This document shows, in pieces, positions 1 to 64,000 of a stretch of 64,000 bases of DNA. The DNA is from Bacilli bacterium. Its GTDB lineage: Bacteria > Bacillota_I > Bacilli_A > RF39 > UBA660. The notes beneath the pieces are model-generated. The model saw nothing but the letters and a program-made list of their open reading frames with translations, made no database searches and was not told the origin of the DNA. Every line of letters begins with the position of its first letter. The stretch's first letter is position 1. Location: the NCBI GenBank assembly GCA_017438635.1, contig JAFRUZ010000016.1, positions 8,627 to 72,626 of the forward strand, read 5' to 3'. The translations under genes and the position numbers were made by a program.

Positions 1-2350
1 TTACAAAATCATTCATAACATCTTCAAAAGATTCTTTATCCATCTTGCCATGTGCAAAATTAATACTTACATCAGGTAAAAGTTCACGAAACATATTAAC
101 TTTAATATCAATATCTTCCACACGATTATAAAGAATAAACACTTGTCCACCACGTGAAACCTCTTTATACACAATCTCACGAACAAGTTTCTTATCAAAC
201 GGTGTAACATAAGTAACAACAGATTTTCTGTTTTTCGGAGGTGTTTCAATTAAAGATAAATTCTTAATACCTAACACAGCCATTTGCAAAGTACGTGGTA
301 TTGGAGTAGCAGTAAGAGTAAGAACATCAATATTACTCTTCATTTCTTTAATTTTTTCCTTTTGAATGACTCCAAAACGTTGTTCTTCATCAACTACAAG
401 TAATCCTAAATCATGGAAAATTACATCATCACTAAGACCACGATGAGTAGCAAAAACAATATCTATTTCACCCTTTTTAAGCTTATCTAAAGTCTTTTTA
501 ATTGAAGAAGCACTTTCAAATCTATTCAAAATACCAATATTAATAGGATAATTCTTAAATCTATCAAGTGCAACATCATATTGTTGACGACATAAAAGAG
601 TTGTAGGACATAAATACAAAACTTGTTTATTATCAAAAACAGCCTTAAACATAGCCCTAAAAGCTACCTCTGTTTTCCCATATCCAACATCACCACACAA
701 AATACGATCCATTGGAACAATACTCTCCATATCCTCTTTTATCTCAATAGTAGCCTTTTCTTGATCAGCAGTAAAATCATATATAAACTCACTCTCAAAC
801 ATCTCTTGTAAAGCAGAATCCTTACTAAAAGCGAATCCTTTTTTAACCTTACGTTCAGCCTGAATACGTATAAGTCTCTCAGCTTCAATTCTAATTTTTT
901 CACGAATACGCATTTTAGCTTTAGTCCAAGAAGTACTACTAAGAGAGTTTATCGTAGGAACATACCCATCTTTACCATTATATTTACTAATAAGTTCAAT
1001 CTTAGAAGCAGGTATATATAATTTATCCCCTTTAGCATATAAAACCTCAAGATAATCACCAAAAATATCATTCTTTTTTAATACCTTGATACCATTATAA
1101 ACACCAATACCATGAAGACTATGTACAACATAATCACCAACCTCTAGTTTAGATAAATCACGTATCCTAGAGGTGTTCTTAAAATGGGCTTTTCTTCTAG
1201 TAACAGTCTTTCTTCCAAACAATTCATAATCAGTTAAAAACACATAATTATCCTTACAAAAACCTTCAGATAACCTTTTCTTAACAATATTAACCTTTCC
1301 CGGTAACACATTATCAAAATCAGTAAGAACATAAGAAAAATCAAGTTCTTCCAAAAATTTATTAATATTAACAGTATCAATACAGATAACAACTGTTTTA
1401 TTAGCAGAAATAGCATCATTTACATACTTATTTATTTCAGCAAAGTTTTCTCCAAAAAGAGGAACACTTTTAACCTTAAAATCTATAGTTTCACTTAAAT
1501 TAATATTTGCAATACTACTATCAAAATCAAAATAATACATCTTCTTTTTAGGATTAACTTCTAAAAAACTAAAATAAAATGAATCAAAATCATAATCAAG
1601 TTCCACACTGTCAGAAGCAATTTTTTCATAAGCAAACTTAATTTGTTCATAATCCTTAAAAATAACAACTGGATTATTTAAATAATCATATATTGAAAAA
1701 TTACCATTAGAAACTTCATTAAAAGGCAAAATAGTAATACTATCAACCTTAGTAGTAGACTTTTGACTATCTAAATCAAAATATCTAATAGATTCAACAT
1801 CATCACCAAAAAACTCAATTCTAATCGGATCTTCTGAATTAATAGGAAAAATATCAAGAACAAAACCACGCAAAGCAAAATCTCCCATTTTTTCAACCAT
1901 CGAAACCTTTTCATATCCAAATTCATCTAAATTACTAATAACATCGTCCCTAGAAAAACTAGAGCCAATTTTAAATAATAAAGACCTTTTATTAAAATCA
2001 GCAGCAGAAATAAGCCTTCTAGTAAAACCACGAGCATCAGTTAAAACAATTCTCTTCTTTTCCGAAGAAAGATCATTTAAAATATTAATTCTCTCAACCT
2101 TAAGCTCAGGACTAATAGAATTACCATCACTAAAACTAATCTCATCATCTTCAAATAAAATAACAGAATCATCAAAGAATTTATTATATAAAGATCTAGC
2201 CTCAAGTATATTTGGAGTAACAATTAAAACAGAATCATCGATTTCTCCAAACATTTTCTTAATTAAAGACACAAAAAAACCACCAGACAAATTAACTAGC
2301 CCCGTGTTATTTTTATATTTAAAATTGGTAACCTTATCAAAAACATTCAT
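1..2350 (-). CDS. mfd: Transcription-repair coupling factor Mfd, N-terminal ~783 codons (C-terminus lies beyond window start)
   Basis: Absent from the ORF track because it is open at the window edge. My minus-strand translation from ATG at 2350 reads MNVFDKVTNFKYKNN... without stops. It contains the CarD-like GDYVVHSLHGIGVYNG and the helicase motifs GDVGYGKTEVA and VVDEEQRFG. It follows pth, as in Bacillus. Confidence 0.9.
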   Translation of the reverse strand, partial: MNVFDKVTNFKYKNNTGLVNLSGGFFVSLIKKMFGEIDDSVLIVTPNILEARSLYNKFFDDSVILFEDDEISFSDGNSISPELKVERINILNDLSSEKKRIVLTDARGFTRRLISAADFNKRSLLFKIGSSFSRDDVISNLDEFGYEKVSMVEKMGDFALRGFVLDIFPINSEDPIRIEFFGDDVESIRYFDLDSQKSTTKVDSITILPFNEVSNGNFSIYDYLNNPVVIFKDYEQIKFAYEKIASDSVELDYDFDSFYFSFLEVNPKKKMYYFDFDSSIANINLSETIDFKVKSVPLFGENFAEINKYVNDAISANKTVVICIDTVNINKFLEELDFSYVLTDFDNVLPGKVNIVKKRLSEGFCKDNYVFLTDYELFGRKTVTRRKAHFKNTSRIRDLSKLEVGDYVVHSLHGIGVYNGIKVLKKNDIFGDYLEVLYAKGDKLYIPASKIELISKYNGKDGYVPTINSLSSTSWTKAKMRIREKIRIEAERLIRIQAERKVKKGFAFSKDSALQEMFESEFIYDFTADQEKATIEIKEDMESIVPMDRILCGDVGYGKTEVAFRAMFKAVFDNKQVLYLCPTTLLCRQQYDVALDRFKNYPINIGILNRFESASSIKKTLDKLKKGEIDIVFATHRGLSDDVIFHDLGLLVVDEEQRFGVIQKEKIKEMKSNIDVLTLTATPIPRTLQMAVLGIKNLSLIETPPKNRKSVVTYVTPFDKKLVREIVYKEVSRGGQVFILYNRVEDIDIKVNMFRELLPDVSINFAHGKMDKESFEDVMNDFV

Positions 2351-2447
2351 AAATATCACCTTGTTATGCTTCCTAAAAAGCAATTAAATTATACTAAAAA
2401 CTTTTAAAAAAAGCAAATTAAAAGTTATTAACAATTTGTGTTAATAA

Positions 2448-3002
2448 CTAATTATACTTACTCATTACTTTTTCAAAGTCTAACCTAATAAAATCATTTA
2501 AAATATCAACAGTCTTAGGCAAAAACTCATCTATACATTTAATATCATCTTTACTAAACTTACCCAAAACATAATCTTTAGTATCAATATCAGGATTATT
2601 AGAAATACCTATTCTAAATCTTCTGAATCTATTAGAGCCTAAAGAATCTTCAATATTTTGAAGACCATTATGTCCACCACTTGAACCAAATAATCTAAGT
2701 CTATAATCCAAAAAATCTAAATCAAGATCATCACTAATAACCAAAATATCAGAATAATCAACATCATAATAATTAGCAAAACTTTGAACTACCTCACCAG
2801 ATAAATTCATATAAGATTGAGGTTTAACAAGTAAAACCTTTTCACCATCAACAAATAAATCTGCATATAAACCATTGAATTTCTTCTTATCTATAGAAAC
2901 ACCCAATGATTTAGCAAAACTATCCAAAACAATAAATCCCATATTATGACGAGTATTTTCATATTCCTTACCAGGATTTCCCAATCCAATAATCAATTTC
3001 AT
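2448..3002 (-). CDS. pth: Peptidyl-tRNA hydrolase
   Basis: 184 aa; N-terminus MKLIIGLGNPGKEYENTRHNMGF and the GGHNGL motif are typical of Pth. Confidence 0.95.
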   Translation of the reverse strand: MKLIIGLGNPGKEYENTRHNMGFIVLDSFAKSLGVSIDKKKFNGLYADLFVDGEKVLLVKPQSYMNLSGEVVQSFANYYDVDYSDILVISDDLDLDFLDYRLRLFGSSGGHNGLQNIEDSLGSNRFRRFRIGISNNPDIDTKDYVLGKFSKDDIKCIDEFLPKTVDILNDFIRLDFEKVMSKYN

Positions 3003-3010
3003 AACATCAC

Positions 3011-3805
3011 CTATTTTCCTAAATCAACAGTAACCACCTTTGAATCACTCATTTCAAGTTTACATATTCTTTCAAAAATATCAACATATATAACCTTTCC
3101 CTCTTCTCCGTTATATACATACTTTGAACCAACCTTAGGTAGTCCCTTTTTATAAACATTATAATCCTCATTTTCATACGCTAAGCAACACATAAGTCTA
3201 CCACATACACCATTAATCTTTTGAGGATTCAAAGCTAAGTTTTGATTTTTAGCCATATTAATAGAAACACTATTTAAATCCCTTAAAAATACAGAACAAC
3301 ATAATTCTCTACCACATTGACCATATCCTCCAACAATCTTAGACTTATCCCTAACACCAATTTGTCTTAACTCAATACGTGTCTTATATATTGCAGCAAG
3401 TTTCTTAACAAGTTCCCTAAAATCAATACGTTCATCTGCTAAAAACGTAAATAATAACTGTTTTCTATCAAAAGTAAAAGAAGCATCAAGAATTTGCATA
3501 TCTAAACCAAGTTCTTCAGCAATAGAAACAGCCTTCTTCAACGCAGAAGCAGAATCCTTAATATTTTTCTCATTAGTAGAAATATCCTTCTTATCAGCAA
3601 TTCTAACAATATTCTTAAGTTCAGAGTTAAGTTTCTTTTCATCTACATCAATAACATCAGTCACAACAGTACCAAATTGTTCACCTTTTTCAGTGCTTGT
3701 AATAACAAAATCACCTTTATTAAGATCAAAATTACCTATTAAAAAATAATATATCTTTTTAGAACCATTAAAACTGATTCCAATAACCTTCTTCATATCA
3801 AACAC
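3011..3805 (-). CDS. ricT: PSP1-domain protein (YaaT/RicT-like, stage 0 sporulation / RNase Y regulator family)
   Basis: 264 aa with the Cys-rich signature CGRELCC...VSINMAKNQNLALNPQKINGVCGRLMCCLAYE; located next to holB, as in Bacillus. Confidence 0.85.
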   Translation of the reverse strand: MFDMKKVIGISFNGSKKIYYFLIGNFDLNKGDFVITSTEKGEQFGTVVTDVIDVDEKKLNSELKNIVRIADKKDISTNEKNIKDSASALKKAVSIAEELGLDMQILDASFTFDRKQLLFTFLADERIDFRELVKKLAAIYKTRIELRQIGVRDKSKIVGGYGQCGRELCCSVFLRDLNSVSINMAKNQNLALNPQKINGVCGRLMCCLAYENEDYNVYKKGLPKVGSKYVYNGEEGKVIYVDIFERICKLEMSDSKVVTVDLGK

Positions 3806-4688
3806 TTCCCATACTAATAATAAAATTATCTATGAAAAGATTAATATTAACATTAAACTTTAAATCATAAATAAACTTATCAATAATTTCCATTTTCCTT
3901 ATTATATCACGAGTTCCATTCATTTCAGCAAGTTTTTTAATATCTATATCAAAAGAACTACATTTAACATCTCTATTTAGTATATAACCAAGAGCATCAT
4001 AGTACAAATAGTATCCACAACAAAGAAATTCCCTAAAACAGTCCTTTAAATCATAAAAACTGTTATCAACTAAAACAGAAACGCCATTATTTTCAAAATC
4101 CATATAAATAGAATAAAACCTATTTACACAAGAATTAACAAATTCGTCATATCTAACATCAGACTCTCCATCATACAAAGACGTAAAAATTCCATCATAA
4201 ACCTTATCATCATTAATAAGACTAATAATTTGACAGCGAGATACAATAGTTGGAAGAACATTAACAGAAGTATCACAAAGCAAAATAGCAATTACATTAC
4301 CTTCAGGTTCCTCTAAAAACTTAAGTAAACTATTTGCAGCGCTTTTATTCATATTCTGAACATCACAAAGAATATATACTTGCCTATTATCATCAATAGA
4401 TTTCATAGAAAAATCATTTTTCAGTGAAACAATATCGTCCTTATTAATATATTCATTTTCACCTATAATTTTCAAGTTTTGGTAATTACAACTATCAACA
4501 GCATTACATATTTTCTCATCATAAACCCCATTACACAAGAAAAATTTAGCCAAATCAAGTGCTAAATTAAAAGAATATGAGACATTATTTGCCTCAATCA
4601 TATAAGCATGTGAAATACGGTTAATATCATTAATACGATTAAAATAATCATAAAAAATCTTTTGAGAATCCTTATATTTATCCAACAT
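3798..4688 (-). CDS. holB: DNA polymerase III delta-prime subunit
   Basis: 296 aa; clamp-loader motifs LLKFLEEPEGNVIAILLC and TIVSRCQII; overlaps the yaaT start by 8 nt. Confidence 0.8.
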   Translation of the reverse strand: MLDKYKDSQKIFYDYFNRINDINRISHAYMIEANNVSYSFNLALDLAKFFLCNGVYDEKICNAVDSCNYQNLKIIGENEYINKDDIVSLKNDFSMKSIDDNRQVYILCDVQNMNKSAANSLLKFLEEPEGNVIAILLCDTSVNVLPTIVSRCQIISLINDDKVYDGIFTSLYDGESDVRYDEFVNSCVNRFYSIYMDFENNGVSVLVDNSFYDLKDCFREFLCCGYYLYYDALGYILNRDVKCSSFDIDIKKLAEMNGTRDIIRKMEIIDKFIYDLKFNVNINLFIDNFIISMGSV

Positions 4689-4699
4689 ATAACCACCTA

Positions 4700-4885
4700 C
4701 TAAAAAAAGTAAAAATAAATAACAATAAGCATAATAAGACCTGGAATATCAAATAATCCTATAATCAAAATAGAAAAAAAATTAATAGGAATATAACAAT
4801 CCAAAACAACAGCCATTCTATTAAAAACATATATAATAAACGGTGCCAAGAAAAAAGATCTAACAATTCTTTTCAAAATAAACAC
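4700..4885 (-). CDS. Small membrane protein, BofA-like (pro-sigmaK processing inhibitor family)
   Basis: 61 aa with two hydrophobic segments. The YIPIN and GLFDIPGL motifs resemble the BofA HVPIN / GILGIPG motifs, and it sits immediately downstream of recR, as bofA does in Bacillus. It is shorter than B. subtilis BofA. Confidence 0.5.
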   Translation of the reverse strand: MFILKRIVRSFFLAPFIIYVFNRMAVVLDCYIPINFFSILIIGLFDIPGLIMLIVIYFYFF

Positions 4886-4911
4886 CCCAAAAAAAATATA
4901 TGATTTAAAAA

Positions 4912-5514
4912 CTAATCTAAAACCTCTTTTCTATTTTTAAGAGCAGATTCCAAAGTAAGAGAATCAATATAATCCATATCTGCTCCAACAGGAATACCAT
5001 TAGCAATTCTAGAAATAACAACATTACTGCCGTCTAAACATCTCTTAATATACATAACAGTAGTATCCGCCTCAATGCCGGATTTAGTTACAAAAATAAT
5101 TTCCTTAACATCATTTTTCTTTACTCTATCAAATAAACCATTCAAATCAATATCATCAGGTCCTATATCATCAAAAGGAGAAATAAGCCCCCCCAAAACA
5201 TGATAATAGCCAGAAAAACTACCAATCTTTTCCAGCAAAAAAACATCCTTAGAGTTTTCAACAACAATAAGTTCATCCTTATTACGACCCTTATCACTAC
5301 AGACAAAACACAGATCTTGATCAGTAATACAGTTACAAACATCACATTTTTTTATTTTCTTCTTAATATTGTTAACACTATTACCAAACATTTCCAAAGA
5401 ATCTTCATCAAAATCATTAATTAAAGAAAAAGCCATTCTTTCTGCAGATTTTTGCCCTACTCCAGGAAATCTTTTAAAACAATCAATTAATTCATTAATA
5501 CAATCTGGAAACAC
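4912..5514 (-). CDS. recR: Recombination protein RecR
   Basis: 200 aa with HhH (FPGVGQKSAERMAF), a C4 zinc finger (CDVCNC...CFVC) and a Toprim region. Confidence 0.95.
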   Translation of the reverse strand: MFPDCINELIDCFKRFPGVGQKSAERMAFSLINDFDEDSLEMFGNSVNNIKKKIKKCDVCNCITDQDLCFVCSDKGRNKDELIVVENSKDVFLLEKIGSFSGYYHVLGGLISPFDDIGPDDIDLNGLFDRVKKNDVKEIIFVTKSGIEADTTVMYIKRCLDGSNVVISRIANGIPVGADMDYIDSLTLESALKNRKEVLD

Positions 5515-5515
5515 A

Positions 5516-5818
5516 CTACATCAATCCATTCATCATACTAGAATATTTACTCATTTTTTGTTCAGTAGTCTTATCAACCTTATTAAAAGCATCATTAAGT
5601 GCCAAAACAATCATATCTTCAAGCATAGAAATATCATCATTAGCTAAATCCTTAGCGCCATCTAAAAACTTAATTTCAACAACCTCTTTAGTACCTTTAA
5701 CCTTAACAGATACCAAAGAACTAGCACCTTCAAAAACAGAATTATCAATCTCATTTTTAATACCTGTAATTTCCTTTTGCATTGCTTGTGCTTGTTTCAT
5801 TAAAGCTTGCATATTCAT
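5516..5818 (-). CDS. ybaB: Nucleoid-associated protein YbaB/EbfC
   Basis: 100 aa, MNMQALMKQAQAMQKEI...; conserved dnaX-ybaB-recR order. Confidence 0.9.
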   Translation of the reverse strand: MNMQALMKQAQAMQKEITGIKNEIDNSVFEGASSLVSVKVKGTKEVVEIKFLDGAKDLANDDISMLEDMIVLALNDAFNKVDKTTEQKMSKYSSMMNGLM

Positions 5819-5830
5819 AAAAATTCCTCC

Positions 5831-7453
5831 TTATCTTATCTCAACAATATCATTACCAAAAACATCTTTAGCTATCTTTAAAGCCTCAGAATCATCATCG
5901 GTAGATTCATCATCTATTATAACATTATTTTTCAAATCATGTTCCATATATTCATACTTTTTACCATTTTTAACATCAGAAACATACTTATCCCTAAGTT
6001 TATTCCACTCATCAGATAAAACAAAAACAATATTATAAGATTTACCCATAACCAAATTAAACAAAAGTTCAAGTTTAGTAATATTATTATTCCCATTATC
6101 AACAATAGAATCATAATCAGCAGAAAGAATAACATCTTCCTTTCCTACAACCTCAACATTAGAATCCAAAAAATAAGAAACCAAAGAAGAAAACTCCTTA
6201 TTATGAACATAATCATAAAAGCCTTTCCACTTATTAACAATATCATTTTTTAAATCCTTACTTGCCAAAGCAAAAGCATTATTAACAACAATATCAAAGT
6301 CATTACGGCGTTTAACAAACATTTGTTTTTCTTCAACAACAGTTTCATCTTTGCCAACTTCATCATCAGAAATAACTTTAGCTAACAAAGAAGTATCAGT
6401 AACAACCTCCTTCTCCTCAACAGTAGTAACATCAGAAAGAGAATTCATAATCTTAAGAATTTCAATTTCAAAAAACAACATAGGATTGTAAGAACTTCTA
6501 AGACCATTAAAAATAAAACTAACCCCATCAACAATCTTAATAAAATCAGCATTAGAAATAGATAAAGATTCAGAAACACTCAAAGATCTAACATAAGAAA
6601 GAAGTTGTTCAGTAATCAATTCAATACTCTTACCATAATTAACAAGCCTTTCAATAGAATCAAATACCTTTTTCCTATCAGAATTACAAATATCCACAAA
6701 AAGTTCAGCAATAATGTCATCATCAACAAGGCCTACAACATCATAAAACAATTCAGTATTAATAACATTAGAATATGAAAGTAGCTTATCAAGTAAACCA
6801 ATAGAATCACGCATTCCACCATTACAATAAGTAGCAATAAGACGTAAAGCCTCAGAATCAGCATCAATTCCTTCCTTAGAACAAATATTAGATAAACAAC
6901 TAACAATATCCTTAACACTAATACGTTTAAAATCATAACATTGACATCTAGAAATAATAGTTTCAGGAACCTTATTAATCTCAGTAGTGGCAAGAATAAA
7001 AATAACATGTTCAGGTGGTTCCTCTAAAGTTTTCAACAAAGCATTAAAAGCACTAGAAGAAAGCATATGAACTTCATCAATTATATAAACCTTATATTTA
7101 GAAACACTAGGCATCAAAACAACACTGTCACGAATAGACCTAATCTCATCGACACCATTATTTGAAGCAGCATCAATTTCAATAATATCAGGATTACTTC
7201 TATCATTAATAAGCAAACAACTATTACATTTATCGCAAGGATCAAACTTTTTTAGTTTTGAACAATTAACAATCTTAGCAAGAAGCTTAGCAACAGTAGT
7301 CTTACCAGTACCCCTTGGACCCGAAAACAAATAAGCATGCATAAATTTATTATTCAAAATAGAGTTTTTAACAATTTTAACAATATATTCTTGTCCATAA
7401 ATCTCATCCAATTTCTTAGGACGATATTTACGATACAAAGCAACATATTCCAT
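5831..7453 (-). CDS. dnaX: DNA polymerase III gamma/tau subunit
   Basis: AAA+ clamp-loader motifs GPRGTGKTT, DEVHMLS and SRCQ. I place the start at ATG 7453 (MEYVALYRKYRP), preceded by GGGAG. The track start at 7501 adds 16 unlikely residues that overlap the predicted -10 element. Confidence 0.9.
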   Translation of the reverse strand: MEYVALYRKYRPKKLDEIYGQEYIVKIVKNSILNNKFMHAYLFSGPRGTGKTTVAKLLAKIVNCSKLKKFDPCDKCNSCLLINDRSNPDIIEIDAASNNGVDEIRSIRDSVVLMPSVSKYKVYIIDEVHMLSSSAFNALLKTLEEPPEHVIFILATTEINKVPETIISRCQCYDFKRISVKDIVSCLSNICSKEGIDADSEALRLIATYCNGGMRDSIGLLDKLLSYSNVINTELFYDVVGLVDDDIIAELFVDICNSDRKKVFDSIERLVNYGKSIELITEQLLSYVRSLSVSESLSISNADFIKIVDGVSFIFNGLRSSYNPMLFFEIEILKIMNSLSDVTTVEEKEVVTDTSLLAKVISDDEVGKDETVVEEKQMFVKRRNDFDIVVNNAFALASKDLKNDIVNKWKGFYDYVHNKEFSSLVSYFLDSNVEVVGKEDVILSADYDSIVDNGNNNITKLELLFNLVMGKSYNIVFVLSDEWNKLRDKYVSDVKNGKKYEYMEHDLKNNVIIDDESTDDDSEALKIAKDVFGNDIVEIR

Positions 7454-7484
7454 ACCATCACACTCCCTACAAAAGATATAAAAT

Positions 7485-7493
7485 ATTATACCA
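7485..7493 (-). promoter_or_regulatory. Extended -10 element (TGGTATAAT) for dnaX
   Basis: The reverse complement of 7485-7493 reads TGGTATAAT, about 30 nt upstream of the dnaX ATG. Confidence 0.5.
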
Positions 7494-7545
7494 CAAGGCA
7501 CTAATTTATAAAATATGTTTTTATATAAAAAAACAAGAAATTATA

Positions 7546-7561
7546 TGTTTCACGTGAAACA
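7546..7561. promoter_or_regulatory. parS: parS site 1 (ParB/Spo0J centromere palindrome), perfect TGTTTCACGTGAAACA
   Basis: Exact 16-bp palindrome matching the Firmicute parS consensus TGTTNCACGTGAAACA; the palindrome extends to 7544-7563. Confidence 0.9.
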
Positions 7562-7576
7562 TAGTAAAAACACAAA

Positions 7577-7596
7577 ATTATTTCCCGGGAAATAAT
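7577..7596. promoter_or_regulatory. Noc-binding site (NBS) 1, ATTATTTCCCGGGAAATAAT
   Basis: Perfect 20-bp palindrome containing the B. subtilis NBS consensus (T)ATTTCCCGGGAAAT(A); identical to the copy at 8575-8594. Confidence 0.75.
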
Positions 7597-7731
7597 CAAA
7601 GTAAGAAAAATGTGCTTCCACAACATTTTTGCAAACAAGACACCCAAAAATGTAAAAAAATACAGACATGATTCAAAGAAAATACATAAATACAGTTAAC
7701 TTATTAACAATATAAACGTAAAAAAAATATA

Positions 7732-7747
7732 TGTTTCACGTGAAACA
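7732..7747. promoter_or_regulatory. parS: parS site 2, perfect
   Basis: TGTTTCACGTGAAACA; the palindrome extends to 24 bp (7728-7751). Confidence 0.9.
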
Positions 7748-7778
7748 TATACATCAAAACTAAACAAAACAAACAATA

Positions 7779-7794
7779 TGTTTCACGTGAAACA
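7779..7794. promoter_or_regulatory. parS: parS site 3, perfect
   Basis: TGTTTCACGTGAAACA, immediately downstream of the tadA stop codon (7796-7798). Confidence 0.9.
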
Positions 7795-7795
7795 T

Positions 7796-8233
7796 CTATT
7801 CCAATGTTTCACGTGAAACATCACCCCTAATATTCTTAAAAAAATTCTTTATAAGATTAGCATAATTATTATCATTAAGCTTTTCATAATTAATATTAGA
7901 AATATTAACATCCAAATTATCAGAATAATTAGATTCAAGTAAATAAACAACCTTTTTAATTCTTGATTCAGCAATTGCAGCCTCACACATCTTACATGGC
8001 TTTAAAGTAACATACATAATGCATTCATCCAAATACCAAGATCCAAGCTTCTTACATGCATCAATAATAGATAGAATTTCAGCATGATATACAGAAATAC
8101 CTAAAGTGTTTTTAACATTATGCGAAAAAGAAACAATCTTATCATTCATAACAATCACAGCGCCAACAGGAACATTTCCTTCATTATAAGCCTTTACTGC
8201 TTCATCAAAAGCTTTCTTCATATATTTATTCAT
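7796..8233 (-). CDS. tadA: tRNA-specific adenosine deaminase TadA
   Basis: CDA-fold zinc motifs HAE (VYHAEILSI) and PCKMC. Start placed at ATG 8233 (MNKYMKKAFDEA) behind the RBS AGAGGTGA. The track start at 8263 (MFHVKHRGDC) is simply parS site 5 read as codons. Confidence 0.9.
   Translation of the reverse strand: MNKYMKKAFDEAVKAYNEGNVPVGAVIVMNDKIVSFSHNVKNTLGISVYHAEILSIIDACKKLGSWYLDECIMYVTLKPCKMCEAAIAESRIKKVVYLLESNYSDNLDVNISNINYEKLNDNNYANLIKNFFKNIRGDVSRETLE
7805..7820. promoter_or_regulatory. parS: parS site 4, perfect, inside the last codons of tadA
   Basis: TGTTTCACGTGAAACA; read on the minus strand it encodes the C-terminal ..DVSRETLE of the tadA ORF. Confidence 0.9.
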
Positions 8234-8246
8234 ACAATCACCTCTA

Positions 8247-8262
8247 TGTTTCACGTGAAACA
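8247..8262. promoter_or_regulatory. parS: parS site 5, perfect, abutting the tadA ribosome-binding site
   Basis: TGTTTCACGTGAAACA; it ends 1 nt from the RBS complement at 8238-8245. Confidence 0.9.
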
Positions 8263-8312
8263 TATATATTCAAAACTTATTAACAATCATAAACTAAAAA
8301 ACAAATAAACAA

Positions 8313-8328
8313 TGTTTCACGTGAAACT
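8313..8328. promoter_or_regulatory. parS: parS site 6, 15/16 match (TGTTTCACGTGAAACT)
   Basis: One mismatch, at the last position. Confidence 0.8.
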
Positions 8329-8353
8329 ATAAAACAACAAAAATAGAATTGCA

Positions 8354-8369
8354 TGTTTCACGTGAAACA
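8354..8369. promoter_or_regulatory. parS: parS site 7, perfect
   Basis: TGTTTCACGTGAAACA, about 22 bp downstream of the SRP RNA 3' T-tract. Confidence 0.9.
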
Positions 8370-8390
8370 TATAGCATATCAATATAAACA

Positions 8391-8465
8391 AAAAGTGCAC
8401 ACACATAGAGGACCTTAAGGCTGCTATCTTCCGATCCTGACCTAGTTCAATCATATGTGTTGCAC
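8391..8465 (-). ncRNA. ffs: Signal recognition particle RNA, short (4.5S-like) form, ~75 nt
   Basis: The minus strand reads GTGCAACACATATGATTGAACTAGGTCAGGATCGGAAGATAGCAGCCTTAAGGTCCTCTATGTGTGTGCAC followed by TTTTT. The core AGGTCAGGATCGGAAGATAGCAGCC matches the universal SRP helix-8 motif (GGUCAGGUCCGGAAGGAAGCAGCC, GGAA tetraloop). The ends pair into a long closing helix, and a promoter lies directly upstream. The tadA-ffs-dnaX neighbourhood is conserved in Bacillus. Confidence 0.75.
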
Positions 8466-8471
8466 GAATTA

Positions 8472-8500
8472 ATAATACAATAAAGTACAAATAAAGTCAA
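8472..8500 (-). promoter_or_regulatory. Promoter of ffs (TTGACT - 17 nt - TATTAT)
   Basis: Reverse complement: -35 TTGACT (8495-8500), 17-nt spacer, -10 TATTAT (8472-8477), 6 nt before the first G of the SRP closing helix. Confidence 0.6.
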
Positions 8501-8509
8501 TACTCCCAA

Positions 8510-8525
8510 TGTTTCACGTGAAACA
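8510..8525. promoter_or_regulatory. parS: parS site 8, perfect
   Basis: TGTTTCACGTGAAACA, 10 bp upstream of the ffs -35 element. Confidence 0.9.
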
Positions 8526-8574
8526 TATACTTTTCTTCTAAAAAGTGCTCTCGTAATACATTTTTAAGAATCAT

Positions 8575-8594
8575 ATTATTTCCCGGGAAATAAT
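8575..8594. promoter_or_regulatory. Noc-binding site (NBS) 2, ATTATTTCCCGGGAAATAAT
   Basis: Identical 20-bp palindrome to 7577-7596, lying 5 bp beyond the gyrA terminator T-tract. Confidence 0.75.
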
Positions 8595-8599
8595 TCATC

Positions 8600-8632
8600 A
8601 AAAAAAAAGTGAATAGCATAATTACTATTCAC
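8600..8632 (-). terminator. Intrinsic terminator of gyrA
   Basis: Minus strand GTGAATAG-taattatg-CTATTCAC followed by T9; the stem overlaps the gyrA stop codon. Confidence 0.7.
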
Positions 8633-11087
8633 TTACAACATTATCAACAGTTTCCTCAGAATATTCCTCATCTGCCTTCTGAGTAATAGTAACAGAAGTA
8701 ACAGACTGATTATCCCTTAAATTCATCAATCTTACACCTTGAGTATTCCTACGTAATGTCGAAATCTTACCTACTTCAAGTCTAATAACAGTACCTTCGT
8801 CAGTAGTCATAATAACATCTTCATCCCCTATTACAGACTTAAATGCAATAATAAGACCATTCTTTTCAGTAATATTAAGAGCCTTAACTCCTTTTCCACC
8901 ACGATGAGTAAGCCTATATTCATCAGTTTCAGTCTTCTTACCATAACCCTTTTCAGTCACAACAAGAATAAGTTTCGAAGAATCAGCAATCTCTGCACCA
9001 ATCAAATAAGTATCAGACATATCAATTCCCTTAACTCCTGAAGCACTTCTACCCATAACACGTACTTCATTTTCATTAAATCTAACCATTCTACCAGCAT
9101 TTGAAGCCATAATAACCTCATTTTCACCAGAAGTTTTCTTAACACTAGCAAGCATATCGCCTTCCTTTAACGTAATAGCAATCTTACCAGTTTTACGTAT
9201 AGATTCAAATTCATCAACATCAGTTCTCTTAACAAGGCCATTTCTAGTAAAGAACATCAAATACTTAGAATCATCGTCTTTAGAAACAGGAATAATAGTA
9301 TTAACAATCTCATCCTTTTCCAAAGGCAAGATATTAACAATAGGAACACCCTTAGATTGCCTACTGAACTCTGGTATTTCATATCCCTTAACACGATAAA
9401 CCTTACCAAAATTACTAAAGAATAACAAATGATCATGTGTATCACAAGTTATTAACATTTCAACATAGTCTTCATCATTAGTAGACATACCCTTAATACC
9501 AACACCACCACGATTTTGACTACGATAAGTATCAGATACCAATCTCTTAATATAACCACGTTTAGTCATAGAAATAACAACATTATCATTAGGAATAAGA
9601 GATTCATCATCAATATAGTCAATAGCAGTCATATCAATATCAGTACGTCTTTCATCACTATATTTTTCTTTAATTTCAAGAAGTTCTTCCTTGATAATAG
9701 CTAAAACTCTCTCTTCAGAAGCAAGAATAGCCTTGTATTCAGTAATCTTTTCAAGAAGTTCAGCAAGTTCACTCTCAATTTTTTCCCTTTCAAGACCAGT
9801 AAGCCTTCTAAGTCTCATTTCAAGAATAGCATTTGCTTGAGTTTCAGTAAGACCAAATCTAGTCATTAAACCATTACGAGCAACCTCATCATCACGAGCA
9901 GCTCTGATAAGCTTAATAACTTCGTCTATATTATTAAGAGCTATTATATAGCCTTCCAAAATATGTACCCTTTTTTCAGCCTTATCAAGATCAAACTTAG
10001 TTCTACGAATAATAATTTCCTTTTGAAAATCAATATATTTAGAAATAATATCTTTAAGTCCTAAACTCTTAGGAACTCCTTGATCAAGCATCAAAAAGTT
10101 AATACCATAGTTTATTTGAAATTGCGTATGCTTATACAAATTGTTTAAAACAACTTGTGGATTAGCATCTCTTTTCAAAGTAATAGTAATCTTAATACCA
10201 TCCTTTAAATCAGTATGATAATCAGAAATACCATCTATAACCTTGTTATGAACAAGTTCCGCTACCTTATTCTTTAATTCAGAAGTATTAACACCATAAG
10301 GAACTTCATCAATAATTATATAGTTTTTACCATTTTTTTCCTCTATAGTAGCACGACTTCTAATAGTAATACTTCCCCTACCAGTCTCATAAGCCTTACG
10401 AATACCGCTATTACCAAGAATAATAGCACCAGTAGGAAAATCAGGTCCTTTAACATGTTTCATTAATTCATCCAAAGTAACCTCTGGATTATCAATATAC
10501 GCTACACAACCATCAATAACTTCCCCTAAATTATGTGGTGGTATATTTGTAGCCATACCAACAGCAATACCCATAGTACCATTAACCAAAATATTAGGAA
10601 ATCTACTAGGTAAAATACTAGGTTCAACCTCAGATTCATCAAAATTTGGTTCAAAATCAACAGTATTCTTATTAATATCACGCAATAATTCTAATGACAT
10701 TCTAGAAAGTCTAGATTCAGTATAACGCATCGCTGCTGCTCCATAACCTTCAATATTACCAAAGTTTCCATGTCCATCAACAAGCATATAACGATAATTG
10801 AAGTCTTGAGCCATTCTAACCATAGCTTCATAGATTGAACTATCTCCATGAGGGTGATATTTACCCATAACATCCCCAACAATTCTAGCACTCTTCTTAT
10901 GAGGTTTTTCAGGAGTATAACCAGATTCGTACATAGAATAAAGAATTCTACGATGAACAGGTTTAAGACCATCTCTTAAATCAGGAAGAGCACGTGAAAC
11001 AATAACACTCATTGAATATTCTAGGAATGATGTTTCAATTTCATTAACTATATTATTTTCTTGTAATCTATCTCTATTATCATCCAT
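8625..11087 (-). CDS. gyrA: DNA gyrase subunit A
   Basis: 820 aa; [24 protein letters not shown], the QRDR-region [13 protein letters not shown], and beta-pinwheel repeats. Confidence 0.97.
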
Positions 11088-11097
11088 ATTAACCCTC

Positions 11098-14117
<3,020 letters not shown>

Positions 14118-14190
14118 ATTTAAAATTTAAATTTAAAGCCCTCAAATTTGCACCAACTCCCAGAACTAGTACTCCAGTACTTACTATTAC

Positions 14191-14199
14191 ATTATATCA
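14191..14199 (-). promoter_or_regulatory. Extended -10 element (TGATATAAT) upstream of recF
   Basis: The reverse complement of 14191-14199 reads TGATATAAT, about 75 nt upstream of the recF ATG. Confidence 0.4.
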
Positions 14200-14233
14200 C
14201 AAAATAGCCATAAAAAAAACGATTTTTACAAAA

Positions 14234-14704
14234 TTAACCGTTTTTTTTACTATTTTTCCTATTATTTGAGACAGCTTCTAACATATTACATCTAAAAATC
14301 TGATTCTTAATAGAAAAATAAGGACAATCTACAATAATAAAATTATCATTAATAAATATAATTTTGGACTTTTTATTATATTTTTCAACATGTTTTATAT
14401 TTTTATAAGACAACCACCCTACACTTTCTGATTGAATAGCTTCAGTAGGAAAAAATATAAGTTTTTGTGATTCTTCAACAATAACAGGAGTTTTATATAT
14501 ACTTCCAAGTATATCTTTAGAACCAAGCATTCTACCCTCTAAACTACTACCAAAGTACTTACAACTATGTTCCATAACCTCATAAGGAGTCTCTTTTACT
14601 ATGTATTCGTCATCCTTTTCAATAATTCTAGTACTCTGCTCATCAAAAGGAATAATAGCCAAAGTACTATCATTTATCTCATATTTAATATAATTCACCC
14701 CCAA
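14234..14704 (-). CDS. comK: Competence transcription factor ComK family protein
   Basis: 156 aa. Blocks YEINDSTLAIIP, IIEKD..Y.V, SCKYFGSSLEGR, KTPVIV, LIFFPT and VGWLSY align with B. subtilis ComK (YEVNGATIAVLP, SCRFFGSSYAGR, KPPIMV, IFLFPT, CGWISH) as I recall that sequence. Confidence 0.8.
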   Translation of the reverse strand: MGVNYIKYEINDSTLAIIPFDEQSTRIIEKDDEYIVKETPYEVMEHSCKYFGSSLEGRMLGSKDILGSIYKTPVIVEESQKLIFFPTEAIQSESVGWLSYKNIKHVEKYNKKSKIIFINDNFIIVDCPYFSIKNQIFRCNMLEAVSNNRKNSKKNG

Positions 14705-14809
14705 ACTACAATTTTTGCAATATAAAAAAATATATTACACCGAATGGTATAACATATTTATTTGTCGAAAAAACAAGTTTTTTGTCGATAACTATGTAAA
14801 AAAATATAA

Positions 14810-15925
14810 TTAATAAGTTCTAATTGGTAAAATTAATGAAATTAGATCATCATTATCATCATTTTTTAATAAAATTGGCTTAATTTCTCCTACAAAAGTT
14901 AATATTACATCACTAGATTTTATAGTTTTTAAAGCATCCATCATATATTTAGCGCTAAAGCTGATTTTAATTTCATCAGAGCACTCAACATTAATCTTTT
15001 CTTCTACTTTTCCTATTTCTAGAGACATAGAAGTAACCTTCATAACACCATTTTTAATCTCTAATGTAACAATATTATTATCATTATCATCATTTAATAT
15101 ACTAGCTCTATCAACAATATTATAAAATTCATTAACATTTAACTTTAAATCAAATAATGAGTCAGTAGGAATCAAATTCTTAGTATTAGGATAAGTACCA
15201 TTAATAAGCCTAGATTGAAAAATAATATTATTAAACTTAAATATGATTTTATTAGAGAAAAAGTGTATTTCCATTGTTTCATCGGAAAAAGATAATAATT
15301 TCATAAGTTCATTTAAATTCTTACTTGGAACAATAATATCTATATCACTAGCAATTTTCTTATCAATTTTAAACTTTCTAAGAGATAATCTATATGAATC
15401 AGTAGCACTACATTCAAGTGAATCACCATTTATCTTAATATTAACACCAGTAAGAACAATTCTAGCTTCATCCATAGAACAAGCATAATTAGTTTGACTA
15501 ATCATAGTTTTAAATTCAGAAATCTTCATTTCTGCAAAAGTATCAGATAAATCAAGATTAATATCTGGATACTCTTTAGCATCTATTCCATTAAGATTAA
15601 ATTCACTATTATCTGTATAAATCATTATTTTATGTTCATCAATAGTATCAATGTTAATAAACTCAGCATCTAGTTTTCTAATAATATCAAGAATATATTT
15701 ACCTTTAATAACAGTGTTACCAGTATTCTTTATTATTAGATCTTCTCCTTTTTCAATAAATGTTTGAATAGTAATATCATTATCAGAAGCAGTAATGATT
15801 AGTTTATCTCTTAATAATTCAAATTTTATACCTGAAAGTATAGGTATAATATTCTTACTAGATAAAGCTTTAGATACATTATTAAGAGCTTCAAGTAAAA
15901 CAGTTCTTTTAATTTGTAATTTCAT
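14810..15925 (-). CDS. dnaN: DNA polymerase III beta sliding clamp
   Basis: 371 aa; MKLQIKRTVLLEALNNVSKALSSKNIIPILSGIKF...; position downstream of dnaA. Confidence 0.95.
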   Translation of the reverse strand: MKLQIKRTVLLEALNNVSKALSSKNIIPILSGIKFELLRDKLIITASDNDITIQTFIEKGEDLIIKNTGNTVIKGKYILDIIRKLDAEFINIDTIDEHKIMIYTDNSEFNLNGIDAKEYPDINLDLSDTFAEMKISEFKTMISQTNYACSMDEARIVLTGVNIKINGDSLECSATDSYRLSLRKFKIDKKIASDIDIIVPSKNLNELMKLLSFSDETMEIHFFSNKIIFKFNNIIFQSRLINGTYPNTKNLIPTDSLFDLKLNVNEFYNIVDRASILNDDNDNNIVTLEIKNGVMKVTSMSLEIGKVEEKINVECSDEIKISFSAKYMMDALKTIKSSDVILTFVGEIKPILLKNDDNDDLISLILPIRTY

Positions 15926-16070
15926 TTTAAAACCTTCTTTCTTATTTTTTTATATTTTTTATAGTAATTATATTAATACTGTTAACAATGTTAATAACCC
16001 TCAAAGTCCTTTATTTATAAGGAAAAAACAGCTTTTTTTATGTTAATTATTGTTAACAGTTTTAACAAAG
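15926..16070. promoter_or_regulatory. oriC: oriC module between dnaA and dnaN: variant DnaA-box 9-mers plus an AT-rich tract
   Basis: TGTTAACAA (15980-15988) directly abuts TGTTAATAA (15989-15997). TGTTAATTA lies at 16041-16049 and TGTTAACAG at 16051-16059. 15930-15975 is almost pure A/T and lies next to the dnaN start. Confidence 0.6.
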
Positions 16071-17456
16071 TTATGTTAATTGCTTTTCAATGTTGTTAAT
16101 TGCATCACTAAGATCCTTATTAATCTTCATCTCTCTTTCAATTTTATTACAAGCATGAATCACAGTAGCATGGTTCTTTCCAGAAAACTCAATACCTATT
16201 CTTTCAAATGATTCATCAGTAAGTTTTCTACATAAATACATAGCAACTTGCCTTGGTATTGCTAGATTTGGAGTTCTTTTCTTAGATTTCATATCCTCAA
16301 AAGAAATCTTATAAAAATTAGCAACACCTTTTTGAATTCTTCGAATATCGTTTTGATCAGTTACAATATCTTTTTTAGTAAAATCTTTTAAAGCCTCCAT
16401 AGCAAAGTCTAAAGTAATATCAGTAACCCCCATAATTGCTGAATAAGCGACAAGCCTTGTAATAGAACCTTCAAGTTGACGAACATCGTTTCCAACATTC
16501 GAAGCAATAAAAGAAATAACATCATCATTTATAACAATATCTTCTCTTTTTAACTTTTTCTTGATAATAGCCACCTTTAAATCATAATCTGGAGGGCTAA
16601 TATCAACTTGTAATCCCCATGCAAATCTAGTTCTAAGCCTATCTTCAAGGACTTTTAAATCTTCAGGAGATCTATCAGAAGATACAATTATTTGCTTGCT
16701 GTCATTGTATAAATTGTTAAAAGTGTGGAAAAATTCTTGTTGTGTCTTCTCTGCTCCTCCTAAAAACTGAATATCGTCAATTAATAAAACATCTACATTT
16801 CGATATTTATTTTTGAAAAACGTAGCATAATCTAAATTATTAAAACTACTACCCTTTCTTGCTAATCCAGTAAAATCATTCATAAAATCATCACTGGTTA
16901 CATATAAAACACGTTTATTAAACTTATTTTCTATATAATTGCCAATTGCATGCATTAAATGAGTCTTACCTAGGCCACTATTTCCATATATAAATAAAGG
17001 ATTATATAAAGTACCAGGGTTTTCTGCTACAGCAAGAGCAGCAGCTTGAGCAAATTTATTAGACTCCCCTACTACAAAACTTTCAAAAGTATAGTTTTTA
17101 TTTAAATTAGAATTATGATCTTTAACATAAGTAGATTGCACTTCATTTCCTTTTTCTACTAGGTTTTCAGTAGGATTACTATTATTATGTTCCAAAAAAT
17201 CTGCTACATTATCCTTTAATATATATTTAATGTTATCAACATTATTTGTTAATATCTCATTAAAACTATCAATAATTAAATCTTTATAATTTCTATCAAT
17301 GTGATTTTTATACCACATAATAGGTATTACCAGTCTTACACTAGTATCTTCGACCCCTATAAAATCAATATTTTTAAACCATGTGTCATAAGATAATGGG
17401 TCAACAATATTACTAATATTATTTAAAACTTTAGACCATAAAATTTTATCATCCAT
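16071..17456 (-). CDS. dnaA: Chromosomal replication initiator DnaA
   Basis: 461 aa; AAA+ motifs GNSGLGKTHLMHA and LLIDDIQFL; domain IV IPRQVAMYLCRKLT...GKNHATVIHA. Confidence 0.97.
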   Translation of the reverse strand: MDDKILWSKVLNNISNIVDPLSYDTWFKNIDFIGVEDTSVRLVIPIMWYKNHIDRNYKDLIIDSFNEILTNNVDNIKYILKDNVADFLEHNNSNPTENLVEKGNEVQSTYVKDHNSNLNKNYTFESFVVGESNKFAQAAALAVAENPGTLYNPLFIYGNSGLGKTHLMHAIGNYIENKFNKRVLYVTSDDFMNDFTGLARKGSSFNNLDYATFFKNKYRNVDVLLIDDIQFLGGAEKTQQEFFHTFNNLYNDSKQIIVSSDRSPEDLKVLEDRLRTRFAWGLQVDISPPDYDLKVAIIKKKLKREDIVINDDVISFIASNVGNDVRQLEGSITRLVAYSAIMGVTDITLDFAMEALKDFTKKDIVTDQNDIRRIQKGVANFYKISFEDMKSKKRTPNLAIPRQVAMYLCRKLTDESFERIGIEFSGKNHATVIHACNKIEREMKINKDLSDAINNIEKQLT

Positions 17457-17479
17457 AATACCATCTCCCCACTAAAAAT

Positions 17480-17508
17480 ATAGTATTTACCACTTAATTC
17501 AATTGTAA
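17480..17508 (-). promoter_or_regulatory. Candidate dnaA promoter (TTACAA - 17 nt - TACTAT)
   Basis: Reverse complement: -35 TTACAA (17503-17508), -10 TACTAT (17480-17485), RBS GGGGAG before ATG 17456. A variant DnaA box (17515-17523) sits just upstream. Confidence 0.45.
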
Positions 17509-17760
17509 TACATTTGTTAATAAATGAAAAGTTAAAAAAGAAATTAACAGACTTATTAACACAGTTATTAACATAGTTTTTCCTTTAGATACATACTATA
17601 AATGAGTTTTCAACAAATTTCAAGTAAAAAAGTTATAAACATATTCACAATTAACAAGTACTGTTAATAACAAAAAAAGTTAATAGATGTTAAAACAGTT
17701 AATAAATAAAAAATGTCCAATAAAAAAAAGAAAAATAATTAACAAATTTATGTTAATTAT
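17509..17760. promoter_or_regulatory. oriC: oriC module upstream of dnaA: dense cluster of TTATTAACA/TGTTAATAA 9-mers (putative divergent DnaA boxes)
   Basis: Perfect copies at 17515-17523 (TGTTAATAA), 17553-17561 and 17565-17573 (TTATTAACA), and 17662-17670 (TGTTAATAA). 8/9 copies at 17633-17641, 17697-17705, 17736-17744 and 17751-17759. There is no canonical TTATCCACA here. Confidence 0.65.
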
Positions 17761-17799
17761 TAATATATAAAAAAATAATAGAAAAATTATCAACAAAAT

Positions 17800-18276
17800 T
17801 TATTTAGTATTAAATATAAAAACATCCTCTCCTCCATCATTTTTAATAATGTAATTACCATTAGTATATTCATTTATTACATTTTTCCAAAATGAATAAG
17901 CAACAGGATTATTTGCCATAGGTTGAACTTCCCAAAAACCAGGAAACATATTAAAAATATCATGTGCTACTCTTTGTCCAATATGATTTCTTCTATATAT
18001 AGGCATAATCAAAAATTCTGCTACAGATTTACCTTCTTTATTAAATTTTAAGTTTTCATTAACAAGAACCATTCCTAAAAAATTTTTGTTATTTTTTATA
18101 AAATAAGCATTTCTATCATTATCAGAAAAATAATTATCAAACCAATTATATTCAAAAATACAATTTTCATTAATTTCATTATCAACATAAAATGATCCAT
18201 CATATAAAGCATATTGTAATAACCTATATAATTTATCTTTTTCTTCTAATTTAGCTTCAACTATTTCATAATCCAT
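17800..18276 (-). CDS. GNAT-family acetyltransferase
   Basis: 158 aa; the acetyl-CoA binding-like segment IMPIYRRNHIGQRVAHDIF; lies between dnaA and rpmH. Confidence 0.7.
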   Translation of the reverse strand: MDYEIVEAKLEEKDKLYRLLQYALYDGSFYVDNEINENCIFEYNWFDNYFSDNDRNAYFIKNNKNFLGMVLVNENLKFNKEGKSVAEFLIMPIYRRNHIGQRVAHDIFNMFPGFWEVQPMANNPVAYSFWKNVINEYTNGNYIIKNDGGEDVFIFNTK

Positions 18277-18432
18277 AATATTCCTCCTAAAAAAGCATTA
18301 ACAAATAAATAAAAATAAAATAAAAACAAACTACTTTAAAAGAAATTTTGTCCAATTTTTTAATTTTATATAAATATAAAAAGATATATACACGTAATAT
18401 TATAAAATATATTTATTTTATAGTCAAAAAAG
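18277..18432. other. Extremely AT-rich spacer (possible unwinding region / promoter-upstream region)
   Basis: Almost no G/C across ~150 bp (aaataaataaaaataaaataaaaacaaa..., tataaatataaaaagatatata...). Assignment as a DUE is an inference from position only. Confidence 0.3.
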
Positions 18433-18462
18433 TTGACAACTACCCTATTTTTCATATACAAT
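18433..18462 (+). promoter_or_regulatory. rpmH promoter (TTGACA - 18 nt - TACAAT)
   Basis: -35 TTGACA at 18433-18438 and -10 TACAAT at 18457-18462, about 30 nt upstream of the rpmH start. Confidence 0.6.
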
Positions 18463-18492
18463 AGTAGCGATTAAGTTTGGAGGTGTATTAAC

Positions 18493-18618
18493 TTGAAAAA
18501 AGGAACTTTTCAACCAAATAGCAGAAGAATGAAAAAAAAGCATGGTTTCTTTGCACACAATGAAGCTGGTATTGTTAAAAGAAGAAGAAACAAAGGTAGA
18601 AAAAGATTATCAAAATAA
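18493..18618 (+). CDS. rpmH: 50S ribosomal protein L34
   Basis: Below the ORF-track size cut-off. TTG start behind GGAGGTG; translation (M)KKGTFQPNSRRMKKKHGFFAHNEAGIVKRRRNKGRKRLSK; precedes rnpA. Confidence 0.9.
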   Translation: MKKGTFQPNSRRMKKKHGFFAHNEAGIVKRRRNKGRKRLSK

Positions 18619-18620
18619 CA

Positions 18621-18641
18621 GTCCACTAAAAGTGGATTTTT
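18621..18641 (+). terminator. Short hairpin plus T-tract between rpmH and rnpA (probable attenuating terminator)
   Basis: TCCACT-aaa-AGTGGA followed by TTTTT. Confidence 0.4.
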
Positions 18642-18659
18642 GATTATGGAGGAATTAAT

Positions 18660-19004
18660 ATGAAAAAAGAAAATATTGTACAAAAATCAAAAGATTTTGA
18701 TCGTATAATTAAAAAAAGAAATGGTAAAAGCAATAATTACTTCATAATAAACAAAGAAGAAAATAACGAAAATAAAACAAAATTTGGAATAACATTTTCA
18801 AAAAACCTAGGAAATGCAGTAACTAGAAACAAGTTAAAAAGAAGAATTAAAAACATAATAGACCAAAATAATAAAATATATGAAAAGAATAGTACATATA
18901 TAATAATAGCCAAGAAAGATGCTATATACCTTTCATATAAACAATTAGAGGAAGAATTAATTAATGTTTTTAATAAAATAAAAGGAGATAATAATGAAAA
19001 ATAA
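18660..19004 (+). CDS. rnpA: Ribonuclease P protein component
   Basis: 114 aa; the KNLGNAVTRNKLKRRIKN motif. Confidence 0.9.
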   Translation: MKKENIVQKSKDFDRIIKKRNGKSNNYFIINKEENNENKTKFGITFSKNLGNAVTRNKLKRRIKNIIDQNNKIYEKNSTYIIIAKKDAIYLSYKQLEEELINVFNKIKGDNNEK

Positions 19005-19968
19005 AAAAATAGTAAAAGTTTTGGTTTTATTAGTATTATTAATAACTTTAACAGGATGTACACACATGTTAAAAGGAAAAGATGGAAAACCTGTTAGAAA
19101 TGAAGAAACTGGTCAAACTATAACAGAAAACATAATATGTAAGCCAACAGATAAAAAAACAATTAAAATATATAAAGAAAATAATGTTGATATAGAAAAA
19201 CTACCAGATTGTAATAATATAAAAATTTCTGGAAAATATGAAAATCTATGGAATTCATTATTTGTAAGACCATTAGCATTCGCAATAATCAAAGTAGGGG
19301 AGTTTGTAAAATCAAATGCCATTTCAATAGTAATCATAACCTTAATTATAAGATTATTGCTTTATTCAAATACCAAAAAAACACTATTACAATCAGAGAA
19401 TATGAAAAAAGCACAACCAGAGATTAAAAGAATAGAAAAAAAGTATGAAGGAAAAAACGATAATGAATCTATTCAAAAGAAAGGTCAAGAAATGATGATG
19501 GTATATAAAAAATATAATATAAAGCCATTGTCAGGATGTTTATTTGCCTTTATACAATTACCAATATTATTTGCCTTTTATGAAGCAATACAAAGAGTTC
19601 CTGCAATATTTGAAGAAAACTTTTTAGGAATAAATATGGGAACAACACCAGGAACTGCTATTTCAAATGGAAATTGGTTATATATAGTAATATGTATAAT
19701 TCTAATAATAATAACATTCTTGTCATTTAAGACAAATCCATCAATGAATAATACAAAAGATAAGAAAAATGATAAAACCAAAGACAAAGAAAAAGAAGAT
19801 GAAATAGATCCAACAGCAATGCAACAAAAAATGATGGGACCAATGATGACAGTATTTATAGGTTTCATGTCATTTACATTACCAACAGCAATAGCACTTT
19901 ATTGGATAACATCATCATTATTTACAATATTCCAAAATTTAACTATGAAAAGAGGTAAAAAAGCATGA
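18994..19968 (+). CDS. yidC: Membrane protein insertase YidC/SpoIIIJ (lipoprotein form)
   Basis: 324 aa; lipobox LITLTGC; conserved NPLSGCL / QLPILFAFY segments. Confidence 0.9.
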   Translation: MKNKKIVKVLVLLVLLITLTGCTHMLKGKDGKPVRNEETGQTITENIICKPTDKKTIKIYKENNVDIEKLPDCNNIKISGKYENLWNSLFVRPLAFAIIKVGEFVKSNAISIVIITLIIRLLLYSNTKKTLLQSENMKKAQPEIKRIEKKYEGKNDNESIQKKGQEMMMVYKKYNIKPLSGCLFAFIQLPILFAFYEAIQRVPAIFEENFLGINMGTTPGTAISNGNWLYIVICIILIIITFLSFKTNPSMNNTKDKKNDKTKDKEKEDEIDPTAMQQKMMGPMMTVFIGFMSFTLPTAIALYWITSSLFTIFQNLTMKRGKKA

Positions 19969-20582
19969 ATATACAAACATTTGTAGGAAAGACCAAAGAA
20001 GAAGCTATAATAAAAGCCATGGAAGGCTTAAATGCTAAAGAAGATGAATTAGTAATAACAGAAAAAGAAGTAAAAAAGTCATTATTCAATAAAAAAGCAG
20101 AAATAATAGCAATAACAAAGACAGAATTAAACAATTCAATAAAAGAATTTATTCTAAAAGTAGTAAGAGATATGGGAATAAATGCCAAAATAGAAACAAA
20201 AACTAAAGAAGATACAATAGTTTTTAATCTAATAGCACCAGATGCTTCAATCTTAATAGGAAAAAATGGTAGAACAATAGAAGCATTACAAAATGTAACA
20301 AATCAAATGGTAAATACAAATCTAGAATCATATTATAGATTTATAATAGATGCAAATGACTACAAAGCAAAAAGAAGAATGAGATTAGAAAAAACTGCAA
20401 AATATACTGCAAAAGAAGTAGCAAAAACAAAAGTAGAAGCACATCTTGAACCAATGAATTCATATGAAAGAAGAATAATTCATAATATTCTAACAAATTC
20501 AAAAGATGTAATGACAGAATCTGAAGGAGAAGAACCAAATAGACACGTTGTTATCAAACCAAAAGAAGTAACAGAAAAATAA
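19965..20582 (+). CDS. jag: Jag/KhpB RNA-binding protein (KH + R3H)
   Basis: 205 aa; IGKNGRTIEALQ (KH) and YERRIIHNIL (R3H); follows yidC. Confidence 0.88.
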   Translation: MNIQTFVGKTKEEAIIKAMEGLNAKEDELVITEKEVKKSLFNKKAEIIAITKTELNNSIKEFILKVVRDMGINAKIETKTKEDTIVFNLIAPDASILIGKNGRTIEALQNVTNQMVNTNLESYYRFIIDANDYKAKRRMRLEKTAKYTAKEVAKTKVEAHLEPMNSYERRIIHNILTNSKDVMTESEGEEPNRHVVIKPKEVTEK

Positions 20583-20620
20583 TCCGAAAAGAAATATTTA
20601 TATTAAAAAAGGAGATAAGT

Positions 20621-21478
20621 ATGGTAACACAAGAACAATATATAAAAGACTCACATAAAATAGCCGTCAATGCGTTAAAAAACTTTTTTAGAAATATAGA
20701 TTTTAATGAAGAAGCATTTAATCATCTTTATAATATAAAAACTTACATGGTGGAGTTTCTACCACCAGATGTAGAAGCAATGTATATACATGAAGAAAGT
20801 ATAAAAGAAGATCCTATGGATAATACTATAGCAATTAACTCAAGATTATTAAAAAAGTATATTGATATAATAAATAAAGATAAATCAATATATAATAAAA
20901 TGGTATTACAACTAGCTTCTTCATTAGTTCATGAAATGATACATGCAAATAGAGTAATAGTTTTGGATTATGTAACAAAAGAAAAGGATTTAAAGAATCC
21001 GAGTAAGCCTCCAATTGAAACATGGCATGCAAGATCAAATTTAGTTTCTGAAATCTATCATAAAACAAACAAATTAAGTGAGGAAGAAGAAAGTGATAGA
21101 ATATATTATCAAGGAGATTTCGAAGAAACAATAACAGAAGCCTTAGCGGACATGATAATGCTAACAAAAAATGATAATGTATTCGATTTGGAAGAAACAA
21201 ACGACATAATACAAAAAAGCAATGCTGATATGATAATAAAAATAGGTTCCCAAATACTAAAAGATATGGGAATAGAAACAATAAAATGGTTTATGACAGC
21301 AGCTTATGAAAACAGTTACTATGATAAATTTGAACATACATTTGGAGATAAATATGACGATTTACTATATGATGTAAGCGATATATACACATCAGTATAT
21401 TGTAATAATCAAATAGATAGAAACAGTGTCAACAATATAAAAAGAATACTAGAAGAAAAAACAAATAAAAGAAGATAA
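20621..21478 (+). CDS. Hypothetical cytoplasmic protein with an HExxH zinc-metallopeptidase-like motif
   Basis: 285 aa; LVHEMIHANR plus downstream EETITEALAD; no signal peptide; RBS GGAGA; own terminator. Confidence 0.6.
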   Translation: MVTQEQYIKDSHKIAVNALKNFFRNIDFNEEAFNHLYNIKTYMVEFLPPDVEAMYIHEESIKEDPMDNTIAINSRLLKKYIDIINKDKSIYNKMVLQLASSLVHEMIHANRVIVLDYVTKEKDLKNPSKPPIETWHARSNLVSEIYHKTNKLSEEEESDRIYYQGDFEETITEALADMIMLTKNDNVFDLEETNDIIQKSNADMIIKIGSQILKDMGIETIKWFMTAAYENSYYDKFEHTFGDKYDDLLYDVSDIYTSVYCNNQIDRNSVNNIKRILEEKTNKRR

Positions 21479-21500
21479 AGAAGTACAAACTTCTTTTTTT
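21478..21500 (+). terminator. Intrinsic terminator
   Basis: AGAAGT-acaa-ACTTCT followed by T7. Confidence 0.65.
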
Positions 21501-21526
21501 GTTTTTATATAAAAAATATGCTATAA
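21498..21526 (+). promoter_or_regulatory. mnmE promoter (TTGTTT - 17 nt - TGcTATAAT)
   Basis: Extended -10 TGCTATAAT at 21518-21526. Confidence 0.6.
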
Positions 21527-21552
21527 TACAAACGAAAAAAGGAGGAATACCT

Positions 21553-22896
21553 ATGAATGATACTATTTGTGCAATATCAACAACTCTTGGGGTAGGGGCA
21601 ATATCAATAGTAAGAGTAAGTGGTAAAGAAGCTATAGAAAAAGTTAATAATATAACTAATATAGACTTAACAAAGAAAAAAAGTCATACTATTTCTTATG
21701 CATATATAAAAGATAACAACGAAATAATAGATGAAGTACTTATATCAATAATGAAGGCTCCAAAAACATTTACAACAGAAGATACAGTAGAAATAAACTG
21801 TCATGGTGGTATAGCAACTACAGAAAAAGTACTAGAATTGCTTTTAAAACAAGGAATCCGCCTTGCAGAAACTGGAGAATTTACAAAAAGAGCCTTTCTA
21901 AATGGCAGAATAGATTTAACAGAAGCAGAAGCAGTAAATGATCTAATCAACACCAAAACAGATAAAGCAAGAAAAATAGTAATAAACAATTTAAAGGGAA
22001 CAACAAGCAATAAAATACGAAAATTAAGAGAAAGACTAGTAAAAATAATAAATAACATCGAAGTAAACATAGATTATCCAGAATACCAAGATATAGAAGA
22101 AATGACAGTTGAAAAAATAAAAGAAGAAATAGGAAGTATAGAAGAAGAACTAGAAAGTATAATAACTAACTCAGAAAACAGTAAAATAATAACAAATGGT
22201 ATAAATATAGCTATAATAGGTAGACCCAACGTAGGAAAAAGTAGTATTTTAAACAAACTAATCGAAGAAGATAAAGCAATAGTAACAAATATACCAGGAA
22301 CAACTAGGGATATAGTAGAAGCATCATTCAACTTAAACGGTATAACCTTAAATCTAATAGATACCGCAGGAATAAGAGAAACAGAAGATATAGTAGAACA
22401 AATTGGTGTAAAAAAATCAAAAGAAGCACTAGAAAAAGCAGATTTAGTACTTCTAATTCTAAATAACAATGAAAAACTAACAAAAGAAGATAAAGAATTA
22501 TTAGAGATATCAAAGAATAAAAAAAGAATAATAGTAGTAAATAAAACAGATTTAGAGAAAAAACTTGATATAAAAGATGAAAACATAGTATATACCAATA
22601 CTATTGAAGAAAAAGGAATAGAAGAACTTTTAGATAAAATAAGTGAATTATATAAATTAGAACAACTAGAAACAAATGATTTCTATTACGTATCAACAAT
22701 AGAACAGTTAAATAAAATAAAAAGTACTAGAAATAACATAAAAGATATAAAAGCAGGATTAAAAGAAAATATATCAATAGATATGTTAGAAATAGATCTA
22801 AGAGAAATATGGCAAACACTTGGTGAAGTAATAGGAGAAACATATACAGAAGAACTTTTAGATAATTTATTTAAAAACTTCTGCGTAGGAAAGTAG
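21553..22896 (+). CDS. mnmE: tRNA modification GTPase MnmE
   Basis: Start at ATG 21553 (MNDTICAISTT) behind AGGAGGA; G-domain GRPNVGKSS, DTAGIR, NKTD; C-terminal FCVGK. Confidence 0.95.
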   Translation: MNDTICAISTTLGVGAISIVRVSGKEAIEKVNNITNIDLTKKKSHTISYAYIKDNNEIIDEVLISIMKAPKTFTTEDTVEINCHGGIATTEKVLELLLKQGIRLAETGEFTKRAFLNGRIDLTEAEAVNDLINTKTDKARKIVINNLKGTTSNKIRKLRERLVKIINNIEVNIDYPEYQDIEEMTVEKIKEEIGSIEEELESIITNSENSKIITNGINIAIIGRPNVGKSSILNKLIEEDKAIVTNIPGTTRDIVEASFNLNGITLNLIDTAGIRETEDIVEQIGVKKSKEALEKADLVLLILNNNEKLTKEDKELLEISKNKKRIIVVNKTDLEKKLDIKDENIVYTNTIEEKGIEELLDKISELYKLEQLETNDFYYVSTIEQLNKIKSTRNNIKDIKAGLKENISIDMLEIDLREIWQTLGEVIGETYTEELLDNLFKNFCVGK

Positions 22897-23630
22897 TGAA
22901 AAAAATGAATAATAAAAAAGTGAGTAATGAAAGATTAAATAACCATAAAACAAAAACAAATACAATGATAAGTGAGACCAGCCAGGCCATAAAAGCACTA
23001 AGTCAAATTAATAACAAATATTCTTCTATAAACAATGTTTCAGAAATATATAGAGATAAAATATATAACATATATAATAATTTTGAAAAACAATCTATAG
23101 ACTTCTGGGGTAACGATTTTCAATTAAGAGAAGCAATACTATTTCATTTAAGATTAAAATCACTTGAAAGCACAGTATATTTAAAAATAATAATAGAAAA
23201 AATAGTACTATCACCAAATATAATAGTAACTAGTAGAGCATTAAACAATTTAACATATCAAAGAATGGAAAAAACAATCAATGAAATAAATAAAATAGGT
23301 GATTATATAGTTAACTATGACTTAGAAAAGGATTTAAATGAAACATTAATTGATTACTTTGAAAACTTACCAGTTGAATTTGAAAAACCACAATCTATTA
23401 CAAAAAAATATCAAAAAATGAAAAACAATATTGAAAAACTAGGATTAACAAGCATATTAGAAGAAAAAGAAGAAGAAATACTAAAATTAATTGAACAAAA
23501 AGAAGAAAAATGTCAAAAATATGAAGAAAACAAAGACAATATACTAAAACTATTATTTGAGCTAGAAGATATAGAGTTTGAAGCCAAAGAAAAAAGGCAT
23601 AAAAAAAGTCCTATAAAAATAAGAAAGTAA
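22896..23630 (+). CDS. Hypothetical protein, Asn/Lys/Glu-rich with a predicted coiled-coil C-terminus
   Basis: 244 aa (GTG 22896, or more likely ATG 22905). No recognisable motif. Co-directional with mnmE, and no terminator separates them. Confidence 0.55.
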   Translation: MKKMNNKKVSNERLNNHKTKTNTMISETSQAIKALSQINNKYSSINNVSEIYRDKIYNIYNNFEKQSIDFWGNDFQLREAILFHLRLKSLESTVYLKIIIEKIVLSPNIIVTSRALNNLTYQRMEKTINEINKIGDYIVNYDLEKDLNETLIDYFENLPVEFEKPQSITKKYQKMKNNIEKLGLTSILEEKEEEILKLIEQKEEKCQKYEENKDNILKLLFELEDIEFEAKEKRHKKSPIKIRK

Positions 23631-23641
23631 AAGGAGAAACA

Positions 23642-24133
23642 ATGAATAAAGAATTAATAAAATATAAAGAACAATTAATAAAAAATGGTTTTATGGTACT
23701 AGATGAAACTGGAAAAATAAAAGATTTAGCAACAAAATCAGAAGTAATTGAATCAATAAAAAAAGAAGAATTAATCATAGAATCAATAGAAAGACAAATA
23801 ACAGATGGAAATAAAGGATTAAAAGGAAAAATAAGATTAGTAAAACCATTAAACAGTTTAGTAGAAAAAACATTATTAAACCTAGATATAGTACAATTAG
23901 AAATAAACGAAGAAAATATAAAAATACAAGAATATATAAAACTTAATGACTTTGTATCAGAATTACAAAATAGAGGTTTCACTTTAGGACTTACAAGTCA
24001 AGAAGAAGTACAAGAAGAAAGTAAAATAGATAAACTAGTAAATAAAGTAAATAAAACTAGAACTTTAACAGGATATAAAATAGTAATAGTTCCAAAAGAT
24101 AGAGTATTAGAAGATTCAAGTAGGAATAGATAA
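23642..24133 (+). CDS. Hypothetical protein
   Basis: 163 aa; RBS AAGGAGA; no recognisable motif; followed by a terminator. Confidence 0.55.
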   Translation: MNKELIKYKEQLIKNGFMVLDETGKIKDLATKSEVIESIKKEELIIESIERQITDGNKGLKGKIRLVKPLNSLVEKTLLNLDIVQLEINEENIKIQEYIKLNDFVSELQNRGFTLGLTSQEEVQEESKIDKLVNKVNKTRTLTGYKIVIVPKDRVLEDSSRNR

Positions 24134-24157
24134 TAGAATCATAAGATTCTATTTTTC
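24133..24157 (+). terminator. Intrinsic terminator
   Basis: ATAGAATC-ataa-GATTCTAT followed by TTTTT. Confidence 0.65.
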
Positions 24158-24186
24158 TTGTTAAAATATAAAAAATGTGCTATGAT
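24158..24186 (+). promoter_or_regulatory. mnmG promoter (TTGTTA - 17 nt - TGcTATGAT)
   Basis: Extended -10 TGCTATGAT at 24178-24186; the region is a near-duplicate of the mnmE promoter. Confidence 0.6.
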
Positions 24187-24216
24187 ACAAACGCATAAAA
24201 AGAGGAAGTGGTATAG

Positions 24217-26070
24217 ATGAAATACGACATAATTGTTGTTGGAGGGGGACATGCAGGTTGTGAAGCTGCCTTAGTAAGTGCAAGACTAGATAACAAAACT
24301 CTTCTAATAACAGGTAATATAAAAAATATTGCAGACTGTCCATGTAATCCATCTGTTGGAGGATCAGCAAAGGGTATAGTAGTTCGTGAAATAGATGCTC
24401 TTGGAGGAGAAATGGGTATAAATGCAGATAAATCACTTATTCAAATAAAAAAGCTAAATACTAGAAAAGGACCAGCAGTATGGTCTTTAAGATCACAAAT
24501 AGATAAAGTAGATTACAGTCAAAATATGATAGAGACATTAAACAAAGAAAATAATCTTGAAATAAAAGAAACATTAGTAGAACATCTAATAGTAGAGAAT
24601 AATACAGTAAAAGGTGTAATAACAAGAGAAAAAGAACAAATTGAAGCAAAAGCAGTAATATTAACAACAGGAACATATTTAAATTCAAATATTTTAGTAG
24701 GGAGTACAAAAAAACAAGAAGGTCCACACGGAGAAGAAACAGAACTTAACCTAAGTAAAGACTTAAAAAACCTAGGCTTTACAATACAAAGACTAAAAAC
24801 AGGTACACCACCAAGGATAAAAAGAGATACAATAGATTTTTCAAAAACTAAAGTAGAGAAGGGTAGTGATGTGCATCTACAATTCTCATTTTATGAAAAA
24901 TCACCATTTGATATAGAAAAACAAGAAGACTGTTACTTAATATATACAACACCAAAAACACATAAAATAATATATGATAACTTAACAAAATCCGCTATGT
25001 ATGGTGGATATGTCGAAGGAGTAGGGCCAAGATATTGCCCATCAATAGAAGACAAACTAGTAAAATTTAAAGATAAAGAAAGACATCAATTATTCTTAGA
25101 ACCAGAAAGTAGACACTACGATAGCATATATATTCAAGGATTTTCATCAAGTATGCCAATAGATGTTCAAGATAAAATGGTCCATAGTTTACCAGGCTTA
25201 GAAAACTGTGAAATACAAAAATATGCTTATGCTATAGAATATGACGCCATTGATCCTACTCAGTTAAAAAGATCACTTGAAACAAAAGTCATAGAAAATC
25301 TCTTCACAGCAGGGCAAATAAATGGTACAAGTGGTTATGAAGAAGCAGCTTGTCAAGGATTAATGGCTGCAATAAATGCTAATCAAAAGTTAAAAAATAA
25401 AGAACCTCTAGTATTAGGAAGAGATGAAGCCTATATTGGAGTATTAATAGATGATTTAGTAACAAAAGGAACACTAGATCCTTATAGATTACTTACATCA
25501 AGAGCAGAATATCGTCTTCTTTTAAGAGATGATAACGCAGATTTAAGATTAACAGAACACGGAAGAGAAGTAGGATTAGTAAAAGATAAACAATATAAAG
25601 TATTCACAGACAAAAAACGAAAAATAGAGGAATTATTAAAAAAATTAGAACAAACAATAACTCCTACTAAAAAAACAAATGAAATACTTGAAAAAAGTGG
25701 CATAAAACCAATATTAGATAAAATATCATTACACGATTTATTAAAAAAGCCAGATGTAACAGTAGAAAAATTAGATTATTTCTTAAATAATAAATACGAA
25801 AAAGAAGTACGAGAAGAAGTAGAAATAATGATAAAATACGAAGGTTATATCAAAAAACAAATAGAAGATGCTGAAAAACAAAAAGAATATGAAAAAATAA
25901 AATTAAGTGAAGATATAGATTATAATAACGTACCTAATCTAGCACTAGAAGCAAGAGAAAAACTAAATAAAATAAAACCTACATCTATAGGACAAGCAAT
26001 GAGAATAAGTGGAGTAAATCCAAGCGATATAAGTATTTTAACCATTTACTTAAGGAGTAAACATGAATAG
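24217..26070 (+). CDS. mnmG: tRNA uridine 5-carboxymethylaminomethyl modification enzyme MnmG (GidA)
   Basis: 617 aa; FAD motif VVGGGHAGCEAA; GPRYCPSIEDK. Confidence 0.97.
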   Translation: MKYDIIVVGGGHAGCEAALVSARLDNKTLLITGNIKNIADCPCNPSVGGSAKGIVVREIDALGGEMGINADKSLIQIKKLNTRKGPAVWSLRSQIDKVDYSQNMIETLNKENNLEIKETLVEHLIVENNTVKGVITREKEQIEAKAVILTTGTYLNSNILVGSTKKQEGPHGEETELNLSKDLKNLGFTIQRLKTGTPPRIKRDTIDFSKTKVEKGSDVHLQFSFYEKSPFDIEKQEDCYLIYTTPKTHKIIYDNLTKSAMYGGYVEGVGPRYCPSIEDKLVKFKDKERHQLFLEPESRHYDSIYIQGFSSSMPIDVQDKMVHSLPGLENCEIQKYAYAIEYDAIDPTQLKRSLETKVIENLFTAGQINGTSGYEEAACQGLMAAINANQKLKNKEPLVLGRDEAYIGVLIDDLVTKGTLDPYRLLTSRAEYRLLLRDDNADLRLTEHGREVGLVKDKQYKVFTDKKRKIEELLKKLEQTITPTKKTNEILEKSGIKPILDKISLHDLLKKPDVTVEKLDYFLNNKYEKEVREEVEIMIKYEGYIKKQIEDAEKQKEYEKIKLSEDIDYNNVPNLALEAREKLNKIKPTSIGQAMRISGVNPSDISILTIYLRSKHE

Positions 26071-26755
26071 TGATACATTTAAAGAAGAATTAAAAAAACT
26101 AGGTATAGAATTAAATAATAAACAAGAAAAACAATTAGAAAAATACTATGAAATGCTAATAGCAACAAATAAAATAACTAATTTAACTAGAATAGTAGAA
26201 AAAGAAGATGTCTATTTAAAACACTTTTATGATAGTTTAACAATAGTAAAAGTAATAGATTTAAAACAAAACTTAACATTAATAGATATAGGTACTGGAG
26301 CAGGTTTTCCAGGTTTAGTATTAAAAATAGTTTTTCCAAATCTAAAAGTAACTTTATTAGATTCACTTAATAAAAGAATAGAGTTTTTAGATAAAGTAAT
26401 AAAAGAACTTGATTTAAAAGATATAAAAACAGTTCATTCAAGAATAGAAGACTACAAAGAAGAATTTGATATAGTTACATCAAGAGCAGTAGCAAAAACT
26501 AATATTCTTCTAGAGTTATCATGTAATTTAGCTAAAATAAATGGTTACTACATATTACTAAAAGGAGAACTAAATCAAGAGCTAAAAGACTCAGAAACAG
26601 CAATAAAAGAATTAAAACTAGAATTAGAAAAAAAAGAAGAGTTTTTATTACCAATAGAAAATAGTAAAAGAACAATAATAAAACTAAAAAAACTAGATAA
26701 AGTAGACAGTAAATACCCAAGAAATTTTACACAAATAAAGAAAAATCCATTGTAA
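26063..26755 (+). CDS. rsmG: 16S rRNA (guanine527-N7)-methyltransferase RsmG (GidB)
   Basis: 230 aa; the SAM motif IDIGTGAGFPGLVLKI. Confidence 0.93.
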   Translation: MNSDTFKEELKKLGIELNNKQEKQLEKYYEMLIATNKITNLTRIVEKEDVYLKHFYDSLTIVKVIDLKQNLTLIDIGTGAGFPGLVLKIVFPNLKVTLLDSLNKRIEFLDKVIKELDLKDIKTVHSRIEDYKEEFDIVTSRAVAKTNILLELSCNLAKINGYYILLKGELNQELKDSETAIKELKLELEKKEEFLLPIENSKRTIIKLKKLDKVDSKYPRNFTQIKKNPL

Positions 26756-26821
26756 AATTTCTTTTTTTATTGTAAAATGCTATTATAGGAAAAGTATGTA
26801 TAAAAAGAATAGAGGGATATT

Positions 26822-28216
26822 ATGAACTTAGAAAAAGAAATTTTTGACATAGCGTTACAAGATTTAATACCAAATAGGTTCCAACCACGTGAAATATTTA
26901 ACGATAAAGAACTTTCAGAATTAGCAGATTCAATAAAACAACACGGAGTAATACAACCAATAATAGTTCGTAAAGTTGGAGATAAATATGAAATAATTGC
27001 AGGAGAACGTCGTTTTAGGGCTTCTCAACTTGCTGGAAAAGAAACTATCCCTGCTTTAGTAAGAGATATAGATGATAAAGAAGCTGCAAAAATAGCATTG
27101 CTTGAAAACCTTCAAAGAAGTAATCTAACACCAATAGAAGAAGCAAAAACATATCAAACAATACTAAAAATAGATAATATAACTCAAGATGAATTAGCAA
27201 ATAATCTAGGAAGATCACAATCAACAATAGCTAATAAATTAAGATTGTTAACATTGGCAGAAGAAGTTCAAACAGCTCTATTAAACTCACAAATATCAGA
27301 AAGACATGCAAGAAGTCTATTAGGACTAACAAATGAACAACAAGTAGCATTACTTCATAAAACAATAGAAGAAAAGTTAACAGTTAGACAATTGGATGAA
27401 GAAATAATGAAATTAACAGGTAGGGCACCTGAAAATAACGAAGTAGACTACACTTTAGCAGAAGGAGAAACAAATATGAATAATAATTTTCCAAATATGA
27501 ACAACACTATAGGAGTTTCACAAGTTACAATGCCTAATAACGTTAATACAGAAAGCCCAGTAATAACTGAAAATAATGTGCCAGTAGAACCTGTTATAAA
27601 TATACCAACAGTGGATATTCCGCCAGCAGTAGAAGAAAATGTACAACCAGTAAATGAAGTATTTCAACCAGCACCTGAAAATAATAACCCAATAGAAAAC
27701 ACACCAAATACTGAAGTAGTTGCTCCGCCAACAATAGAAATGCCAGTAATGGATAATAATCTAAATCCATTACCAGAAGCAACTGAAACAAATGTAATAG
27801 AAGAAAATCCACAAGAAGAACCTATTATGGAACAACCTATTACTGAACCAGTAATAGAACCAAATTCAAATGAACCAACAGTAGAACAAAGGCCTCAAAT
27901 TACAGAAGCAGGAAACAATGAACCACAAGTAGCAGCAGCAAGAGAAGAAAATATATTTGATAAATTAAGAGTAACTAGAGAAGAAACAGAACAAGAAAAC
28001 AAATTTGATTTAAAAACACCAGATTTAAATATGGTAATAGAAAATCAAATAAATTCCCAAGAAGAACAACAAACAGATATGTATGATATGAGATTTGCGA
28101 TAAATAATTTTAGACAAGCTGTTCAAAATACTGAAAAATTTGGATTCAAAGTAAATACAACTGAAAATGATCTTGGAGATAAATATCAATTAATAATAGA
28201 AATAGACAAAAAATAA
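26822..28216 (+). CDS. noc: ParB-family nucleoid occlusion protein (Noc-like) with a long low-complexity insertion
   Basis: 464 aa. ParB box GERRFRA. HTH/recognition region RSQSTIANKLRLLTL...ISERHARSLL resembles B. subtilis Noc (QSTIANKLRLL, ITERHARAL). The C-terminus RFAINNFRQAVQNTEKFGFKVNT...YQLIIEIDKK resembles the Noc C-terminal domain. Position after rsmG. Residues ~200-415 are a Pro/Glu/Asn/Val-rich linker. Confidence 0.8.
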   Translation: MNLEKEIFDIALQDLIPNRFQPREIFNDKELSELADSIKQHGVIQPIIVRKVGDKYEIIAGERRFRASQLAGKETIPALVRDIDDKEAAKIALLENLQRSNLTPIEEAKTYQTILKIDNITQDELANNLGRSQSTIANKLRLLTLAEEVQTALLNSQISERHARSLLGLTNEQQVALLHKTIEEKLTVRQLDEEIMKLTGRAPENNEVDYTLAEGETNMNNNFPNMNNTIGVSQVTMPNNVNTESPVITENNVPVEPVINIPTVDIPPAVEENVQPVNEVFQPAPENNNPIENTPNTEVVAPPTIEMPVMDNNLNPLPEATETNVIEENPQEEPIMEQPITEPVIEPNSNEPTVEQRPQITEAGNNEPQVAAAREENIFDKLRVTREETEQENKFDLKTPDLNMVIENQINSQEEQQTDMYDMRFAINNFRQAVQNTEKFGFKVNTTENDLGDKYQLIIEIDKK

Positions 28217-28240
28217 GATGTGTTAAACACATCTTTTTTA
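28215..28240. terminator. Bidirectional terminator between noc and the convergent hydrolase gene
   Basis: AAGATGTGT-taa-ACACATCTT flanked by A/T runs. Confidence 0.65.
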
Positions 28241-28243
28241 TTT

Positions 28244-29584
28244 TTAATACCACATATCAGTATACAAACCATCCTCTTTATAATAATCATCTAAAAGAAC
28301 AGTTTGAACAAACTCATCAGCAGCCTCTGCAAAAGTGTAAGTATTAATAACAGGACCACCAAAAGTCCAAAGTGATTCTGCTACATAAACATGTTCATCA
28401 TCAATACCAGCAACAATAGCAATATGTCCCCAAACACCAAGTAAATCACCGGCTTTTACTTTACCTGATTTGAACAATTTAACAGAAGTATCAACCTTTT
28501 CTCCACCAATATCATTAATTTCATTAGTATCTTCAAGATTATCTCCAGCACCTTTGTCACCAGGATCATATCCGCCATTAACTATACTCCATGAAACAAA
28601 ACCACTACAATCAAGACCATTAGGTTTATATTGACCTTTCTTAAATACAGTTCCCCAATCTTCATAATTTCGAAGAGGGCATCCCCATATTGCAGGACCT
28701 GCAAAAGAGTATTTTAAATCTTTAAATTTTGATTCGTGTAAATAAAGTCCCTTATGATAATACCTTCCTTCACCATCAGCATTATGCATACCACCATCAA
28801 TTCTACCGTTTTCGAAGAAATATTCAACTTGATAAGGGAAATCAAGCATTAAAAATCTAATAGATTCAACAACAGCAGCACGTGTGCCATAACCACCAAC
28901 TGCTTCAATTTTACTTTTTAAAATATTATCAATCTTCTGAGATTCTACCTTAGAATAATGATTACAAGGTAAATTTGGTTTATTCTTATTAAACTTTTTA
29001 GGTCTCTTAGTAATCAAATTAGTAACTTCAACTTCAAAAGTCTTAGAATAACTATCATTAACAGTCATTTTAACTTTTGTTTTACCAACCTTCTTGGCAA
29101 CTAGTTTATTACCCTTAACAACAACCACTTTATTATTGGAAGCTTTATAAACAATATTTTTCTTATTACCAATAATAGTAAGATTAGGATTTATCTTAGT
29201 AGAATCATTAACTGCTAAGTATATTTTTTTAGGTAAACTATCACTAACTACTAAATTATCTATAGCAAACTTTTGTATAAAAACATTATATTTTTTAATA
29301 TAAACATCAGTAAGATTACTATCTACCTTTAACTGACACTCATTATTAACAACATCCACCCAGCCTGTAGCAACAGAACTATCTTTACTACTGTAACCAC
29401 ACCTAACTCCGTCTTCTAAATTAGTTATCTTTAAAACAAGCTCATCTTTGCCAGACTCCTTAATACTTAAATTATTTAAAACATCTAATTTATAGAAAGA
29501 GTTTAAAAAATAATAAACAGTAATTAAGCAACCACCTATAATAAAGAAGATGAAAGCGAAAAAAATTAAAACTCCCTTTTTCAT
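28244..29584 (-). CDS. Secreted/anchored cell-wall hydrolase: N-terminal TM/signal, Ig-like (Big_2-like) domain, NlpC/P60-type Cys peptidase domain
   Basis: 446 aa; hydrophobic N-terminus; LDCSGFVSW (catalytic Cys) and GHIAIVAG (His). Confidence 0.7.
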   Translation of the reverse strand: MKKGVLIFFAFIFFIIGGCLITVYYFLNSFYKLDVLNNLSIKESGKDELVLKITNLEDGVRCGYSSKDSSVATGWVDVVNNECQLKVDSNLTDVYIKKYNVFIQKFAIDNLVVSDSLPKKIYLAVNDSTKINPNLTIIGNKKNIVYKASNNKVVVVKGNKLVAKKVGKTKVKMTVNDSYSKTFEVEVTNLITKRPKKFNKNKPNLPCNHYSKVESQKIDNILKSKIEAVGGYGTRAAVVESIRFLMLDFPYQVEYFFENGRIDGGMHNADGEGRYYHKGLYLHESKFKDLKYSFAGPAIWGCPLRNYEDWGTVFKKGQYKPNGLDCSGFVSWSIVNGGYDPGDKGAGDNLEDTNEINDIGGEKVDTSVKLFKSGKVKAGDLLGVWGHIAIVAGIDDEHVYVAESLWTFGGPVINTYTFAEAADEFVQTVLLDDYYKEDGLYTDMWY

Positions 29585-29752
29585 ATAAACACCTACTATA
29601 CAATAGAATTATATCATATTTTTTTAAAATTAAAACAATATTATAAAAAAATAAATCAGATAAATATTATTAATATAAAATACCAAAAACACTTTAAAAA
29701 AAATTATATTTTTGATAAAATAGAAATAGCGAAAAAAGGAGAAGTGACATAA

Positions 29753-30532
29753 ATGGGGAAAGTAATTTCGTTAATAAACCAAAAGGGTGGAGTAGGAAAA
29801 ACAACGACCAGTATTAACTTAGCGGCATCACTTGCACTTTTAGGAAAAAGAGTATTATTAATAGATTTAGATCCACAATGTAATGCGACAACAGGAATAG
29901 GTTTGAATAAAGGTGATATAGAAAAAAGTATTTATAATGTTTTTAATGGAACATCAACAATAGAAGATGCAATAGTAAAGACAAAATATAAAAACTTATA
30001 TGTTTTACCAGCAAATATAAATTTAGCAGGAATTGACATTGAATTAGAACAGTCAAGAGAATACACAGGAGTATCAAAAGCGGAAAGACTAAAAAAACAC
30101 ATAGATAAGATTAGAGACAACTATGACTACATATTAATTGATTGTCCTCCAGCACTTGGAATAATCACAACAAACGCTTTAACAGCATCAGATTCAGTAA
30201 TAATTCCAGTACAATGTGAATTCTTTGCACTTGAAGGAATAACACAATTATTAAAAGCAATAATGTATACACAAGCAAATCTAAATCCAAACTTATCAAT
30301 AGAAGGGGTACTTCTAACAATGCTAGATGCTAGAACTAATTTAGGCCTTGAAGTAGTTGAAGAAATAAGAAGCTACTTTAAAGATAAAGTATATAACACA
30401 ATAATTCCAAGATTAATCAGATTAACAGAAGCACCATCACACGGAAAACCAATTGTGGCTTACGATCCAAAATCACGTGGATCTGAAGCATATTTAAATT
30501 TAGCGAAAGAGGTGATATTAGCAAATGAATGA
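29753..30532 (+). CDS. parA: Chromosome partitioning ATPase ParA/Soj
   Basis: 259 aa; the deviant Walker A NQKGGVGKTTT. Confidence 0.95.
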   Translation: MGKVISLINQKGGVGKTTTSINLAASLALLGKRVLLIDLDPQCNATTGIGLNKGDIEKSIYNVFNGTSTIEDAIVKTKYKNLYVLPANINLAGIDIELEQSREYTGVSKAERLKKHIDKIRDNYDYILIDCPPALGIITTNALTASDSVIIPVQCEFFALEGITQLLKAIMYTQANLNPNLSIEGVLLTMLDARTNLGLEVVEEIRSYFKDKVYNTIIPRLIRLTEAPSHGKPIVAYDPKSRGSEAYLNLAKEVILANE

Positions 30533-31400
30533 ACAACCTAAAAGAAGAGCATTAGGACGCGGGCTTGAAGAATTATTTAATATTGAGGACATAAACTACG
30601 ACAAAATAGAAGAAAAAATAATGGAAACAGCTGATGAAAGCGAAATTAAAGAAATTCCAATCGAAAAACTAAGAGTAAATCCATATCAACCAAGAAAAAC
30701 ATTTAATGAAGAATCTCTTAGAGAACTTGCAGAATCAATAAAAGAACATGGAGTAATACAACCAATAATAGTTAAAAAGAGCATAAAAGACTATGAAATA
30801 GTTGCAGGAGAAAGAAGATATAGAGCTTCAAAACTTGCAGGTAAAACAACAATTCCATGTATTATAAGAGATTTTACTGATGAACAAATGATGGAAATTG
30901 CGGTTCTTGAAAACTTACAAAGAGAAGATTTAAACTCTATAGAAGAAGCTTTAGGTATAGAAGCACTGATGAGAAATTTAAATTTAACTCAAGAACAAGT
31001 AGCAAAAAGAATAGGAAAAAGTAGAAGTTACATAACAAATATGTTAGGACTTTTAAATCTTCCTGCAGAAGTAAAAGAATTAGTAAAAAAAGGAAAAATA
31101 TCAACAAGTCATGCTAGAACATTATCAAAAATAGAAGACAAAGAAAAAATAGTAGAACTTGCTGATAAAATAGTAAACGAAAACTTAAATGTAAGACAAA
31201 TAGAAGAAGTATCAAAAGAAACTCCAAAAAGAGTAAAACAACAACATACAGAAAAAAATAGAGAATATCAACAATTAGAACAAGAATTAACAGATTATTT
31301 AGGAACAAGAGTAAAAATAAAGAATAAAAAGATAGAGATTAATTATGAAAATGACAATGATTTAAACAGAATACTAGAAATAATTAATTTTAATAAGTAG
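30525..31400 (+). CDS. parB: Chromosome partitioning protein ParB/Spo0J
   Basis: 291 aa; N-terminal RALGRGLEELF, GERRYRA box, HTH KSRSYITNMLGLLNL...ISTSHARTL; overlaps the parA stop. Confidence 0.95.
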   Translation: MNEQPKRRALGRGLEELFNIEDINYDKIEEKIMETADESEIKEIPIEKLRVNPYQPRKTFNEESLRELAESIKEHGVIQPIIVKKSIKDYEIVAGERRYRASKLAGKTTIPCIIRDFTDEQMMEIAVLENLQREDLNSIEEALGIEALMRNLNLTQEQVAKRIGKSRSYITNMLGLLNLPAEVKELVKKGKISTSHARTLSKIEDKEKIVELADKIVNENLNVRQIEEVSKETPKRVKQQHTEKNREYQQLEQELTDYLGTRVKIKNKKIEINYENDNDLNRILEIINFNK

Positions 31401-31410
31401 GTGATTAAAA

Positions 31411-32202
31411 ATGGATATAAAATCCTTTTTTGAATATTTTGTTAAACATAATTATCATTTAATAATAATATATATAATAGTTGGTTACATAGTTTATCAA
31501 ATCCTAAGTAAAGTGATAAAAAAAGGAACAAGTAAAATAAAAACAAAAAGAGGGGCAACAATAGCAACCATAATAAAACATATTTTAAAGTATGCTATAG
31601 CAATAATAGTATTAATAGCGATATTAAATGAACTTGGAATAAATGTAACAAGTATGCTTGCAGGAGTAGGAATAATTGGTGTAGTTATAGGTTTATCTCT
31701 TCAAGATATAATGAAAGACTATTTAGTAGGTTTTTCAATAGTTTTTGAAGAACAATACGATGTTGGAGATTACGTAGAAATAAATGGTCATGCAGGTACA
31801 ATCAAAAAACTAAACTTAAAAACAACTACAATGCAAACATTTGAAAATGTAATAATAACAATCCCTAACAGAATGGTAACAGAAGTAATTAACTACTCAC
31901 AAAAAAATCTAAATTTATTAGTAAGTATACCGATGCCATACGATGTAGAGACAAAAAAGGCAGACAAAATAGTAGAAAGCATTGCAAAAAGATTAGAAAA
32001 AGAAGAAGATGTTACTGATAAAGTAGATATATTATCCTTTTGTTCATTTGAAGATTCTTACATAAAATATAAAATAGGTATACCAGTAAAAAACGAAGCA
32101 CAATTTGAAATGAGAAGAAAAGCAAATAGAATAATAAAAGAAGAATATGATAAAGCTGGCATATCAATACCATTCAACATAATAGAGGTAAAAAATGGAT
32201 AA
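31411..32202 (+). CDS. Small-conductance mechanosensitive channel (MscS family)
   Basis: 263 aa; three N-terminal TM segments and the MscS beta domain VGDYVEINGHAGTIKKLNLKTTTMQTFEN. Confidence 0.8.
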   Translation: MDIKSFFEYFVKHNYHLIIIYIIVGYIVYQILSKVIKKGTSKIKTKRGATIATIIKHILKYAIAIIVLIAILNELGINVTSMLAGVGIIGVVIGLSLQDIMKDYLVGFSIVFEEQYDVGDYVEINGHAGTIKKLNLKTTTMQTFENVIITIPNRMVTEVINYSQKNLNLLVSIPMPYDVETKKADKIVESIAKRLEKEEDVTDKVDILSFCSFEDSYIKYKIGIPVKNEAQFEMRRKANRIIKEEYDKAGISIPFNIIEVKNG

Positions 32203-32380
32203 AAACTATAGTTTAGGAACAAAGGTAATAATGAAAAAAGCACATCCTTGTGGAACAAACCTTTGGGAAATAGTACGACTTGGAGCAGATATAAAACTAA
32301 AATGCATTAATTGTGGCAGATTAGTAATGATACCAAGAGTAGAATTTAATAAAAAAATAAAAAAAATAGTAGAGGAGTGA
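32195..32380 (+). CDS. DUF951-family small protein
   Basis: 61 aa; KKAHPCG...W...R.GADI.L.C..CGR pattern; typical position upstream of ychF. Confidence 0.65.
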   Translation: MDKNYSLGTKVIMKKAHPCGTNLWEIVRLGADIKLKCINCGRLVMIPRVEFNKKIKKIVEE

Positions 32381-32383
32381 ATT

Positions 32384-33979
32384 ATGGCTAAGAGAAAAAA
32401 AATAAAAGAACTTAAATTACATCCGATAACAAGTTATATTATTATGATAGCAGTGATAATACTACTAAGTGCAATTTTATCTTTATTTAAGATTTCTGCA
32501 TCATACGATAGTATAAACTTAAATACTAATGAATTAGAACAAACAATGAAAACAGTTAAAAATATGTTATCTTATGATGGAGTAAAAGCCATGATAAGTA
32601 ACGCATCGTCAAATTTTGTAAGTTTGACTACTGTAAGTACATTAATAATAACATTAATAGGAATAAGTGTTGCAGAAGAAACAGGATTAATTCAAACATT
32701 TATGAAAAAAAGATTAACTAAAATAAATCCTAAAATTATAACCTTTTTATTAATTCTAATAGCAGTATTTTCAAGTATCGTAAACGAAGTAGGTTATGCA
32801 GTACTAATACCTTTGGGAGCACTTCTATTCTTGTTTAACGGAAGAAATCCTCTCGCAGGTATTGCAGCAGCATTCGCAGGAGTAGCCTTTGGATATAGTA
32901 TTAGTTTCTTTGTAGGATCAACAGATATGTCACTAATTCCATATACTCAAAGTGCTGCAAAATTAATAGATGAAACATTCTATGTAAAAATGACGTCTAA
33001 CTTATTTATAATGATCTTCTCAAGTATCATAATATCAATAGTAGGTACAATTATAACAGAAAAATATGTAGTAAAGAAAATGGGAAGATATATATCTAAA
33101 ACAAAAGATGATTTAGATAAAACAAAAGAAATAGAATACTTAGATCTTCAATATGAAGAACAAAAGAAATTAAAAGAAGAAGAAAGTGAAAAAAAGGGTA
33201 TAAAATATGCTACTATAGCAGCAGCAATAGTAGGACTAGTATTTGTTTATATGATAATCCCAGGTTTACCACTTTCAGGAGCACTACTAGACACATCAGA
33301 AAAAGCCTATGCATATCAATTATTTGGAACTAACTCTTATTTAGAAGCAGGTTTCACATATATGTTCTCATTATTTATGATGATAACAGGAATTGCTTAT
33401 GGAATAGGTGCTAAATCAATAAAAAGTGATAAAGAATTAATGGAAAAATTAAGGACAAAACTAAGCGATTTAGGAATAATACTTGTAATGGTTTTCTTCG
33501 CTTCACAATGTATAGCAATATTTAAAGAAACAAACTTAGGAATAATTATAGTGGCATTCCTTACAAATCTACTAAAAGCATTACCTTTATCAGGAATAAT
33601 ACTTGTAATAGCAGCAATGATATTAATATCATTAGCTAATTTGTTTGTACCTAGTACAATAGCAAAATGGGAAATAATATCTCCTGTTTTAGTACCAGTT
33701 ATGATGCAACTTAATATGTCACCACAATTTGCACAATTCATCTTTAGAGCAGCAGAATCAATGAGTAATGGAATAACACCTCTACTTGCATATTTCGTTG
33801 TATACATAGGTTATTTAAATATATATAATAAAGAAGAAAAAAAGGTATATGGAATAAGAGATGGAATAAAAATAATGATGCCATATTGTATTGCACTTTC
33901 GATTACATGGATTGCAATAGTAGTACTTTGGTATCTAATTGGTCTACCTTTAGGACCTTCAGTATTCCCAACATTATAA
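32384..33979 (+). CDS. AbgT-family transporter (aminobenzoyl-glutamate / antimetabolite efflux family)
   Basis: 531 aa polytopic membrane protein with an AbgT-like N-terminal LHPITSYIIM segment and overall layout. Family assignment is from memory of the fold pattern only. Confidence 0.65.
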   Translation: MAKRKKIKELKLHPITSYIIMIAVIILLSAILSLFKISASYDSINLNTNELEQTMKTVKNMLSYDGVKAMISNASSNFVSLTTVSTLIITLIGISVAEETGLIQTFMKKRLTKINPKIITFLLILIAVFSSIVNEVGYAVLIPLGALLFLFNGRNPLAGIAAAFAGVAFGYSISFFVGSTDMSLIPYTQSAAKLIDETFYVKMTSNLFIMIFSSIIISIVGTIITEKYVVKKMGRYISKTKDDLDKTKEIEYLDLQYEEQKKLKEEESEKKGIKYATIAAAIVGLVFVYMIIPGLPLSGALLDTSEKAYAYQLFGTNSYLEAGFTYMFSLFMMITGIAYGIGAKSIKSDKELMEKLRTKLSDLGIILVMVFFASQCIAIFKETNLGIIIVAFLTNLLKALPLSGIILVIAAMILISLANLFVPSTIAKWEIISPVLVPVMMQLNMSPQFAQFIFRAAESMSNGITPLLAYFVVYIGYLNIYNKEEKKVYGIRDGIKIMMPYCIALSITWIAIVVLWYLIGLPLGPSVFPTL

Positions 33980-33995
33980 TCAAGGAGGAACTAAC

Positions 33996-35093
33996 ATGAG
34001 TTTAAAAGCAGGAATAGTAGGACTACCAAATGTAGGAAAATCAACACTTTTCAATGCTATAACAAAAAAAGATATTTTAATAGCAAACTATCCTTTTGCA
34101 ACAATAGATCCAAATGTTGGAGTCGTAAGCGTTCCAGATGATAGATTACAAGCTTTAGCGGATCTTTATCATCCAAGAGAAATAAAACCCGCAACATTTG
34201 AATTCGTAGATATCGCAGGGATAGTAAAAGGAGCTTCTGAAGGAGAAGGATTAGGAAACAAATTTCTTTCTCATATTAGAGAAGTAGATGCTATTTGTGA
34301 AGTAGTAAGATGCTTTGAAAACAAAGAAATAACCCATGTTGAAGGTTCAGTAGACCCAATAAGAGATGTAGAAATAATAAATCTAGAACTTGCTTTAGCA
34401 GATCTAGAAATAGTATCAAATAGATTAGATAAAATAAGAAAAAAAGCACAGACAACAAAAGAAAAAGAAGCATTGATAGAATTAAGTGCTTTAGAAAAAT
34501 CAAAAGAAGCATTAGAAAAAAACATTCCATTAAGATTAATAAATTACGATAAAGAAGAACTATTATCGATGAAATCATTTAATCTTTTAACACTTAAACC
34601 TCATATATATATGGCCAATGTAAGTGAAGAAGATATAAATAGCGACAATGATTATGTACAAACACTTACAGAATATGCATTAAAAGAAAATTCAAAAGTA
34701 ATAGTAGTATCTGCAAAAATAGAATCAGAACTGGCAGAACTTGATGATGACGACAGAAACGAAATGTTAAAAGAACTTGGAATAGAAAAAAGCGGATTAG
34801 ATAAACTTGTAGAAACTACATATTCACTTTTAGGATTAAAAACATATTTTACAGCAGGAGAACCAGAAGTAAGAGCTTGGACATATAAAGATGGAATGAA
34901 TGCTAAAGAATGTGCTGGAATTATCCACACAGATTTTGAAAAAGGATTCATCAAAGCAGAAGTAATATCATATGACGATTTAATAGAAGCAGGGGATGAA
35001 CAAAAAGTAAAAGAACAAGGCAAACTAAGACTTGAAGGAAAAGATTACTTAATGCAAGATGGAGATATTTGTCACTTTAGATTCAATAAATAG
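33996..35093 (+). CDS. ychF: Ribosome-binding ATPase YchF
   Basis: 365 aa; [16 protein letters not shown]; TGS domain; C-terminal [10 protein letters not shown]. Confidence 0.96.
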
Positions 35094-35126
35094 ACACAGT
35101 TAAAACAAAAACTGTGTTTTTCTTTT
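35094..35126 (+). terminator. Intrinsic terminator of ychF
   Basis: ACACAGTT-aaaacaaa-AACTGTGT followed by TTTTTCTTTT. Confidence 0.7.
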
Positions 35127-35159
35127 AAATTATGGTATCATATTAATAGGAAAAGAGGG

Positions 35160-36191
35160 ATGAATATGAGTACAACTAAAATAATGTTAGAAAAAATAAA
35201 ATCAATTAATCCAAAGAGATTAAACCTTTTAGCAGAACGTATTGCAGAAGAAAATAATAAATCGGTTTCTTTTGTAAAAAAAGATATGATAAAAAACTTT
35301 TTAAAATATAAAATTGGATATACAGATTATTTCAAAGGAAATTATATAAATTTAACAAAAGAAGAAAAGAAAAACTATGTAACATCAAAAAACTATATAA
35401 GTGTATTAGCATATTTAAATCCAAAACAATATAGAGTAATAACTTTAAATAAACTAGTTTTTAACAATTTATTTAAAGATTATTTAAAAAGAGAGTATTT
35501 AGATGTAAGAAGATCAACAGAAGAAGACATAAAGAAATTCTTAAAAAACAAAGAAAGTGTTTTTGCTAAACCAATAACAGATTTCGGAGGACATGGAATA
35601 TCTAAAATAAATGTAAAAGAAATAACAGATGTTCAAAAATTTAAACAAGAATTACTAAATAAAAAACAATATCTTCTTGAAGAAGGATTAAAACAACATA
35701 AAGTATTAAATGAAATAAATCCTGACTGTGTTGCATCTTTCAGAATAATAACTATATATCACAATGGAGAAGTATTTACTTTTGATCATGTAATTAGAAT
35801 AGGACTAGATGCAGATCCCGCTTTAGCGTGTTTTGATGGAGACATGAGAATAAATGAGGATGGAACACCAGCAAGTGGAATGTGGGATGACAATGGAACA
35901 TTATATGATAAACATCCTTTGACAGGATATGAAATAAAGAAATTAAAGAAAATACCATATGTACCTGAAGCAATAGCAATGGCTAAAGAAGCTGCAACTC
36001 TAGTACCAGAATTAAGATATATAGGATGGGATATAGCAATAACTGAAACAGGCCCAGCAATTATTGAAGGTAATGAATGCCCAAGTTATGGTCCAACTCA
36101 AAATTATATGCTAAATCCTAATAATAAAGGTCATTTAAAAGAAATAAGAGATATTATTGGAGAAGAAGAGTTTAAAAAAATAAAGTTATAA
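35160..36191 (+). CDS. ATP-grasp enzyme of the 'sugar-transfer-associated' ATP-grasp type (unknown substrate)
   Basis: 343 aa (ATG 35166 is better spaced from AGAGGG). Segments FAKPITDFGGHGI, FRIITIY and RYIGWDIAITETGPAIIEGNECP are characteristic of ATP-grasp ligases. Confidence 0.65.
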   Translation: MNMSTTKIMLEKIKSINPKRLNLLAERIAEENNKSVSFVKKDMIKNFLKYKIGYTDYFKGNYINLTKEEKKNYVTSKNYISVLAYLNPKQYRVITLNKLVFNNLFKDYLKREYLDVRRSTEEDIKKFLKNKESVFAKPITDFGGHGISKINVKEITDVQKFKQELLNKKQYLLEEGLKQHKVLNEINPDCVASFRIITIYHNGEVFTFDHVIRIGLDADPALACFDGDMRINEDGTPASGMWDDNGTLYDKHPLTGYEIKKLKKIPYVPEAIAMAKEAATLVPELRYIGWDIAITETGPAIIEGNECPSYGPTQNYMLNPNNKGHLKEIRDIIGEEEFKKIKL

Positions 36192-36209
36192 TAAAAAAAG
36201 AGGGTTTTT

Positions 36210-37397
36210 ATGGAAAAACAAGAACAATTAAGCAAAAGAATAGAAACAATAAAAATATTTATATCTCAAGTACTTGAAGGGCTTCAAAATCAAAAATATG
36301 ATACACCAGTCATAAACTTTGTATTTGATACACAAGACATAGAAGAAATAAATAGTCTTTTAAATCAAAAGTATCCGAATGATAAAAGTATAGAAAAAGG
36401 TATAAATATATTAAAAAAAGTTAATTTTGAACATCAAAACAAACAACAAGAAGATGCTATCTATATAATAGTAAAGAATTATATAGATTTTTTCCAATGG
36501 TTGGATAGAATAGTAAAAGAGTATAACAAAACAAATGAAACAATCGAAATAAAAGAATTATTACATACAATATGGTTAAGAGTAGGTTCAAATGATATAA
36601 GCAACATAAATACTTTTTTAAAAAGACAGTATAACTTCATGCAAAATGACAACTTTTTTGAATCACAACCTACAGTATTTAAAGAGTTTAAGAATTATCA
36701 AATAGTATATAATAATCAAAAAAATAATCCTTTTTATGAAACAAATAGAAAGATACAGATTTCTATAGCAAAAAAGAATAATTCGTTTAATGATTCAGTA
36801 TCAACAGCATATTATGATTTTCCATATATTCATTATGGATTAGCTTTAGAAGATAATACACCAGTTTGTTATATATATGGTATTCAAGACTATGAAAATA
36901 GAAGAAAAGATAGTACTATAAAAGAATCTTTAAGAGAAGAGAGAAAAGGTTTAAGAAACCCTTATGTATCGCCAGAATTAGTCTTATCTTTAGCATTTTT
37001 CATTGCCTTACTAGAATCAAAAGGTATAACCAAAATAAAAGTACCATTATTACAAGTTGGAAATTATGACTTTCATAAAAACATTTCAGATAAACTAAAT
37101 GATGAACTTTCAAATTATACAGAAGAAGAAATAGAAGAATTAGAACAAAATATAAAAGAAAACAAACAAAATCAAAAAACTAGTGAATACTTAGCATTAA
37201 AAGAAATAAGTAAACACTACTTGAATAAAGAAGATATCATAAGTAAAAATAAAACAGAAAGATTAATACATACATTTATGGTTATGAATGAAAAATATAA
37301 TAATATAGAAATAACAAATGCTCCATTTATAGAAGATGATACATTAACATGTAATATAATTAGACACCCAGAAAAAGTAAAAAATTCAAAAAAATAA
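36210..37397 (+). CDS. Hypothetical protein (395 aa), no recognisable motif
   Basis: RBS AGAGGG, 18 nt after the ATP-grasp gene, so probably co-transcribed with it. Confidence 0.55.
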   Translation: MEKQEQLSKRIETIKIFISQVLEGLQNQKYDTPVINFVFDTQDIEEINSLLNQKYPNDKSIEKGINILKKVNFEHQNKQQEDAIYIIVKNYIDFFQWLDRIVKEYNKTNETIEIKELLHTIWLRVGSNDISNINTFLKRQYNFMQNDNFFESQPTVFKEFKNYQIVYNNQKNNPFYETNRKIQISIAKKNNSFNDSVSTAYYDFPYIHYGLALEDNTPVCYIYGIQDYENRRKDSTIKESLREERKGLRNPYVSPELVLSLAFFIALLESKGITKIKVPLLQVGNYDFHKNISDKLNDELSNYTEEEIEELEQNIKENKQNQKTSEYLALKEISKHYLNKEDIISKNKTERLIHTFMVMNEKYNNIEITNAPFIEDDTLTCNIIRHPEKVKNSKK

Positions 37398-37417
37398 AAA
37401 AAATTTTAAAAAAAGTA

Positions 37418-37446
37418 TTGACACACATATTATAGTATGGTAAATT
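37418..37446 (+). promoter_or_regulatory. Orphan promoter-like element (TTGACA - 17 nt incl. TGg - TAAATT)
   Basis: TTGACA at 37418-37423 and TGGTAAATT at 37438-37446. No protein-coding ORF follows for ~440 bp. Confidence 0.45.
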
Positions 37447-37450
37447 GTTT

Positions 37451-37518
37451 ATAGGAATTGATTCGTTTATGTCTTATTAGTTTATCTTTTAAGATTTGAA
37501 TTAATTCCTATTTTTTTT
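37451..37518 (+). terminator. Long AT-rich hairpin (15 bp stem, ~30 nt loop) followed by T8
   Basis: ATAGGAATTGATTCG pairs with TGAATTAATTCCTAT (two G-U pairs), followed by TTTTTTTT. It could be the terminator of the upstream gene or the body of a ~70-nt sRNA. Confidence 0.5.
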
Positions 37519-37520
37519 AT

Positions 37521-37588
37521 AGAATGAGTTTGAGTTAGTTCGTTGGCAGATTTATTTGTCGACTCATAACTTAACTCGTTCTTTTTTT
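37521..37588 (+). terminator. Second long imperfect hairpin followed by T7
   Basis: AGAATGAGTT pairs with AACTCGTTCT (10 bp, one G-U), the inner TGAGT pairs with ACTCA, followed by TTTTTTT. Confidence 0.45.
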
Positions 37589-37648
37589 GTACCATTATCC
37601 ACATGAACAATAGACATTTTTTTGATTTTGTGGTATATTATTGTTATC

Positions 37649-37697
37649 AGAAGTATGACTCGTAGGGGATTGGACCCTAGTCTGAGATACTTCTTTT
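37649..37697 (+). other. Third hairpin (8 + 3 + 5 bp, loop GATTGGA) with a weak T-tract
   Basis: AGAAGTAT..GAC..TAGGG-gattgga-CCCTA-GTC..ATACTTCT followed by TTT. Confidence 0.35.
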
Positions 37698-37794
37698 ATT
37701 ATGCCAACACTTATTACTATTTATATAAAAAGCAAAATTAGTTATAATTTTGCAAAATATAAAAGTAATAAAAATATATAAATCAATAAAAAAC

Positions 37795-37823
37795 TAGACA
37801 AACATATAATTTATTGTTATAAT
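37795..37823 (+). promoter_or_regulatory. rpsF operon promoter (TAGACA - 17 nt incl. TGt - TATAAT)
   Basis: -35 at 37795-37800; extended -10 TGTTATAAT at 37815-37823. Confidence 0.6.
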
Positions 37824-37830
37824 ACAAAGC

Positions 37831-37866
37831 GAGTAAAAGAGATTTACTCCTTACTTCGAAAGAAGT
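37831..37866 (+). promoter_or_regulatory. Structured rpsF 5' leader (two hairpins), candidate S6:S18 autoregulatory element
   Basis: GAGTAAA-agaga-TTTACTC and ACTTC-GAAA-GAAGT lie between the promoter and the RBS GGAGGTG. Confidence 0.35.
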
Positions 37867-37891
37867 CATATGTCCAAAAGGAGGTGTAACA

Positions 37892-38179
37892 GTGAAAAAG
37901 TATGAAATTATGTTTATAGTTAAACCAACACTTGAAGAAGCCGCTATTAAAAAAGCTTTTGAAGACATGAAAAAGGTTTTGACTAGCAACAAAGCAAAGA
38001 TTCTTGAAGAAAAAGAAATGGGACAACGTGATTTAGCATATGAAATAAAGAAACATAAAACAGGATACTATTTTCTATTAGTTACTGAAGCCCCTGTAGA
38101 AGCTATTAATGAGTTCAACAGAATCTCAAATATTAGCGATACAGTAATTCGTACACTAATAACAAATTTAGAAAATTAA
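37892..38179 (+). CDS. rpsF: 30S ribosomal protein S6
   Basis: 95 aa, GTG start, (M)KKYEIMFIVKP... Confidence 0.95.
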   Translation: MKKYEIMFIVKPTLEEAAIKKAFEDMKKVLTSNKAKILEEKEMGQRDLAYEIKKHKTGYYFLLVTEAPVEAINEFNRISNISDTVIRTLITNLEN

Positions 38180-38195
38180 TTAAAGAGGTAAAAAT

Positions 38196-38666
38196 ATGAA
38201 TAGAGTAATTTTAATTGGAAGATTAGCTAGAGATCCAGAATTAAGATACACTTCTTCAAACATACCAACTTGTACTTTTTCTCTTGCAGTAAATAGAAAC
38301 TTTACTAATCAAGCAGGGGAAAGAGAAGCAGATTTCATTAATATAGTTGTTTGGAGAAAACAAGCTGAAAATTGTAAAAATTATTTAAATCAAGGCAGTC
38401 AAGTTGCAGTTGAAGGGCGTATTCAAGTAAGAAATTATGAAGATCAAAATGGTCAAAAGAGATACGTTACTGAAGTAATTGCAGACAATGTTCAATTTTT
38501 AGATACTAAAGCTGCACGTGAACAAAGAGTAAGTAGTAGCAGTGATATAAATCCATATAATCTTAGTGAAGCAGAAGCTCCACAAACAACTACTGATATA
38601 CCAGAAGATCCATTTAAAGACTTTGGAGAAGAAATAAAAATTGAAGAAAATGACTTGCCATTCTAA
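38196..38666 (+). CDS. ssb: Single-stranded DNA-binding protein
   Basis: 156 aa; [19 protein letters not shown]; acidic tail ending DLPF. Confidence 0.96.
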
Positions 38667-38680
38667 TAAGGAGGAAAAAC

Positions 38681-38896
38681 ATGGCAGAATTTTATAAAAA
38701 GAGAAAAAAAGTATGCTATATGTGTGCTGGTAAAGATATAGATTATAAAGATGTAGACACATTAAAAAAATACACTAATGAAAGAGGAAAAATACTTCCT
38801 AGACGTGTAACAGGAGCATGTGCTAAACATCAAAGACATATAGCAGCTGAAATTAAAAAAGCTCGTATGATTGGTTTATTACCATTTGTTAAATAA
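38681..38896 (+). CDS. rpsR: 30S ribosomal protein S18
   Basis: 71 aa; [26 protein letters not shown]. Confidence 0.95.
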
Positions 38897-38952
38897 TGAG
38901 GTAGAAATACTTCATTTTTTTTGATATAATATTTAGAGACGGGAGGCCACAT

Positions 38953-39912
38953 ATGAATAGAGAATTAAATAAATTAATAATAAAAGAATTATTGTTATCA
39001 AAACAAGTCTTTTTAGTGGCACATAATAATATAGATTTAGATGCTTTTGCTTCTATGGCAGGTTTTTCATTATTAGCTAAAAAGTATAAAAACAAAGTAT
39101 ACATAATAATAGATGATAAAGAAATAGAACCATCTACAAAATCAGCAATATTAGCAATGAAAAGCAAATTAAATATAGTAAGCTTAAAAGAAGCAGAATC
39201 ACTAATAAATAATAGATCAATACTATATGTATTAGATACTAATAAACAAAATAGAATTTGCGTAAAAGATATCTTAGATAGATTTAAAAAAGTAATAGTA
39301 ATTGATCATCACAGTAAGAATCCCGACACAATTAAAGATGCAAACGTGTATATAGATGAAAAAGCAACTTCTAGTTGTGAAATAGTAGCATCACTATTAC
39401 ATAGATTTAGAGTAAAAGTACCTAGAAGTTATGCAACAATTATGCTTGGGGGAATAGTTTTAGATACTAATAACTTTATGTATAAAATGACAAGAAATTC
39501 CTTTTATTACTGTTATTATTTATCTACAAAAGGAGCAGATATAAACGAAGCACAATTATACTTTAAACAAGATTTACAAGAGTATGTTAACAGATCAAAA
39601 ATAATAGCAAATACTGAAATAAAAGGAGAAATAGCTATAGCAACAGGAAAACAAGGAAGAATATATAAATCACCAGATTTAGCAAAAACAGCAGATCTTC
39701 TTCTAGAATTCAAAGGGATAAAAACATCTTTTGCTATAGGACATCTTGATGAAAACAAAGTAGGAATAAGCGTTAGATCAGTAGGTAAAATAAACGCTGG
39801 TAAACTAATGGAATACTTTGGCGGTGGTGGAAACAAAACAGAAGCAGCTGCCGTAGTAGAAAACAAAAGTTTAAAGAAAGTATATGAGGAGTTACAAGAA
39901 AAAATAAAATAG
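38953..39912 (+). CDS. Stand-alone DHH/DHHA1 phosphoesterase at the position of GdpP (YybT)
   Basis: 319 aa; DHH motif VIDHHSKN; DHHA1 region [12 protein letters not shown]; lies between rpsR and rplI, where Bacillus has the ~660-aa GdpP. Confidence 0.7.
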
Positions 39913-39923
39913 AAGGTGATAAA

Positions 39924-40355
39924 ATGAAAATTATCTTTCTAAAAGATGTAAAAAATCAAGGAAAAAAAGGAGAACTAAAGGAAGTAAAAGATGGATATGC
40001 TAAATTCTTAATAAAAGAAGGAAAAGCAGTTCAACAAACTAAAGGTTCTTTAAAACACCTTGAAACAGAAAATGAAAAGAAAAGACAAGAAGATCAAAGA
40101 TTAACAGAAGAAGCCCAAAAAATAAAAAAACAACTAGAAAAAGAGAAAATATCATTTACAGTTAGAACTGGAGAAAAAGATAAAGTTTTTGGAAGTATAT
40201 CTGTTAAGCAAATAAAAGAAAAACTTGAAAAATATAAAATAGATAAAAAACAAATAATAATTAAGAATCCTATTTCTTCTCTAGGTTTCCATGAAGTAGA
40301 AATAGATTTGTATAAGGATATAAAGGCAAACCTAAAAATTGAAGTAAAAAAGTAG
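39924..40355 (+). CDS. rplI: 50S ribosomal protein L9
   Basis: 143 aa; [26 protein letters not shown]. Confidence 0.95.
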
Positions 40356-41726
40356 GTGGTTTTTGTGAATAGAGAAATACCCAACAATATAGAGGCAGAA
40401 CAATCAGTTTTGGGAGCAATGCTTTTATCAAAGTATGCCCTTCAAACTGCTATAGAAATGCTTACTGATGAAAGTTTTTATTTAGATAAGCATGCTAAAA
40501 TATTTGATGCCTTAAAAAGTCTTACTGCAAAAGGTATTCCTGTAGATATAACAACATTAACAACAGAACTAAAAGACAAAAATACATTAAACGAAGTTGG
40601 AGGAGTAGAGTATTTAACAGAAATACTAGAAAGCACACCAACTTCTGCAAATATAGAACACTATATAAAAATAGTAGATGATAAAAGTATATTAAGAAAT
40701 TTAATAAAAGAAGCTACTAATATAGTAACAATGGGTTACAACAACGAAATACCAGTTAATGAAACATTAGATCAAGCAGAAAGTAAGATATTAAATGTAG
40801 TAAAAAACAGAAAATCTTCAGATGTAAAACAAATGACTGAAGTAATTGCAGACTTTCAAGAAAACTTAGAAAAATTAGCGAGTAATAAAGGAAAAATAAG
40901 TGGATTACCATCAGGATACTATGATTTAGATAACTTAACAGATGGTTTCCATAAGAATGAACTAATTATCTTAGCAGCACGTCCTGCTATGGGTAAAACA
41001 GCACTTGCTTTAAATATAGCGACAAATGTAGCATTAAAAAGTGGGAAATCAGTATTAATCTTCACTCTAGAAATGAGAGCTGAACAACTTCTATCTCGTA
41101 TGGTATCTTCTCTAGGACAAGTAGATGCTAGAAAACTACAAAATGGTTCACTTGATACTAGAGATTGGCAAAGAGTTAGCGAAGCACTAAGTCAACTTGG
41201 AGATAGTAATATATATATAGATGATTCTCCTGGAGTTACAATTGGAGATATAAAAGCAAAATCAAGAAGAATTGCTAGTACTGATGACAATTTAGGATTA
41301 ATAGTAATCGACTACTTAGGTTTAATAAGTAGTACAGGAAAATATGCGGGTAACAGACAACAAGAAGTTTCAGAAATCTCCAGAGCTTTAAAAACTCTAG
41401 CCTTAGAACTTGAAATACCAGTTATCTGTATAGCCCAACTTTCAAGAACACCAGAAACAAGAGAAGATAAAAGGCCAGTACTTAGTGATTTAAGAGAATC
41501 TGGTTCAATAGAACAAGATGCAGATATAGTAACATTCATATATCGTGATGATTACTATAATGAAAGTGCTAAAATAGATGATAATATGAGTATATCTGAA
41601 ATAATTGTTAGAAAGAATAGAAGTGGTAGAATAGGAACAGCTAAAGCATTATTCAAAAAGAACACTTTATCATTTATGAATTATAAAAATGAAGAAGTAA
41701 AGAAAGAAGTGATAGCTAGTGAGTAA
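40356..41726 (+). CDS. dnaB: Replicative DNA helicase (DnaB family; DnaC in Bacillus nomenclature)
   Basis: IEAEQSVLGAML; Walker A ARPAMGKTALAL; IVIDYLGLI. GTG 40365 behind AGGTGG is an alternative start. Confidence 0.95.
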   Translation: MVFVNREIPNNIEAEQSVLGAMLLSKYALQTAIEMLTDESFYLDKHAKIFDALKSLTAKGIPVDITTLTTELKDKNTLNEVGGVEYLTEILESTPTSANIEHYIKIVDDKSILRNLIKEATNIVTMGYNNEIPVNETLDQAESKILNVVKNRKSSDVKQMTEVIADFQENLEKLASNKGKISGLPSGYYDLDNLTDGFHKNELIILAARPAMGKTALALNIATNVALKSGKSVLIFTLEMRAEQLLSRMVSSLGQVDARKLQNGSLDTRDWQRVSEALSQLGDSNIYIDDSPGVTIGDIKAKSRRIASTDDNLGLIVIDYLGLISSTGKYAGNRQQEVSEISRALKTLALELEIPVICIAQLSRTPETREDKRPVLSDLRESGSIEQDADIVTFIYRDDYYNESAKIDDNMSISEIIVRKNRSGRIGTAKALFKKNTLSFMNYKNEEVKKEVIASE

Positions 41727-43251
41727 AGGAGCATCCATATTTTTAGGAATATGTGCTTTTGCCATAAGTATAATTATGGTAATTTTAGAGAGCACCTCTT
41801 ATATATATTACGATGCTAGAGATGTATATAGGGTATATCTAAATGGAGAATCTTTAGGATTAATAGAAAATAAAAAAGATTTAGAAAATTACATAAATAA
41901 AAATCAAGAAGCTATAAAAAGAAAATATAATGTAAAAAATGTATATATTCCTAATGGTTTAAAAATAGAAAAAGAAACAACATATAATGAAAAAATAGAA
42001 AAAGTAGAAAGTATATACAATAAAATATCTAATCAAGAAGATTTCACTATAAACGGATATACTGTAACTATTTCTGATATAAAAACAACAAAGAATAAAG
42101 ATAATGATAAGAAAGAAACTCAAAAAATAAAAGAATATTTATATTTACTAGATGAAGATATTTTAGAAAAAGCAGTTAACGATGTAGTAAAATCATTTGT
42201 TAATGAAAAACAATATCAAGATTATCTTAATGAAGTAAAAAAAGATCAAACAGCTATTGGTACAATAATTGAAAATGTTTATTTAAAAGAACAAATATCA
42301 ATTAAAAAAAGTAAAATACCAGCAAATAGTACAATATATAGTGATAGTAATGAATTAGCTAAATACTTATTATTTGGTACAAATGAAAAAAATAAAACAT
42401 ATAAGGTAAAATCTGGAGATAATGTTAAGAATATTGCTTATGATAATAAGATGTCTACAACAGAATTATTAATAGCAAACCAAAGTATAAAAGACGAAAA
42501 CTCTTTATTATATCCAGGACAAGAAGTAGTAATAAGTTACATCAAACCAGTAATAACCATTATTGAAGAAACACATTCAGTAAAAAAAGAAAAAATTAGA
42601 TATAAGACAATAGAACAAAAAGACAGTAGTATGTACAGTGGAACTTCTAAAGTAATTCAAAAAGGCCAAAAAGGTGAAAGTAAAGTAACTAGAAAAATTG
42701 AAAAACACAATGGTAAGATAACACAAGCGTTAATCGTTAACACTGAAGTGCTAAAAGACCCAGTAAATAAAATAGTTAAAATAGGTACTAAAGCATCATC
42801 TTCTAGTGGTAGTGGTTATTATACTGGACCTATTGGACCTGCCAATATAAGTGGAGACTGGGCTTGGCCAACAGTAAGAAATTATACAATTACTGAATAT
42901 TGGGGTTATGGTCTTCGTTCAGATATCGGTGAAAGTTCAAGCAGAATGCACGATGGTATAGATATCGCAGGTTTAGGATGTGGTTCACCAATATATGCTG
43001 CTAATAACGGTACAGTTATTTATGCAAGTTGGTACCCTGGTTATGGTAACTACATAGAAATAAATCACGGTAATGGAATTATAACATTCTATGGCCACTT
43101 ACAAAGTATATATGTTTCAAAAGGTAGTACAGTTTCAAAAGGACAAAATATTGCAGCAATGGGTAATACAGGATATTCTTATGGTTGTCACTTGCACTTT
43201 GGTATGAGATATAATGGATCATCTGCAAACCCATTATCACTTTATAAATAA
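41719..43251 (+). CDS. Membrane-anchored M23 peptidase with LysM and G5-like domains
   Basis: 510 aa; N-terminal TM; LysM YKVKSGDNVKNIAYDN...; G5-like IRYKTIEQKDSSMYSGTSKVIQKGQKGE; LytM motifs HDGIDIAG and CHLHFGMRYNG. Confidence 0.8.
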   Translation: MSKGASIFLGICAFAISIIMVILESTSYIYYDARDVYRVYLNGESLGLIENKKDLENYINKNQEAIKRKYNVKNVYIPNGLKIEKETTYNEKIEKVESIYNKISNQEDFTINGYTVTISDIKTTKNKDNDKKETQKIKEYLYLLDEDILEKAVNDVVKSFVNEKQYQDYLNEVKKDQTAIGTIIENVYLKEQISIKKSKIPANSTIYSDSNELAKYLLFGTNEKNKTYKVKSGDNVKNIAYDNKMSTTELLIANQSIKDENSLLYPGQEVVISYIKPVITIIEETHSVKKEKIRYKTIEQKDSSMYSGTSKVIQKGQKGESKVTRKIEKHNGKITQALIVNTEVLKDPVNKIVKIGTKASSSSGSGYYTGPIGPANISGDWAWPTVRNYTITEYWGYGLRSDIGESSSRMHDGIDIAGLGCGSPIYAANNGTVIYASWYPGYGNYIEINHGNGIITFYGHLQSIYVSKGSTVSKGQNIAAMGNTGYSYGCHLHFGMRYNGSSANPLSLYK

Positions 43252-43985
43252 TGAAAATAACAAATTTAGCAAGTGGTTCAAAAGGTAATTCAACCTTAAT
43301 AGAACTAAATAATAAAAATATCTTAATAGATATAGGTCTTCCTCTTTCTAATTTAGAAAAAAGATTGGGAAGACCTTTTCCAAAGATAGATATATTATTA
43401 ATAACTCATACCCATACCGATCATATAAAAGGAATAAAAACAATCGTAAGAAAACAAAATCCTAGGATATATACTTTAGAAAATGAACTTCAAGAAAAAG
43501 TAGACTCAAAAAAAATAAGTAATGAATCAGAAATAATAGAAGATGATTTGTATATAAAACTATTTAATCTTTCTCATGATGTACCTTGTTCCGGAGTATA
43601 TCTAAAATACAAAGATAAAGAATTAGTATATATAACAGATACTGGATATATAAAAGATAAAATAATAAAAGAATATCAAAACAAAGATATTTATATTATA
43701 GAAAGTAATTATGAAGAAGAATTATTAAGAAATGGTAAGTATCCATATCACTTAAAACAAAGAATAAGAAGTGATAGAGGACACATTTCAAATGAAGATA
43801 GTTGTAAGTATTTAAAAAAACTAATTGGGAATAAGACAAAACATATAGCACTTGCTCATCTAAGTGAAGAAAACAATACCCCTGAGGCAGTAGAAGAAAG
43901 AATAAATAAATTACTTAAGGAAATCAAATATAAACCAAAAAAGACAATATTAAATCAAGAAAATATAAATGTAATAGAGGTATAA
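43251..43985 (+). CDS. MBL-fold metallo-hydrolase (YycJ/WalJ-like)
   Basis: 244 aa; THTHTDHIKG motif; precedes rlmH, as in Bacillus. Confidence 0.8.
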   Translation: MKITNLASGSKGNSTLIELNNKNILIDIGLPLSNLEKRLGRPFPKIDILLITHTHTDHIKGIKTIVRKQNPRIYTLENELQEKVDSKKISNESEIIEDDLYIKLFNLSHDVPCSGVYLKYKDKELVYITDTGYIKDKIIKEYQNKDIYIIESNYEEELLRNGKYPYHLKQRIRSDRGHISNEDSCKYLKKLIGNKTKHIALAHLSEENNTPEAVEERINKLLKEIKYKPKKTILNQENINVIEV

Positions 43986-43986
43986 A

Positions 43987-44436
43987 ATGATAAAAATAAT
44001 TTGTTTAGGAAGTATAAAAGAAAAATATATACAAGAAGCTATAAAAGAATATGAAAAAAGGTTATCAAAGTATACAAAACTAGAAATAATAGAATTAAAA
44101 GATGAAAAAGATACTGCTAATCCTTTAAAAAAAGAAAAAGAAAACATTCTAAAACATATTCATGATAAAGACAATATAGTCATTTTAGACATAAAAGGAC
44201 AAGAACTAACTAGTGAAGAGTTTTCAAGTTTTATAAACAAAGAACTAACTAACAACAGTAATATTACGTTTATTATAGGATCTTCAACTGGTTTAGATGA
44301 AGAAATAAAAGAAATGAGTAATAAAAAAATATCTTTCTCAAAACTAACGTTTCCTCATCAATTATTCAGAGTTGTTTTATTAGAACAAATATACAGAGGT
44401 TTTAAAATAATAAATAATGAAACATATCATAAATAG
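43987..44436 (+). CDS. rlmH: 23S rRNA (pseudouridine1915-N3)-methyltransferase RlmH
   Basis: 149 aa SPOUT protein; FIIGSSTGLDEE...FSKLTFPHQLFRVVLLEQIYRGFKI. Confidence 0.9.
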   Translation: MIKIICLGSIKEKYIQEAIKEYEKRLSKYTKLEIIELKDEKDTANPLKKEKENILKHIHDKDNIVILDIKGQELTSEEFSSFINKELTNNSNITFIIGSSTGLDEEIKEMSNKKISFSKLTFPHQLFRVVLLEQIYRGFKIINNETYHK

Positions 44437-44455
44437 GCAATAGCCTATTTTTTAG
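44433..44455 (+). terminator. Intrinsic terminator of rlmH
   Basis: ATAGGC-aata-GCCTAT followed by TTTTTT. Confidence 0.55.
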
Positions 44456-44461
44456 TTAAAA

Positions 44462-44490
44462 TTGACAAGTAAATATATATATAATATAAT
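44462..44490 (+). promoter_or_regulatory. Consensus sigma-A promoter (TTGACA - 17 nt - TATAAT)
   Basis: TTGACA at 44462-44467 and TATAAT at 44485-44490. Confidence 0.7.
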
Positions 44491-44522
44491 AAAAAGTCAT
44501 ATAAAAAAGGAAGGAAGATAGT

Positions 44523-45437
44523 ATGGCTGTAAGTGAAGAGTTATATAATAAAATTAAAGAAAATGTGCAAGAATATGTTGAACAAAACAGTAATAAAACA
44601 CCCAGAGAAAGAGTAGTAAAGATAATTACTAACGACATTTGTGATGAAACAAAAAGTTCAATACGTTACTGCACGCCAAAACAAACAGAGGCATATAGAA
44701 AACTTATGGGACTAAACAAAAATGGTGAAAGACAAAGTTATGCAGAAGTTTCAAAAGAACTAAGAAAGAAAAATATAAGAGACTTAACACGATTAGCCAC
44801 ATTAAATGTAATCAGAGGGGTCGGTTTTGACGAAGAATATGAAATTCATGCAATGTGTATCAGGAAAGACATAGGATATGATAAAAACAAATATATTATT
44901 CTTCCAGAAGAAATACCACTAGAAAAACTTATATTTTATAATAAAAGAATAAATACTAACAAAACATTAAAAGACTTGTTAGAATTGACAGAAGAAGACG
45001 CATTAAGAGTAATATATTTATCAATCAAAGCATCAACAACAGATTGGAATGAGAATTTTGAAAGCAGAATGCGTAGTATAAAGAAGACAATAACTCTAGT
45101 TCATATGCTAGGCTATGTTTTTAAAGGAGAAAAAGGATATATAGAACAACAAATGGGGCTACAAGAAATAAGAAGGAGAATCAAAGACACAAACATAAAA
45201 AATGAAGATATAAATAACAATATAAACCAAAGAAATGAATTGATAGACTGTCATGAAAGTTTGGGTAAAGAATATATGAAACTAAAACAAGAAGGAGCAA
45301 TGTTACTTGATAAAAAGCAAGAATTAGAAGAACAAATTAAAATAAACAGTCTTAAATTGAGAGCAACAGTAGAAGAATTACTAGAAACAGAAAGAAACCT
45401 AATAGATGAAGAAATAAAAATAAGAAAAAGATTTTAA
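44523..45437 (+). CDS. Hypothetical DNA-binding-like protein: sigma-region-4-like HTH, HhH-like segment, coiled-coil tail
   Basis: 304 aa. TPKQTEAYRKLMGL..ERQSYAEVSKEL resembles sigma70 region 4/LuxR HTH. LKDLLELTEEDALRV resembles the RpoA-CTD HhH. The C-terminal ~90 aa are heptad-like. These are similarities judged by eye. Confidence 0.5.
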   Translation: MAVSEELYNKIKENVQEYVEQNSNKTPRERVVKIITNDICDETKSSIRYCTPKQTEAYRKLMGLNKNGERQSYAEVSKELRKKNIRDLTRLATLNVIRGVGFDEEYEIHAMCIRKDIGYDKNKYIILPEEIPLEKLIFYNKRINTNKTLKDLLELTEEDALRVIYLSIKASTTDWNENFESRMRSIKKTITLVHMLGYVFKGEKGYIEQQMGLQEIRRRIKDTNIKNEDINNNINQRNELIDCHESLGKEYMKLKQEGAMLLDKKQELEEQIKINSLKLRATVEELLETERNLIDEEIKIRKRF

Positions 45438-45439
45438 TA

Positions 45440-45468
45440 AAAACATAGAAATATCTATGTTTTTTTTC
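45440..45468 (+). terminator. Intrinsic terminator
   Basis: AACATAG-aaatat-CTATGTT followed by TTTTTTT; overlaps the track start of the next ORF. Confidence 0.7.
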
Positions 45469-45489
45469 ATACAATTTAATGGTGATATA

Positions 45490-46749
45490 TTGGAAATAAT
45501 AAATAAAATACTTTGGAGTATAGCAATAAGCATAATTATAATAAATAGCATCTATTTTTCAATAAAATTAAAGTATCCTCAGTTTAAAATTATTAATACA
45601 ATAAAAAGTATAAAAAAAAGTAAAAAGAATAATGATATATCTCCTAAAGACACATTAGTAATAGCGCTATCTTCAAAAATTGGAGTAGGATCTTTATCAG
45701 GAACAGCACTTTCAATCCATTATGGTGGAATAGGAACAGTATTTTGGATGTTATTATCTACATTTTTATTATCAATAATAAACTATATAGAAAATGCCTT
45801 AGCTATTATTTATAAAGAAAAAAATATAAGTGGACCTCAGTATTACATAAAAAAAGGCTTAAATAACAAAGTATTAAGTATTTCCTATTCTATAATTGTT
45901 CTAATACTATATATATTTCTTTTTTCCTCTATCCAAAGTAATACAATAACTACATTAACAAACGAAACATATCATATAAATAAAGTATTAATTTCATTAA
46001 TAATAACAAGTGCAACATTTATAACAATTACAAAAGGAATAAAAGGAATATCAAAAGCATGTAATAAATTATTTTCAATTATGATGACAATGTTTATCTT
46101 GCTTGGGGTATTAGTAATTATAAAAAATCTAAAAGAAATACCATATATAGCATATCTAATAACAACAAATGCCTTTAATAGTAAATCAATAAAAGGAGGA
46201 TTGATCAGTACAGTAATAATCTCCTTTCAAAAAACAGTATTTGCTAATGAAGCTGGAGTAGGAACAAGTGCCATTATATCTGGCTCAACATCTAGTAATG
46301 ACTATCATTTACAAGCAAAAATAGGAATAATTCAAACATATTTTATAAATTTTATAGTATTATTAATAACTTCACTAATAATAATAACTTCAAAAACAAG
46401 TAATCTTAATATCATCAATGGTATAGAATTAACAAAAGAAGCATTCTCTTACCACTTTGGACCATTTGGAGAACAACTTTTGCTAATTATACTTACACTT
46501 TTTTCTTTTTCTACACTTATAACCATATATTATTATGGAGAAAGTAGCTTAACTTTTCTTACAAAGAATAATAAAGTATTAAATATATTAAAATATATAA
46601 CACTTATTTCTATATTTATTGGAGGAATAATAAAAGCAACAATGATATGGTCTTTAATAGATATATTTTTAGCAATGCTTACGATAATAAACATGTATTC
46701 TATATATAAATTAAAGAATATAATAATACTAAAATTATCAAAAAAATGA
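45490..46749 (+). CDS. Alanine/glycine:cation symporter (AGCS family)
   Basis: FANEAGVGTSAI motif; ~11 TM segments. I prefer the TTG start at 45490 behind GGTGA, because the track ATG 45457 lies inside the upstream terminator. Confidence 0.8.
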   Translation: MEIINKILWSIAISIIIINSIYFSIKLKYPQFKIINTIKSIKKSKKNNDISPKDTLVIALSSKIGVGSLSGTALSIHYGGIGTVFWMLLSTFLLSIINYIENALAIIYKEKNISGPQYYIKKGLNNKVLSISYSIIVLILYIFLFSSIQSNTITTLTNETYHINKVLISLIITSATFITITKGIKGISKACNKLFSIMMTMFILLGVLVIIKNLKEIPYIAYLITTNAFNSKSIKGGLISTVIISFQKTVFANEAGVGTSAIISGSTSSNDYHLQAKIGIIQTYFINFIVLLITSLIIITSKTSNLNIINGIELTKEAFSYHFGPFGEQLLLIILTLFSFSTLITIYYYGESSLTFLTKNNKVLNILKYITLISIFIGGIIKATMIWSLIDIFLAMLTIINMYSIYKLKNIIILKLSKK

Positions 46750-46773
46750 TATAATTAACCCATAGGTGAGTTT

Positions 46774-47436
46774 ATGATAACTGAAAAATGGGATAAAATA
46801 TTAAAAGAAGAATATGAAAAAGATTATTTTTACGATTTATTAAAAAAACTACAAATAGAGTATAGAGATAAAACTGTATTTCCCCCTAAAAAAGAAGTTT
46901 TTAAAGCAATGAGATTAACGGACTATGATGATATAAAAGTAGTAATAATAGGACAAGATCCATATCATGGGACAGGAGAAGCAGAAGGATTATCATTTTC
47001 TGTTAAGGATGGTATAAGAAAACCACCATCTTTAAAGAACCTTTTTAAGGAATTACACGACGATTTAGGTTATAATGAACCAGATAGTGGTTCTCTCGTA
47101 AAATGGGCAAAAGAAGGGGTTCTATTATTAAACGCTATCTTAACTGTAGAAAAAGATAAACCATTATCTCATAAAAAACTTGGTTGGGAACGTTTTACTG
47201 ATGAAGTAATAAGAAAAATAAATGAGAAAGACACACCAGTAGTATTTATACTTTGGGGTAGCTTTGCAAGAAGTAAAAAAGAGTTGATAACTAACCCAAT
47301 TCACTACGTAATAGAATCAACTCATCCATCACCATTTTCTGCTAGATATGGTTTCTTTGGAAGCAAACCTTTTTCCAAAACAAATAACTTTTTAATATCA
47401 AAAAAAATTAGTCCAGTTAATTTTAAACTAGACTAA
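46774..47436 (+). CDS. ung: Uracil-DNA glycosylase
   Basis: 220 aa; GQDPYHG and HPSPFSA motifs. Confidence 0.96.
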   Translation: MITEKWDKILKEEYEKDYFYDLLKKLQIEYRDKTVFPPKKEVFKAMRLTDYDDIKVVIIGQDPYHGTGEAEGLSFSVKDGIRKPPSLKNLFKELHDDLGYNEPDSGSLVKWAKEGVLLLNAILTVEKDKPLSHKKLGWERFTDEVIRKINEKDTPVVFILWGSFARSKKELITNPIHYVIESTHPSPFSARYGFFGSKPFSKTNNFLISKKISPVNFKLD

Positions 47437-47933
47437 TTTTTAAATATTTCATATTCTTCAAGTTTTCTTATTTTAAAAGATTTATATCCTTCAAACTTAA
47501 GAAGTTTAAACACTTTATTTAATCCTTTTTTAAAAAATATTTCATTATAATTTAATGCATTAGTATTATAGAAGTCTTTAAGTCCATCAAGGCTTTCTTC
47601 CATAGCACTTAATTCACGAGCATCATCTTTAAGTTTTTTATTATTTGATTCTTTAATATATTTATTAATCTCAAAACTAATATTAAAAAGGGCATCTTCT
47701 CTTTCATATAAAGTACTATCTTTATCATATTCAAAACTACTCTTTAGTTTTTCATTTTTAATCTTTTTTAGTATCTTTTCAACCAATTCTAGTTTTGAAT
47801 TCAATAATTCATCTATACTAAGAGCACATGTTTCAATAGATTCCTTGATATCTTTTAGTTTAAAATAATTAAATAATACTATAAAAAATAATATTACTAA
47901 TAACAGAATGATAAGGCCAATAACATATATCAT
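47433..47933 (-). CDS. LemA-like membrane protein
   Basis: 166 aa; N-terminal TM; the C-terminal FYNTNALNYNEIFFKKG resembles the LemA YN..V..YN motif. Confidence 0.45.
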   Translation of the reverse strand: MIYVIGLIILLLVILFFIVLFNYFKLKDIKESIETCALSIDELLNSKLELVEKILKKIKNEKLKSSFEYDKDSTLYEREDALFNISFEINKYIKESNNKKLKDDARELSAMEESLDGLKDFYNTNALNYNEIFFKKGLNKVFKLLKFEGYKSFKIRKLEEYEIFKN

Positions 47934-47986
47934 AATATCACCTATTATAATTTTAACACAAAAAAAAGAACTTTTAAATAAAAATA

Positions 47987-48538
47987 TTAGTTCTTTTTAT
48001 ATCTTCTTAAAACATTATTACAAGCAACTTCTTGTCCATTATCTAGGGCATCATGCATAAATTGTTCATGTAAATCAAACAACAAGTATTTTATATGTTC
48101 CTTTCCTTCAACAAAAATTACCTTATTATTTTTCTCAAAAGCAGTTCTATCTTCAACAGGTATATGAATTTCTTTGCATGATTCTATATCAATATATTTA
48201 TCAAATTCAGCAGCATTATCATCACGTTTTACTTTCATTTCACATCCGTATTCAGTATAAAATGTACCAAGATATAAATATATACCATTAGTTTCATCTA
48301 CTAAACCTTTATTTTCAAAATCATATAAAGTTTCTACAAAGATTTCATCTGTAAGCCACATATTCTCTTCTTCAATTTCAATTTGCTTACAAAGATCAAT
48401 ATAATCCTTAACCAATTGGTTGTTTTCTAAAATACTCTTTCTTGTCATTAAAACTTCTAAGCGCTTATATGTTTCTTTTTTTTCTTGCATTTTTGTATTA
48501 TATTCTTTCCTAAAATCTTTTAATAAATCTTCCTTCAT
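47987..48538 (-). CDS. Hypothetical protein
   Basis: Start placed at ATG 48538 (MKEDLLKDFRKE) behind AAAGGA; the track start at 48598 adds 20 hydrophobic residues. Confidence 0.5.
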   Translation of the reverse strand: MKEDLLKDFRKEYNTKMQEKKETYKRLEVLMTRKSILENNQLVKDYIDLCKQIEIEEENMWLTDEIFVETLYDFENKGLVDETNGIYLYLGTFYTEYGCEMKVKRDDNAAEFDKYIDIESCKEIHIPVEDRTAFEKNNKVIFVEGKEHIKYLLFDLHEQFMHDALDNGQEVACNNVLRRYKKN

Positions 48539-48612
48539 AAAATCAGTCCTTTCAAGAGATACTACATATTGTAACACAAAAAAAGAAATTGTGAACAAAT
48601 TTCTTAATAAAT

Positions 48613-48963
48613 TTAAATAATTTTATAATTAATCTCTTCATCAAAAACAATGTAATCTAAATAAATAGATAAAAGTAAATACCATTTTCCAGTTTTTGGA
48701 TCACTGACAACAAAGTGATCTCTAGCAGCCTGTTCTATAACACCAGTAAAAATTTTGTCTTTCCACTCACCAGCATCTGGGAACGTCATATAAAAACTAG
48801 CAATTTTACCCTTATTCATTCTAAGAATGTTCTCTACATATGATTGTTCCAAAGTAAGCTCTGTAGGAACAGAGCTATTTATAGTAGGATTTCCTGTACT
48901 ACCTGTAACATTGTTATATCCTAAATTAGGATTAGCATTTGGATTAAAGTAACTATTATTCAT
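48613..48963 (-). CDS. gerQ: Spore coat protein GerQ-like
   Basis: 116 aa; QSYVENILRMNKGK..SFYMTF...FTGVIEQAARDHFVVSDPKTGKWYLLLSIYLDYIVFDEEI matches the GerQ/YwdL core as I recall it. Confidence 0.65.
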   Translation of the reverse strand: MNNSYFNPNANPNLGYNNVTGSTGNPTINSSVPTELTLEQSYVENILRMNKGKIASFYMTFPDAGEWKDKIFTGVIEQAARDHFVVSDPKTGKWYLLLSIYLDYIVFDEEINYKII

Positions 48964-49055
48964 AAAAAATCATCTCCAGTAAATCATATGAAAAGAGAAT
49001 ATAAATATACTAGAAACATTTTAAAAAATAAGTTATAATTAATTTGGTGATGCAT

Positions 49056-49607
49056 ATGAAAGTTAAATTAGGAATATCAATGAGACATGTTCATTTAACA
49101 GATGAAGATTGTCATACACTATTTGGGAAGGACTTAACGATAAAAAATGAATTAAGTCAACCAGGACAATACGCAGCCAATGAAACAGTCATATTAAAGA
49201 ATAATGATCGAGAATTAAAAAACGTTAGAGTGCTAGGACCTAATAGAGAATATACTCAAGTAGAAATATCGAGAACAGACTCATATTTTTTAAAAATGAA
49301 TCCTCCTGTAAGAGATTCTGGAGATTTAGAAGATGCAGAAACTATAACAATAATAGGGCCTGTAGGAACTGTTACTAAAAAAGCAGCAATTATTGCTGAT
49401 AGACATATTCATATTAATAGAGAAGATAGAGAAAAGTATAATTTGTTAAATGATGAATATACAATTAAAATAAACACAGAAAAAGGTGGGCTACTAGAAC
49501 ATGTAAAAATAAAAGAACTACCTAATAGTTGTTTTGAATTGCATTTAGATTCTGACGATGGCAATGCGTTTTTGCTAAATCAAGGTGATGAAGTAGAGAT
49601 TATTTAG
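49056..49607 (+). CDS. pduL: Phosphate propanoyl/acetyl-transferase PduL
   Basis: Duplicated PduL motif (GISMRHVHLT; ADRHIHINRED). ATG 49056 behind GGTGAT; TATAAT at 49034-49039. Confidence 0.85.
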   Translation: MKVKLGISMRHVHLTDEDCHTLFGKDLTIKNELSQPGQYAANETVILKNNDRELKNVRVLGPNREYTQVEISRTDSYFLKMNPPVRDSGDLEDAETITIIGPVGTVTKKAAIIADRHIHINREDREKYNLLNDEYTIKINTEKGGLLEHVKIKELPNSCFELHLDSDDGNAFLLNQGDEVEII

Positions 49608-49610
49608 TCT

Positions 49611-51545
49611 CTACTTTTTTATTTTTAAGGGTTCTGTGCCTTTTAAATAGTACAGAATCTTTTTATTTTCTTTGTTCCTAGTAACAGGATTACCAGTAAT
49701 AGGATTAACCAACACACCAACAATATCCTTAGGAGTTTTATACCAAGTAGCATCTTTTTCCTTAAAAAAAGCTTCCATACTAGTAACCCAGGAACTTTTA
49801 TTACCAGCAATAACTTCAGTAGGAATAATAGAACTGTCATCATATCCAGCCCAAGAGGCAAAGACAACCTCTGGAGTGTAACCAACAACCCAAGAATCAG
49901 TATCAGTACTACCTGTTTTTATAGCATATTTATGAGTAATACTACTTGTCATACTAAAACATGTAGGATAAGTATAATCTACTAAATTAACGTCATATGT
50001 GCCTGTTAACAATTCACTTATTAAATATGTAATATCACTATCTAGGACATATTCATCTTTTAAAGTATTATATTCATACAAAATATTTCCTTCCTTATCA
50101 ACTACTTTTGTAATTAAATGAGGATTAACTTTTTTTCCACCATTTGCAAGAGTAGCATAAGCAGCAGTTAACTCATACATACTCATTTCATATGTACCAA
50201 GGGCTAAAGAAGGTGATTTTTCTATTTTTGAAGTAACACCTACTTTTTTTAAAACGTCATATAACTCTTCCTCTCCAAGAAAAAGATGGGTTTTAACAGC
50301 AAAAATATTATCAGAATATGCAATAGCAGCAGCAAGTGATATTTCTTTATTTGCATAAATACCACCATAATTCTTTGGAGAATAAGTTTGTTTATTATCA
50401 AAATAAAAAGTAGTTTTCTTACTAAAAAAAGTAGTGCTAGCAGTAAATCCGTTTTCTAAAGCCCTATAATATAAAAAAGGTTTTACAGTAGAACCAGGTT
50501 GTCTATATGAATTTATTGCACGGTTAAACTGACTATTACCATAATTAATACCTCCAATTAAAGCAATTATACTGCCATCCTTAGGATTCATCATCACCTT
50601 AGAAGTTTCTACTTTTTGATTAACTGCATTCTTTTCAAGACCCAATTCTAAAGAGTTTTGAGCCTCAATATCTAAAGAAGTATATATTTTTATATTACCC
50701 GTATCTAAATAACTTTTTGGTATAGAATCGATAGAATTAAGTTCAGCCATGACAGCATCATTATAATAAAGCAAAGAAGATAAACTATTACCAAAATCAC
50801 TACTTTTAAATTCAAGATTTTTATTATAAGCTTCATTCATTTCTTCTTTAGTAATATATCCATTTTTATACATCCTAGTAAGAACCACTAACTGCCTTTC
50901 TTTAGATAACTCATAATTATCAAGAGGAGAGTAGTCAGAAGGACTATTAGGAATACCTGCTAAAATAGAGGCTTCACTTAAAGAAAGATCCTTAACATCT
51001 TTACCAAAATAGTATTTTGAGGCATTACTAATACCATACATACCATGACCATAATTAATAGTATTTAAATAGCCTTCTAAAATTTCATTTTTAGTATAAT
51101 GAGCCTCTAATTCATAAGTAAGCCACATTTCTTTCCATTTTCTTTTCCAAGACTGTTCAAAATCAAGAAAAAGATTCTTTGCATATTGTTGTGTAATTGA
51201 AGAAGCACCTTGTTTTATACTCCTAGAAGAAAGATTGATAATCATAGCCTTGGTAATTCTAAGAAAATCAAACCCAAAATGTTTATAAAAGTTTTTATCT
51301 TCAACACTAATCGTAGCATTAATAATATTATCATTACAATTATTCAAACTAACCCATGAATCATTTCCATTACCTTGAAAGACTAATTTACCTTGGTTAT
51401 CAAAAACAGAAAAAGCATTAGCATTTCTAATATCAAGTTTCGGAGTGATAAAAGCATATAAAAAACCTATCATATTAAATAGAACAAATAAAATAAAAAA
51501 ACCTAAAAAACAAAAAGATATAGTTTTTATAATCTTTTTTTTCAT
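49611..51545 (-). CDS. Class A penicillin-binding protein (glycosyltransferase + transpeptidase)
   Basis: GT51 motifs EDKNFYKHFGFD and RKWKEMW; transpeptidase STVKP. Start at ATG 51545 (MKKKIIKT). Confidence 0.9.
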   Translation of the reverse strand: MKKKIIKTISFCFLGFFILFVLFNMIGFLYAFITPKLDIRNANAFSVFDNQGKLVFQGNGNDSWVSLNNCNDNIINATISVEDKNFYKHFGFDFLRITKAMIINLSSRSIKQGASSITQQYAKNLFLDFEQSWKRKWKEMWLTYELEAHYTKNEILEGYLNTINYGHGMYGISNASKYYFGKDVKDLSLSEASILAGIPNSPSDYSPLDNYELSKERQLVVLTRMYKNGYITKEEMNEAYNKNLEFKSSDFGNSLSSLLYYNDAVMAELNSIDSIPKSYLDTGNIKIYTSLDIEAQNSLELGLEKNAVNQKVETSKVMMNPKDGSIIALIGGINYGNSQFNRAINSYRQPGSTVKPFLYYRALENGFTASTTFFSKKTTFYFDNKQTYSPKNYGGIYANKEISLAAAIAYSDNIFAVKTHLFLGEEELYDVLKKVGVTSKIEKSPSLALGTYEMSMYELTAAYATLANGGKKVNPHLITKVVDKEGNILYEYNTLKDEYVLDSDITYLISELLTGTYDVNLVDYTYPTCFSMTSSITHKYAIKTGSTDTDSWVVGYTPEVVFASWAGYDDSSIIPTEVIAGNKSSWVTSMEAFFKEKDATWYKTPKDIVGVLVNPITGNPVTRNKENKKILYYLKGTEPLKIKK

Positions 51546-51592
51546 AAAAACACTCCTTTTCAACATTAGTATGAAAAAATTAAAAAAAATTA

Positions 51593-51621
51593 TGTGCAAC
51601 AGTAAAAAAATATGCTATAAT
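51593..51621 (+). promoter_or_regulatory. Promoter with extended -10 (TGCTATAAT)
   Basis: TGCTATAAT at 51613-51621; weak -35 TGTGCA. Confidence 0.5.
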
Positions 51622-51642
51622 CTGAAATTGGAATGGTGGTAT

Positions 51643-51972
51643 ATGCAAAAAGCAAGAATAAAAATAAAAATAAATGACCATATTATCGAAGGAATAGGTC
51701 AATTAAATAACAATATACTTGCTCTAAAAACAAAGGAAGAAATAATAGAATTTGACTTAAAAAACAAAGTATTAACCAAGAAAAATAAAGATTTAAATAT
51801 ACAAATGGATTTTATAAATAAAAACGTTACATACAAACTTGTAGAAGAAAACAAAAAATTTAGTAACAAATTAGTAATATTTTCATTGACTAATACAGAC
51901 AAACAAGTTATGATTAATTATCAGATAGAGCAAGCAGATTTTGTGTTAGCAATAAACTATGAAACAATGTAA
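51643..51972 (+). CDS. Small hypothetical protein (109 aa), possibly DUF1934/YwiB-like
   Basis: ATG 51643 behind GGTGGT. The track start at 51445 would overlap the divergent PBP gene. Family assignment is tentative. Confidence 0.5.
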   Translation: MQKARIKIKINDHIIEGIGQLNNNILALKTKEEIIEFDLKNKVLTKKNKDLNIQMDFINKNVTYKLVEENKKFSNKLVIFSLTNTDKQVMINYQIEQADFVLAINYETM

Positions 51973-52017
51973 TATACATTTCATATAATGAGTTAAAGAA
52001 AGGATGTAAAAATAAAA

Positions 52018-52449
52018 ATGGCTAAAAAATTAAAAAAAGAAGAATTAGAATTAATGTCTTATAATGATATTGCTCATATGCTATTAAAAGAAAAACCAAA
52101 GCAAATGACTCTTGATTTATTTACTACTATTGGAGAAATGTTAGAATTACCTAAACAAACAATAGAAAATAAAATTGGAGAGTTTTATACTGCTTTAACT
52201 AATGATAAGAGATTTATTCTTTTAGAAAATGGTACATGGGATTTACAACAAAACCACAAAGTAAAGCAATTAAGTGAAGAAGAAGAGTTAGAAGATTTCG
52301 AAGAAGAAACAGAAGATTATGACGATGAAGAAGTAGAAAAAGAAGATGAAATGTTCGATAATGAAGAAACAGATGATGATATTGCAGATATAACTGAAGA
52401 ATACAAGAACTTAGTAATAGTAGATGAGGAAGAATTAAGCCAAGAATAA
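52018..52449 (+). CDS. rpoE: RNA polymerase delta subunit
   Basis: 143 aa; N-terminal HARE-HTH-like LELMSYNDIAHMLLKE...GTWDL; poly-acidic C-terminal half. Confidence 0.88.
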   Translation: MAKKLKKEELELMSYNDIAHMLLKEKPKQMTLDLFTTIGEMLELPKQTIENKIGEFYTALTNDKRFILLENGTWDLQQNHKVKQLSEEEELEDFEEETEDYDDEEVEKEDEMFDNEETDDDIADITEEYKNLVIVDEEELSQE

Positions 52450-52458
52450 GGTGATAAA

Positions 52459-53520
52459 ATGTTAGAGCGTTTAAACGAAATAGAAAAAAAATATGAAGAG
52501 TTAGGCAATGAATTAACAAAACCAGAAACATTACAAAACGTTGATTTATTAACTAAGCTTTCTAAAGAACAAAGAAAACTAGAAGAAACAGTAACAATAT
52601 ATAGAAAGTATAAACAAACTCTAAATAACATAAAAGAAGATGAATCACTATTAAAAGATGATGAATTAAAAGATATAGCAAAAGAAGAACTTAGTGTTTT
52701 AGAAGTAGAAAAAGAACAATTAGAACAAAAACTTGAAACATTACTTTTACCAAAAGATGAAAACGATGATAAAAACATCATAATGGAACTAAGAGGAGCA
52801 GCAGGTGGAGATGAAGCCAATATCTTTGCAGGTGATCTTTTCAGAATGTATCAAAAATATGCTGAAAAGCAAGGTTGGAAAGTAGAAGTAGTAAATGCCG
52901 AAGAATCCGCTGCAGGAGGTTTTTCTCAATTAGAATGCATTATAAAAGGTGACAGTGTTTATTCAAAATTAAAATACGAAAGTGGAGCTCACAGAGTACA
53001 AAGAATACCAACTACGGAATCCGGTGGTAGAATACACACTTCAACAGCAACAGTAATAGTAATGCCTGAAGCAGAAGATATAGAAATAGAAGTAAAACCA
53101 GAAGATATAAAAGTAGATGTTTATAGAAGTGGTGGGGCAGGTGGACAGTCAGTAAACACAACAGATTCTGCTGTAAGAATGACTCATATTCCTACAGGAA
53201 TAGTAGTAACATGTCAAAACGAAAGAAGCCAGTTACAAAATAAAGAAAAAGCACTTCAAATTTTAAAAGCAAAGATTTATGAAGAAGAACAAAGAAAAAA
53301 AGAAGAACAAGAAGGAACAGAAAGAAGAAATAAAATAGGAACTGGTGATAGATCAGAAAAAATTAGAACTTATAATTACCCTCAAAATAGAGTAACTGAT
53401 CATAGAATTGGTTTAACACTTAATAAATTAGACAGAATAATTGAAGGAGAATTAGAAGAAATAATAGAAGCCCTTATTGCAGAAGATCAAAAAAGGAAGC
53501 TACAAGGAAATGAAGATTAA
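52459..53520 (+). CDS. prfA: Peptide chain release factor 1
   Basis: 353 aa; GGQ motif [17 protein letters not shown]; the RF1 PxT-type tripeptide region RIPTTES. Confidence 0.96.
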
Positions 53521-54343
53521 GGACATCTTAAATGATATAAATAATGAACAAAAACTTGCCCTAGAGCAAGTTTTAAATCTATCTGGACCAGAATTAATAG
53601 TTAACAAAGATAGAGAATTAACAAAAAAAGAGTACAAAGAATATCAAAATATAAATAAAAAACTAGAAAAAGGGCAATCAATACAATATATATTAAAAAA
53701 AGCTAATTTTTATGGTAATGAGTTTTATGTAAATAGAAATGTACTAATTCCAAGACCAGAAACAGAAGAATTAGTAAGAATAACAAATGAATTAATAAAA
53801 AAACATCTAAAACAAGAACTAAATATCCTGGATATAGGTACAGGATCTGGAATAATAGCAATAACACTAAAAAAACTAAATAACACATACAATGTAACAG
53901 CAACAGATATATCAAGAAAAGCTATTAGGGTAGCACAAAAAAACAGTAAAAAACACAATGCAGAAATAAATTTTATAAAAACAGATTTATATAATGGTAT
54001 AAATGATAAATATGACGTTATTATAAGTAATCCGCCATATTTAGATGTAAATTCTATAAATATCGAGGAAAAAGTAAGGAAAAATGAGCCACATATAGCT
54101 CTTTTTGCTAAAAATGAGGGATTATACTATTATGATAGAATTCTTCAAAATATAGGAAAAATACTCAAAAACAAGTACATAATAGCCTTTGAAATAGGAG
54201 AAAATCAGGGATTAAAAATAAAAAATATAGCCAATAAATACTTACCTAAGGCAAAAGTTTTTATAAAACAAGATTACAACAATCATGATAGATATGTATT
54301 CATACTTGGGGGAATAAAGGATGAAAAACTTAAAAATATATAA
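53510..54343 (+). CDS. prmC: Release factor glutamine methyltransferase PrmC
   Basis: [11 protein letters not shown] and NPPY motifs; ATG 53510 overlaps the prfA stop. Confidence 0.9.
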
Positions 54344-55241
54344 TAATGTGTGTAAAGAAGAGGTACTAAATAAGGTACAATTATCAAGAATACATTCTGA
54401 ATATAGTATTGGTAAAACACTTTTTGCAACCTCAGATAGGGGTAAAAGAGCATACCAAGAAGATTCTGTAATAGTGCTAGAACATCCAAATGCCAGTAAT
54501 ATTAAGCTAATTGCGGTAGCAGACGGGGTAGGAAGTTGCATTGACAGTGAACTAGCAAGTAACCATGTTTTAAAGAGATTAATAGAATGGTTTGAAGAAA
54601 CAACAGAAGAAGATCATAATAATCCATTACAAACTAAAAAAGACTTAGATATAATGTTAAAAACAGTATTAAAAGGACTACAAGCCAATATATATTCAGC
54701 AACGACTTTATCTGCTGCTATAGTATTAAAAGAAAAGACAATAATAACAAATATCGGTGATTCAAGAATATATATAGTCAAGAATGATCACTTAAAACAG
54801 CCAATAAAAGATGATTCAGAAGTAGAAAAACTATATAGAAATAGGGGAATAATGAATAGAGAAATTATGAGATTTCATAAATATAATGGAATAATAACAA
54901 CTGCTATTGCATATTGGCCACAAGATTATAAAATGAATTATAGAGTAATAAACAATAAAAACTATGATAAAATTCTAGTGGTTACTGATGGGGTATCAGA
55001 TTGCTTATCAACAGAAGAAATAAAAAACATAATAAAAACCTCTAAAGCAGAAGAAATAACTAACAATATAGTAGCAGCAGCATTAAATAACAATAGTAAC
55101 ATAGAAGATATCATAAAAACACTATCACCAAAGGAACAACAGGAATATATAGAATTACATGAAATATTTGAAGAAGACTACTGGAAGACAATAGAAGGTG
55201 GTAAAGATAATACTACTGCTGCAGTATATATAAGAAAATGA
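54321..55241 (+). CDS. PP2C-family Ser/Thr protein phosphatase
   Basis: 306 aa; RAYQEDS, AVADGVGS and VVTDGVSD motifs. Confidence 0.75.
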   Translation: MKNLKIYNNVCKEEVLNKVQLSRIHSEYSIGKTLFATSDRGKRAYQEDSVIVLEHPNASNIKLIAVADGVGSCIDSELASNHVLKRLIEWFEETTEEDHNNPLQTKKDLDIMLKTVLKGLQANIYSATTLSAAIVLKEKTIITNIGDSRIYIVKNDHLKQPIKDDSEVEKLYRNRGIMNREIMRFHKYNGIITTAIAYWPQDYKMNYRVINNKNYDKILVVTDGVSDCLSTEEIKNIIKTSKAEEITNNIVAAALNNNSNIEDIIKTLSPKEQQEYIELHEIFEEDYWKTIEGGKDNTTAAVYIRK

Positions 55242-55284
55242 ATAAAAATAAAGAATAAGTATCATTACCTATATAGGTGATAAA

Positions 55285-55815
55285 ATGAAAAAACTTATTC
55301 TTTTTATATTAACAGTTGCAGTTTTAATATTAGTATCAAACAATTATGAACAAAACTATTACATCATACCTGAAGAATCCATAAGGATAAGAATAATACC
55401 AAATAGTAACAATATAAAAGATCAATATATAAAAAATCAAGTAAAAGCCAATATAGAGTTAGAATTACAAGAAGATTTAAAAAGGGTAACAACTATAGAT
55501 GAATCAAGAAGAGTTATAAAAAAAAATATTAATAAATATGACGATGTAATAGAAACAGTTCTAAATAATGAAAAATACTTAAAAAAGCACACAATAGATT
55601 ACGGATATCACTACTTTCCGGAAAAAATATACAAAGGAGTAAAATACAGTGAAGGAGAATACGAATCACTACTAATCACTCTAGGAGAAGCCAAAGGAGA
55701 TAACTGGTGGTGCGTACTTTTTCCACCAATCTGTTCATTAGAAGAAGATGAAAGTGGTCAAAAAATTGAATATAGTTTTCTCGTAAAGGAAATGTTTAAC
55801 AAATACTTAAAATAA
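55285..55815 (+). CDS. spoIIR: Stage II sporulation protein R
   Basis: 176 aa; signal/TM; IRIRIIPNSN...DQ and GDNWWCVLFPPIC motifs. Confidence 0.85.
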   Translation: MKKLILFILTVAVLILVSNNYEQNYYIIPEESIRIRIIPNSNNIKDQYIKNQVKANIELELQEDLKRVTTIDESRRVIKKNINKYDDVIETVLNNEKYLKKHTIDYGYHYFPEKIYKGVKYSEGEYESLLITLGEAKGDNWWCVLFPPICSLEEDESGQKIEYSFLVKEMFNKYLK

Positions 55816-55842
55816 CATTTCTTTTTTTTATACGAGAAAACA

Positions 55843-55871
55843 TTGACAAAATAAGACAAAAGTGCTATAAT
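55843..55871 (+). promoter_or_regulatory. Consensus promoter (TTGACA - 17 nt incl. TGc - TATAAT)
   Basis: TTGACA at 55843-55848, TG at 55863-55864, TATAAT at 55866-55871. Confidence 0.75.
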
Positions 55872-55904
55872 AACAACCATCCAAAAAAGAAGGGGGAATT
55901 TTTT

Positions 55905-57920
55905 ATGGATACAAAGTATTTTATCAACAGAGATGAAAATGGAAAGATTCGTTGGATAGGTATTGATTCAGATAATGGATTTATTACTAAAGAAATAACT
56001 GATAGAGATAATAAACCAGCATATGATTATCAATTACATGCAGTTAATGCAAAAACTAATGGTGAATTCTTTGAAGTAATTGGAGATGATAATGCAGCAG
56101 AAGTTAGTGAAGCTTTCTTCGTAGGAGCAAGAGAAAAAGTAACAAAAGTACAAGAAGCAGATGAAAAAACAAAGAAGAAAACTATGAGTAAATCACTAGC
56201 AGCTTTAGGAATTGCAGGAGCATTACTAATTGTTACTACAACAGGATTAGCACTTTCTGATAAAGCCCAAGCAAAAGCTGAAAAATGGTTTGGAAAGAGT
56301 AAAACTCAAACTGGAAGTTCAATAGAAGGTGAAACAGTAGCAGAATCAGAATTAGAAAACAAATCTGTAAGTGAACTTATAGATATGTTAAATGATGAAG
56401 AACAAGAAGAAGCAATTAGTAGAATAGTAGATACTCAAGATTACTTTAATGAAGAAGCTGCACCAACAGTAAAACAAGGAGATAAACAACTATACTTTAC
56501 ATTTGATGAAACAGTAGCAGCATATATATATGCTAATGCTAAAGCTGTAAGTTCAGACAAAATAGCAAGTTTCTTTGGAAAGAGCAAAATAATGATTCTA
56601 AATGAAGAAACTGGTGAATATGAAGAAATGAACAAAGATTTAGTATCTGCAAAATATTTATCATTCTGTAATGTATTAAGTTATTATTATCAACTTGGAG
56701 CAACTGAAAGATCTGGAGTAGATGGATTATTCGAAAATGAAAAAGAAGCTAAATTCTTTAGAGATTTCGAAGATCTAGTATTAGAGTACAACAGAACTCA
56801 TAGTGATGCAGTAAAAGCAAAAATTGAGGAGAGATTATTAGAAATCTATCTGAGTGGTAATGTAGACTCTTTATCAGATAAGTATCAAGGTGCTTCATCA
56901 ATAATAGCAACAGCTATGGTTCCTGATCTATACTTAAATAAAGTTATAGATAAAAAGACATATGAAGCTATAGTTGAAAAAAATGAAACCATTACTTGTC
57001 AAGAAATCTACAGTCAAATCGAAAAAATAATTAACTGTAAGACAGAAGAAAATGGAAAAGAACTAATCATAGAAAAAATTGCAGAATTACAAAACTTAAA
57101 AACACATGATTTAGATAGAAATCTTTCTATGGAAGAATCACTTGAAGGATACAGATTAAGTGATCTAGATCAATTCGTTCTAGGAGGAGTACCTGGATTT
57201 GCAGGTAGCAAAACTATCACAAAACATTTTCAAACAATTACAAAAGATAGAAGTGAAGCAGTTAAAAAGACATCTGCAGCAGAAGTTGCAGCAGCAGAAC
57301 AAAAAGCACAAGAACAAGCAGGAATTCCTGAAAAGAACAAAAATGAAGACGATTATTGGGATGGATATATGGATGGCTACAATAGAGCATACGATAGTGT
57401 ATGGAATGGTGGCTCTGGAAATGTATCTGTACCATCTGGATCTGCAAAATATGTTGAAGGATTTAAAGCAGGGGTTTCAGCTGGTAAGGCATATGCTAAA
57501 GAAGATTTAGCTAAGGCTAAAAAAGATAAAGAAAACTACAAACCAAAAACACATGAAGAAGTAGTAGAAGAAACATTTGTACCAGAAAACAACACTAATA
57601 ATAATTCAAATAGTAATACAAATAATAATTCAAATAGTAATACAAATAATAATTCAAATAGTAATACAAATAATAATTCAAATAACAATAACAACAATAA
57701 TAGCAATACAGAAAGTCAATCAGAACCTGTACAAGAATCAGCTCCAGCACAACAATCAACACCAGCACCAGCACCAGCAGCAACACCACATGAAGAAGTT
57801 GTTGAAGAAACATTCGTTTACGAAAATGATGACAATGTATCATGGTTGTTAAAAGAATTTACTTACGAAAATGATTATGCAGTATATGAAAGCACAGCAA
57901 AAGTAAGGGTTAGAGCTTAA
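55905..57920 (+). CDS. Single-pass membrane protein (671 aa) with an Asn/Ser/Thr tandem-repeat and a Pro/Ala-rich spacer; unknown function
   Basis: TM LAALGIAGALLIVTTTGLAL at ~aa 98-117. HEEVVEETFV(P/Y)EN is duplicated on either side of the NNSNSNTN repeats. Confidence 0.7.
   Translation: MDTKYFINRDENGKIRWIGIDSDNGFITKEITDRDNKPAYDYQLHAVNAKTNGEFFEVIGDDNAAEVSEAFFVGAREKVTKVQEADEKTKKKTMSKSLAALGIAGALLIVTTTGLALSDKAQAKAEKWFGKSKTQTGSSIEGETVAESELENKSVSELIDMLNDEEQEEAISRIVDTQDYFNEEAAPTVKQGDKQLYFTFDETVAAYIYANAKAVSSDKIASFFGKSKIMILNEETGEYEEMNKDLVSAKYLSFCNVLSYYYQLGATERSGVDGLFENEKEAKFFRDFEDLVLEYNRTHSDAVKAKIEERLLEIYLSGNVDSLSDKYQGASSIIATAMVPDLYLNKVIDKKTYEAIVEKNETITCQEIYSQIEKIINCKTEENGKELIIEKIAELQNLKTHDLDRNLSMEESLEGYRLSDLDQFVLGGVPGFAGSKTITKHFQTITKDRSEAVKKTSAAEVAAAEQKAQEQAGIPEKNKNEDDYWDGYMDGYNRAYDSVWNGGSGNVSVPSGSAKYVEGFKAGVSAGKAYAKEDLAKAKKDKENYKPKTHEEVVEETFVPENNTNNNSNSNTNNNSNSNTNNNSNSNTNNNSNNNNNNNSNTESQSEPVQESAPAQQSTPAPAPAATPHEEVVEETFVYENDDNVSWLLKEFTYENDYAVYESTAKVRVRA
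57600..57684 (+). repeat. 24-bp perfect tandem repeat x3 plus a partial fourth (AATAATTCAAATAGTAATACAAAT), in frame (NNSNSNTN)
   Basis: Units at 57600-57623, 57624-57647 and 57648-57671 are identical; a 13-nt partial copy follows. Confidence 0.9.
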
Positions 57921-57940
57921 CAGGTAAGGGGGTTTTAAAA

Positions 57941-59770
57941 ATGGAAAATAATGGAAATAATTATCCACAAAATGTTGAATACAATTATAACTATGCTAAT
58001 CCAAATGGATATTATGTAGCTAATCCACCATTAAGTTATCACATTAAAAGATTCTTAATCGGACTTTTATTAGCATTCCTATTAATATTCTTATTAGTAT
58101 GGTTATTCCCAACAAAAACTGGATTAAAATCAACTATTAATGATAGTGTTTCAGATGCATTTGATAAAACATTTGCTGAAAAACTAGAACCATTGTATGA
58201 TAGAATCTTTTCAGATAATATTAATACAATGAAAGATGTAGCAACAGCATACTATACAACAGAAAGATTACCAAAAAAAGAAGGACAAACAAAGAAACTT
58301 ACACTAGGAGAAATGTTAGACATGAAACTTCTTCTAGCTATAAAAGACAAAAATGGAAAAATGTGTGATGAAGAAAAATCTTATGTTGAAATCACTAAAA
58401 TGGATAAAGAATACAAAATGAAAGTTAATTTATCATGTGGTGATGAAGAAGATTATATAATTACATATTTAGGTTGTTATAACTACTGTTTAAATGATGT
58501 TTGTGAGAAGAAAACAACAACTCAAGCTAAAACAGTAGTAAAAGAAAAAACAGTAACACCAACACCAATACCAACACCATCACCAATAGTTAAAAAACAT
58601 TATTGTGAAATATATGGTGGCAAGTATTATGGTAAATACGGTAAGGTAGTAAATAAATCAACTTACAAAAGCCAATGTAATCACAAAACAACAAAACATT
58701 ACTGTGTAAAATACAATGGTAAATACTATGGTAAAAATGGTACAGTAGTAAGTAAAACAATATATAACAAACAATGTGGAACTCCTGCACCAGAAAAACA
58801 TTACTGTGTATTATATAATGGTAAATACTATGGTAAAAATGGTACAGTAGTAAGTAAATCAGTATTTAAGAAACAATGTAGTACACCAGAACCAGAAAAA
58901 CATTACTGTGAATTATATAACGGTAAGTATTATGGTATAAAAGGTGACGTAGTTTCTGAAGAAGTATTTAAACAAGAATGTACACATCCAGAAGATGTAT
59001 ATAAATATTTATATGAAAAGATCGTTATAATCCATCATGATAAAGAATACAGTGAATGGACAGACTGGTCTGAAAATATAGAATATAATCCAGATAATAA
59101 CAATATTAATTGGGGTAAACACGAATTTGATTGGTATGAAAAAGTAGGTTATAAACTAACTAAATATTATTCATATGAACCAGATACAAGTCAACCAATA
59201 TATGATACATATTTTGATAGATTATTAGGATACAAAACTCAATATGCATGTGATGGATATACATACTATATAGATACAACAACTAGTACAACATACTACA
59301 CAACAGGATCAGCAACATCTGGTTGGACAAAAACAGGAAGAACAACATTATCATATTTACCATCACAATCAAACTCAAAGAGATATGTATATGTAGGTAT
59401 GGACTATGACTACTGTACAAATACATGTAACTTAAAACCATATTATATATTTGATATATATACAAGAAATCCTGGAACTGCTACTACAACAATGACATCT
59501 ACAAGCAAATCAACAGTATCTGCTGTATGTAATAATGTAGTAACAAAACAAATACCAATGTATGGTAAGAGAACAGAATTTGCAGGATATGTAACTAATA
59601 AAGTATTAAAAGAAAGAAGAACATACTATTATCACAAAAAGACACGTACTTTAATTAAAGATGAGTATAATGATACTCAAGTATATAAAGTATGGTCATT
59701 AAGTAAACATGATGAAACATTACTTAGTCAAGGTTATGAATATACAGGTATCTATAAAAAAATAAGTTAA
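57941..59770 (+). CDS. Single-pass membrane protein (609 aa) with four tandem two-Cys modules (KHYCxxYNGKYYGKNGxVVSK..F/YK.QC); unknown function
   Basis: TM FLIGLLLAFLLIFLLVWLF; repeats at aa ~219-352; Tyr/Thr-rich C-terminal domain; 20 nt after the preceding gene. Confidence 0.7.
   Translation: MENNGNNYPQNVEYNYNYANPNGYYVANPPLSYHIKRFLIGLLLAFLLIFLLVWLFPTKTGLKSTINDSVSDAFDKTFAEKLEPLYDRIFSDNINTMKDVATAYYTTERLPKKEGQTKKLTLGEMLDMKLLLAIKDKNGKMCDEEKSYVEITKMDKEYKMKVNLSCGDEEDYIITYLGCYNYCLNDVCEKKTTTQAKTVVKEKTVTPTPIPTPSPIVKKHYCEIYGGKYYGKYGKVVNKSTYKSQCNHKTTKHYCVKYNGKYYGKNGTVVSKTIYNKQCGTPAPEKHYCVLYNGKYYGKNGTVVSKSVFKKQCSTPEPEKHYCELYNGKYYGIKGDVVSEEVFKQECTHPEDVYKYLYEKIVIIHHDKEYSEWTDWSENIEYNPDNNNINWGKHEFDWYEKVGYKLTKYYSYEPDTSQPIYDTYFDRLLGYKTQYACDGYTYYIDTTTSTTYYTTGSATSGWTKTGRTTLSYLPSQSNSKRYVYVGMDYDYCTNTCNLKPYYIFDIYTRNPGTATTTMTSTSKSTVSAVCNNVVTKQIPMYGKRTEFAGYVTNKVLKERRTYYYHKKTRTLIKDEYNDTQVYKVWSLSKHDETLLSQGYEYTGIYKKIS
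58595..58996 (+). repeat. Four tandem 99-102-bp coding repeats
   Basis: Units start at 58595, 58694, 58796 and 58898. The middle two share long identical DNA runs (aaacattactgtgta..aatggtaaatactatggtaaaaatggtacagtagtaagtaaa). Confidence 0.85.
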
Positions 59771-59777
59771 TAACAAA

Positions 59778-59802
59778 AAGCAAGGTTTAAAACCTTGCTT
59801 TT
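59778..59802 (+). terminator. Intrinsic terminator
   Basis: AAGCAAGGTT-taa-AACCTTGCTT followed by TT. Confidence 0.65.
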
Positions 59803-59841
59803 ATGTGCCATAATATAATAAAATATTAGTAAGGAGGAAGT

Positions 59842-60333
59842 ATGGAAAGAAAGAATTTATATATAGATTTTGATGGAGTAATCCTAGATACTATAACTCC
59901 ATTATATAGGGATTATGAAGATCAAAAAGTAACACCTGATAAAAGAATAGAATTCTATGAAAATTATCCATGGGAAACAATTATTAATGATGATTATATA
60001 ATAAATGATGGAATAAATGATATAGATAAAATAATAGAAAGTGATAAATTTAACTTAGCAATTTTAACACATGTTAACTCCTTAAATGAAGCTGTATTAA
60101 AAATAAAGTATTTAAGAAAATATTTTAAAGATATAACAATAATTCCAGTGCCTAAAGCAATATCAAAAACAAAGATGATTCATACAAAAGATGCAATATT
60201 GATAGATGATTATGCAGGTAATTTAAGAGAATGGAAAGAAGAAGGCGGTATAGGAATTAGGTTTAATCAAAAAGGAAATGCAAAGGGATTTCAAGTAATA
60301 AAAGATTTAAGAGAAGTAATTGATATGTTTTAA
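59842..60333 (+). CDS. HAD-superfamily hydrolase, 5'(3')-deoxyribonucleotidase-like
   Basis: 163 aa; HAD motif I LYIDFDGVILDT; motif IV-like LIDDYAGN. Confidence 0.6.
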   Translation: MERKNLYIDFDGVILDTITPLYRDYEDQKVTPDKRIEFYENYPWETIINDDYIINDGINDIDKIIESDKFNLAILTHVNSLNEAVLKIKYLRKYFKDITIIPVPKAISKTKMIHTKDAILIDDYAGNLREWKEEGGIGIRFNQKGNAKGFQVIKDLREVIDMF

Positions 60334-60440
60334 ATATAATAATTGAAAAACATTAAAAACAATGATAATATATTGGTAGAAATAAGTACCTAACAAAAGG
60401 AATAGGCATATATTACTATAGAAAAATGTGAGGTTGAAGT

Positions 60441-61709
60441 ATGAAAAGAATGATAATAAATGGAAATAAAAAATTAAATGGAACAATAAGAATAAGTGGA
60501 GCAAAAAATTCTGCAGTTGCAATTATTCCTGCAGCTATTCTTACAGAAACAGAAGCAACGATATGTAATGTTCCAGAAATTTCAGATATTGAATCACTTG
60601 AAGAAATATTAAAATTTTTAGATGTGGATGTAAAAAGAGCAACTGAAACAATTGTTATAAATACTAAGAAAATGAAAAACAAGGTAATTCCTGCAGAAAT
60701 ATCAAATAAACTAAGAGCATCATATTACTTTATGGGAGCACTTTTAGCAAAGTATAAGAAAGTTGAAATGCATTTTCCTGGAGGATGCAAAATAGGAAAA
60801 AGACCAATCAATCTACATTTGGAAGGGTTTAAAAAACTTGGAGCAACTATTGAAGAAGATGGCGATAAATATATCATAACTGCAGATAAATTAATAGGAA
60901 GTAACATATACTTAGATGTAGCATCTGTTGGAGCAACAATCAATCTAATGATAGCCGCTACCAAAGCAGAAGGATTAACAACTATTGAAAATGCTGCAAG
61001 AGAACCTGAAATAGTAAATGTAGCAACATTTTTAAATAATATGGGAGCAGATATTACAGGAGCAGGAACAAGTATTATAAAAATAAAAGGAGTAGAACAT
61101 TTAACAAAAGGGTTTACTGAAATAATTCCTGATAGAATTGAAGCAGGTACATATACTATAATGGGAGCACTTCTTGGAGAAGATTTAAAAGTATCTAATA
61201 TCATCCCAGAACATATTGAATCCTTAACATCAAAACTAGAGGCTGCAGGAGCAAATATAAAAATAGAAGATGATACATTAACGTGTAATCAAGTAAAAAA
61301 ACTAAATGCCGTAAATATAAAGACATATTACTATCCAGGATTTGCAACAGATCTTCAACAACCATTTTCAGTGTTTTTAACACAATGTAGTGGCAAGTCA
61401 AAAGTTGAAGAAACAATATATGAAAATAGATTCATGCATATAGAATATTTAAATAAAATGGGTGCAAATATAACAACTAAAGATAGAATAGCTACAATAA
61501 ATGGGCCAACTCCTTTAAAAGGAGAAGATGTAGTAGCAACAGACTTACGTGCAGGGGCTGCACTTGTAATTGCAGGCCTTATTGCTGAAGGGACAACCGT
61601 TATTGAAGAAGTAGAACATATACTTCGTGGATATGAAGGAATAATAGAAAAATTAACAAACGTTGGAGCAGACATTAAAATAGAAGAAAACCCTTGTCAA
61701 AACGAATAA
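60441..61709 (+). CDS. murA: UDP-N-acetylglucosamine 1-carboxyvinyltransferase
   Basis: 422 aa; ISGAKNSAVAIIPAAIL; active-site PGGCKIGKRPINLH. Confidence 0.96.
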   Translation: MKRMIINGNKKLNGTIRISGAKNSAVAIIPAAILTETEATICNVPEISDIESLEEILKFLDVDVKRATETIVINTKKMKNKVIPAEISNKLRASYYFMGALLAKYKKVEMHFPGGCKIGKRPINLHLEGFKKLGATIEEDGDKYIITADKLIGSNIYLDVASVGATINLMIAATKAEGLTTIENAAREPEIVNVATFLNNMGADITGAGTSIIKIKGVEHLTKGFTEIIPDRIEAGTYTIMGALLGEDLKVSNIIPEHIESLTSKLEAAGANIKIEDDTLTCNQVKKLNAVNIKTYYYPGFATDLQQPFSVFLTQCSGKSKVEETIYENRFMHIEYLNKMGANITTKDRIATINGPTPLKGEDVVATDLRAGAALVIAGLIAEGTTVIEEVEHILRGYEGIIEKLTNVGADIKIEENPCQNE

Positions 61710-61776
61710 AATCTGTTATACTACTAAAGAATTATTATTACTATGACTAAAAAAGTCATGGCGAAAGGAGCGACAT

Positions 61777-61983
61777 ATGAAAAAAGGAAATATAGAACAA
61801 AAAGAAGTAACATTTAAATGTTTATGTGGAAACACATTCAAAGCAATGTCTACATCAAAAGAAGATGAAATTCATGTTGAAATCTGTTCACAATGTCATC
61901 CATTTTATACTGGAAAACAAGGAACAGCTACATTAACAGGAAATGTTGAAAAGTTTAAACAAAAATATGGAATGAAGAACTAA
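61777..61983 (+). CDS. rpmE: 50S ribosomal protein L31 (Zn-binding type)
   Basis: 68 aa; CLCGN...[12 protein letters not shown]. Confidence 0.93.
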
Positions 61984-62036
61984 TAGTTCTTTTTTTTTAT
62001 AAAAAACTATTATATAATAAAAATAGGTGATGAAAT

Positions 62037-62477
62037 ATGAAGATAGCTTTTGCAAATGATCATAGAGGATATAATTTAAAAAAATACTTAATAGAAGAAT
62101 TAAAAAAGAACTATGAAGTACTAGATTTAGGGACAAACAGTACCCAATCTGTAGATTTTCCAGAATACGGAATAGCTCTTGGAGAAGCAATAATTAATAA
62201 AGAAGCAGATTTAGGTATAGCAATATGTGGAACAGGAATAGGAATATCAATTGCTGCTAACAAAGTAAAAGGTATAATGTGTGCTAAAATAAGTGATGGA
62301 ACAGAAGCAAGACTAGCAAAAGAACACAATAATGCTAATATAATAGCTCTTTCAGGAGATCTTCCTCAATCAGAAGCATTAAATATGGTGAATATATTTT
62401 TAAACTCTACACCAAATACAGAAGAAAAATATCAAAGAAGAATAAATGAAATACTAGAATATGATAATGAACGTTAA
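62037..62477 (+). CDS. rpiB: Ribose-5-phosphate isomerase B
   Basis: 146 aa; MKIAFANDHRGYNLK...ICGTGIGISIAANK. Confidence 0.92.
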   Translation: MKIAFANDHRGYNLKKYLIEELKKNYEVLDLGTNSTQSVDFPEYGIALGEAIINKEADLGIAICGTGIGISIAANKVKGIMCAKISDGTEARLAKEHNNANIIALSGDLPQSEALNMVNIFLNSTPNTEEKYQRRINEILEYDNER

Positions 62478-62664
62478 GTTTTTATTATATATAGTAGTTA
62501 CAATATTTGTAATACTATCATTAGATTCAATAAACATAAATCAAATATTTAAAAAGAATAAAGTATTTCAAGCTAGATTATTTATACTTTTTCTAGCATT
62601 ATCTTTGATATATTTAGTTACTAATTTCATATATGATTTTGCAATGTATTCAAAAATTTTATAA
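62461..62664 (+). CDS. Small two-TM membrane protein, hypothetical
   Basis: 67 aa, hydrophobic; overlaps the rpiB end. Confidence 0.4.
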   Translation: MIMNVKFLLYIVVTIFVILSLDSININQIFKKNKVFQARLFILFLALSLIYLVTNFIYDFAMYSKIL

Positions 62665-62716
62665 AAAATGTATAAAACCTCATTATTAGTAAAAACTTAT
62701 AATGAGGTGATTTTTT

Positions 62717-63346
62717 ATGATAAAAAGAAGTCCAAAGTATTATTTTTTAAGTGGAATAGTAGTATTAGTATTAGGTTTAGTATGCATAATTAGTTATGCA
62801 GTTACAAAATCATTAGACAAGGAAGAAGAACCAGAATTAAGATATGTATCGTATGAAATATTAACAGATAATGTAATGCCAGTAATAAACGAACAAGAAA
62901 CTAGTAACGTGATAATGAGACCATATACTGCTGATAAAGTAGAAATAGGAAAAACTTTTTATGATTATAATTCAGATGAAGAAAAACAAGAAGGATCTGT
63001 CATATACTATGAAAACACTTATATTCAAAATACAGGAGTAGATTATACAAGCAAAGAAGAATTCGATATTAATGCTATAGCAGATGGAACAGTAGTATCA
63101 GTAACTAAAGATGACATAGTAGGCACTACAGTAAAAATAGAACATAGTAACAATATGATAAGCGTTTATCAAAGTATAAAAGATGTAAAAGTAAAAGAAA
63201 ATGATCAAGTTACTATAGGACAAGTAATAGGTAAAAGTGGAACAAATAGTATTGGTAGTGAACTAGGAAATCATTTACATTTTGAACTTTATCAAGAAGA
63301 TGTACTAGTAGATCCAGAAATAGTATTTAATAGTCAAGGTAACTAA
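62717..63346 (+). CDS. Membrane-anchored M23/LytM-domain protein (SpoIIQ-like architecture)
   Basis: 209 aa; N-terminal TM; LytM core GVDYT...GTVVSV...HLHFELYQ. Confidence 0.7.
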   Translation: MIKRSPKYYFLSGIVVLVLGLVCIISYAVTKSLDKEEEPELRYVSYEILTDNVMPVINEQETSNVIMRPYTADKVEIGKTFYDYNSDEEKQEGSVIYYENTYIQNTGVDYTSKEEFDINAIADGTVVSVTKDDIVGTTVKIEHSNNMISVYQSIKDVKVKENDQVTIGQVIGKSGTNSIGSELGNHLHFELYQEDVLVDPEIVFNSQGN

Positions 63347-63347
63347 T

Positions 63348-64000
63348 ATGTTTAGTAAAGATATTGGAATAGATTTAGGAACAGTCAATATACTTATATA
63401 TATTAAAGGTGAAGGAATAGTATTAAATGAACCTAGTGTCATTGTAATAGATGAAGACAGTAAAAACACCGTAGCAGTAGGAAAAGAAGCAAATGATATG
63501 TTAGGAAAAACACCAGGGAAACTAAAAGCAATAAAGCCTATGAAAGACGGAGTAATAGCAAATTTTGAATTGGTTGAAGAACTACTTGAACACTTTTTAA
63601 AAAAGATAAATGTAGGTACAAAAATAAACAAACCTAGAATACTTATTTGTTGTCCATCGAACATTACAGAAGTAGAAAAAAATGCTATTAAAGAAGTAGC
63701 AGAAAGAACAGGTGCTAGAAAAGTATTTGTAGAAGAAGAACCAAAAGTTGCAGCAATAGGAGCTGGTCTTGATATAGGAAAACCTGAAGGCAACATGGTA
63801 GTAGATATCGGAGGAGGAACAACAGATATTGCAGTACTATCATTAGGAAATATAGTAACAAGTGAATCAATAAGAATTGCAGGTAATACATTTGATCAAA
63901 ATATAACAGATTATATAAAAGATAAATATAAACTTTTAATTGGAGAAAAAACAGCAGAGAAAATAAAAATGACTATTGGTAGTGCAAAACAAGGCAAGAC
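63348..64000 (+). CDS. mreB: Rod-shape-determining protein MreB/Mbl, N-terminal part (continues beyond the window)
   Basis: Absent from the ORF track (open at the edge). Translation from ATG 63348: MFSKDIGIDLGTVNILIYIKGEGIVLNEPSVI...DIGGGTTDIAVLS. Confidence 0.93.
   Translation, partial: MFSKDIGIDLGTVNILIYIKGEGIVLNEPSVIVIDEDSKNTVAVGKEANDMLGKTPGKLKAIKPMKDGVIANFELVEELLEHFLKKINVGTKINKPRILICCPSNITEVEKNAIKEVAERTGARKVFVEEEPKVAAIGAGLDIGKPEGNMVVDIGGGTTDIAVLSLGNIVTSESIRIAGNTFDQNITDYIKDKYKLLIGEKTAEKIKMTIGSAKQGK

Follow-up and report, generated by a model that had tools for sequence, protein, structure and literature searches.

A single parS site is enough for segregation in several species, and why bacteria should gather parS in clusters although one suffices is explicitly an open question (PMC7333895, PMC5815017), one proposal being that clustering raises the local concentration of ParB (PMC5815017). 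The 64-kb stretch of chromosomal DNA analysed here (the window) brings this question into focus, as it carries eight closely packed palindromes in the gap between gyrA and dnaX, and it may be asked what these sites are and what reads them. We think it very probable that they form an origin-proximal parS centromere of composite build, in which Noc-binding-site (NBS) palindromes likely load a Noc orthologue. Since one parS is enough in several species, the eight need not all be required for function.

The 16-mer TGTTTCACGTGAAACA occurs seven times without mismatch in the 64-kb window, and an eighth copy, TGTTTCACGTGAAACT, matches at 15 of 16 positions, its last base being T (Table 1). The 16-mer matches the consensus TGTTNCACGTGAAACA of chromosomal ParABS centromeres, and the 18-mer ATGTTTCACGTGAAACAT, common to all seven perfect copies, is found verbatim in the duplex crystallised as ParB-parS (PMC7383237). 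The eight sites span 0.98 kb at spacings of 186, 47, 26, 442, 66, 41 and 156 bp. The chance expectation for such matches is 0, with not a single match in 100 dinucleotide-preserving shuffles. The original prediction, made from the letters of the DNA, had listed the same seven copies and near-copy, the same core and the same spacings, all of which we recover, and its reading of the palindromes as canonical ParB/Spo0J sites is borne out by the crystallised duplex and by a parA-parB operon encoding a ParB of parS type. It had also reported no other full site in the remaining 63 kb; we likewise find none across the window at three mismatches, and none at two or fewer along the source contig extended to ~81 kb around oriC. 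The DNA covered is origin-proximal throughout (~81 kb here and ~20 kb per relative), and further parS or NBS may exist in other parts of the genome.

Table 1. Coordinates of the array, its neighbours and its candidate readers in the 64-kb window.
Feature	Position	Strand	Remarks
dnaX	5831..7453	-	540 aa as called; one boundary of the array
parS1	7546..7561		perfect; ~90 bp upstream of dnaX start (7453)
NBS1	7580..7593		perfect palindrome ATTTCCCGGGAAAT (extended TTATTTCCCGGGAAATAAT); equals NBS duplex of PMC7383237
TTATTAACA motif, copy 1	7701..7709	+	ATTGTTAATAAGT on gene strand; same motif clusters at oriC
parS2	7732..7747		perfect
parS3	7779..7794		perfect; directly 3' of tadA stop
tadA-like deaminase gene	7796..8233	-	145 aa; within array
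parS4	7805..7820		perfect; in final tadA codons
parS5	8247..8262		perfect; adjoins tadA RBS AGAGGTGA (start codon 8233)
TTATTAACA motif, copy 2	8277..8285	+	same motif clusters at oriC
parS6	8313..8328		15/16 (last base T)
parS7	8354..8369		perfect; 10 bp past 3' end of ffs model
ffs (small SRP RNA)	8379..8474	-	RF00169 (Rfam), 60.3 bits; within array
parS8	8510..8525		perfect; 10 bp upstream of ffs -35 (TTGACT, 8500-8495)
NBS2	8578..8591		perfect palindrome; 16 bp after gyrA terminator T-tract
gyrA intrinsic terminator	8607..8634	-	boundary of array at gyrA side
oriC part upstream of dnaA	17457..17800		rich in TTATTAACA/TGTTAATAA boxes
Noc orthologue gene	26822..28216	+	464 aa; rsmG-noc-parA-parB position
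parA	29753..30532	+	259 aa; adjacent to parB, overlapping
parB (ParB291)	30525..31400	+	291 aa; predicted cognate parS-binding CTP clamp

The genes of the window (gyrA, ffs, tadA, dnaX, dnaA, dnaN, recF and gyrB) are those originally described; comK sits between dnaN and recF, and the gene order around oriC is Bacillus-like (rpmH...mnmG-rsmG-noc-parA-parB...rpsF-ssb-rpsR). These two features place the source, an uncultured low-GC gut bacterium, in Bacilli and not in Clostridia, to which the GC content had seemed to point. Because the GC skew changes sign near 18 kb we place the array ~9 kb from dnaA/oriC, in line with the 9-10 kb first proposed, and its position is origin-proximal within the 81 kb and in the relatives. 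A second cluster of boxes like those upstream of dnaA lies in the dnaA-dnaN spacer (15926-16070), and the DnaA-box-like motif TTATTAACA, probably a lineage-specific variant of the DnaA box, recurs in the gyrA-ffs-tadA-dnaX gap.

Several sites overlie elements of the genes they adjoin. The coordinates agree with earlier placements of parS4 in the last tadA codons, parS5 at the tadA RBS and parS8 just before the ffs -35; parS4 itself reads DVSRET, within a region translated as DVSRETLE followed by the stop, and parS1 falls in the spacer of a promoter-like match before dnaX. A promoter scan of the array, an AT-rich stretch, gave 10 promoter-like matches versus 8.9 by chance, and because they are no commoner than chance in AT-rich DNA we do not claim a regulatory role. 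While a lone parS folds weakly (-6.3 kcal/mol), parS3 and parS4 together form a hairpin with a 19-bp stem and a U-rich tail (-27.8 kcal/mol, z = -8), a candidate tadA terminator that may have a secondary role in termination.

The predicted reader of the parS sites, ParB291, is nearest to B. subtilis Spo0J (1e-63), with ParB_N, HTH_ParB and ParB_C domains, the CTP motifs GERRYR and ENLQRE, and the ParA-stimulating peptide LGRGL within RRALGRGLEELF. Its specificity residues in the Spo0J alignment are R173/M179/N184/S201, with no lysine at 179 or 184; judged by sequence they are of parS type and lie within parS-specific sequence space. Serine rather than glycine at 201 is tolerated in parS-specific variants and is also common in dual-specificity variants, and for the latter reason ParB291 might touch NBS too. 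In B. subtilis one parS lies within spo0J; in the window none lies in or near parAB.

The original prediction mentioned neither the NBS palindromes nor the DnaA-box-like motif, nor the unusual Noc orthologue, and these make up the more novel content of the locus. We find two perfect NBS, (T)ATTTCCCGGGAAAT(A), in the window versus 0.09 expected, both in the array, and none beyond it in ~81 kb around oriC. The NBS 16-mer is the exact duplex that was crystallised with Noc (PMC7383237).

The Noc orthologue is labelled by NCBI as 'ParB/RepB/Spo0J family' only, and at 294.1 bits it falls under the cut-off of the NCBIfam Noc model TIGR04285 (315 bits), but its best PDB matches are to Noc (200 bits, 6e-58) ahead of Spo0J (185 bits). 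It carries the residues Q-K-T-R (Q173/K179/R201), which are of NBS type, intact CTP motifs (GERRFR and ENLQR), a Noc-type C-terminal domain, and a low-complexity, disordered linker of ~175 aa (up to ~500 aa). What is absent is the N-terminal membrane-targeting amphipathic helix, a 10-aa segment that is a requirement for nucleoid occlusion by Noc. The open reading frame is maximal and starts MNLEKEIFDI, with 16 aa ahead of PNRFQPR, aligning to residue 26-27 of Noc structures. The protein belongs to a large uncharacterised family, which at 50% identity comprises no fewer than 150 clusters, and there is no room for the helix in 120/120 close homologues; 144 of the 150 cluster representatives have 20 aa or fewer before PNRFQPR. 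Q-K-x-R is present in 111/120 of the close homologues; among the representatives 66 could be parsed, of which 64 carry it (the pattern did not fit the remaining 84/150). Our search of the literature on interleaved parS/NBS, helix-less Noc or Clostridia parS arrays found nothing relevant.

Comparison of the spacers among relatives, as the original prediction had suggested, shows the gap to be conserved with parS in 14 relatives, which with the window make a set of 15 genomes of gyrA-ffs-tadA-dnaX synteny (DnaX 35-86% identical; the deep clade was drawn from a JGI metagenome search with DnaX, best match 41%, and close relatives from a protein index and contig look-ups). Across these genomes 78 parS-like sites lie in 19.6 kb of gap and 2 of the 80 lie outside it, in 307 kb of flanks. 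NBS are likewise concentrated, being present in the gap of 13/15 genomes and enriched there ~39-fold (27 versus 11 in the same flanks); relatives have one to four, with none in the gap of L128 and L131. On the noc-parAB side parS and NBS are absent in the two relatives examined. The copy number of parS turns over among relatives, from ~2 to 8, and sites occur directly after the TAA stops of both gyrA and tadA. An NBS-parS pair ahead of dnaX recurs across the clade. The hypervariable dnaX linker holds extra NBS or parS in relatives, with none in the window, and the linker NBS is invariant while neighbouring residues vary.

The closest comparison is with L207, in which all 10 sites are orthologous to those of the window. 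Identity is 127/128 (~99%) in parS and 28/28 in NBS, against 73% in the spacers and 80% in tadA, and even the asymmetric variant of parS6 is identical. Among variant parS 27 are asymmetric and 3 palindromic, with changes at the known degenerate position 5 and an invariant CACGTG core. NBS are 38/41 perfect and conserved over ~22 bp, and this uniformity, greater even than that of parS, suggests a dedicated reader. We conclude that the array is a deeply position-conserved locus under purifying selection at the DNA level. As to how it arose, the original prediction had proposed growth by local duplication, citing the parS2-parS3 and parS5-parS6 segments as diverged duplicates of each other. In the window the case is marginal, with a score of 15 versus 11.4+-1.9 for shuffles (p ~0.05) in A-rich DNA. 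The idea fares better in L129, where 119-bp tandem units, each with one parS and one NBS in strict alternation, are direct evidence that tandem duplication enlarged the array.

We propose that ParB291 dimers would recognise each parS, take up CTP, shut into clamps and slide away, and that eight loading sites in <1 kb would multiply the loading rate to give a very dense ParB partition complex ~9 kb from oriC. ParA would act on this complex, which would probably also load SMC. A larger number of parS is known to give a higher clamp-loading rate and stabler condensation, and roadblocks to confine sliding (PMC8299390). The two NBS would most likely serve to load the Noc orthologue, a CTP-clamp paralogue that, having NBS-type residues and no helix, is presumably deposited at the centromere instead of anchoring the nucleoid at large to the membrane. 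It might set limits to ParB spreading or modulate it, help to organise the origin, or provide a link to replication control. More specifically, though tentatively, we picture it as a second CTP clamp at the centromere, acting to shape, bound or couple the ParB complex, possibly together with the DnaA boxes. Its lack of a helix could reflect either a 'pre-nucleoid-occlusion' state, with specificity already switched and the helix still to be acquired, or a secondary re-purposing. We infer binding, CTP-dependent loading, SMC recruitment and the role of the Noc-like protein at the array from these features, as we do any function beyond ParB loading, and the array may also affect expression of tadA and ffs.

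Alternatively, the NBS might be incidental to the array, the Noc orthologue being an ordinary nucleoid-occlusion factor with another means of membrane attachment and sites genome-wide, and the gap collecting NBS merely as a rare long non-coding stretch near the origin. We regard this as unlikely. The flanks do hold a few NBS that belong neither to the gap nor to the dnaX linker (three in L137 and one in L175, ~1 per 75-100 kb), a density resembling the one per ~60 kb of B. subtilis, and for this reason the Noc-like protein may also act genome-wide; the two relatives with no NBS in the gap point the same way. Incidental sites would nonetheless be hard to square with the ~39-fold enrichment over 15 genomes, with NBS that have not changed between the window and L207 despite drift in the spacers, or with the paired units of L129 and the recurrent pair before dnaX. 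A short conserved motif of the linker, NIFDKLR, could be a relocated amphipathic segment, but it occurs in only 2/150 Noc-like representatives, set against the lack of room for an N-terminal helix in all the close homologues and nearly all the 150. Nor does it seem at all probable that ParB291 alone reads both palindromes while its Noc-like paralogue acts elsewhere. A deep-mutational scan finds S/T201 typical of dual-specificity variants, and S201 is present, but ParB291 is without the permissive K/R at 179 and 184 that NBS binders usually need, and a paralogue with Q173/K179/R201 is conserved together with the sites, whose greater uniformity than parS again favours a reader of their own.

Plasmid par operons are autoregulated, and dense parS in other lineages occupy the parAB promoter region, so an array mainly for transcriptional control of ffs, tadA and dnaX, by ParB or another CACGTG-binding factor and with segregation secondary, has also to be considered. 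The promoter-like match around parS1 and the nearness of parS8 to the ffs -35 and of parS5 to the tadA RBS would suit it, but promoter-like matches are at chance level, the number and position of sites relative to promoters vary in relatives while the locus is conserved, and with no parS near parAB the array would be the sole available centromere. We consider such a primary role very unlikely. Least probable of all, to the point of being scarcely credible, is that the palindromes are terminator hairpins or REP-/MITE-like elements and not a protein-binding centromere. The parS3-parS4 hairpin at the tadA 3' end and the relatives' sites directly after stop codons are what this would lead one to expect, yet 27/30 variants break the palindrome without compensation while the CACGTG core is invariant, gyrA has its own canonical terminator, some parS lie upstream of promoters, and no copies are dispersed beyond the 1-kb array in 81 kb, with 2 in the 307 kb that flank the gap in relatives. 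The original prediction had itself named a generic REP-like repeat as the reading that would overturn it, and this, like a chance repeat, is rejected in view of the absence of shuffle matches, the exclusivity over 81 kb and the 78:2 split between gap and flanks. An RNA hairpin or terminator as the primary role is rejected in view of weak single-site folding and the non-compensating variants.

The composite parS centromere that we favour has much in common with known systems. Its 16-bp parS (TGTTNCACGTGAAACA family) is identical to that of the B. subtilis Spo0J/Soj/parS system and also origin-proximal, and ParB291 resembles Spo0J in its CTP-clamp motifs, its ParA-stimulating peptide and its oriC gene neighbourhood; unlike in B. 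subtilis, where the four strongest parS are 5-39 kb apart, all eight sites of the window lie across oriC from parB, interleaved with ffs, tadA and NBS. As in Caulobacter crescentus (5 strong parS in 5 kb, ~8 kb from ori) and Corynebacterium glutamicum (10 in 35 kb), multiple canonical parS are gathered near the origin; Streptomyces and Listeria innocua have ~20-23. The window array is ~8-fold denser than that of Caulobacter and ~30-fold denser than that of C. glutamicum, and unlike either also holds sites for a second ParB-family protein. The Noc orthologue shares with B. subtilis Noc the NBS palindrome, specificity residues, CTP-switch motifs, C-terminal domain and rsmG-noc-parA position, and differs in having no N-terminal helix, in its 175-aa linker, and in NBS that are concentrated inside the parS centromere and not only scattered; in the classical system NBS are dispersed over the chromosome with a deficit at the terminus. 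There is a likeness, too, to RacA and its ram sites in sporulating B. subtilis, in that a second DNA-binding protein has its own origin-proximal sites beside Spo0J-parS, but RacA lies outside the ParB family of CTP clamps, and ram sites are spread over hundreds of kb. The clade carries the sporulation genes spoIIR, bofA and a spoVT-like gene.

Iterated plasmid centromeres, such as F sopC with its 12 x 43-bp repeats and parS of P1/P7, resemble the array in having many ParB-type sites in <1 kb for one partition complex. The Burkholderia Bsr centromeres are also among the iterated type (PMC5450999). The window array is in contrast chromosomal, made of the universal parS, irregular rather than built of head-to-tail units of fixed length, and threaded through essential housekeeping genes. 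Its spacings range over 26-442 bp and the flanks of its parS are only 62-76% alike, whereas L129 (119 bp) and L081 (46 bp) do show such units. That it is 'unusually dense', as first described, holds against the model organisms but not against arrays of other uncultured lineages (Clostridia, Actinomycetota and others), which among the matches listed lie upstream of parA. When 185,579 species genomes were scanned for pairs of perfect parS separated by 5-35 bp, at least 120 loci in many phyla came up, among them L081 with 8 parS within 340 bp at a 46-bp period, L101 with 6 and L092 with 5, and uniqueness of the window array in density is thereby ruled out. These three arrays likewise consist of perfect canonical parS at 5-8 copies per <=1 kb, but they are regular tandems, free of NBS and situated between rsmG and parA, in the promoter region of the par operon, whereas the window array is irregular and composite, and lies across oriC from noc and parA, at 18 and 21 kb respectively.

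The clade thus offers a natural extreme of parS clustering, 8 parS/kb long kept at a single locus interwoven with essential genes, with ParB and Noc-type sites only tens of bp apart and paired with a helix-less Noc orthologue. A 1.2-kb fragment and the two proteins make it testable how two orthogonal CTP clamps behave, as mutual roadblocks or in co-condensation, and in which order Noc evolved from ParB, where the specificity switch may have come first and membrane binding later. If the composite centromere is as we propose, it would give a previously undescribed function to a large Noc-like family that passes through annotation pipelines under no other label than 'ParB/RepB/Spo0J family'.

The palindrome TGTTTCACGTGAAACA was originally reported to occur as seven exact copies and one single-mismatch copy packed around tadA and the SRP RNA gene ffs, in the gap between gyrA and dnaX, and the positions, the spacings and the 18-mer ATGTTTCACGTGAAACAT common to the seven perfect copies are all as described. 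Allowing three mismatches adds no further full site across the 64 kb, as had also been claimed; no other site with two or fewer mismatches is present in the ~81 kb of contiguous sequence obtained by extending the window along its source contig, which is metagenomic and 120.7 kb long, and TGTTTCACGTGAAACA has no match in 100 dinucleotide-preserving shuffles of the window. NCBIfam and Pfam searches place dnaX, a tadA-like deaminase and gyrA beside or around the array and mnmG, rsmG, parA and parB across the origin from it; the assignment of dnaA, dnaN, recF and gyrB relies on where their ORFs lie and on gene calls with Pfam annotation in relatives' syntenic contigs. Because the sign of the GC skew switches near 18 kb of the window, the array is placed ~9 kb from oriC.

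The crystallised ParB-parS duplex GATGTTTCACGTGAAACATC includes the 18-mer unchanged (PMC7383237). The window encodes ParA and a 291-residue ParB (ParB291) for which B. subtilis Spo0J is the best solved relative (1e-63), and which has GERRYR and ENLQRE motifs and an N-terminal LGRGLEELF ParA-stimulating peptide. At the positions that set preference for parS or the Noc-binding site (NBS), 173/179/184/201 in Caulobacter numbering, ParB291 has R-M-N-S; R173 is invariant in parS-specific variants, and S at 201 is tolerated among them. The canonical duplex match, the presence of ParA and ParB, the exclusivity of the sites and the conservation of the locus in relatives together support the proposed centromere interpretation.

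A DnaX-seeded search of metagenome contigs, with contig look-ups for DnaX homologues, provided 14 further genomes (GC 25-30%; DnaX 35-86% identical overall, GyrA 68-74% in the deeper subset), all with the synteny gyrB-gyrA-(gap)-ffs-tadA-(gap)-dnaX-ybaB-recR. Pooled counts are 78 parS-like sites (≤1 mismatch) in 19.6 kb of gap versus 2 in 307 kb of flanks, with ~2-8 copies per genome at ≤2 mismatches, and none on the noc-parAB side of oriC in the two relatives examined. On the available sequence, all of it origin-proximal and including the ~81 kb in which it is exclusive to this locus, the palindrome does not occur at comparable density elsewhere, and we reject a REP-like repeat. In the closest relative, L207 (DnaX 86%), each of the window's eight parS and two NBS has its one-to-one orthologue, with identity in 127 of 128 parS columns and 28/28 NBS columns; the rest of the spacer reaches 73% (with 70 indel columns besides), tadA 80% and ffs 95%. 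Variability among all 87 parS (≤2 mismatches) falls at position 5 and its mirror, where the consensus is already known to be degenerate, and since 27 of the 30 variants break the palindrome and only 3 keep it, selection acts on parS sequence rather than base-pairing. An RNA-hairpin role is likewise rejected on the available sequence, as a site on its own folds weakly, at -6.3 kcal/mol; paired at the end of tadA, parS3 and parS4 give a hairpin of -27.8 kcal/mol followed by a U-rich tail, possibly with a secondary role as the tadA terminator.

Several relatives have a parS that starts immediately after the TAA stop codon of gyrA and of tadA (TAATGTTTCACGTG...), a conserved 3′-end placement. A more distant, low-GC relative, L136/L172 (GyrA 57% identical), has a gyrA-dnaX gap without an array, and its four parS are spread along ~7 kb downstream of dnaX in a more conventional dispersed layout.

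Coordinates of sites, arrays and genes in the window and on further contig sequences (L-numbers)
Feature	Sequence	Coordinates	Detail
parS1-parS8	window	7546, 7732, 7779, 7805, 8247, 8313, 8354, 8510	TGTTTCACGTGAAACA; exact except 8313 (one mismatch)
NBS	window	7580-7593, 8578-8591	ATTTCCCGGGAAAT; both perfect, sole copies in window
TTATTAACA in array	window	7701-7709, 8277-8285	
TTATTAACA elsewhere	window	15989, 17515, 17553, 17565, 17662, 2425/2439	2425/2439 an inverted pair
SRP RNA gene (small)	window	8379-8474 (-)	Rfam
tadA start	window	8233	gene call, source contig
dnaX start	window	7453	gene call, source contig
ComK-family gene	window	14234-14704 (-)	between dnaN and recF
158-aa ORF	window	17800-18276 (-)	dnaA-rpmH spacer (oriC region)
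Noc orthologue linker	window	27420-27950	residues ~200-375; N/P/E/T/V-rich
445-aa ORF	window	28244-29584 (-)	between noc orthologue and parA
parS directly after gyrA stop	relatives	L208 8510, L209 8737, L210 8801, L212 8503	
parS directly after tadA stop	relatives	L208 9526, L209 9705, L210 9720, L213 9839	
DnaX-linker NBS	relatives	L208 11054, L209 11057, L210 11063, L211 2087, L212 11108, L127 9042, L131 9067	perfect; ~1.03-1.1 kb into dnaX
parS in place of DnaX-linker NBS	L128	9083	perfect; read as VSRET
Tandem array	L129	6880-7380	between gyrA and ffs
Dispersed parS	L136/L172	9125, 11864, 14468, 15904	
SpoIIR, SpoVT-like regulator, BofA	L-numbered contigs	L215 2617-3147, L214 13999-14529, L211 3661-3846	near origin; BofA in relatives
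8 parS, 46-bp period	L081	1014-1353	Lachnospiraceae MAG CAVBGA010000065; rsmG-parA spacer
6 parS	L101	7246-7498	uncultured Clostridia; rsmG-parA spacer, directly upstream of parA
5 parS	L092	6491-6655	uncultured Clostridia; rsmG-parA spacer, directly upstream of parA

The array also contains ATTTCCCGGGAAAT, the B. subtilis Noc-binding site as crystallised. NBS occur in the gap of 13 of the 15 genomes (27 copies, versus 11 in 307 kb of flank), two clade members having none there; they are conserved across genomes over ~22 bp, and 38 of 41 copies are perfect. Seven of the 11 flank copies represent one conserved site in the hypervariable DnaX linker, invariant and read as IISRE although the neighbouring residues differ in every genome; the window, L207 and L213 lack it, and in one genome a perfect parS takes its place. 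In L129 the array consists of ~4.5 tandem copies of a 119-bp unit, each with a single parS-like site and a single NBS. The repeat gives direct evidence of array growth by tandem duplication, in which both site types are amplified together.

Between rsmG and parA lies a gene for a 464-residue ParB paralogue, a Noc orthologue whose best solved relatives are Noc (6e-58), with Spo0J behind, and whose specificity positions are of NBS type (Q-K-T-R), with GERRFR and ENLQR kept. A conserved N-terminal 200 residues is followed by a low-complexity linker of ~175, the short motif NIFDKLR, whose conservation is limited to the close clade, and a C-terminal domain of Noc type; the score of 294 bits is under the curated Noc cut-off of 315. 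B. subtilis Noc has a 10-residue N-terminal amphipathic helix needed for membrane binding and nucleoid occlusion (PMC8429893, PMC7333895), whereas the window's protein begins just 16 residues ahead of PNRFQPR, leaving no room for one, and so by its sequence fails a defining Noc feature. The short N-terminus is found in 120 of the 120 closest homologues (Q-K-x-R in 111), and of the best 150 clusters from 1.84 billion cluster representatives, searched exhaustively, nearly all are helix-less, long-linker proteins of 350-800 residues, the linker varying greatly in length; GERR is found in 150/150, and 64 of the 66 sequences parseable by pattern have Q-K-x-R. The noc orthologue and parA are separated by a 445-residue ORF on the opposite strand, with no more than faint CHAP and hyaluronate-lyase hints, which L217 shares and the more distant L216 lacks.

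Screened for k-mers without bias, the 15 gaps yield parS, NBS, ffs and then ATTGTTAATA(A), with 23 copies in 9 genomes, nearly always in the same orientation. The window has 15 copies of its complement TTATTAACA (gene strand ATTGTTAATAAGT), where 4.7 are expected. These copies cluster on either side of oriC, upstream of dnaA and between dnaA and dnaN, so TTATTAACA probably represents a DnaA-box variant specific to the lineage (the canonical box is TTATCCACA). The dnaA-rpmH spacer also holds a 158-residue ORF with no Pfam match, which looks like an insertion into the origin region since the same distance in L217, the closest relative here, is only ~320 bp. The ComK-family gene is conserved in all close relatives; the corresponding B. 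subtilis slot holds a different small gene, yaaA/rlbA. The position of comK, the Bacillus-like oriC synteny, spoIIR and the spoVT-like gene all fit a spore-former-like member of the Bacilli; SpoIIR, the SpoVT-like regulator and, in relatives, BofA, all encoded near the origin, suggest that this uncultured lineage forms endospores.

The description of the array as unusually dense holds against published clusters, all of which are looser: five strong parS in 5 kb in Caulobacter and the four strongest B. subtilis sites 5-39 kb apart (PMC5815017), ten in 35 kb in C. glutamicum (PMC7083940), and ~20-23 near the origin in S. coelicolor and L. innocua (PMC7333895). It does not amount to uniqueness, since a scan of one genome from each of 185,579 species for two perfect parS 5-35 bp apart gives at least 120 loci in many phyla, including, among the matches listed, one Lachnospiraceae MAG with eight sites in 340 bp and two Clostridia MAGs with six and five. 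These independent arrays resemble plasmid-style iterated centromeres or operators, on chromosomes. The window's array lies at the extreme of parS clustering without being the only such case. Each of the 12 denser arrays mapped, where a flanking marker gene was in range, lies just upstream of parA or within the rsmG-parA spacer; for two Streptococcus loci the 8 kb fetched contained no marker. What sets the window's clade apart is an array interwoven with ffs and tadA on the far side of oriC from parAB.

The identities, positions and exclusivity of the sites and the selection on them are seen directly, and the same goes for ParA, ParB and the Noc orthologue, both their presence and the residues they carry; how they would act is drawn from established ParB biology. 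ParB-CTP clamps would load at each parS and then slide off, and more parS would give a higher loading rate and more stable condensation, both of which rise with parS number (PMC8299390). Clustering would raise the local ParB concentration for ParA activation, as proposed for parS clusters (PMC5815017), and SMC would be recruited, as at other origin-proximal parS (PMC7333895). The Noc orthologue would, on the same reasoning, be loaded at the NBS within the array, though having no membrane helix it cannot act like B. subtilis Noc unless it is membrane-bound in another way.

Other assignments of the sites are possible. ParB291, having S201, might read both parS and NBS, with the Noc orthologue acting elsewhere; the enrichment of NBS in the gap, in a comparison that covers origin-proximal DNA only, might be incidental to a genome-wide Noc function; or the array might chiefly regulate transcription. 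If ParB291 and the Noc orthologue do load separately at parS and NBS, then because tightly bound proteins stop ParB sliding (PMC8299390) two orthogonal clamps tens of bp apart could bound or modulate each other, which we offer as speculation. No description of interleaved parS and NBS or of a helix-less Noc was found in the literature searched. What is new in these genomes is a conserved composite array of ParB and Noc-type sites, of which the candidate DnaA box is probably also part, and with it a Noc orthologue that, judged by its N-terminus, is missing one of the features by which Noc is defined.

Follow-up and report, generated by a model that had tools for sequence, protein, structure and literature searches.

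Two identical 20-bp palindromes near the replication origin of a gut Bacilli genome are, on sequence grounds, probably loading sites for a Noc-like ParB paralogue within a conserved composite origin centromere, and the paralogue would be an origin-dedicated accessory clamp and not a chromosome-wide membrane tether (a reading to which we give a probability of roughly 70%). As far as the DNA was sampled, Noc-binding sites (NBS) gather within and close to the parS array near the origin (gyrA-SRP RNA-tadA-dnaX) instead of being scattered along the chromosome arms. Noc is the textbook Gram-positive nucleoid-occlusion factor, and the model of its action rests on dispersed NBS together with a membrane-targeting helix. 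A widespread uncultured gut lineage appears to be without both, yet it keeps the exact NBS and packs it among parS sites; if this is true, evolution has put the ParB-to-Noc duplication to a use other than chromosome-wide occlusion.

Palindromes and parS sites between gyrA and dnaX

The following features belong to the window, by which we mean the whole stretch of 64,000 nucleotides that was analysed.

5831-7453, minus strand: dnaX
7546-8525: parS cluster of eight sites (A-TGTTTCACGTGAAACA-T), starting at 7546, 7732, 7779, 7805, 8247, 8313 (one mismatch), 8354 and 8510
7577-7596: NBS-1, the 20-bp perfect palindrome ATTATTTCCCGGGAAATAAT, with its 16-bp NBS core at 7579-7594; 15 bp from parS1, upstream of dnaX
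7796-8233, minus strand: tadA, inside the array
8379-8474, minus strand: small SRP RNA gene (RF00169, 60.3 bits), inside the array
8575-8594: NBS-2, a 20-bp palindrome identical to NBS-1; just past the gyrA terminator, 49 bp from parS8
8625-11087, minus strand: gyrA, with an intrinsic terminator at 8607-8634
17457-18659: approximate oriC region, between dnaA (16071-17456, minus strand) and rnpA, with a switch in the sign of the GC skew
26822-28216, plus strand: Noc-like ParB paralogue of 464 aa, with an N-terminal CTP domain (GERRFR, ENLQR), an HTH, a disordered linker and a Noc-type C-terminal domain
29753-30532, plus strand: ParA/Soj ATPase
30525-31400, plus strand: canonical ParB/Spo0J of 291 aa, with the N-terminal ParA-interaction-type peptide RALGRGLEELF and a ParB_C dimerisation domain

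The parS scan returned 16 strand matches, which amount to eight sites, against 0.07 expected. Seven of them lie in the intergenic spacers separating dnaX, tadA, the SRP RNA gene and gyrA, while parS4 (7805-7820) falls within the last tadA codons. The 1-kb array, flanked by gyrA and dnaX, is some 9 kb away from oriC, and no tandem-repeat origin was detected for it. The locus has the make-up of a chromosomal ParB/parS centromere, namely parS near oriC, a ParA, and a ParB with both the N-terminal peptide and ParB_C. The ParB/Spo0J of the window, with R-M-N-S at the four specificity positions, is presumed to be the parS binder.

We found exactly two occurrences of ATTATTTCCCGGGAAATAAT, where shuffled sequences gave an expectation of 0 even with three mismatches allowed. 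The original prediction had the pair right in positions (7577-7596 and 8575-8594), sequence and gaps (15 bp and 49 bp), and its statement that the window holds no further copy could be extended, as a search allowing up to three mismatches detected no third NBS, either within the window or across 81 kb of its parent contig. Over the same DNA the CCCGGG hexamer is confined to the two NBS sites. The 16-mer core is the NBS duplex of Jalal et al. 2020, from which parS differs at half-site positions 1 and 6, in agreement with the exact consensus and the two differences per half-site that had been claimed. NBS-2 does start a few bp beyond the gyrA terminator (8634-8607 on the minus strand) and its T-run. 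That the palindromes stand at the two ends of the array is correct for NBS-2, which lies past parS8, but not strictly for NBS-1, which is situated between parS1 and parS2. NBS-2 is the copy beside a terminator, and NBS-1 has a promoter-like element for dnaX in its vicinity.

L207, assembled from an independent sample, has an identical array, and NBS-1 in the same context (TTTGATTATTTCCCGGGAAATAATTTT) is also present in the relative L006. NBS-2 is invariant in the alignment of the window with L006 and L008, and its flanks carry indels. The NBS consensus in this group is extended to AAAT-core-ATTT, with conservation over a 22-24-bp palindrome. The identification of the two palindromes as genuine NBS-type sites is supported, as judged by their sequence.

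Distribution of NBS in relatives and metagenomes

The relatives that we compared are gut-Bacilli MAG loci, 41 of which reach a parS cluster, with about 1 Mb of origin-proximal DNA in total. A perfect NBS is found inside the parS cluster (within 300 bp) in 26 of these 41 loci and within 3 kb of it in 12 more, so that the juxtaposition of parS and NBS, which the original prediction had proposed to look for in related genomes, is present in 38 of 41. Similarly, 91 of the 95 perfect NBS in the relatives' loci with a parS cluster are within 3 kb of the cluster, and 103 of 177 NBS are no more than 100 bp from a parS. The NBS are invariant and the spacers carry indels. Many relatives show strict interleaving of parS and NBS, and some of the genomes carry tandem amplifications of a parS+NBS unit; elsewhere the NBS are on one side only or inside dnaX. 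A placement at the two ends for insulation, as first suggested, is therefore not general. We also rejected a fixed parS-NBS phasing, as the distances vary widely (17-39 and 48-69 bp) and none stands out as favoured. Twelve relatives combine a parS array with a single NBS 1.6-2.4 kb off, which indicates that tight interleaving is not obligatory. The further NBS inside dnaX of many relatives is read as IISREII; the window dnaX has VISDDEV at this position, and owing to this replacement the internal site is lost. Extra NBS closer to oriC were noticed in some relatives, at the gyrB/recF junction and after jag. Neither parS nor NBS was present at this position in 22 Bacillaceae loci.

We further examined a metagenome set, which is a random sample limited to perfect NBS 16-mers and for which all figures refer to the matches listed. 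Among these, 46 of the 56 low-GC NBS stretches lie in genes of the window's dnaA-to-pth block and three more, at mfd, metG/tatD or rsmI, belong to the same block, giving a total of about 49 of 56. A few low-GC NBS lie elsewhere, for instance adjoining polA in L106 and L177, and given these strays and the scope of the sample, weaker dispersed sites on the mid-arms may exist. High-GC matches to the 16-mer, with no parS nearby and with random flanks, were treated as unrelated or chance. An argument against dispersal from one NBS stretch per long contig was discarded, since L097 and L062 turned out to be one 138-kb contig of which only some sites are among the matches listed, so that these are not exhaustive for each contig. 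Across the 81 kb of contig, the relatives' origin-proximal loci and the metagenome matches listed, NBS gather in some 25 kb around oriC. The case that had been named as telling against the original prediction, NBS evenly dispersed by the dozen, did not appear in the data, which cover origin-proximal DNA and the listed perfect 16-mers.

The Noc-like protein

The gene at 26822-28216 lies 18 kb from the palindromes in the canonical rsmG-noc-soj-spo0J position and, as had been predicted, appears to encode a Noc-type ParB paralogue with NBS-reading residues. The protein scores 121 bits with Pfam ParB_N and 107 bits with HTH_ParB, and it carries the GERRFR and ENLQR motifs, which are invariant among homologues. 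Its closest solved structures are those of Noc (7ng0, 200 bits), and against the NCBIfam family nucleoid_noc (TIGR04285) it reaches 294.1 bits, under the curated cut-off of 315. At the Caulobacter positions 173/179/184/201 it has Q-K-T-R, which matches three of the four Noc residues Q173, K179, K184 and R201; position 184 is T, S or N in this subfamily against the near-invariant K of known Noc proteins. According to Jalal et al. 2020, Q173 reads A1 and R201 reads C6, given lysine at 179 or 184, and since one lysine suffices the Noc-like protein is predicted to bind NBS. Those contigs of relatives which carry NBS also encode Noc-like genes with Q-K-[T/S/N]-R. No Pfam match to ParB_C was obtained for the protein; its C-terminus (YDMRFAINNFRQAVQ...KYQLIIEIDKK) aligns with that of Parageobacillus Noc (RDMRIAVNTIRQSL...YYQITIRIPKK), and this domain is a folded helix plus hairpin in the AlphaFold model. 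The linker is disordered in the same model (pLDDT<50, residues 206-372), and this insert of ~170 residues is acidic, with one conserved short motif, ENIFDKLR. All relatives examined have a disordered insert, of 100-300 residues.

Adams et al. 2015 reported an N-terminal amphipathic membrane-targeting helix (about 10 aa) in every Noc examined, which was required for occlusion. This helix is absent from the Noc-like protein; in the alignment with Parageobacillus Noc the MKHPFSRFFSFG helix and the spacer are missing, and the protein starts ~34 alignment columns after that helix, with a net charge of -2 at its N-terminus. The closest 120 homologues all start MNLEKE.. with PNRFQPR at residue 17, and none has an N-terminal amphipathic membrane-targeting helix. 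Origin-membrane tethering by the known Noc mechanism, one of the roles first considered, thus finds no support in the protein or these homologues. Relocation of the membrane helix to the linker was considered but found no support: no cationic amphipathic segment was found there, and ENIFDKLR has a low hydrophobic moment and a net charge of about zero, in a part where AlphaFold confidence is modest.

A proposed composite loading zone and its alternatives

We propose that ParB loads at parS and the Noc-like protein at NBS, each presumably as a CTP-dependent sliding clamp. Since parS and NBS lie tens of bp apart, both clamps would come to occupy one stretch of a few kb at the origin and give rise to a mixed nucleoprotein complex. 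A combined ParB/Noc loading hub near the origin, as originally suggested, is strongly backed by the co-clustering of parS and NBS across a broad clade, although as a prediction from sequence. The Noc-like clamp might add a property to the partition complex, and we conjecture partner recruitment, origin crowding or occlusion, or control of ParB/SMC or DnaA. The lack of a membrane-targeting helix, together with the long disordered acidic linker and its conserved motif, makes an origin-dedicated accessory clamp the most likely role. More tentatively, and with chances a little short of even, the Noc paralogue may be no nucleoid-occlusion membrane tether but a further CTP clamp dedicated to the origin, which assembles together with ParB on a single composite centromere of interleaved parS and NBS, its linker and ENIFDKLR serving to recruit a partner or to shield or regulate the origin. 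If so, it would represent a new Noc function, or a preserved early stage of Noc which was centromere-bound before the membrane helix and the dispersed sites.

Classical nucleoid occlusion, with many dispersed NBS of which these two would be the origin-proximal members, and with Noc tethering DNA to the membrane in some way, could draw on the site core being identical to that of B. subtilis and S. aureus, on the canonical position of the gene and on the few low-GC NBS away from the origin block. We regard it as very unlikely, because a search of 81 kb with up to three mismatches gave no further NBS, the relatives have 91 of their 95 perfect NBS within 3 kb of the parS cluster, about 49 of the 56 low-GC stretches among the matches listed fall in one origin-proximal gene block, and the helix needed for occlusion is absent from all homologues examined. 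It is highly improbable that the palindromes are not Noc sites at all but a second ParB site class, another regulator's operator, an RNA hairpin or terminator, or a relic of CCCGGG restriction avoidance. A perfect palindrome could suit many dimeric binders, and the surroundings of the two copies do include a terminator (NBS-2) and a promoter-like element (NBS-1); yet the core matches NBS at 16 of 16 positions, the same contigs encode a Noc paralogue of Q/K/R type alongside a ParB with R173 and a small residue at 201, and conservation spans the 22-24-bp palindrome. The occurrence of NBS within the dnaX and mfd coding sequences of relatives speaks against their being terminators or operators, and we rejected that reading.

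Tightly bound proteins are known to stop ParB clamps, and the NBS-bound Noc-like protein might act as a boundary which confines ParB sliding, and hence SMC loading, to an origin segment. The outermost parS sites have NBS beside them in the window and in L006, L053, L062 and L063, and for the comparable RicO/ricS of S. aureus a 2026 preprint speculates that the origin-bound protein limits ParB sliding. We find this unlikely, as in many relatives the NBS alternate with every parS or are one-sided, which is unfit for a flanking insulator, and a CTP clamp sliding off its own site would make a poor static roadblock. Control of replication initiation, by spreading of the Noc-like protein from the array over ~9 kb to dnaA/oriC, would agree with the array's distance of about 9 kb from oriC, with the extra NBS nearer oriC in some relatives (gyrB/recF junction, after jag) and with S. 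aureus Noc, which holds back DnaA-dependent initiation and, by spreading, reaches 8-10 kb beyond its sites. However, the S. aureus mechanism has not been linked to origin-proximal sites, NBS follow the parS sites rather than DnaA-box regions, and the oriC of the window contains no NBS, so that we consider this quite unlikely.

The composite zone would offer a natural case of two paralogous CTP clamps predicted to load within tens of bp of each other, and it bears on clamp traffic, cross-talk, insulation and the co-evolution of DNA-binding specificity with site distribution. The array (1.1 kb) and the two proteins are directly testable in vitro and in heterologous hosts.

When compared with Noc of B. 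subtilis and S. aureus, the system shares the NBS core TATTTCCCGGGAAATA, a ParB-derived paralogue with CTP-binding motifs, Q173/K179/R201 and a Noc-type C-terminal domain, and the gene position between rsmG and soj-spo0J. Unlike known Noc, the protein lacks the N-terminal amphipathic helix, has T/S/N at 184 and a disordered insert of 100-300 residues, and scores below the family cut-off. NBS are scattered around the chromosome in B. subtilis and number 41 over about 1.4 Mb in S. aureus, whereas those of the window are few (two), lie by the parS cluster near oriC and are extended to AAAT-core-ATTT. Chromosomal ParABS systems with clustered parS similarly have a dense origin-proximal cluster, ParA and ParB encoded nearby and, presumably, the same CTP-clamp loading logic; a second, paralogue-specific class of site interleaved with parS at tens of bp sets the present locus apart from such centromeres. 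The arrangement had been thought undescribed, and in the literature searched, with incomplete coverage, we found no prior description of it, no report of parS interleaved with paralogue sites in any chromosomal centromere and no description of helix-less Noc proteins. RacA of B. subtilis, with its ram sites, is an origin-region-specific DNA-binding protein whose sites cluster near the origin alongside parS, from an unrelated family and with no ParB/CTP clamp. RicO/ricS of S. aureus (2026 preprint) likewise combines a second protein with dedicated sites that cluster, as parS does, in the origin region, and RicO has been proposed to organise or anchor the origin and to modulate ParB/SMC; the system differs in that RicO belongs to an unrelated family with no ParB/CTP clamp, has an amphipathic membrane helix, and has its ricS sites 5-12 kb from parS.

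Noc-binding-site palindromes within the parS array

The palindrome ATTATTTCCCGGGAAATAAT, which carries the 16-bp core of the Noc-binding site (NBS), was found as two exact copies in the window, both lying among eight sites for ParB (parS) close to gyrA.

Features of the gyrA-to-dnaX segment
5831-7453, minus strand: dnaX
7577-7596: NBS-1, 20-mer, exact match
8575-8594: NBS-2, 20-mer, exact match
Starts at 7546, 7732, 7779, 7805, 8247, 8313 (1 mismatch), 8354 and 8510: parS1 to parS8
7796-8233, minus strand: tadA
8379-8474, minus strand: small SRP RNA gene
8634-8607, minus strand: gyrA terminator
8625-11087, minus strand: gyrA

Shuffled sequences gave an expectation of 0 matches to the palindrome even with 3 mismatches permitted; the expectation for parS was 0.07 against the eight sites observed, and all NBS and parS sites were confined to this segment. 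The core is identical to the duplex in the NBS crystal structure of Jalal et al., and in each half-site it departs from parS at positions 1 and 6. The original prediction of two identical palindromes with this consensus, and of no other copy in the window, was thus confirmed, and we noticed no further NBS with ≤3 mismatches in the 80.9 kb scanned of the 120.7-kb parent contig (ENA ERZ28018714:k141_1389188), in which CCCGGG occurred only within the two NBS. The array was identical in an assembly from another sample. The proposal that the NBS occupy both array ends fails for NBS-1, which falls between parS1 and parS2. Since the GC skew switches sign near 18 kb, beside dnaA-dnaN, the array lies about 9 kb from oriC.

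Within the array, parS4 (7805-7820) is embedded in the last tadA codons (DVSRETLE and stop), as it is in relatives (L006, L008), and parS5 (8247-8262) lies immediately upstream of the tadA start. The adjacent parS3 and parS4 jointly form a 19-pair hairpin with a terminator-like score at the tadA end (7778-7821, minus strand). Nearer the origin, a ComK-family ORF (14234-14704, minus strand; Pfam ComK, 124 bits) lies between dnaN and recF, with homologues of 29-46% identity at the same place in many relatives. Four ORFs without a Pfam family (17800-18276, minus strand; 20621-21478; 22896-23630; 23642-24133), which the public assembly calls as genes, lie within the dnaA-rnpA-yidC-jag-mnmE-mnmG block, a region otherwise of high conservation; one of the four is located in the presumed oriC gap.

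Co-clustering of parS and NBS in relatives

A DnaN-anchored scan with one genome per species yielded 22 Bacillaceae loci and 58 loci of uncultured gut Bacilli, from MAGs that carry the labels Bacilli, Tenericutes, Erysipelotrichaceae, Clostridium sp. CAG:710, Firmicutes bacterium CAG:582 or Ca. Ventrenecus, whose DnaN was 44-88% identical to that of the window. The parS cluster just downstream of gyrA was reached by 41 of the 58, and the parS+NBS juxtaposition was present in most of these, with a perfect NBS within the cluster (≤300 bp) in 26 of the 41 and ≤3 kb from it in 12 more; these loci contain 95 perfect NBS, of which 91 lay inside that ≤3 kb zone. A parS site was ≤100 bp away for 103 of 177 NBS. 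Neither parS nor NBS was found at the gyrA-downstream position in the 22 Bacillaceae loci.

In L006, the closest relative, the segment is laid out as in the window (terminator, NBS, parS, SRP RNA, parS and tadA, more parS, then NBS and parS, dnaX). Between the window and L006 the sites are invariant, while indels fall in the spacers and parS copy number varies; the clade logo of the NBS widens to AAAT-TATTTCCCGGGAAATA-ATTT. In many relatives an extra NBS lies within the dnaX coding sequence (L006:20641, L009:12119, L010:19947, L029:19780 and others), where it reads IISREII (YFPGN in some) inside the otherwise variable DnaX linker; the window dnaX has VISDDEV at this position (~6440), and the internal site has therefore been lost there. 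If NBS served as insulators at the array ends they should lie outside the parS sites, but the two alternate strictly in several genomes, and tandem parS+NBS units of 92-94% identity were seen in two metagenome relatives (L195:2440-3081, 105 bp x 6.1 copies; L108:2791-3339, 119 bp x 4.6 copies), so that this part of the original prediction is not sustained.

As a proxy for dispersal over the chromosome, a metagenome collection was scanned for the perfect 16-mer, non-exhaustively for each contig, giving at least 120 stretches. Among the matches listed, 56 stretches had ≤33% GC, and 46 of these carry homologues of genes of the window's dnaA-to-pth block, with NBS recurring in the gyrA/tadA/dnaX gaps, inside dnaX, beside pth, at the gyrB/recF junction and after jag. 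Three more fall in mfd, metG/tatD or an rsmI-type gene. On the contig of the window this block also includes mfd and tatD, and by B. subtilis gene order metG and the rsmI-type gene belong to it as well. Therefore, for perfect 16-mers among the matches listed, the great majority of NBS in this lineage lie in the ~25 kb around oriC. Two further low-GC matches adjoin polA on long metagenome contigs (L106:7782, L177:887), and because they carry the extended consensus they may represent a genuine, rare and conserved site away from the origin block; the rest of the 56 stretches were left without an assignment.

A Noc-like protein without the membrane helix

Genes of the two ParB-family proteins
26822-28216: Noc-like ORF, 464 aa, flanked by rsmG and soj-spo0J as noc canonically is
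30525-31400: Spo0J (ParB), with R-M-N-S at the specificity positions, a ParA-interaction-type N-terminus and ParB_C

The Noc-like paralogue is indeed encoded here, with ParB_N and HTH_ParB domains; among solved structures its best matches are those of Noc, and it scored 294 bits on NCBIfam nucleoid_noc. It carries Q-K-T-R at the four specificity positions set by Jalal et al., according to whom A1 is read by Q173 and C6 by R201, given a lysine at 179 or 184; by this rule it is predicted to be specific for NBS. The 120 homologues nearest to it in the database, gut-metagenome proteins of 350-553 aa, all share the MNLEKE start, PNRFQPR at residue 17 and Q-K-[T/N/S]-R. Wherever the loci of the relatives extend far enough, their contigs carry Noc-like genes that lack the helix and have Q-K-[T/S/N]-R. 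Bacillaceae Noc has QKKR.

Alignment with Parageobacillus Noc (L066) revealed that the Noc-type C-terminal domain is kept, that the MKHPFSRFFSFG amphipathic helix and spacer are absent, and that there is an insertion of ~190 columns. AlphaFold modelled residues 1-200 and 417-464 with confidence and 206-372 as disordered. Within the otherwise disordered, length-variable linker a short motif, ENIFDKLR (residues 376-383, window 27947-27970), is near-invariant and may bind a partner; it does not resemble a membrane helix and is not cationic amphipathic. Nucleoid occlusion in B. subtilis needs the membrane-targeting helix, which Adams et al. reported in all the Noc proteins that they examined. Origin-membrane tethering by the known Noc mechanism, which had also been suggested, is not supported, as the helix is missing from the Noc-like protein and its 120 closest homologues.

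The noc-like gene is separated from soj by an inserted 446-aa ORF that runs opposite to them (28244-29584, minus strand); it has an N-terminal membrane anchor and no Pfam match, and its C-terminal region appears NlpC/P60-like by eye.

Proposed mechanism and relation to known systems

NBS-type palindromes are conserved, under selection and co-clustered with parS near oriC, and the same contigs encode a Noc-type paralogue with NBS-reading residues, intact CTP motifs, a long disordered linker and no membrane-targeting helix. The combined ParB/Noc loading hub originally envisaged thus holds, shorn of membrane tether and end insulator, with loading itself predicted from sequence. ParB would load at parS and the Noc-like protein at NBS, each as a CTP clamp, and both would spread over the same origin DNA to give a mixed complex, to which the Noc-like protein would contribute through its linker or motif rather than by tethering to the membrane. 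It may confine ParB/SMC, cause origin-local occlusion or crowding, or, by analogy with S. aureus, control initiation. The contig beyond the window ends (L206, L209) encodes MreB, MraY, SpoIIR, SpoVT, a PP2C phosphatase and AgrB; the first four indicate that the host lineage (a MAG labelled 'Tenericutes/Bacilli') is probably a rod with a cell wall and may form spores; in such a cell the position of the origin is important.

In literature searches of incomplete coverage we found, in agreement with the original prediction, no earlier description of interleaved parS/NBS; nor was one found of helix-less Noc proteins. By descent and site sequence this is a Noc/NBS system, but its protein lacks the membrane helix that defines the Noc family and scores under the curated cut-off of 315 bits. 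As far as sampled here, the NBS distribution is unlike that of B. subtilis, where sites are scattered around the chromosome, or of S. aureus, with 41 sites across ~1.4 Mb. Functionally it resembles RicO/ricS as an origin-specific accessory binder, but differs in being made from a ParB-family clamp and in having its NBS only tens of bp from parS.

Follow-up and report, generated by a model that had tools for sequence, protein, structure and literature searches.

In an uncultured genus of Bacilli with genomes of about 1 Mb and 27% GC, the initiator DnaA and its binding sites at the origin have probably changed together (we put this at roughly 0.65, with binding and atomic contacts inferred). The co-variation is real and recurrent and most likely reflects a re-tuned reading of position 6 of the DnaA box, and the pairing between residues and box is a tendency rather than a strict code. 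The window analysed here is a stretch of 64,000 nucleotides from the metagenome-assembled genome of an uncultured gut bacterium, the assembly of which comprises 0.9 Mb in 18 contigs.

The DnaA open reading frame of the window scored 510.5 bits against the TIGR00362 equivalog in a profile search (cut-off, 343.9) and carries the Pfam domains DnaA_N, Bac_DnaA and Bac_DnaA_C (PF08299, 99.5 bits), which together give the four-domain architecture. B. subtilis DnaA (8BTG) was matched to it with an E value of 4e-113, and E. coli domain IV (1J1V) was aligned to it without gaps with an E value of 1e-19. The gene and the codons that bear on DNA recognition are as follows.

16071..17456, minus strand: dnaA, 461 aa, the sole DnaA found in the 0.9 Mb assembly
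16152..16181, minus strand: recognition segment GKNHATVIHA, G426-A435, equivalent to E. coli G431-A440 (translation and 1J1V alignment)
16173..16175, minus strand: codon of N428, equivalent to E. coli D433 (ungapped 1J1V alignment)
16167..16169, minus strand: codon of A430, equivalent to E. coli T435 (ungapped 1J1V alignment)
16203..16205, minus strand: codon of E418, equivalent to E. coli P423, the third altered contact residue (1J1V alignment)
16275..16277, minus strand: codon of R394, equivalent to E. coli R399, the minor-groove reader, conserved (1J1V alignment)

The minus-strand translation of the recognition segment is exactly that given in the initial annotation. The reference segments in the ungapped alignments, GGRDHTTVIHA (B. 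subtilis) and GGRDHTTVLHA (E. coli 1J1V), bear out its reading that Asp is replaced by Asn and the first Thr by Ala with both His residues kept; in the 1J1V alignment these are H429 and H434 of the window, equivalent to H434 and H439 of E. coli, and K427 stands at R432 (E. coli numbering is used hereafter). In the passages of PMC2533591 and PMC7561715 that cite 1J1V, base-specific contacts of E. coli DnaA are ascribed to R399, P423, D433, H434, T435 and H439, and the residues that had been named as base-reading positions are all among these six. The window DnaA has R, E, N, H, A and H in their place, that is, three of the six are altered; the two changes named, D433N and T435A, stood, but the tally was incomplete, P423E having been overlooked. 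Compared with E. coli domain IV on the R1 box TTATCCACA (PDB 1J1V, Fujikawa 2003), the window retains R399, H434, H439 and the bases at box positions 1-4 and 7-9, and is set apart by P423E, D433N and T435A and by TA in place of CC at box positions 5-6.

The genes around dnaA are ordered rpmH, GNAT, dnaA, dnaN, a 156-aa open reading frame, recF and gyrB, as in B. subtilis (rpmH ... dnaA-dnaN-recF-gyrB) except that the GNAT gene splits the rpmH-dnaA spacer, and the cumulative GC skew is lowest at 16-18 kb of the window. The predicted origin consists of the following parts.

14810..15925, minus strand: dnaN, downstream limit of the origin
15926..16070, no strand assigned: predicted dnaA-dnaN part of oriC, equivalent of incC, 145 bp, with seven TTAACA-core box readings
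15940..15979, minus strand: G, NAN triplets (TAT TAA TAT AAT TAC TAT AAA ...) and A/T tract, the DnaA-trio-like, putative unwinding part
15980..15997, minus strand: two directly adjoining tandem boxes, TTATTAACA and TTGTTAACA, at a fixed position in 15 species
17457..17799, no strand assigned: predicted oriC part upstream of dnaA, 343 bp, with nine TTAACA-core and two TCAACA-core boxes
17541..17573, plus strand: three head-to-tail boxes in a 12-bp register (AAATTAACA, TTATTAACA, TTATTAACA)

The two spacers flanking dnaA hold 16 TTAACA cores across 488 bp and no TCCACA, in agreement with the earlier statement that the origin 9-mer departs from the consensus at its two central positions (CC to TA), and no box matching TTATNCACA, with C at position 6, was found in them. 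Exact copies of TTATTAACA number 15 in the window against 4.7 expected, and the upstream spacer is the top 400-bp bin of the genome for such copies. When 17,963 segments of 350 bp were scored over the 0.9 Mb assembly (mean of 0.55 TTAACA cores, sd 0.79), the two dnaA spacers were the densest with 9 cores each, and the best 12 of these segments (6-9 cores) all lay in the dnaA spacers. Predicted box clusters on both sides of dnaA, combined with the turn in GC skew, give the bipartite arrangement of Bacillota origins, as in B. subtilis (incA/B - dnaA - incC), with boxes that are variant relative to the consensus; unlike in the B. subtilis oriC, all boxes of the window have A at position 6.

The three positions preceding the core hold T (55%), T (81%) and A (63%) at 176 sites from 13 congeneric genomes, so that the box consensus is TTATTAACA, which retains the flanks of the canonical box (T1 T2 A3 T4 and A7 C8 A9) with T5A6 in place of C5C6. 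In an alignment of the dnaA-dnaN spacers of 15 species, the blocks of conservation coincide with the boxes. In all 15, the pair TTATTAACA + (A/T)T(A/G)TTAACA stands at the same position, and one G, a series of NAN triplets and an A/T tract lead from it to the ribosome-binding site and dnaN; one site alternates between TATTAACA and TATCAACA from species to species, with T5/C5 variable and A6 fixed. A basal unwinding system is recognised by three or more NAN trios 0-16 bp away from a box that departs from the consensus at no more than two positions; the distance peaks at 10-13 bp, a tandem box is common, and AT-rich DNA lies beyond (Pelliciari 2021, PMC8287927). The layout in the window agrees with this definition: TTATTAACA differs at 2 positions, a 10-bp spacer is made up of the second box and G, and about ten NAN triplets follow, NAN runs in DNA of 24% GC being weak evidence alone; the tandem pair, the 10-bp spacer, at least six NAN triplets and the A/T tract resemble the B. 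subtilis system of boxes 6/7, DnaA-trios and AT-rich tract (PMC8287927).

Because the TTATTAACA repeats form the densest clusters of the genome, lie at the skew turn, keep the canonical flanks and share the conserved module layout, we conclude that the TTAACA-core repeats are the DnaA boxes of this origin, to which binding of DnaA is predicted. It is very improbable that they are sites of another origin-binding protein and that DnaA uses a few weak canonical-like sites: one-mismatch sites of that kind are present in the spacer (e.g., TTATCAACA at 17787), but the repeats keep T1 T2 A3 T4 and A7 C8 A9, stand at the place of the tandem boxes, immediately ahead of the module of trios and AT-rich DNA, and vary together with the DnaA residues in phyla that are not related. 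The 9-mers of interest for a comparison of DnaA affinities are TTATTAACA, TTATCAACA, TTATTCACA and TTATCCACA.

The segment ..ERIG..GKNHATVIH(A/S) was found in 15/15 congeneric DnaAs, which are 78-90% identical over their whole length, and a 52-residue stretch containing it is letter-identical in 14 of the 15, the fifteenth also reading GKNHATVIH. Non-coding DNA around dnaA holds 10-20 TTAACA cores at the 13 congeneric loci with full flanks, and TCCACA occurs among the 15 congeneric loci as a single copy, in L014 only. Other genera of the family have P(K/R)IG..G(K/R)DH(T/S)T DnaAs with TCCACA boxes. Almost all members of a 61-genome sample with GC of 0.23-0.31, which was assigned to the window's own order via a genome common to both samples (G205 = G023), have P.DH(T/S) and 5-19 TCCACA. 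Lineages with N-H-A at 433-435 are interspersed among the canonical sisters of this order, namely L211/L035/L128 with TCAACA and TTAACA, and L060, in which TTAACA occurs 8 times, under the threshold for a box call. The DnaA-box pair proposed in the initial annotation holds to the extent that both partners are fixed jointly in the genus and that sisters at the same GC keep D-H-T/S and TCCACA; as a one-to-one switch it fails.

The same state might have arisen by coincidence and AT drift, with neutral residue changes, drift of CC to TA at 27% GC and a DnaA that still prefers TTATCCACA. The AT content of the genome is very high, and over the whole genome TTAACA outnumbers TCCACA sevenfold. Nevertheless, in canonical genomes with GC <=0.30 (n=35) TCCACA was counted 7.9 times (expected 0.31) and TTAACA 3.1 times (expected 2.5), i.e., without TTAACA excess, and in N-H-A genomes with GC <=0.30 (n=26) the counts were 0.19 (expected 0.25) and 10.7 (expected 2.6). 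AT drift alone is therefore insufficient for the boxes, since TCCACA is kept in GC-matched canonical genomes, some of which belong to sister genera (GC 0.21-0.29) in the window's own family and order. In addition, the substitutions are invariant in 15 species, the same pair recurs with A6 boxes in other phyla, and TTAACA was the top hexamer in 0 of 70 informative canonical genomes, among which D-H-T genomes with TTAACA-dominated origins are thus absent. We regard drift as quite improbable.

For the comparison across genomes, the box was called as the most significant hexamer of the assumed template T-NN-ACA with at least 4 copies and a Poisson p <1e-3 against a first-order Markov expectation, in the 700 bp before and the 400 bp after dnaA. 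After box calling, 127 genomes were informative. Those with canonical residues at 433/435 have C6 in 67 cases and A6 in 3, TCAACA being the top box in all three, and those with a variant residue at 433 or 435 (nearly all N-H-A) have C6 in 19 cases and A6 in 38. The expected correspondence of the D/N and T/A states with the dominant origin box was recovered in that A6 is found in 38/57 variant versus 3/70 canonical genomes, but not in the 19 variants that keep C6. The association is one-sided, A6 boxes being all but confined to genomes with a change at residue 433 or 435. Box types in N-H-A genomes were TA in 29, CA in 7, TC in 4 and CC in 11, canonical genomes having CC almost always, and 58/111 N-H-A loci were without any box call. 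Independent contrasts were counted on a DnaA tree with the recognition segment masked. About six were obtained for position 6, of which 4 agree, 0 are opposite and 2 are unchanged (sign-test median p 0.125); the association is consistent, resting on few independent events.

A scan with one genome per species detected IG..F..NHATV in at least 120 stretches from many phyla, and nearly all of the stretches listed, a handful excepted, lie in DnaA domain IV. Among the matches listed, N-H-A was present in Solirubrobacterales, Ignavibacteria, Victivallales/Lentisphaerae, Planctomycetes, Oscillospiraceae, Saccharofermentanales-like Clostridia, other Bacilli, alphaproteobacterial metagenome-assembled genomes and Patescibacteria. 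The N-H-A segment is hence a recurrent variant and no singularity, and GRDHTTV is not near-universal in the way that the initial annotation suggests. Judged from the predicted boxes, N-H-A together with A6 recurs independently in Ignavibacteria, in Clostridia and in two further lineages of Bacilli. At the N-H-A loci of high-GC Solirubrobacterales, alphaproteobacteria, planctomycetes, Victivallales and Patescibacteria, no T-NN-ACA cluster was found near dnaA; these genomes either have their origins away from dnaA or use another kind of box.

The class Ignavibacteria provides a contrast at higher GC. Six genomes with SLQTIG..GGRNHATVIHAC (K423Q, D433N, S435A) hold 10-15 T-TA-ACA, and their box consensus is TT(A/G)TTAACA, whereas 24 sisters of the class with SLKTIG..GGRDHSTVIHAC have T-CC-ACA. 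By commonest box types, Ignavibacteria at GC 0.37-0.41 hold 10-16 TA, with CA 0-4, TC 0-3 and no CC. One order of Clostridia has P.DHT members with TCCACA and a sister clade with N-H-A, in which the boxes are TTAACA (L186, L190, L191, L193), TCAACA (L104, L142, L192), TTCACA (L046, L054, L187, L189) or TCCACA (L183-185, which retain H439 and have 9-10 copies). TTCCACA is the box in those Oscillospiraceae that have NHATVL(S/A)S and so lack H439 (L032/045/089/102/105/110/125/150). L183-185 and these Oscillospiraceae, being single-DnaA genomes with NHATV and TCCACA origins, contradict a strict one-to-one code between residues and box, which the initial annotation had itself agreed to abandon if such genomes were found. 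Where only one residue is changed, N-H-T in L218 is accompanied by TTAT(G/A)CACA, and D-H-A in L303 and H-H-A in L319 by TCAACA. From about five such genomes, and with exceptions, there is a hint that residue 435 may track base 6 and residue 433 base 5.

The breadth of boxes in the Clostridia clade raises the possibility that D433N/T435A abolishes discrimination at base pairs 5-6 altogether, so that TA boxes would be a residue of AT pressure with no preference for A6. One N-H-A clade indeed spans TA, CA, TC and CC, with TA at GC 0.26-0.31 and CC at about 0.50, L183 mixes TCCACA, TTAACA and TGCACA boxes, and Mycoplasmatales lacking D433 show TTATT[A/T/G]ACA. The Ignavibacteria genomes speak against this, holding TA with few CA or TC at GC 0.37-0.41, as do L104 and L142, which at GC 0.56-0.59 have TCAACA boxes (CA 7-11) and so hold A6 against their base composition. 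Loss of discrimination also predicts mixed origins, yet the purity of position 6 is 0.90 in TA-type origins versus 0.63 in canonical origins. We consider such a loss unlikely, if less so than drift, and retain the reading in which position 6 has been re-tuned.

Other candidate determinants and sister groups were rejected. Q, S, T or A at position 423 also occurs with D-H-T and TCCACA, and both R and K at 432 occur with TA boxes. Bacteroidota are no phylum-wide N-H-A or D-H-A case, 28/30 sampled genomes having K423 with D-H-[ST]. Oscillospirales do not serve as a clean sister test; their segment is too variable (DHS, DHT, DHA, NHA, NHS, NHT, HHA, HHT and indels) and their boxes are too few.

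Which contact residue reads which base pair of the box is assumed here to follow the 1J1V structure. An Asp takes a hydrogen bond from the amino group of cytosine, adenine can be paired by an Asn, and an Ala gives space to the methyl group of thymine. Domain IV of the window DnaA retains its helix-turn-helix and R399, H434 and H439 and carries P423E, D433N and T435A. We propose that, without the carboxylate of the Asp and the side chain of the Thr, a C:G pair would no longer be required at position 6, and that a preference for A:T at this position may then have been set in this genus and in Ignavibacteria, where Asn could pair with adenine and Ala would leave space for the thymine methyl. Further residues would tune the box outcome in the N-H-A lineages with TCAACA, TTCACA or still TCCACA. 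Because these lineages exist, N433/A435 is not sufficient for A6 boxes; it looks close to necessary. The wider proposition, that D433N/T435A is a convergent, many-times-used switch which frees or re-aims the reading of position 6 from C to A, is conceivable and for now rather doubtful.

Lineage-specific boxes have been described for Thermotoga maritima (AAACCTACCACC), Helicobacter pylori (TCATTCACA) and Mycobacterium/Streptomyces (TTGTCCACA), and co-evolution of DnaA with its box is an established principle (Wolanski 2015, PMC4285127). Like all boxes in that review except that of T. maritima, TTATTAACA differs from TTATCCACA at no more than two positions; the characterised 9-mer boxes of its table all have C6, against A6 in the boxes of the window (PMC4285127). 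The same 9-mer TTATTAACA was earlier proposed as the DnaA box upstream of dnaA in Mycoplasma hominis, M. mobile and M. arthritidis, in one or two copies, with none between dnaA and dnaN and without a link to the protein being drawn (Pereyre 2009, PMC2751442). The M. hominis group thus shares an identical 9-mer with the window and is a low-GC relative in the same class. A Mycoplasmatales family that fits its description has a few upstream boxes (TTATTAACA, TTTTTAACA and TTATT(T/G)ACA) and a DnaA reading ..GNQAHSTIIAS, in which A, T or S stands in place of D433 and A at 439, unlike the window. Apart from this mention of M. hominis and general reviews, the search for variant 9-mers or DnaA co-variation turned up nothing further, and the pairing of D433N/T435A with a box change was not found in the literature covered, most subscription journals lying outside the search.

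A substitution pair in the recognition helix thus accompanies, in several phyla, A where characterised 9-mer boxes have C. Recognition of the DnaA box is commonly regarded as nearly invariant, and both origin finders and searches for basal unwinding systems begin from TTATCCACA-like motifs. For uncultured lineages, a rule of thumb would be to search for T(T/C)AACA where DnaA is N-H-A, with the caution that the residue state alone leaves the box unfixed. If the switch is true, the origin box would be predictable from the DnaA sequence, and a swap of two residues could reprogram the specificity of the initiator; with a few point mutations and a gel shift, the system offers a cheap route to how an initiator reads its site.

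The spacer between rpmH and dnaA is interrupted by an ORF, and every box lies on the side of this ORF toward dnaA:

17800-18276, minus strand (the dnaA strand): 158-aa ORF, a GNAT acetyltransferase as assigned by the initial annotation.

Two exact TTATTAACA boxes in facing orientation, arranged as GTTATTAACA-ATTTGT-GTTAATAAC, were located at 2425-2447 in the spacer immediately past the ORF at 2448-3002 (minus strand). This pair could be a DnaA site outside oriC, or just an A/T hairpin terminator.

Among the matches listed from the one-genome-per-species scan, GGRNHATVLHAC was present in the DnaA of a large actinobacterial group with a GC content of 0.67-0.70, the Solirubrobacterales (loci L039, L041, L053, L061, L065, and about 35 others); a T-NN-ACA cluster was not found within 700 bp upstream and 400 bp downstream of dnaA at these loci. 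The recognition segment was unusually variable for one order in the Oscillospirales (loci L302-L360), where residues 433-435 (E. coli numbering) read DHS, DHT, DHA, NHA, NHS, NHT, HHA, or HHT, with small insertions in addition, and position 439 was frequently Y, S, or A in place of H. In Mycoplasmatales family f18 (loci L282-L294, genetic code 4), the segment was IGKMVGNQAHSTIIAS or GQTHSSVIAS, with neither D433 nor H439 retained; only a few TTATTAACA-like boxes were present upstream of dnaA, and of five loci inspected downstream of the gene, four had no such box.

More than one dnaA match per genome was obtained from some Mycoplasmatales of 1.3-2.2 Mb (G264, G274, and G273; two to four matches each, full or partial), and two domain IV matches were obtained from a 4.1-Mb genome with an N-H-A DnaA (G318).

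The DnaA of L218 (G219:C2:315504-319853) carries T423 and N433 and retains T435, and its origin boxes, TTATGCACA (four copies), TTATACACA (three), and TTGTGCACA (two), have a purine at position 5 and retain C6. The divergent DnaA of L244 (G026:C1:1011000-1016000), from a class relative with a 2.06-Mb genome, has the segment ..YVGVKEHTTAMRAI, with E at position 433 and without IG, and its gene is flanked by nine copies of T-GC-ACA. L244 may represent one more matched protein and box variant.
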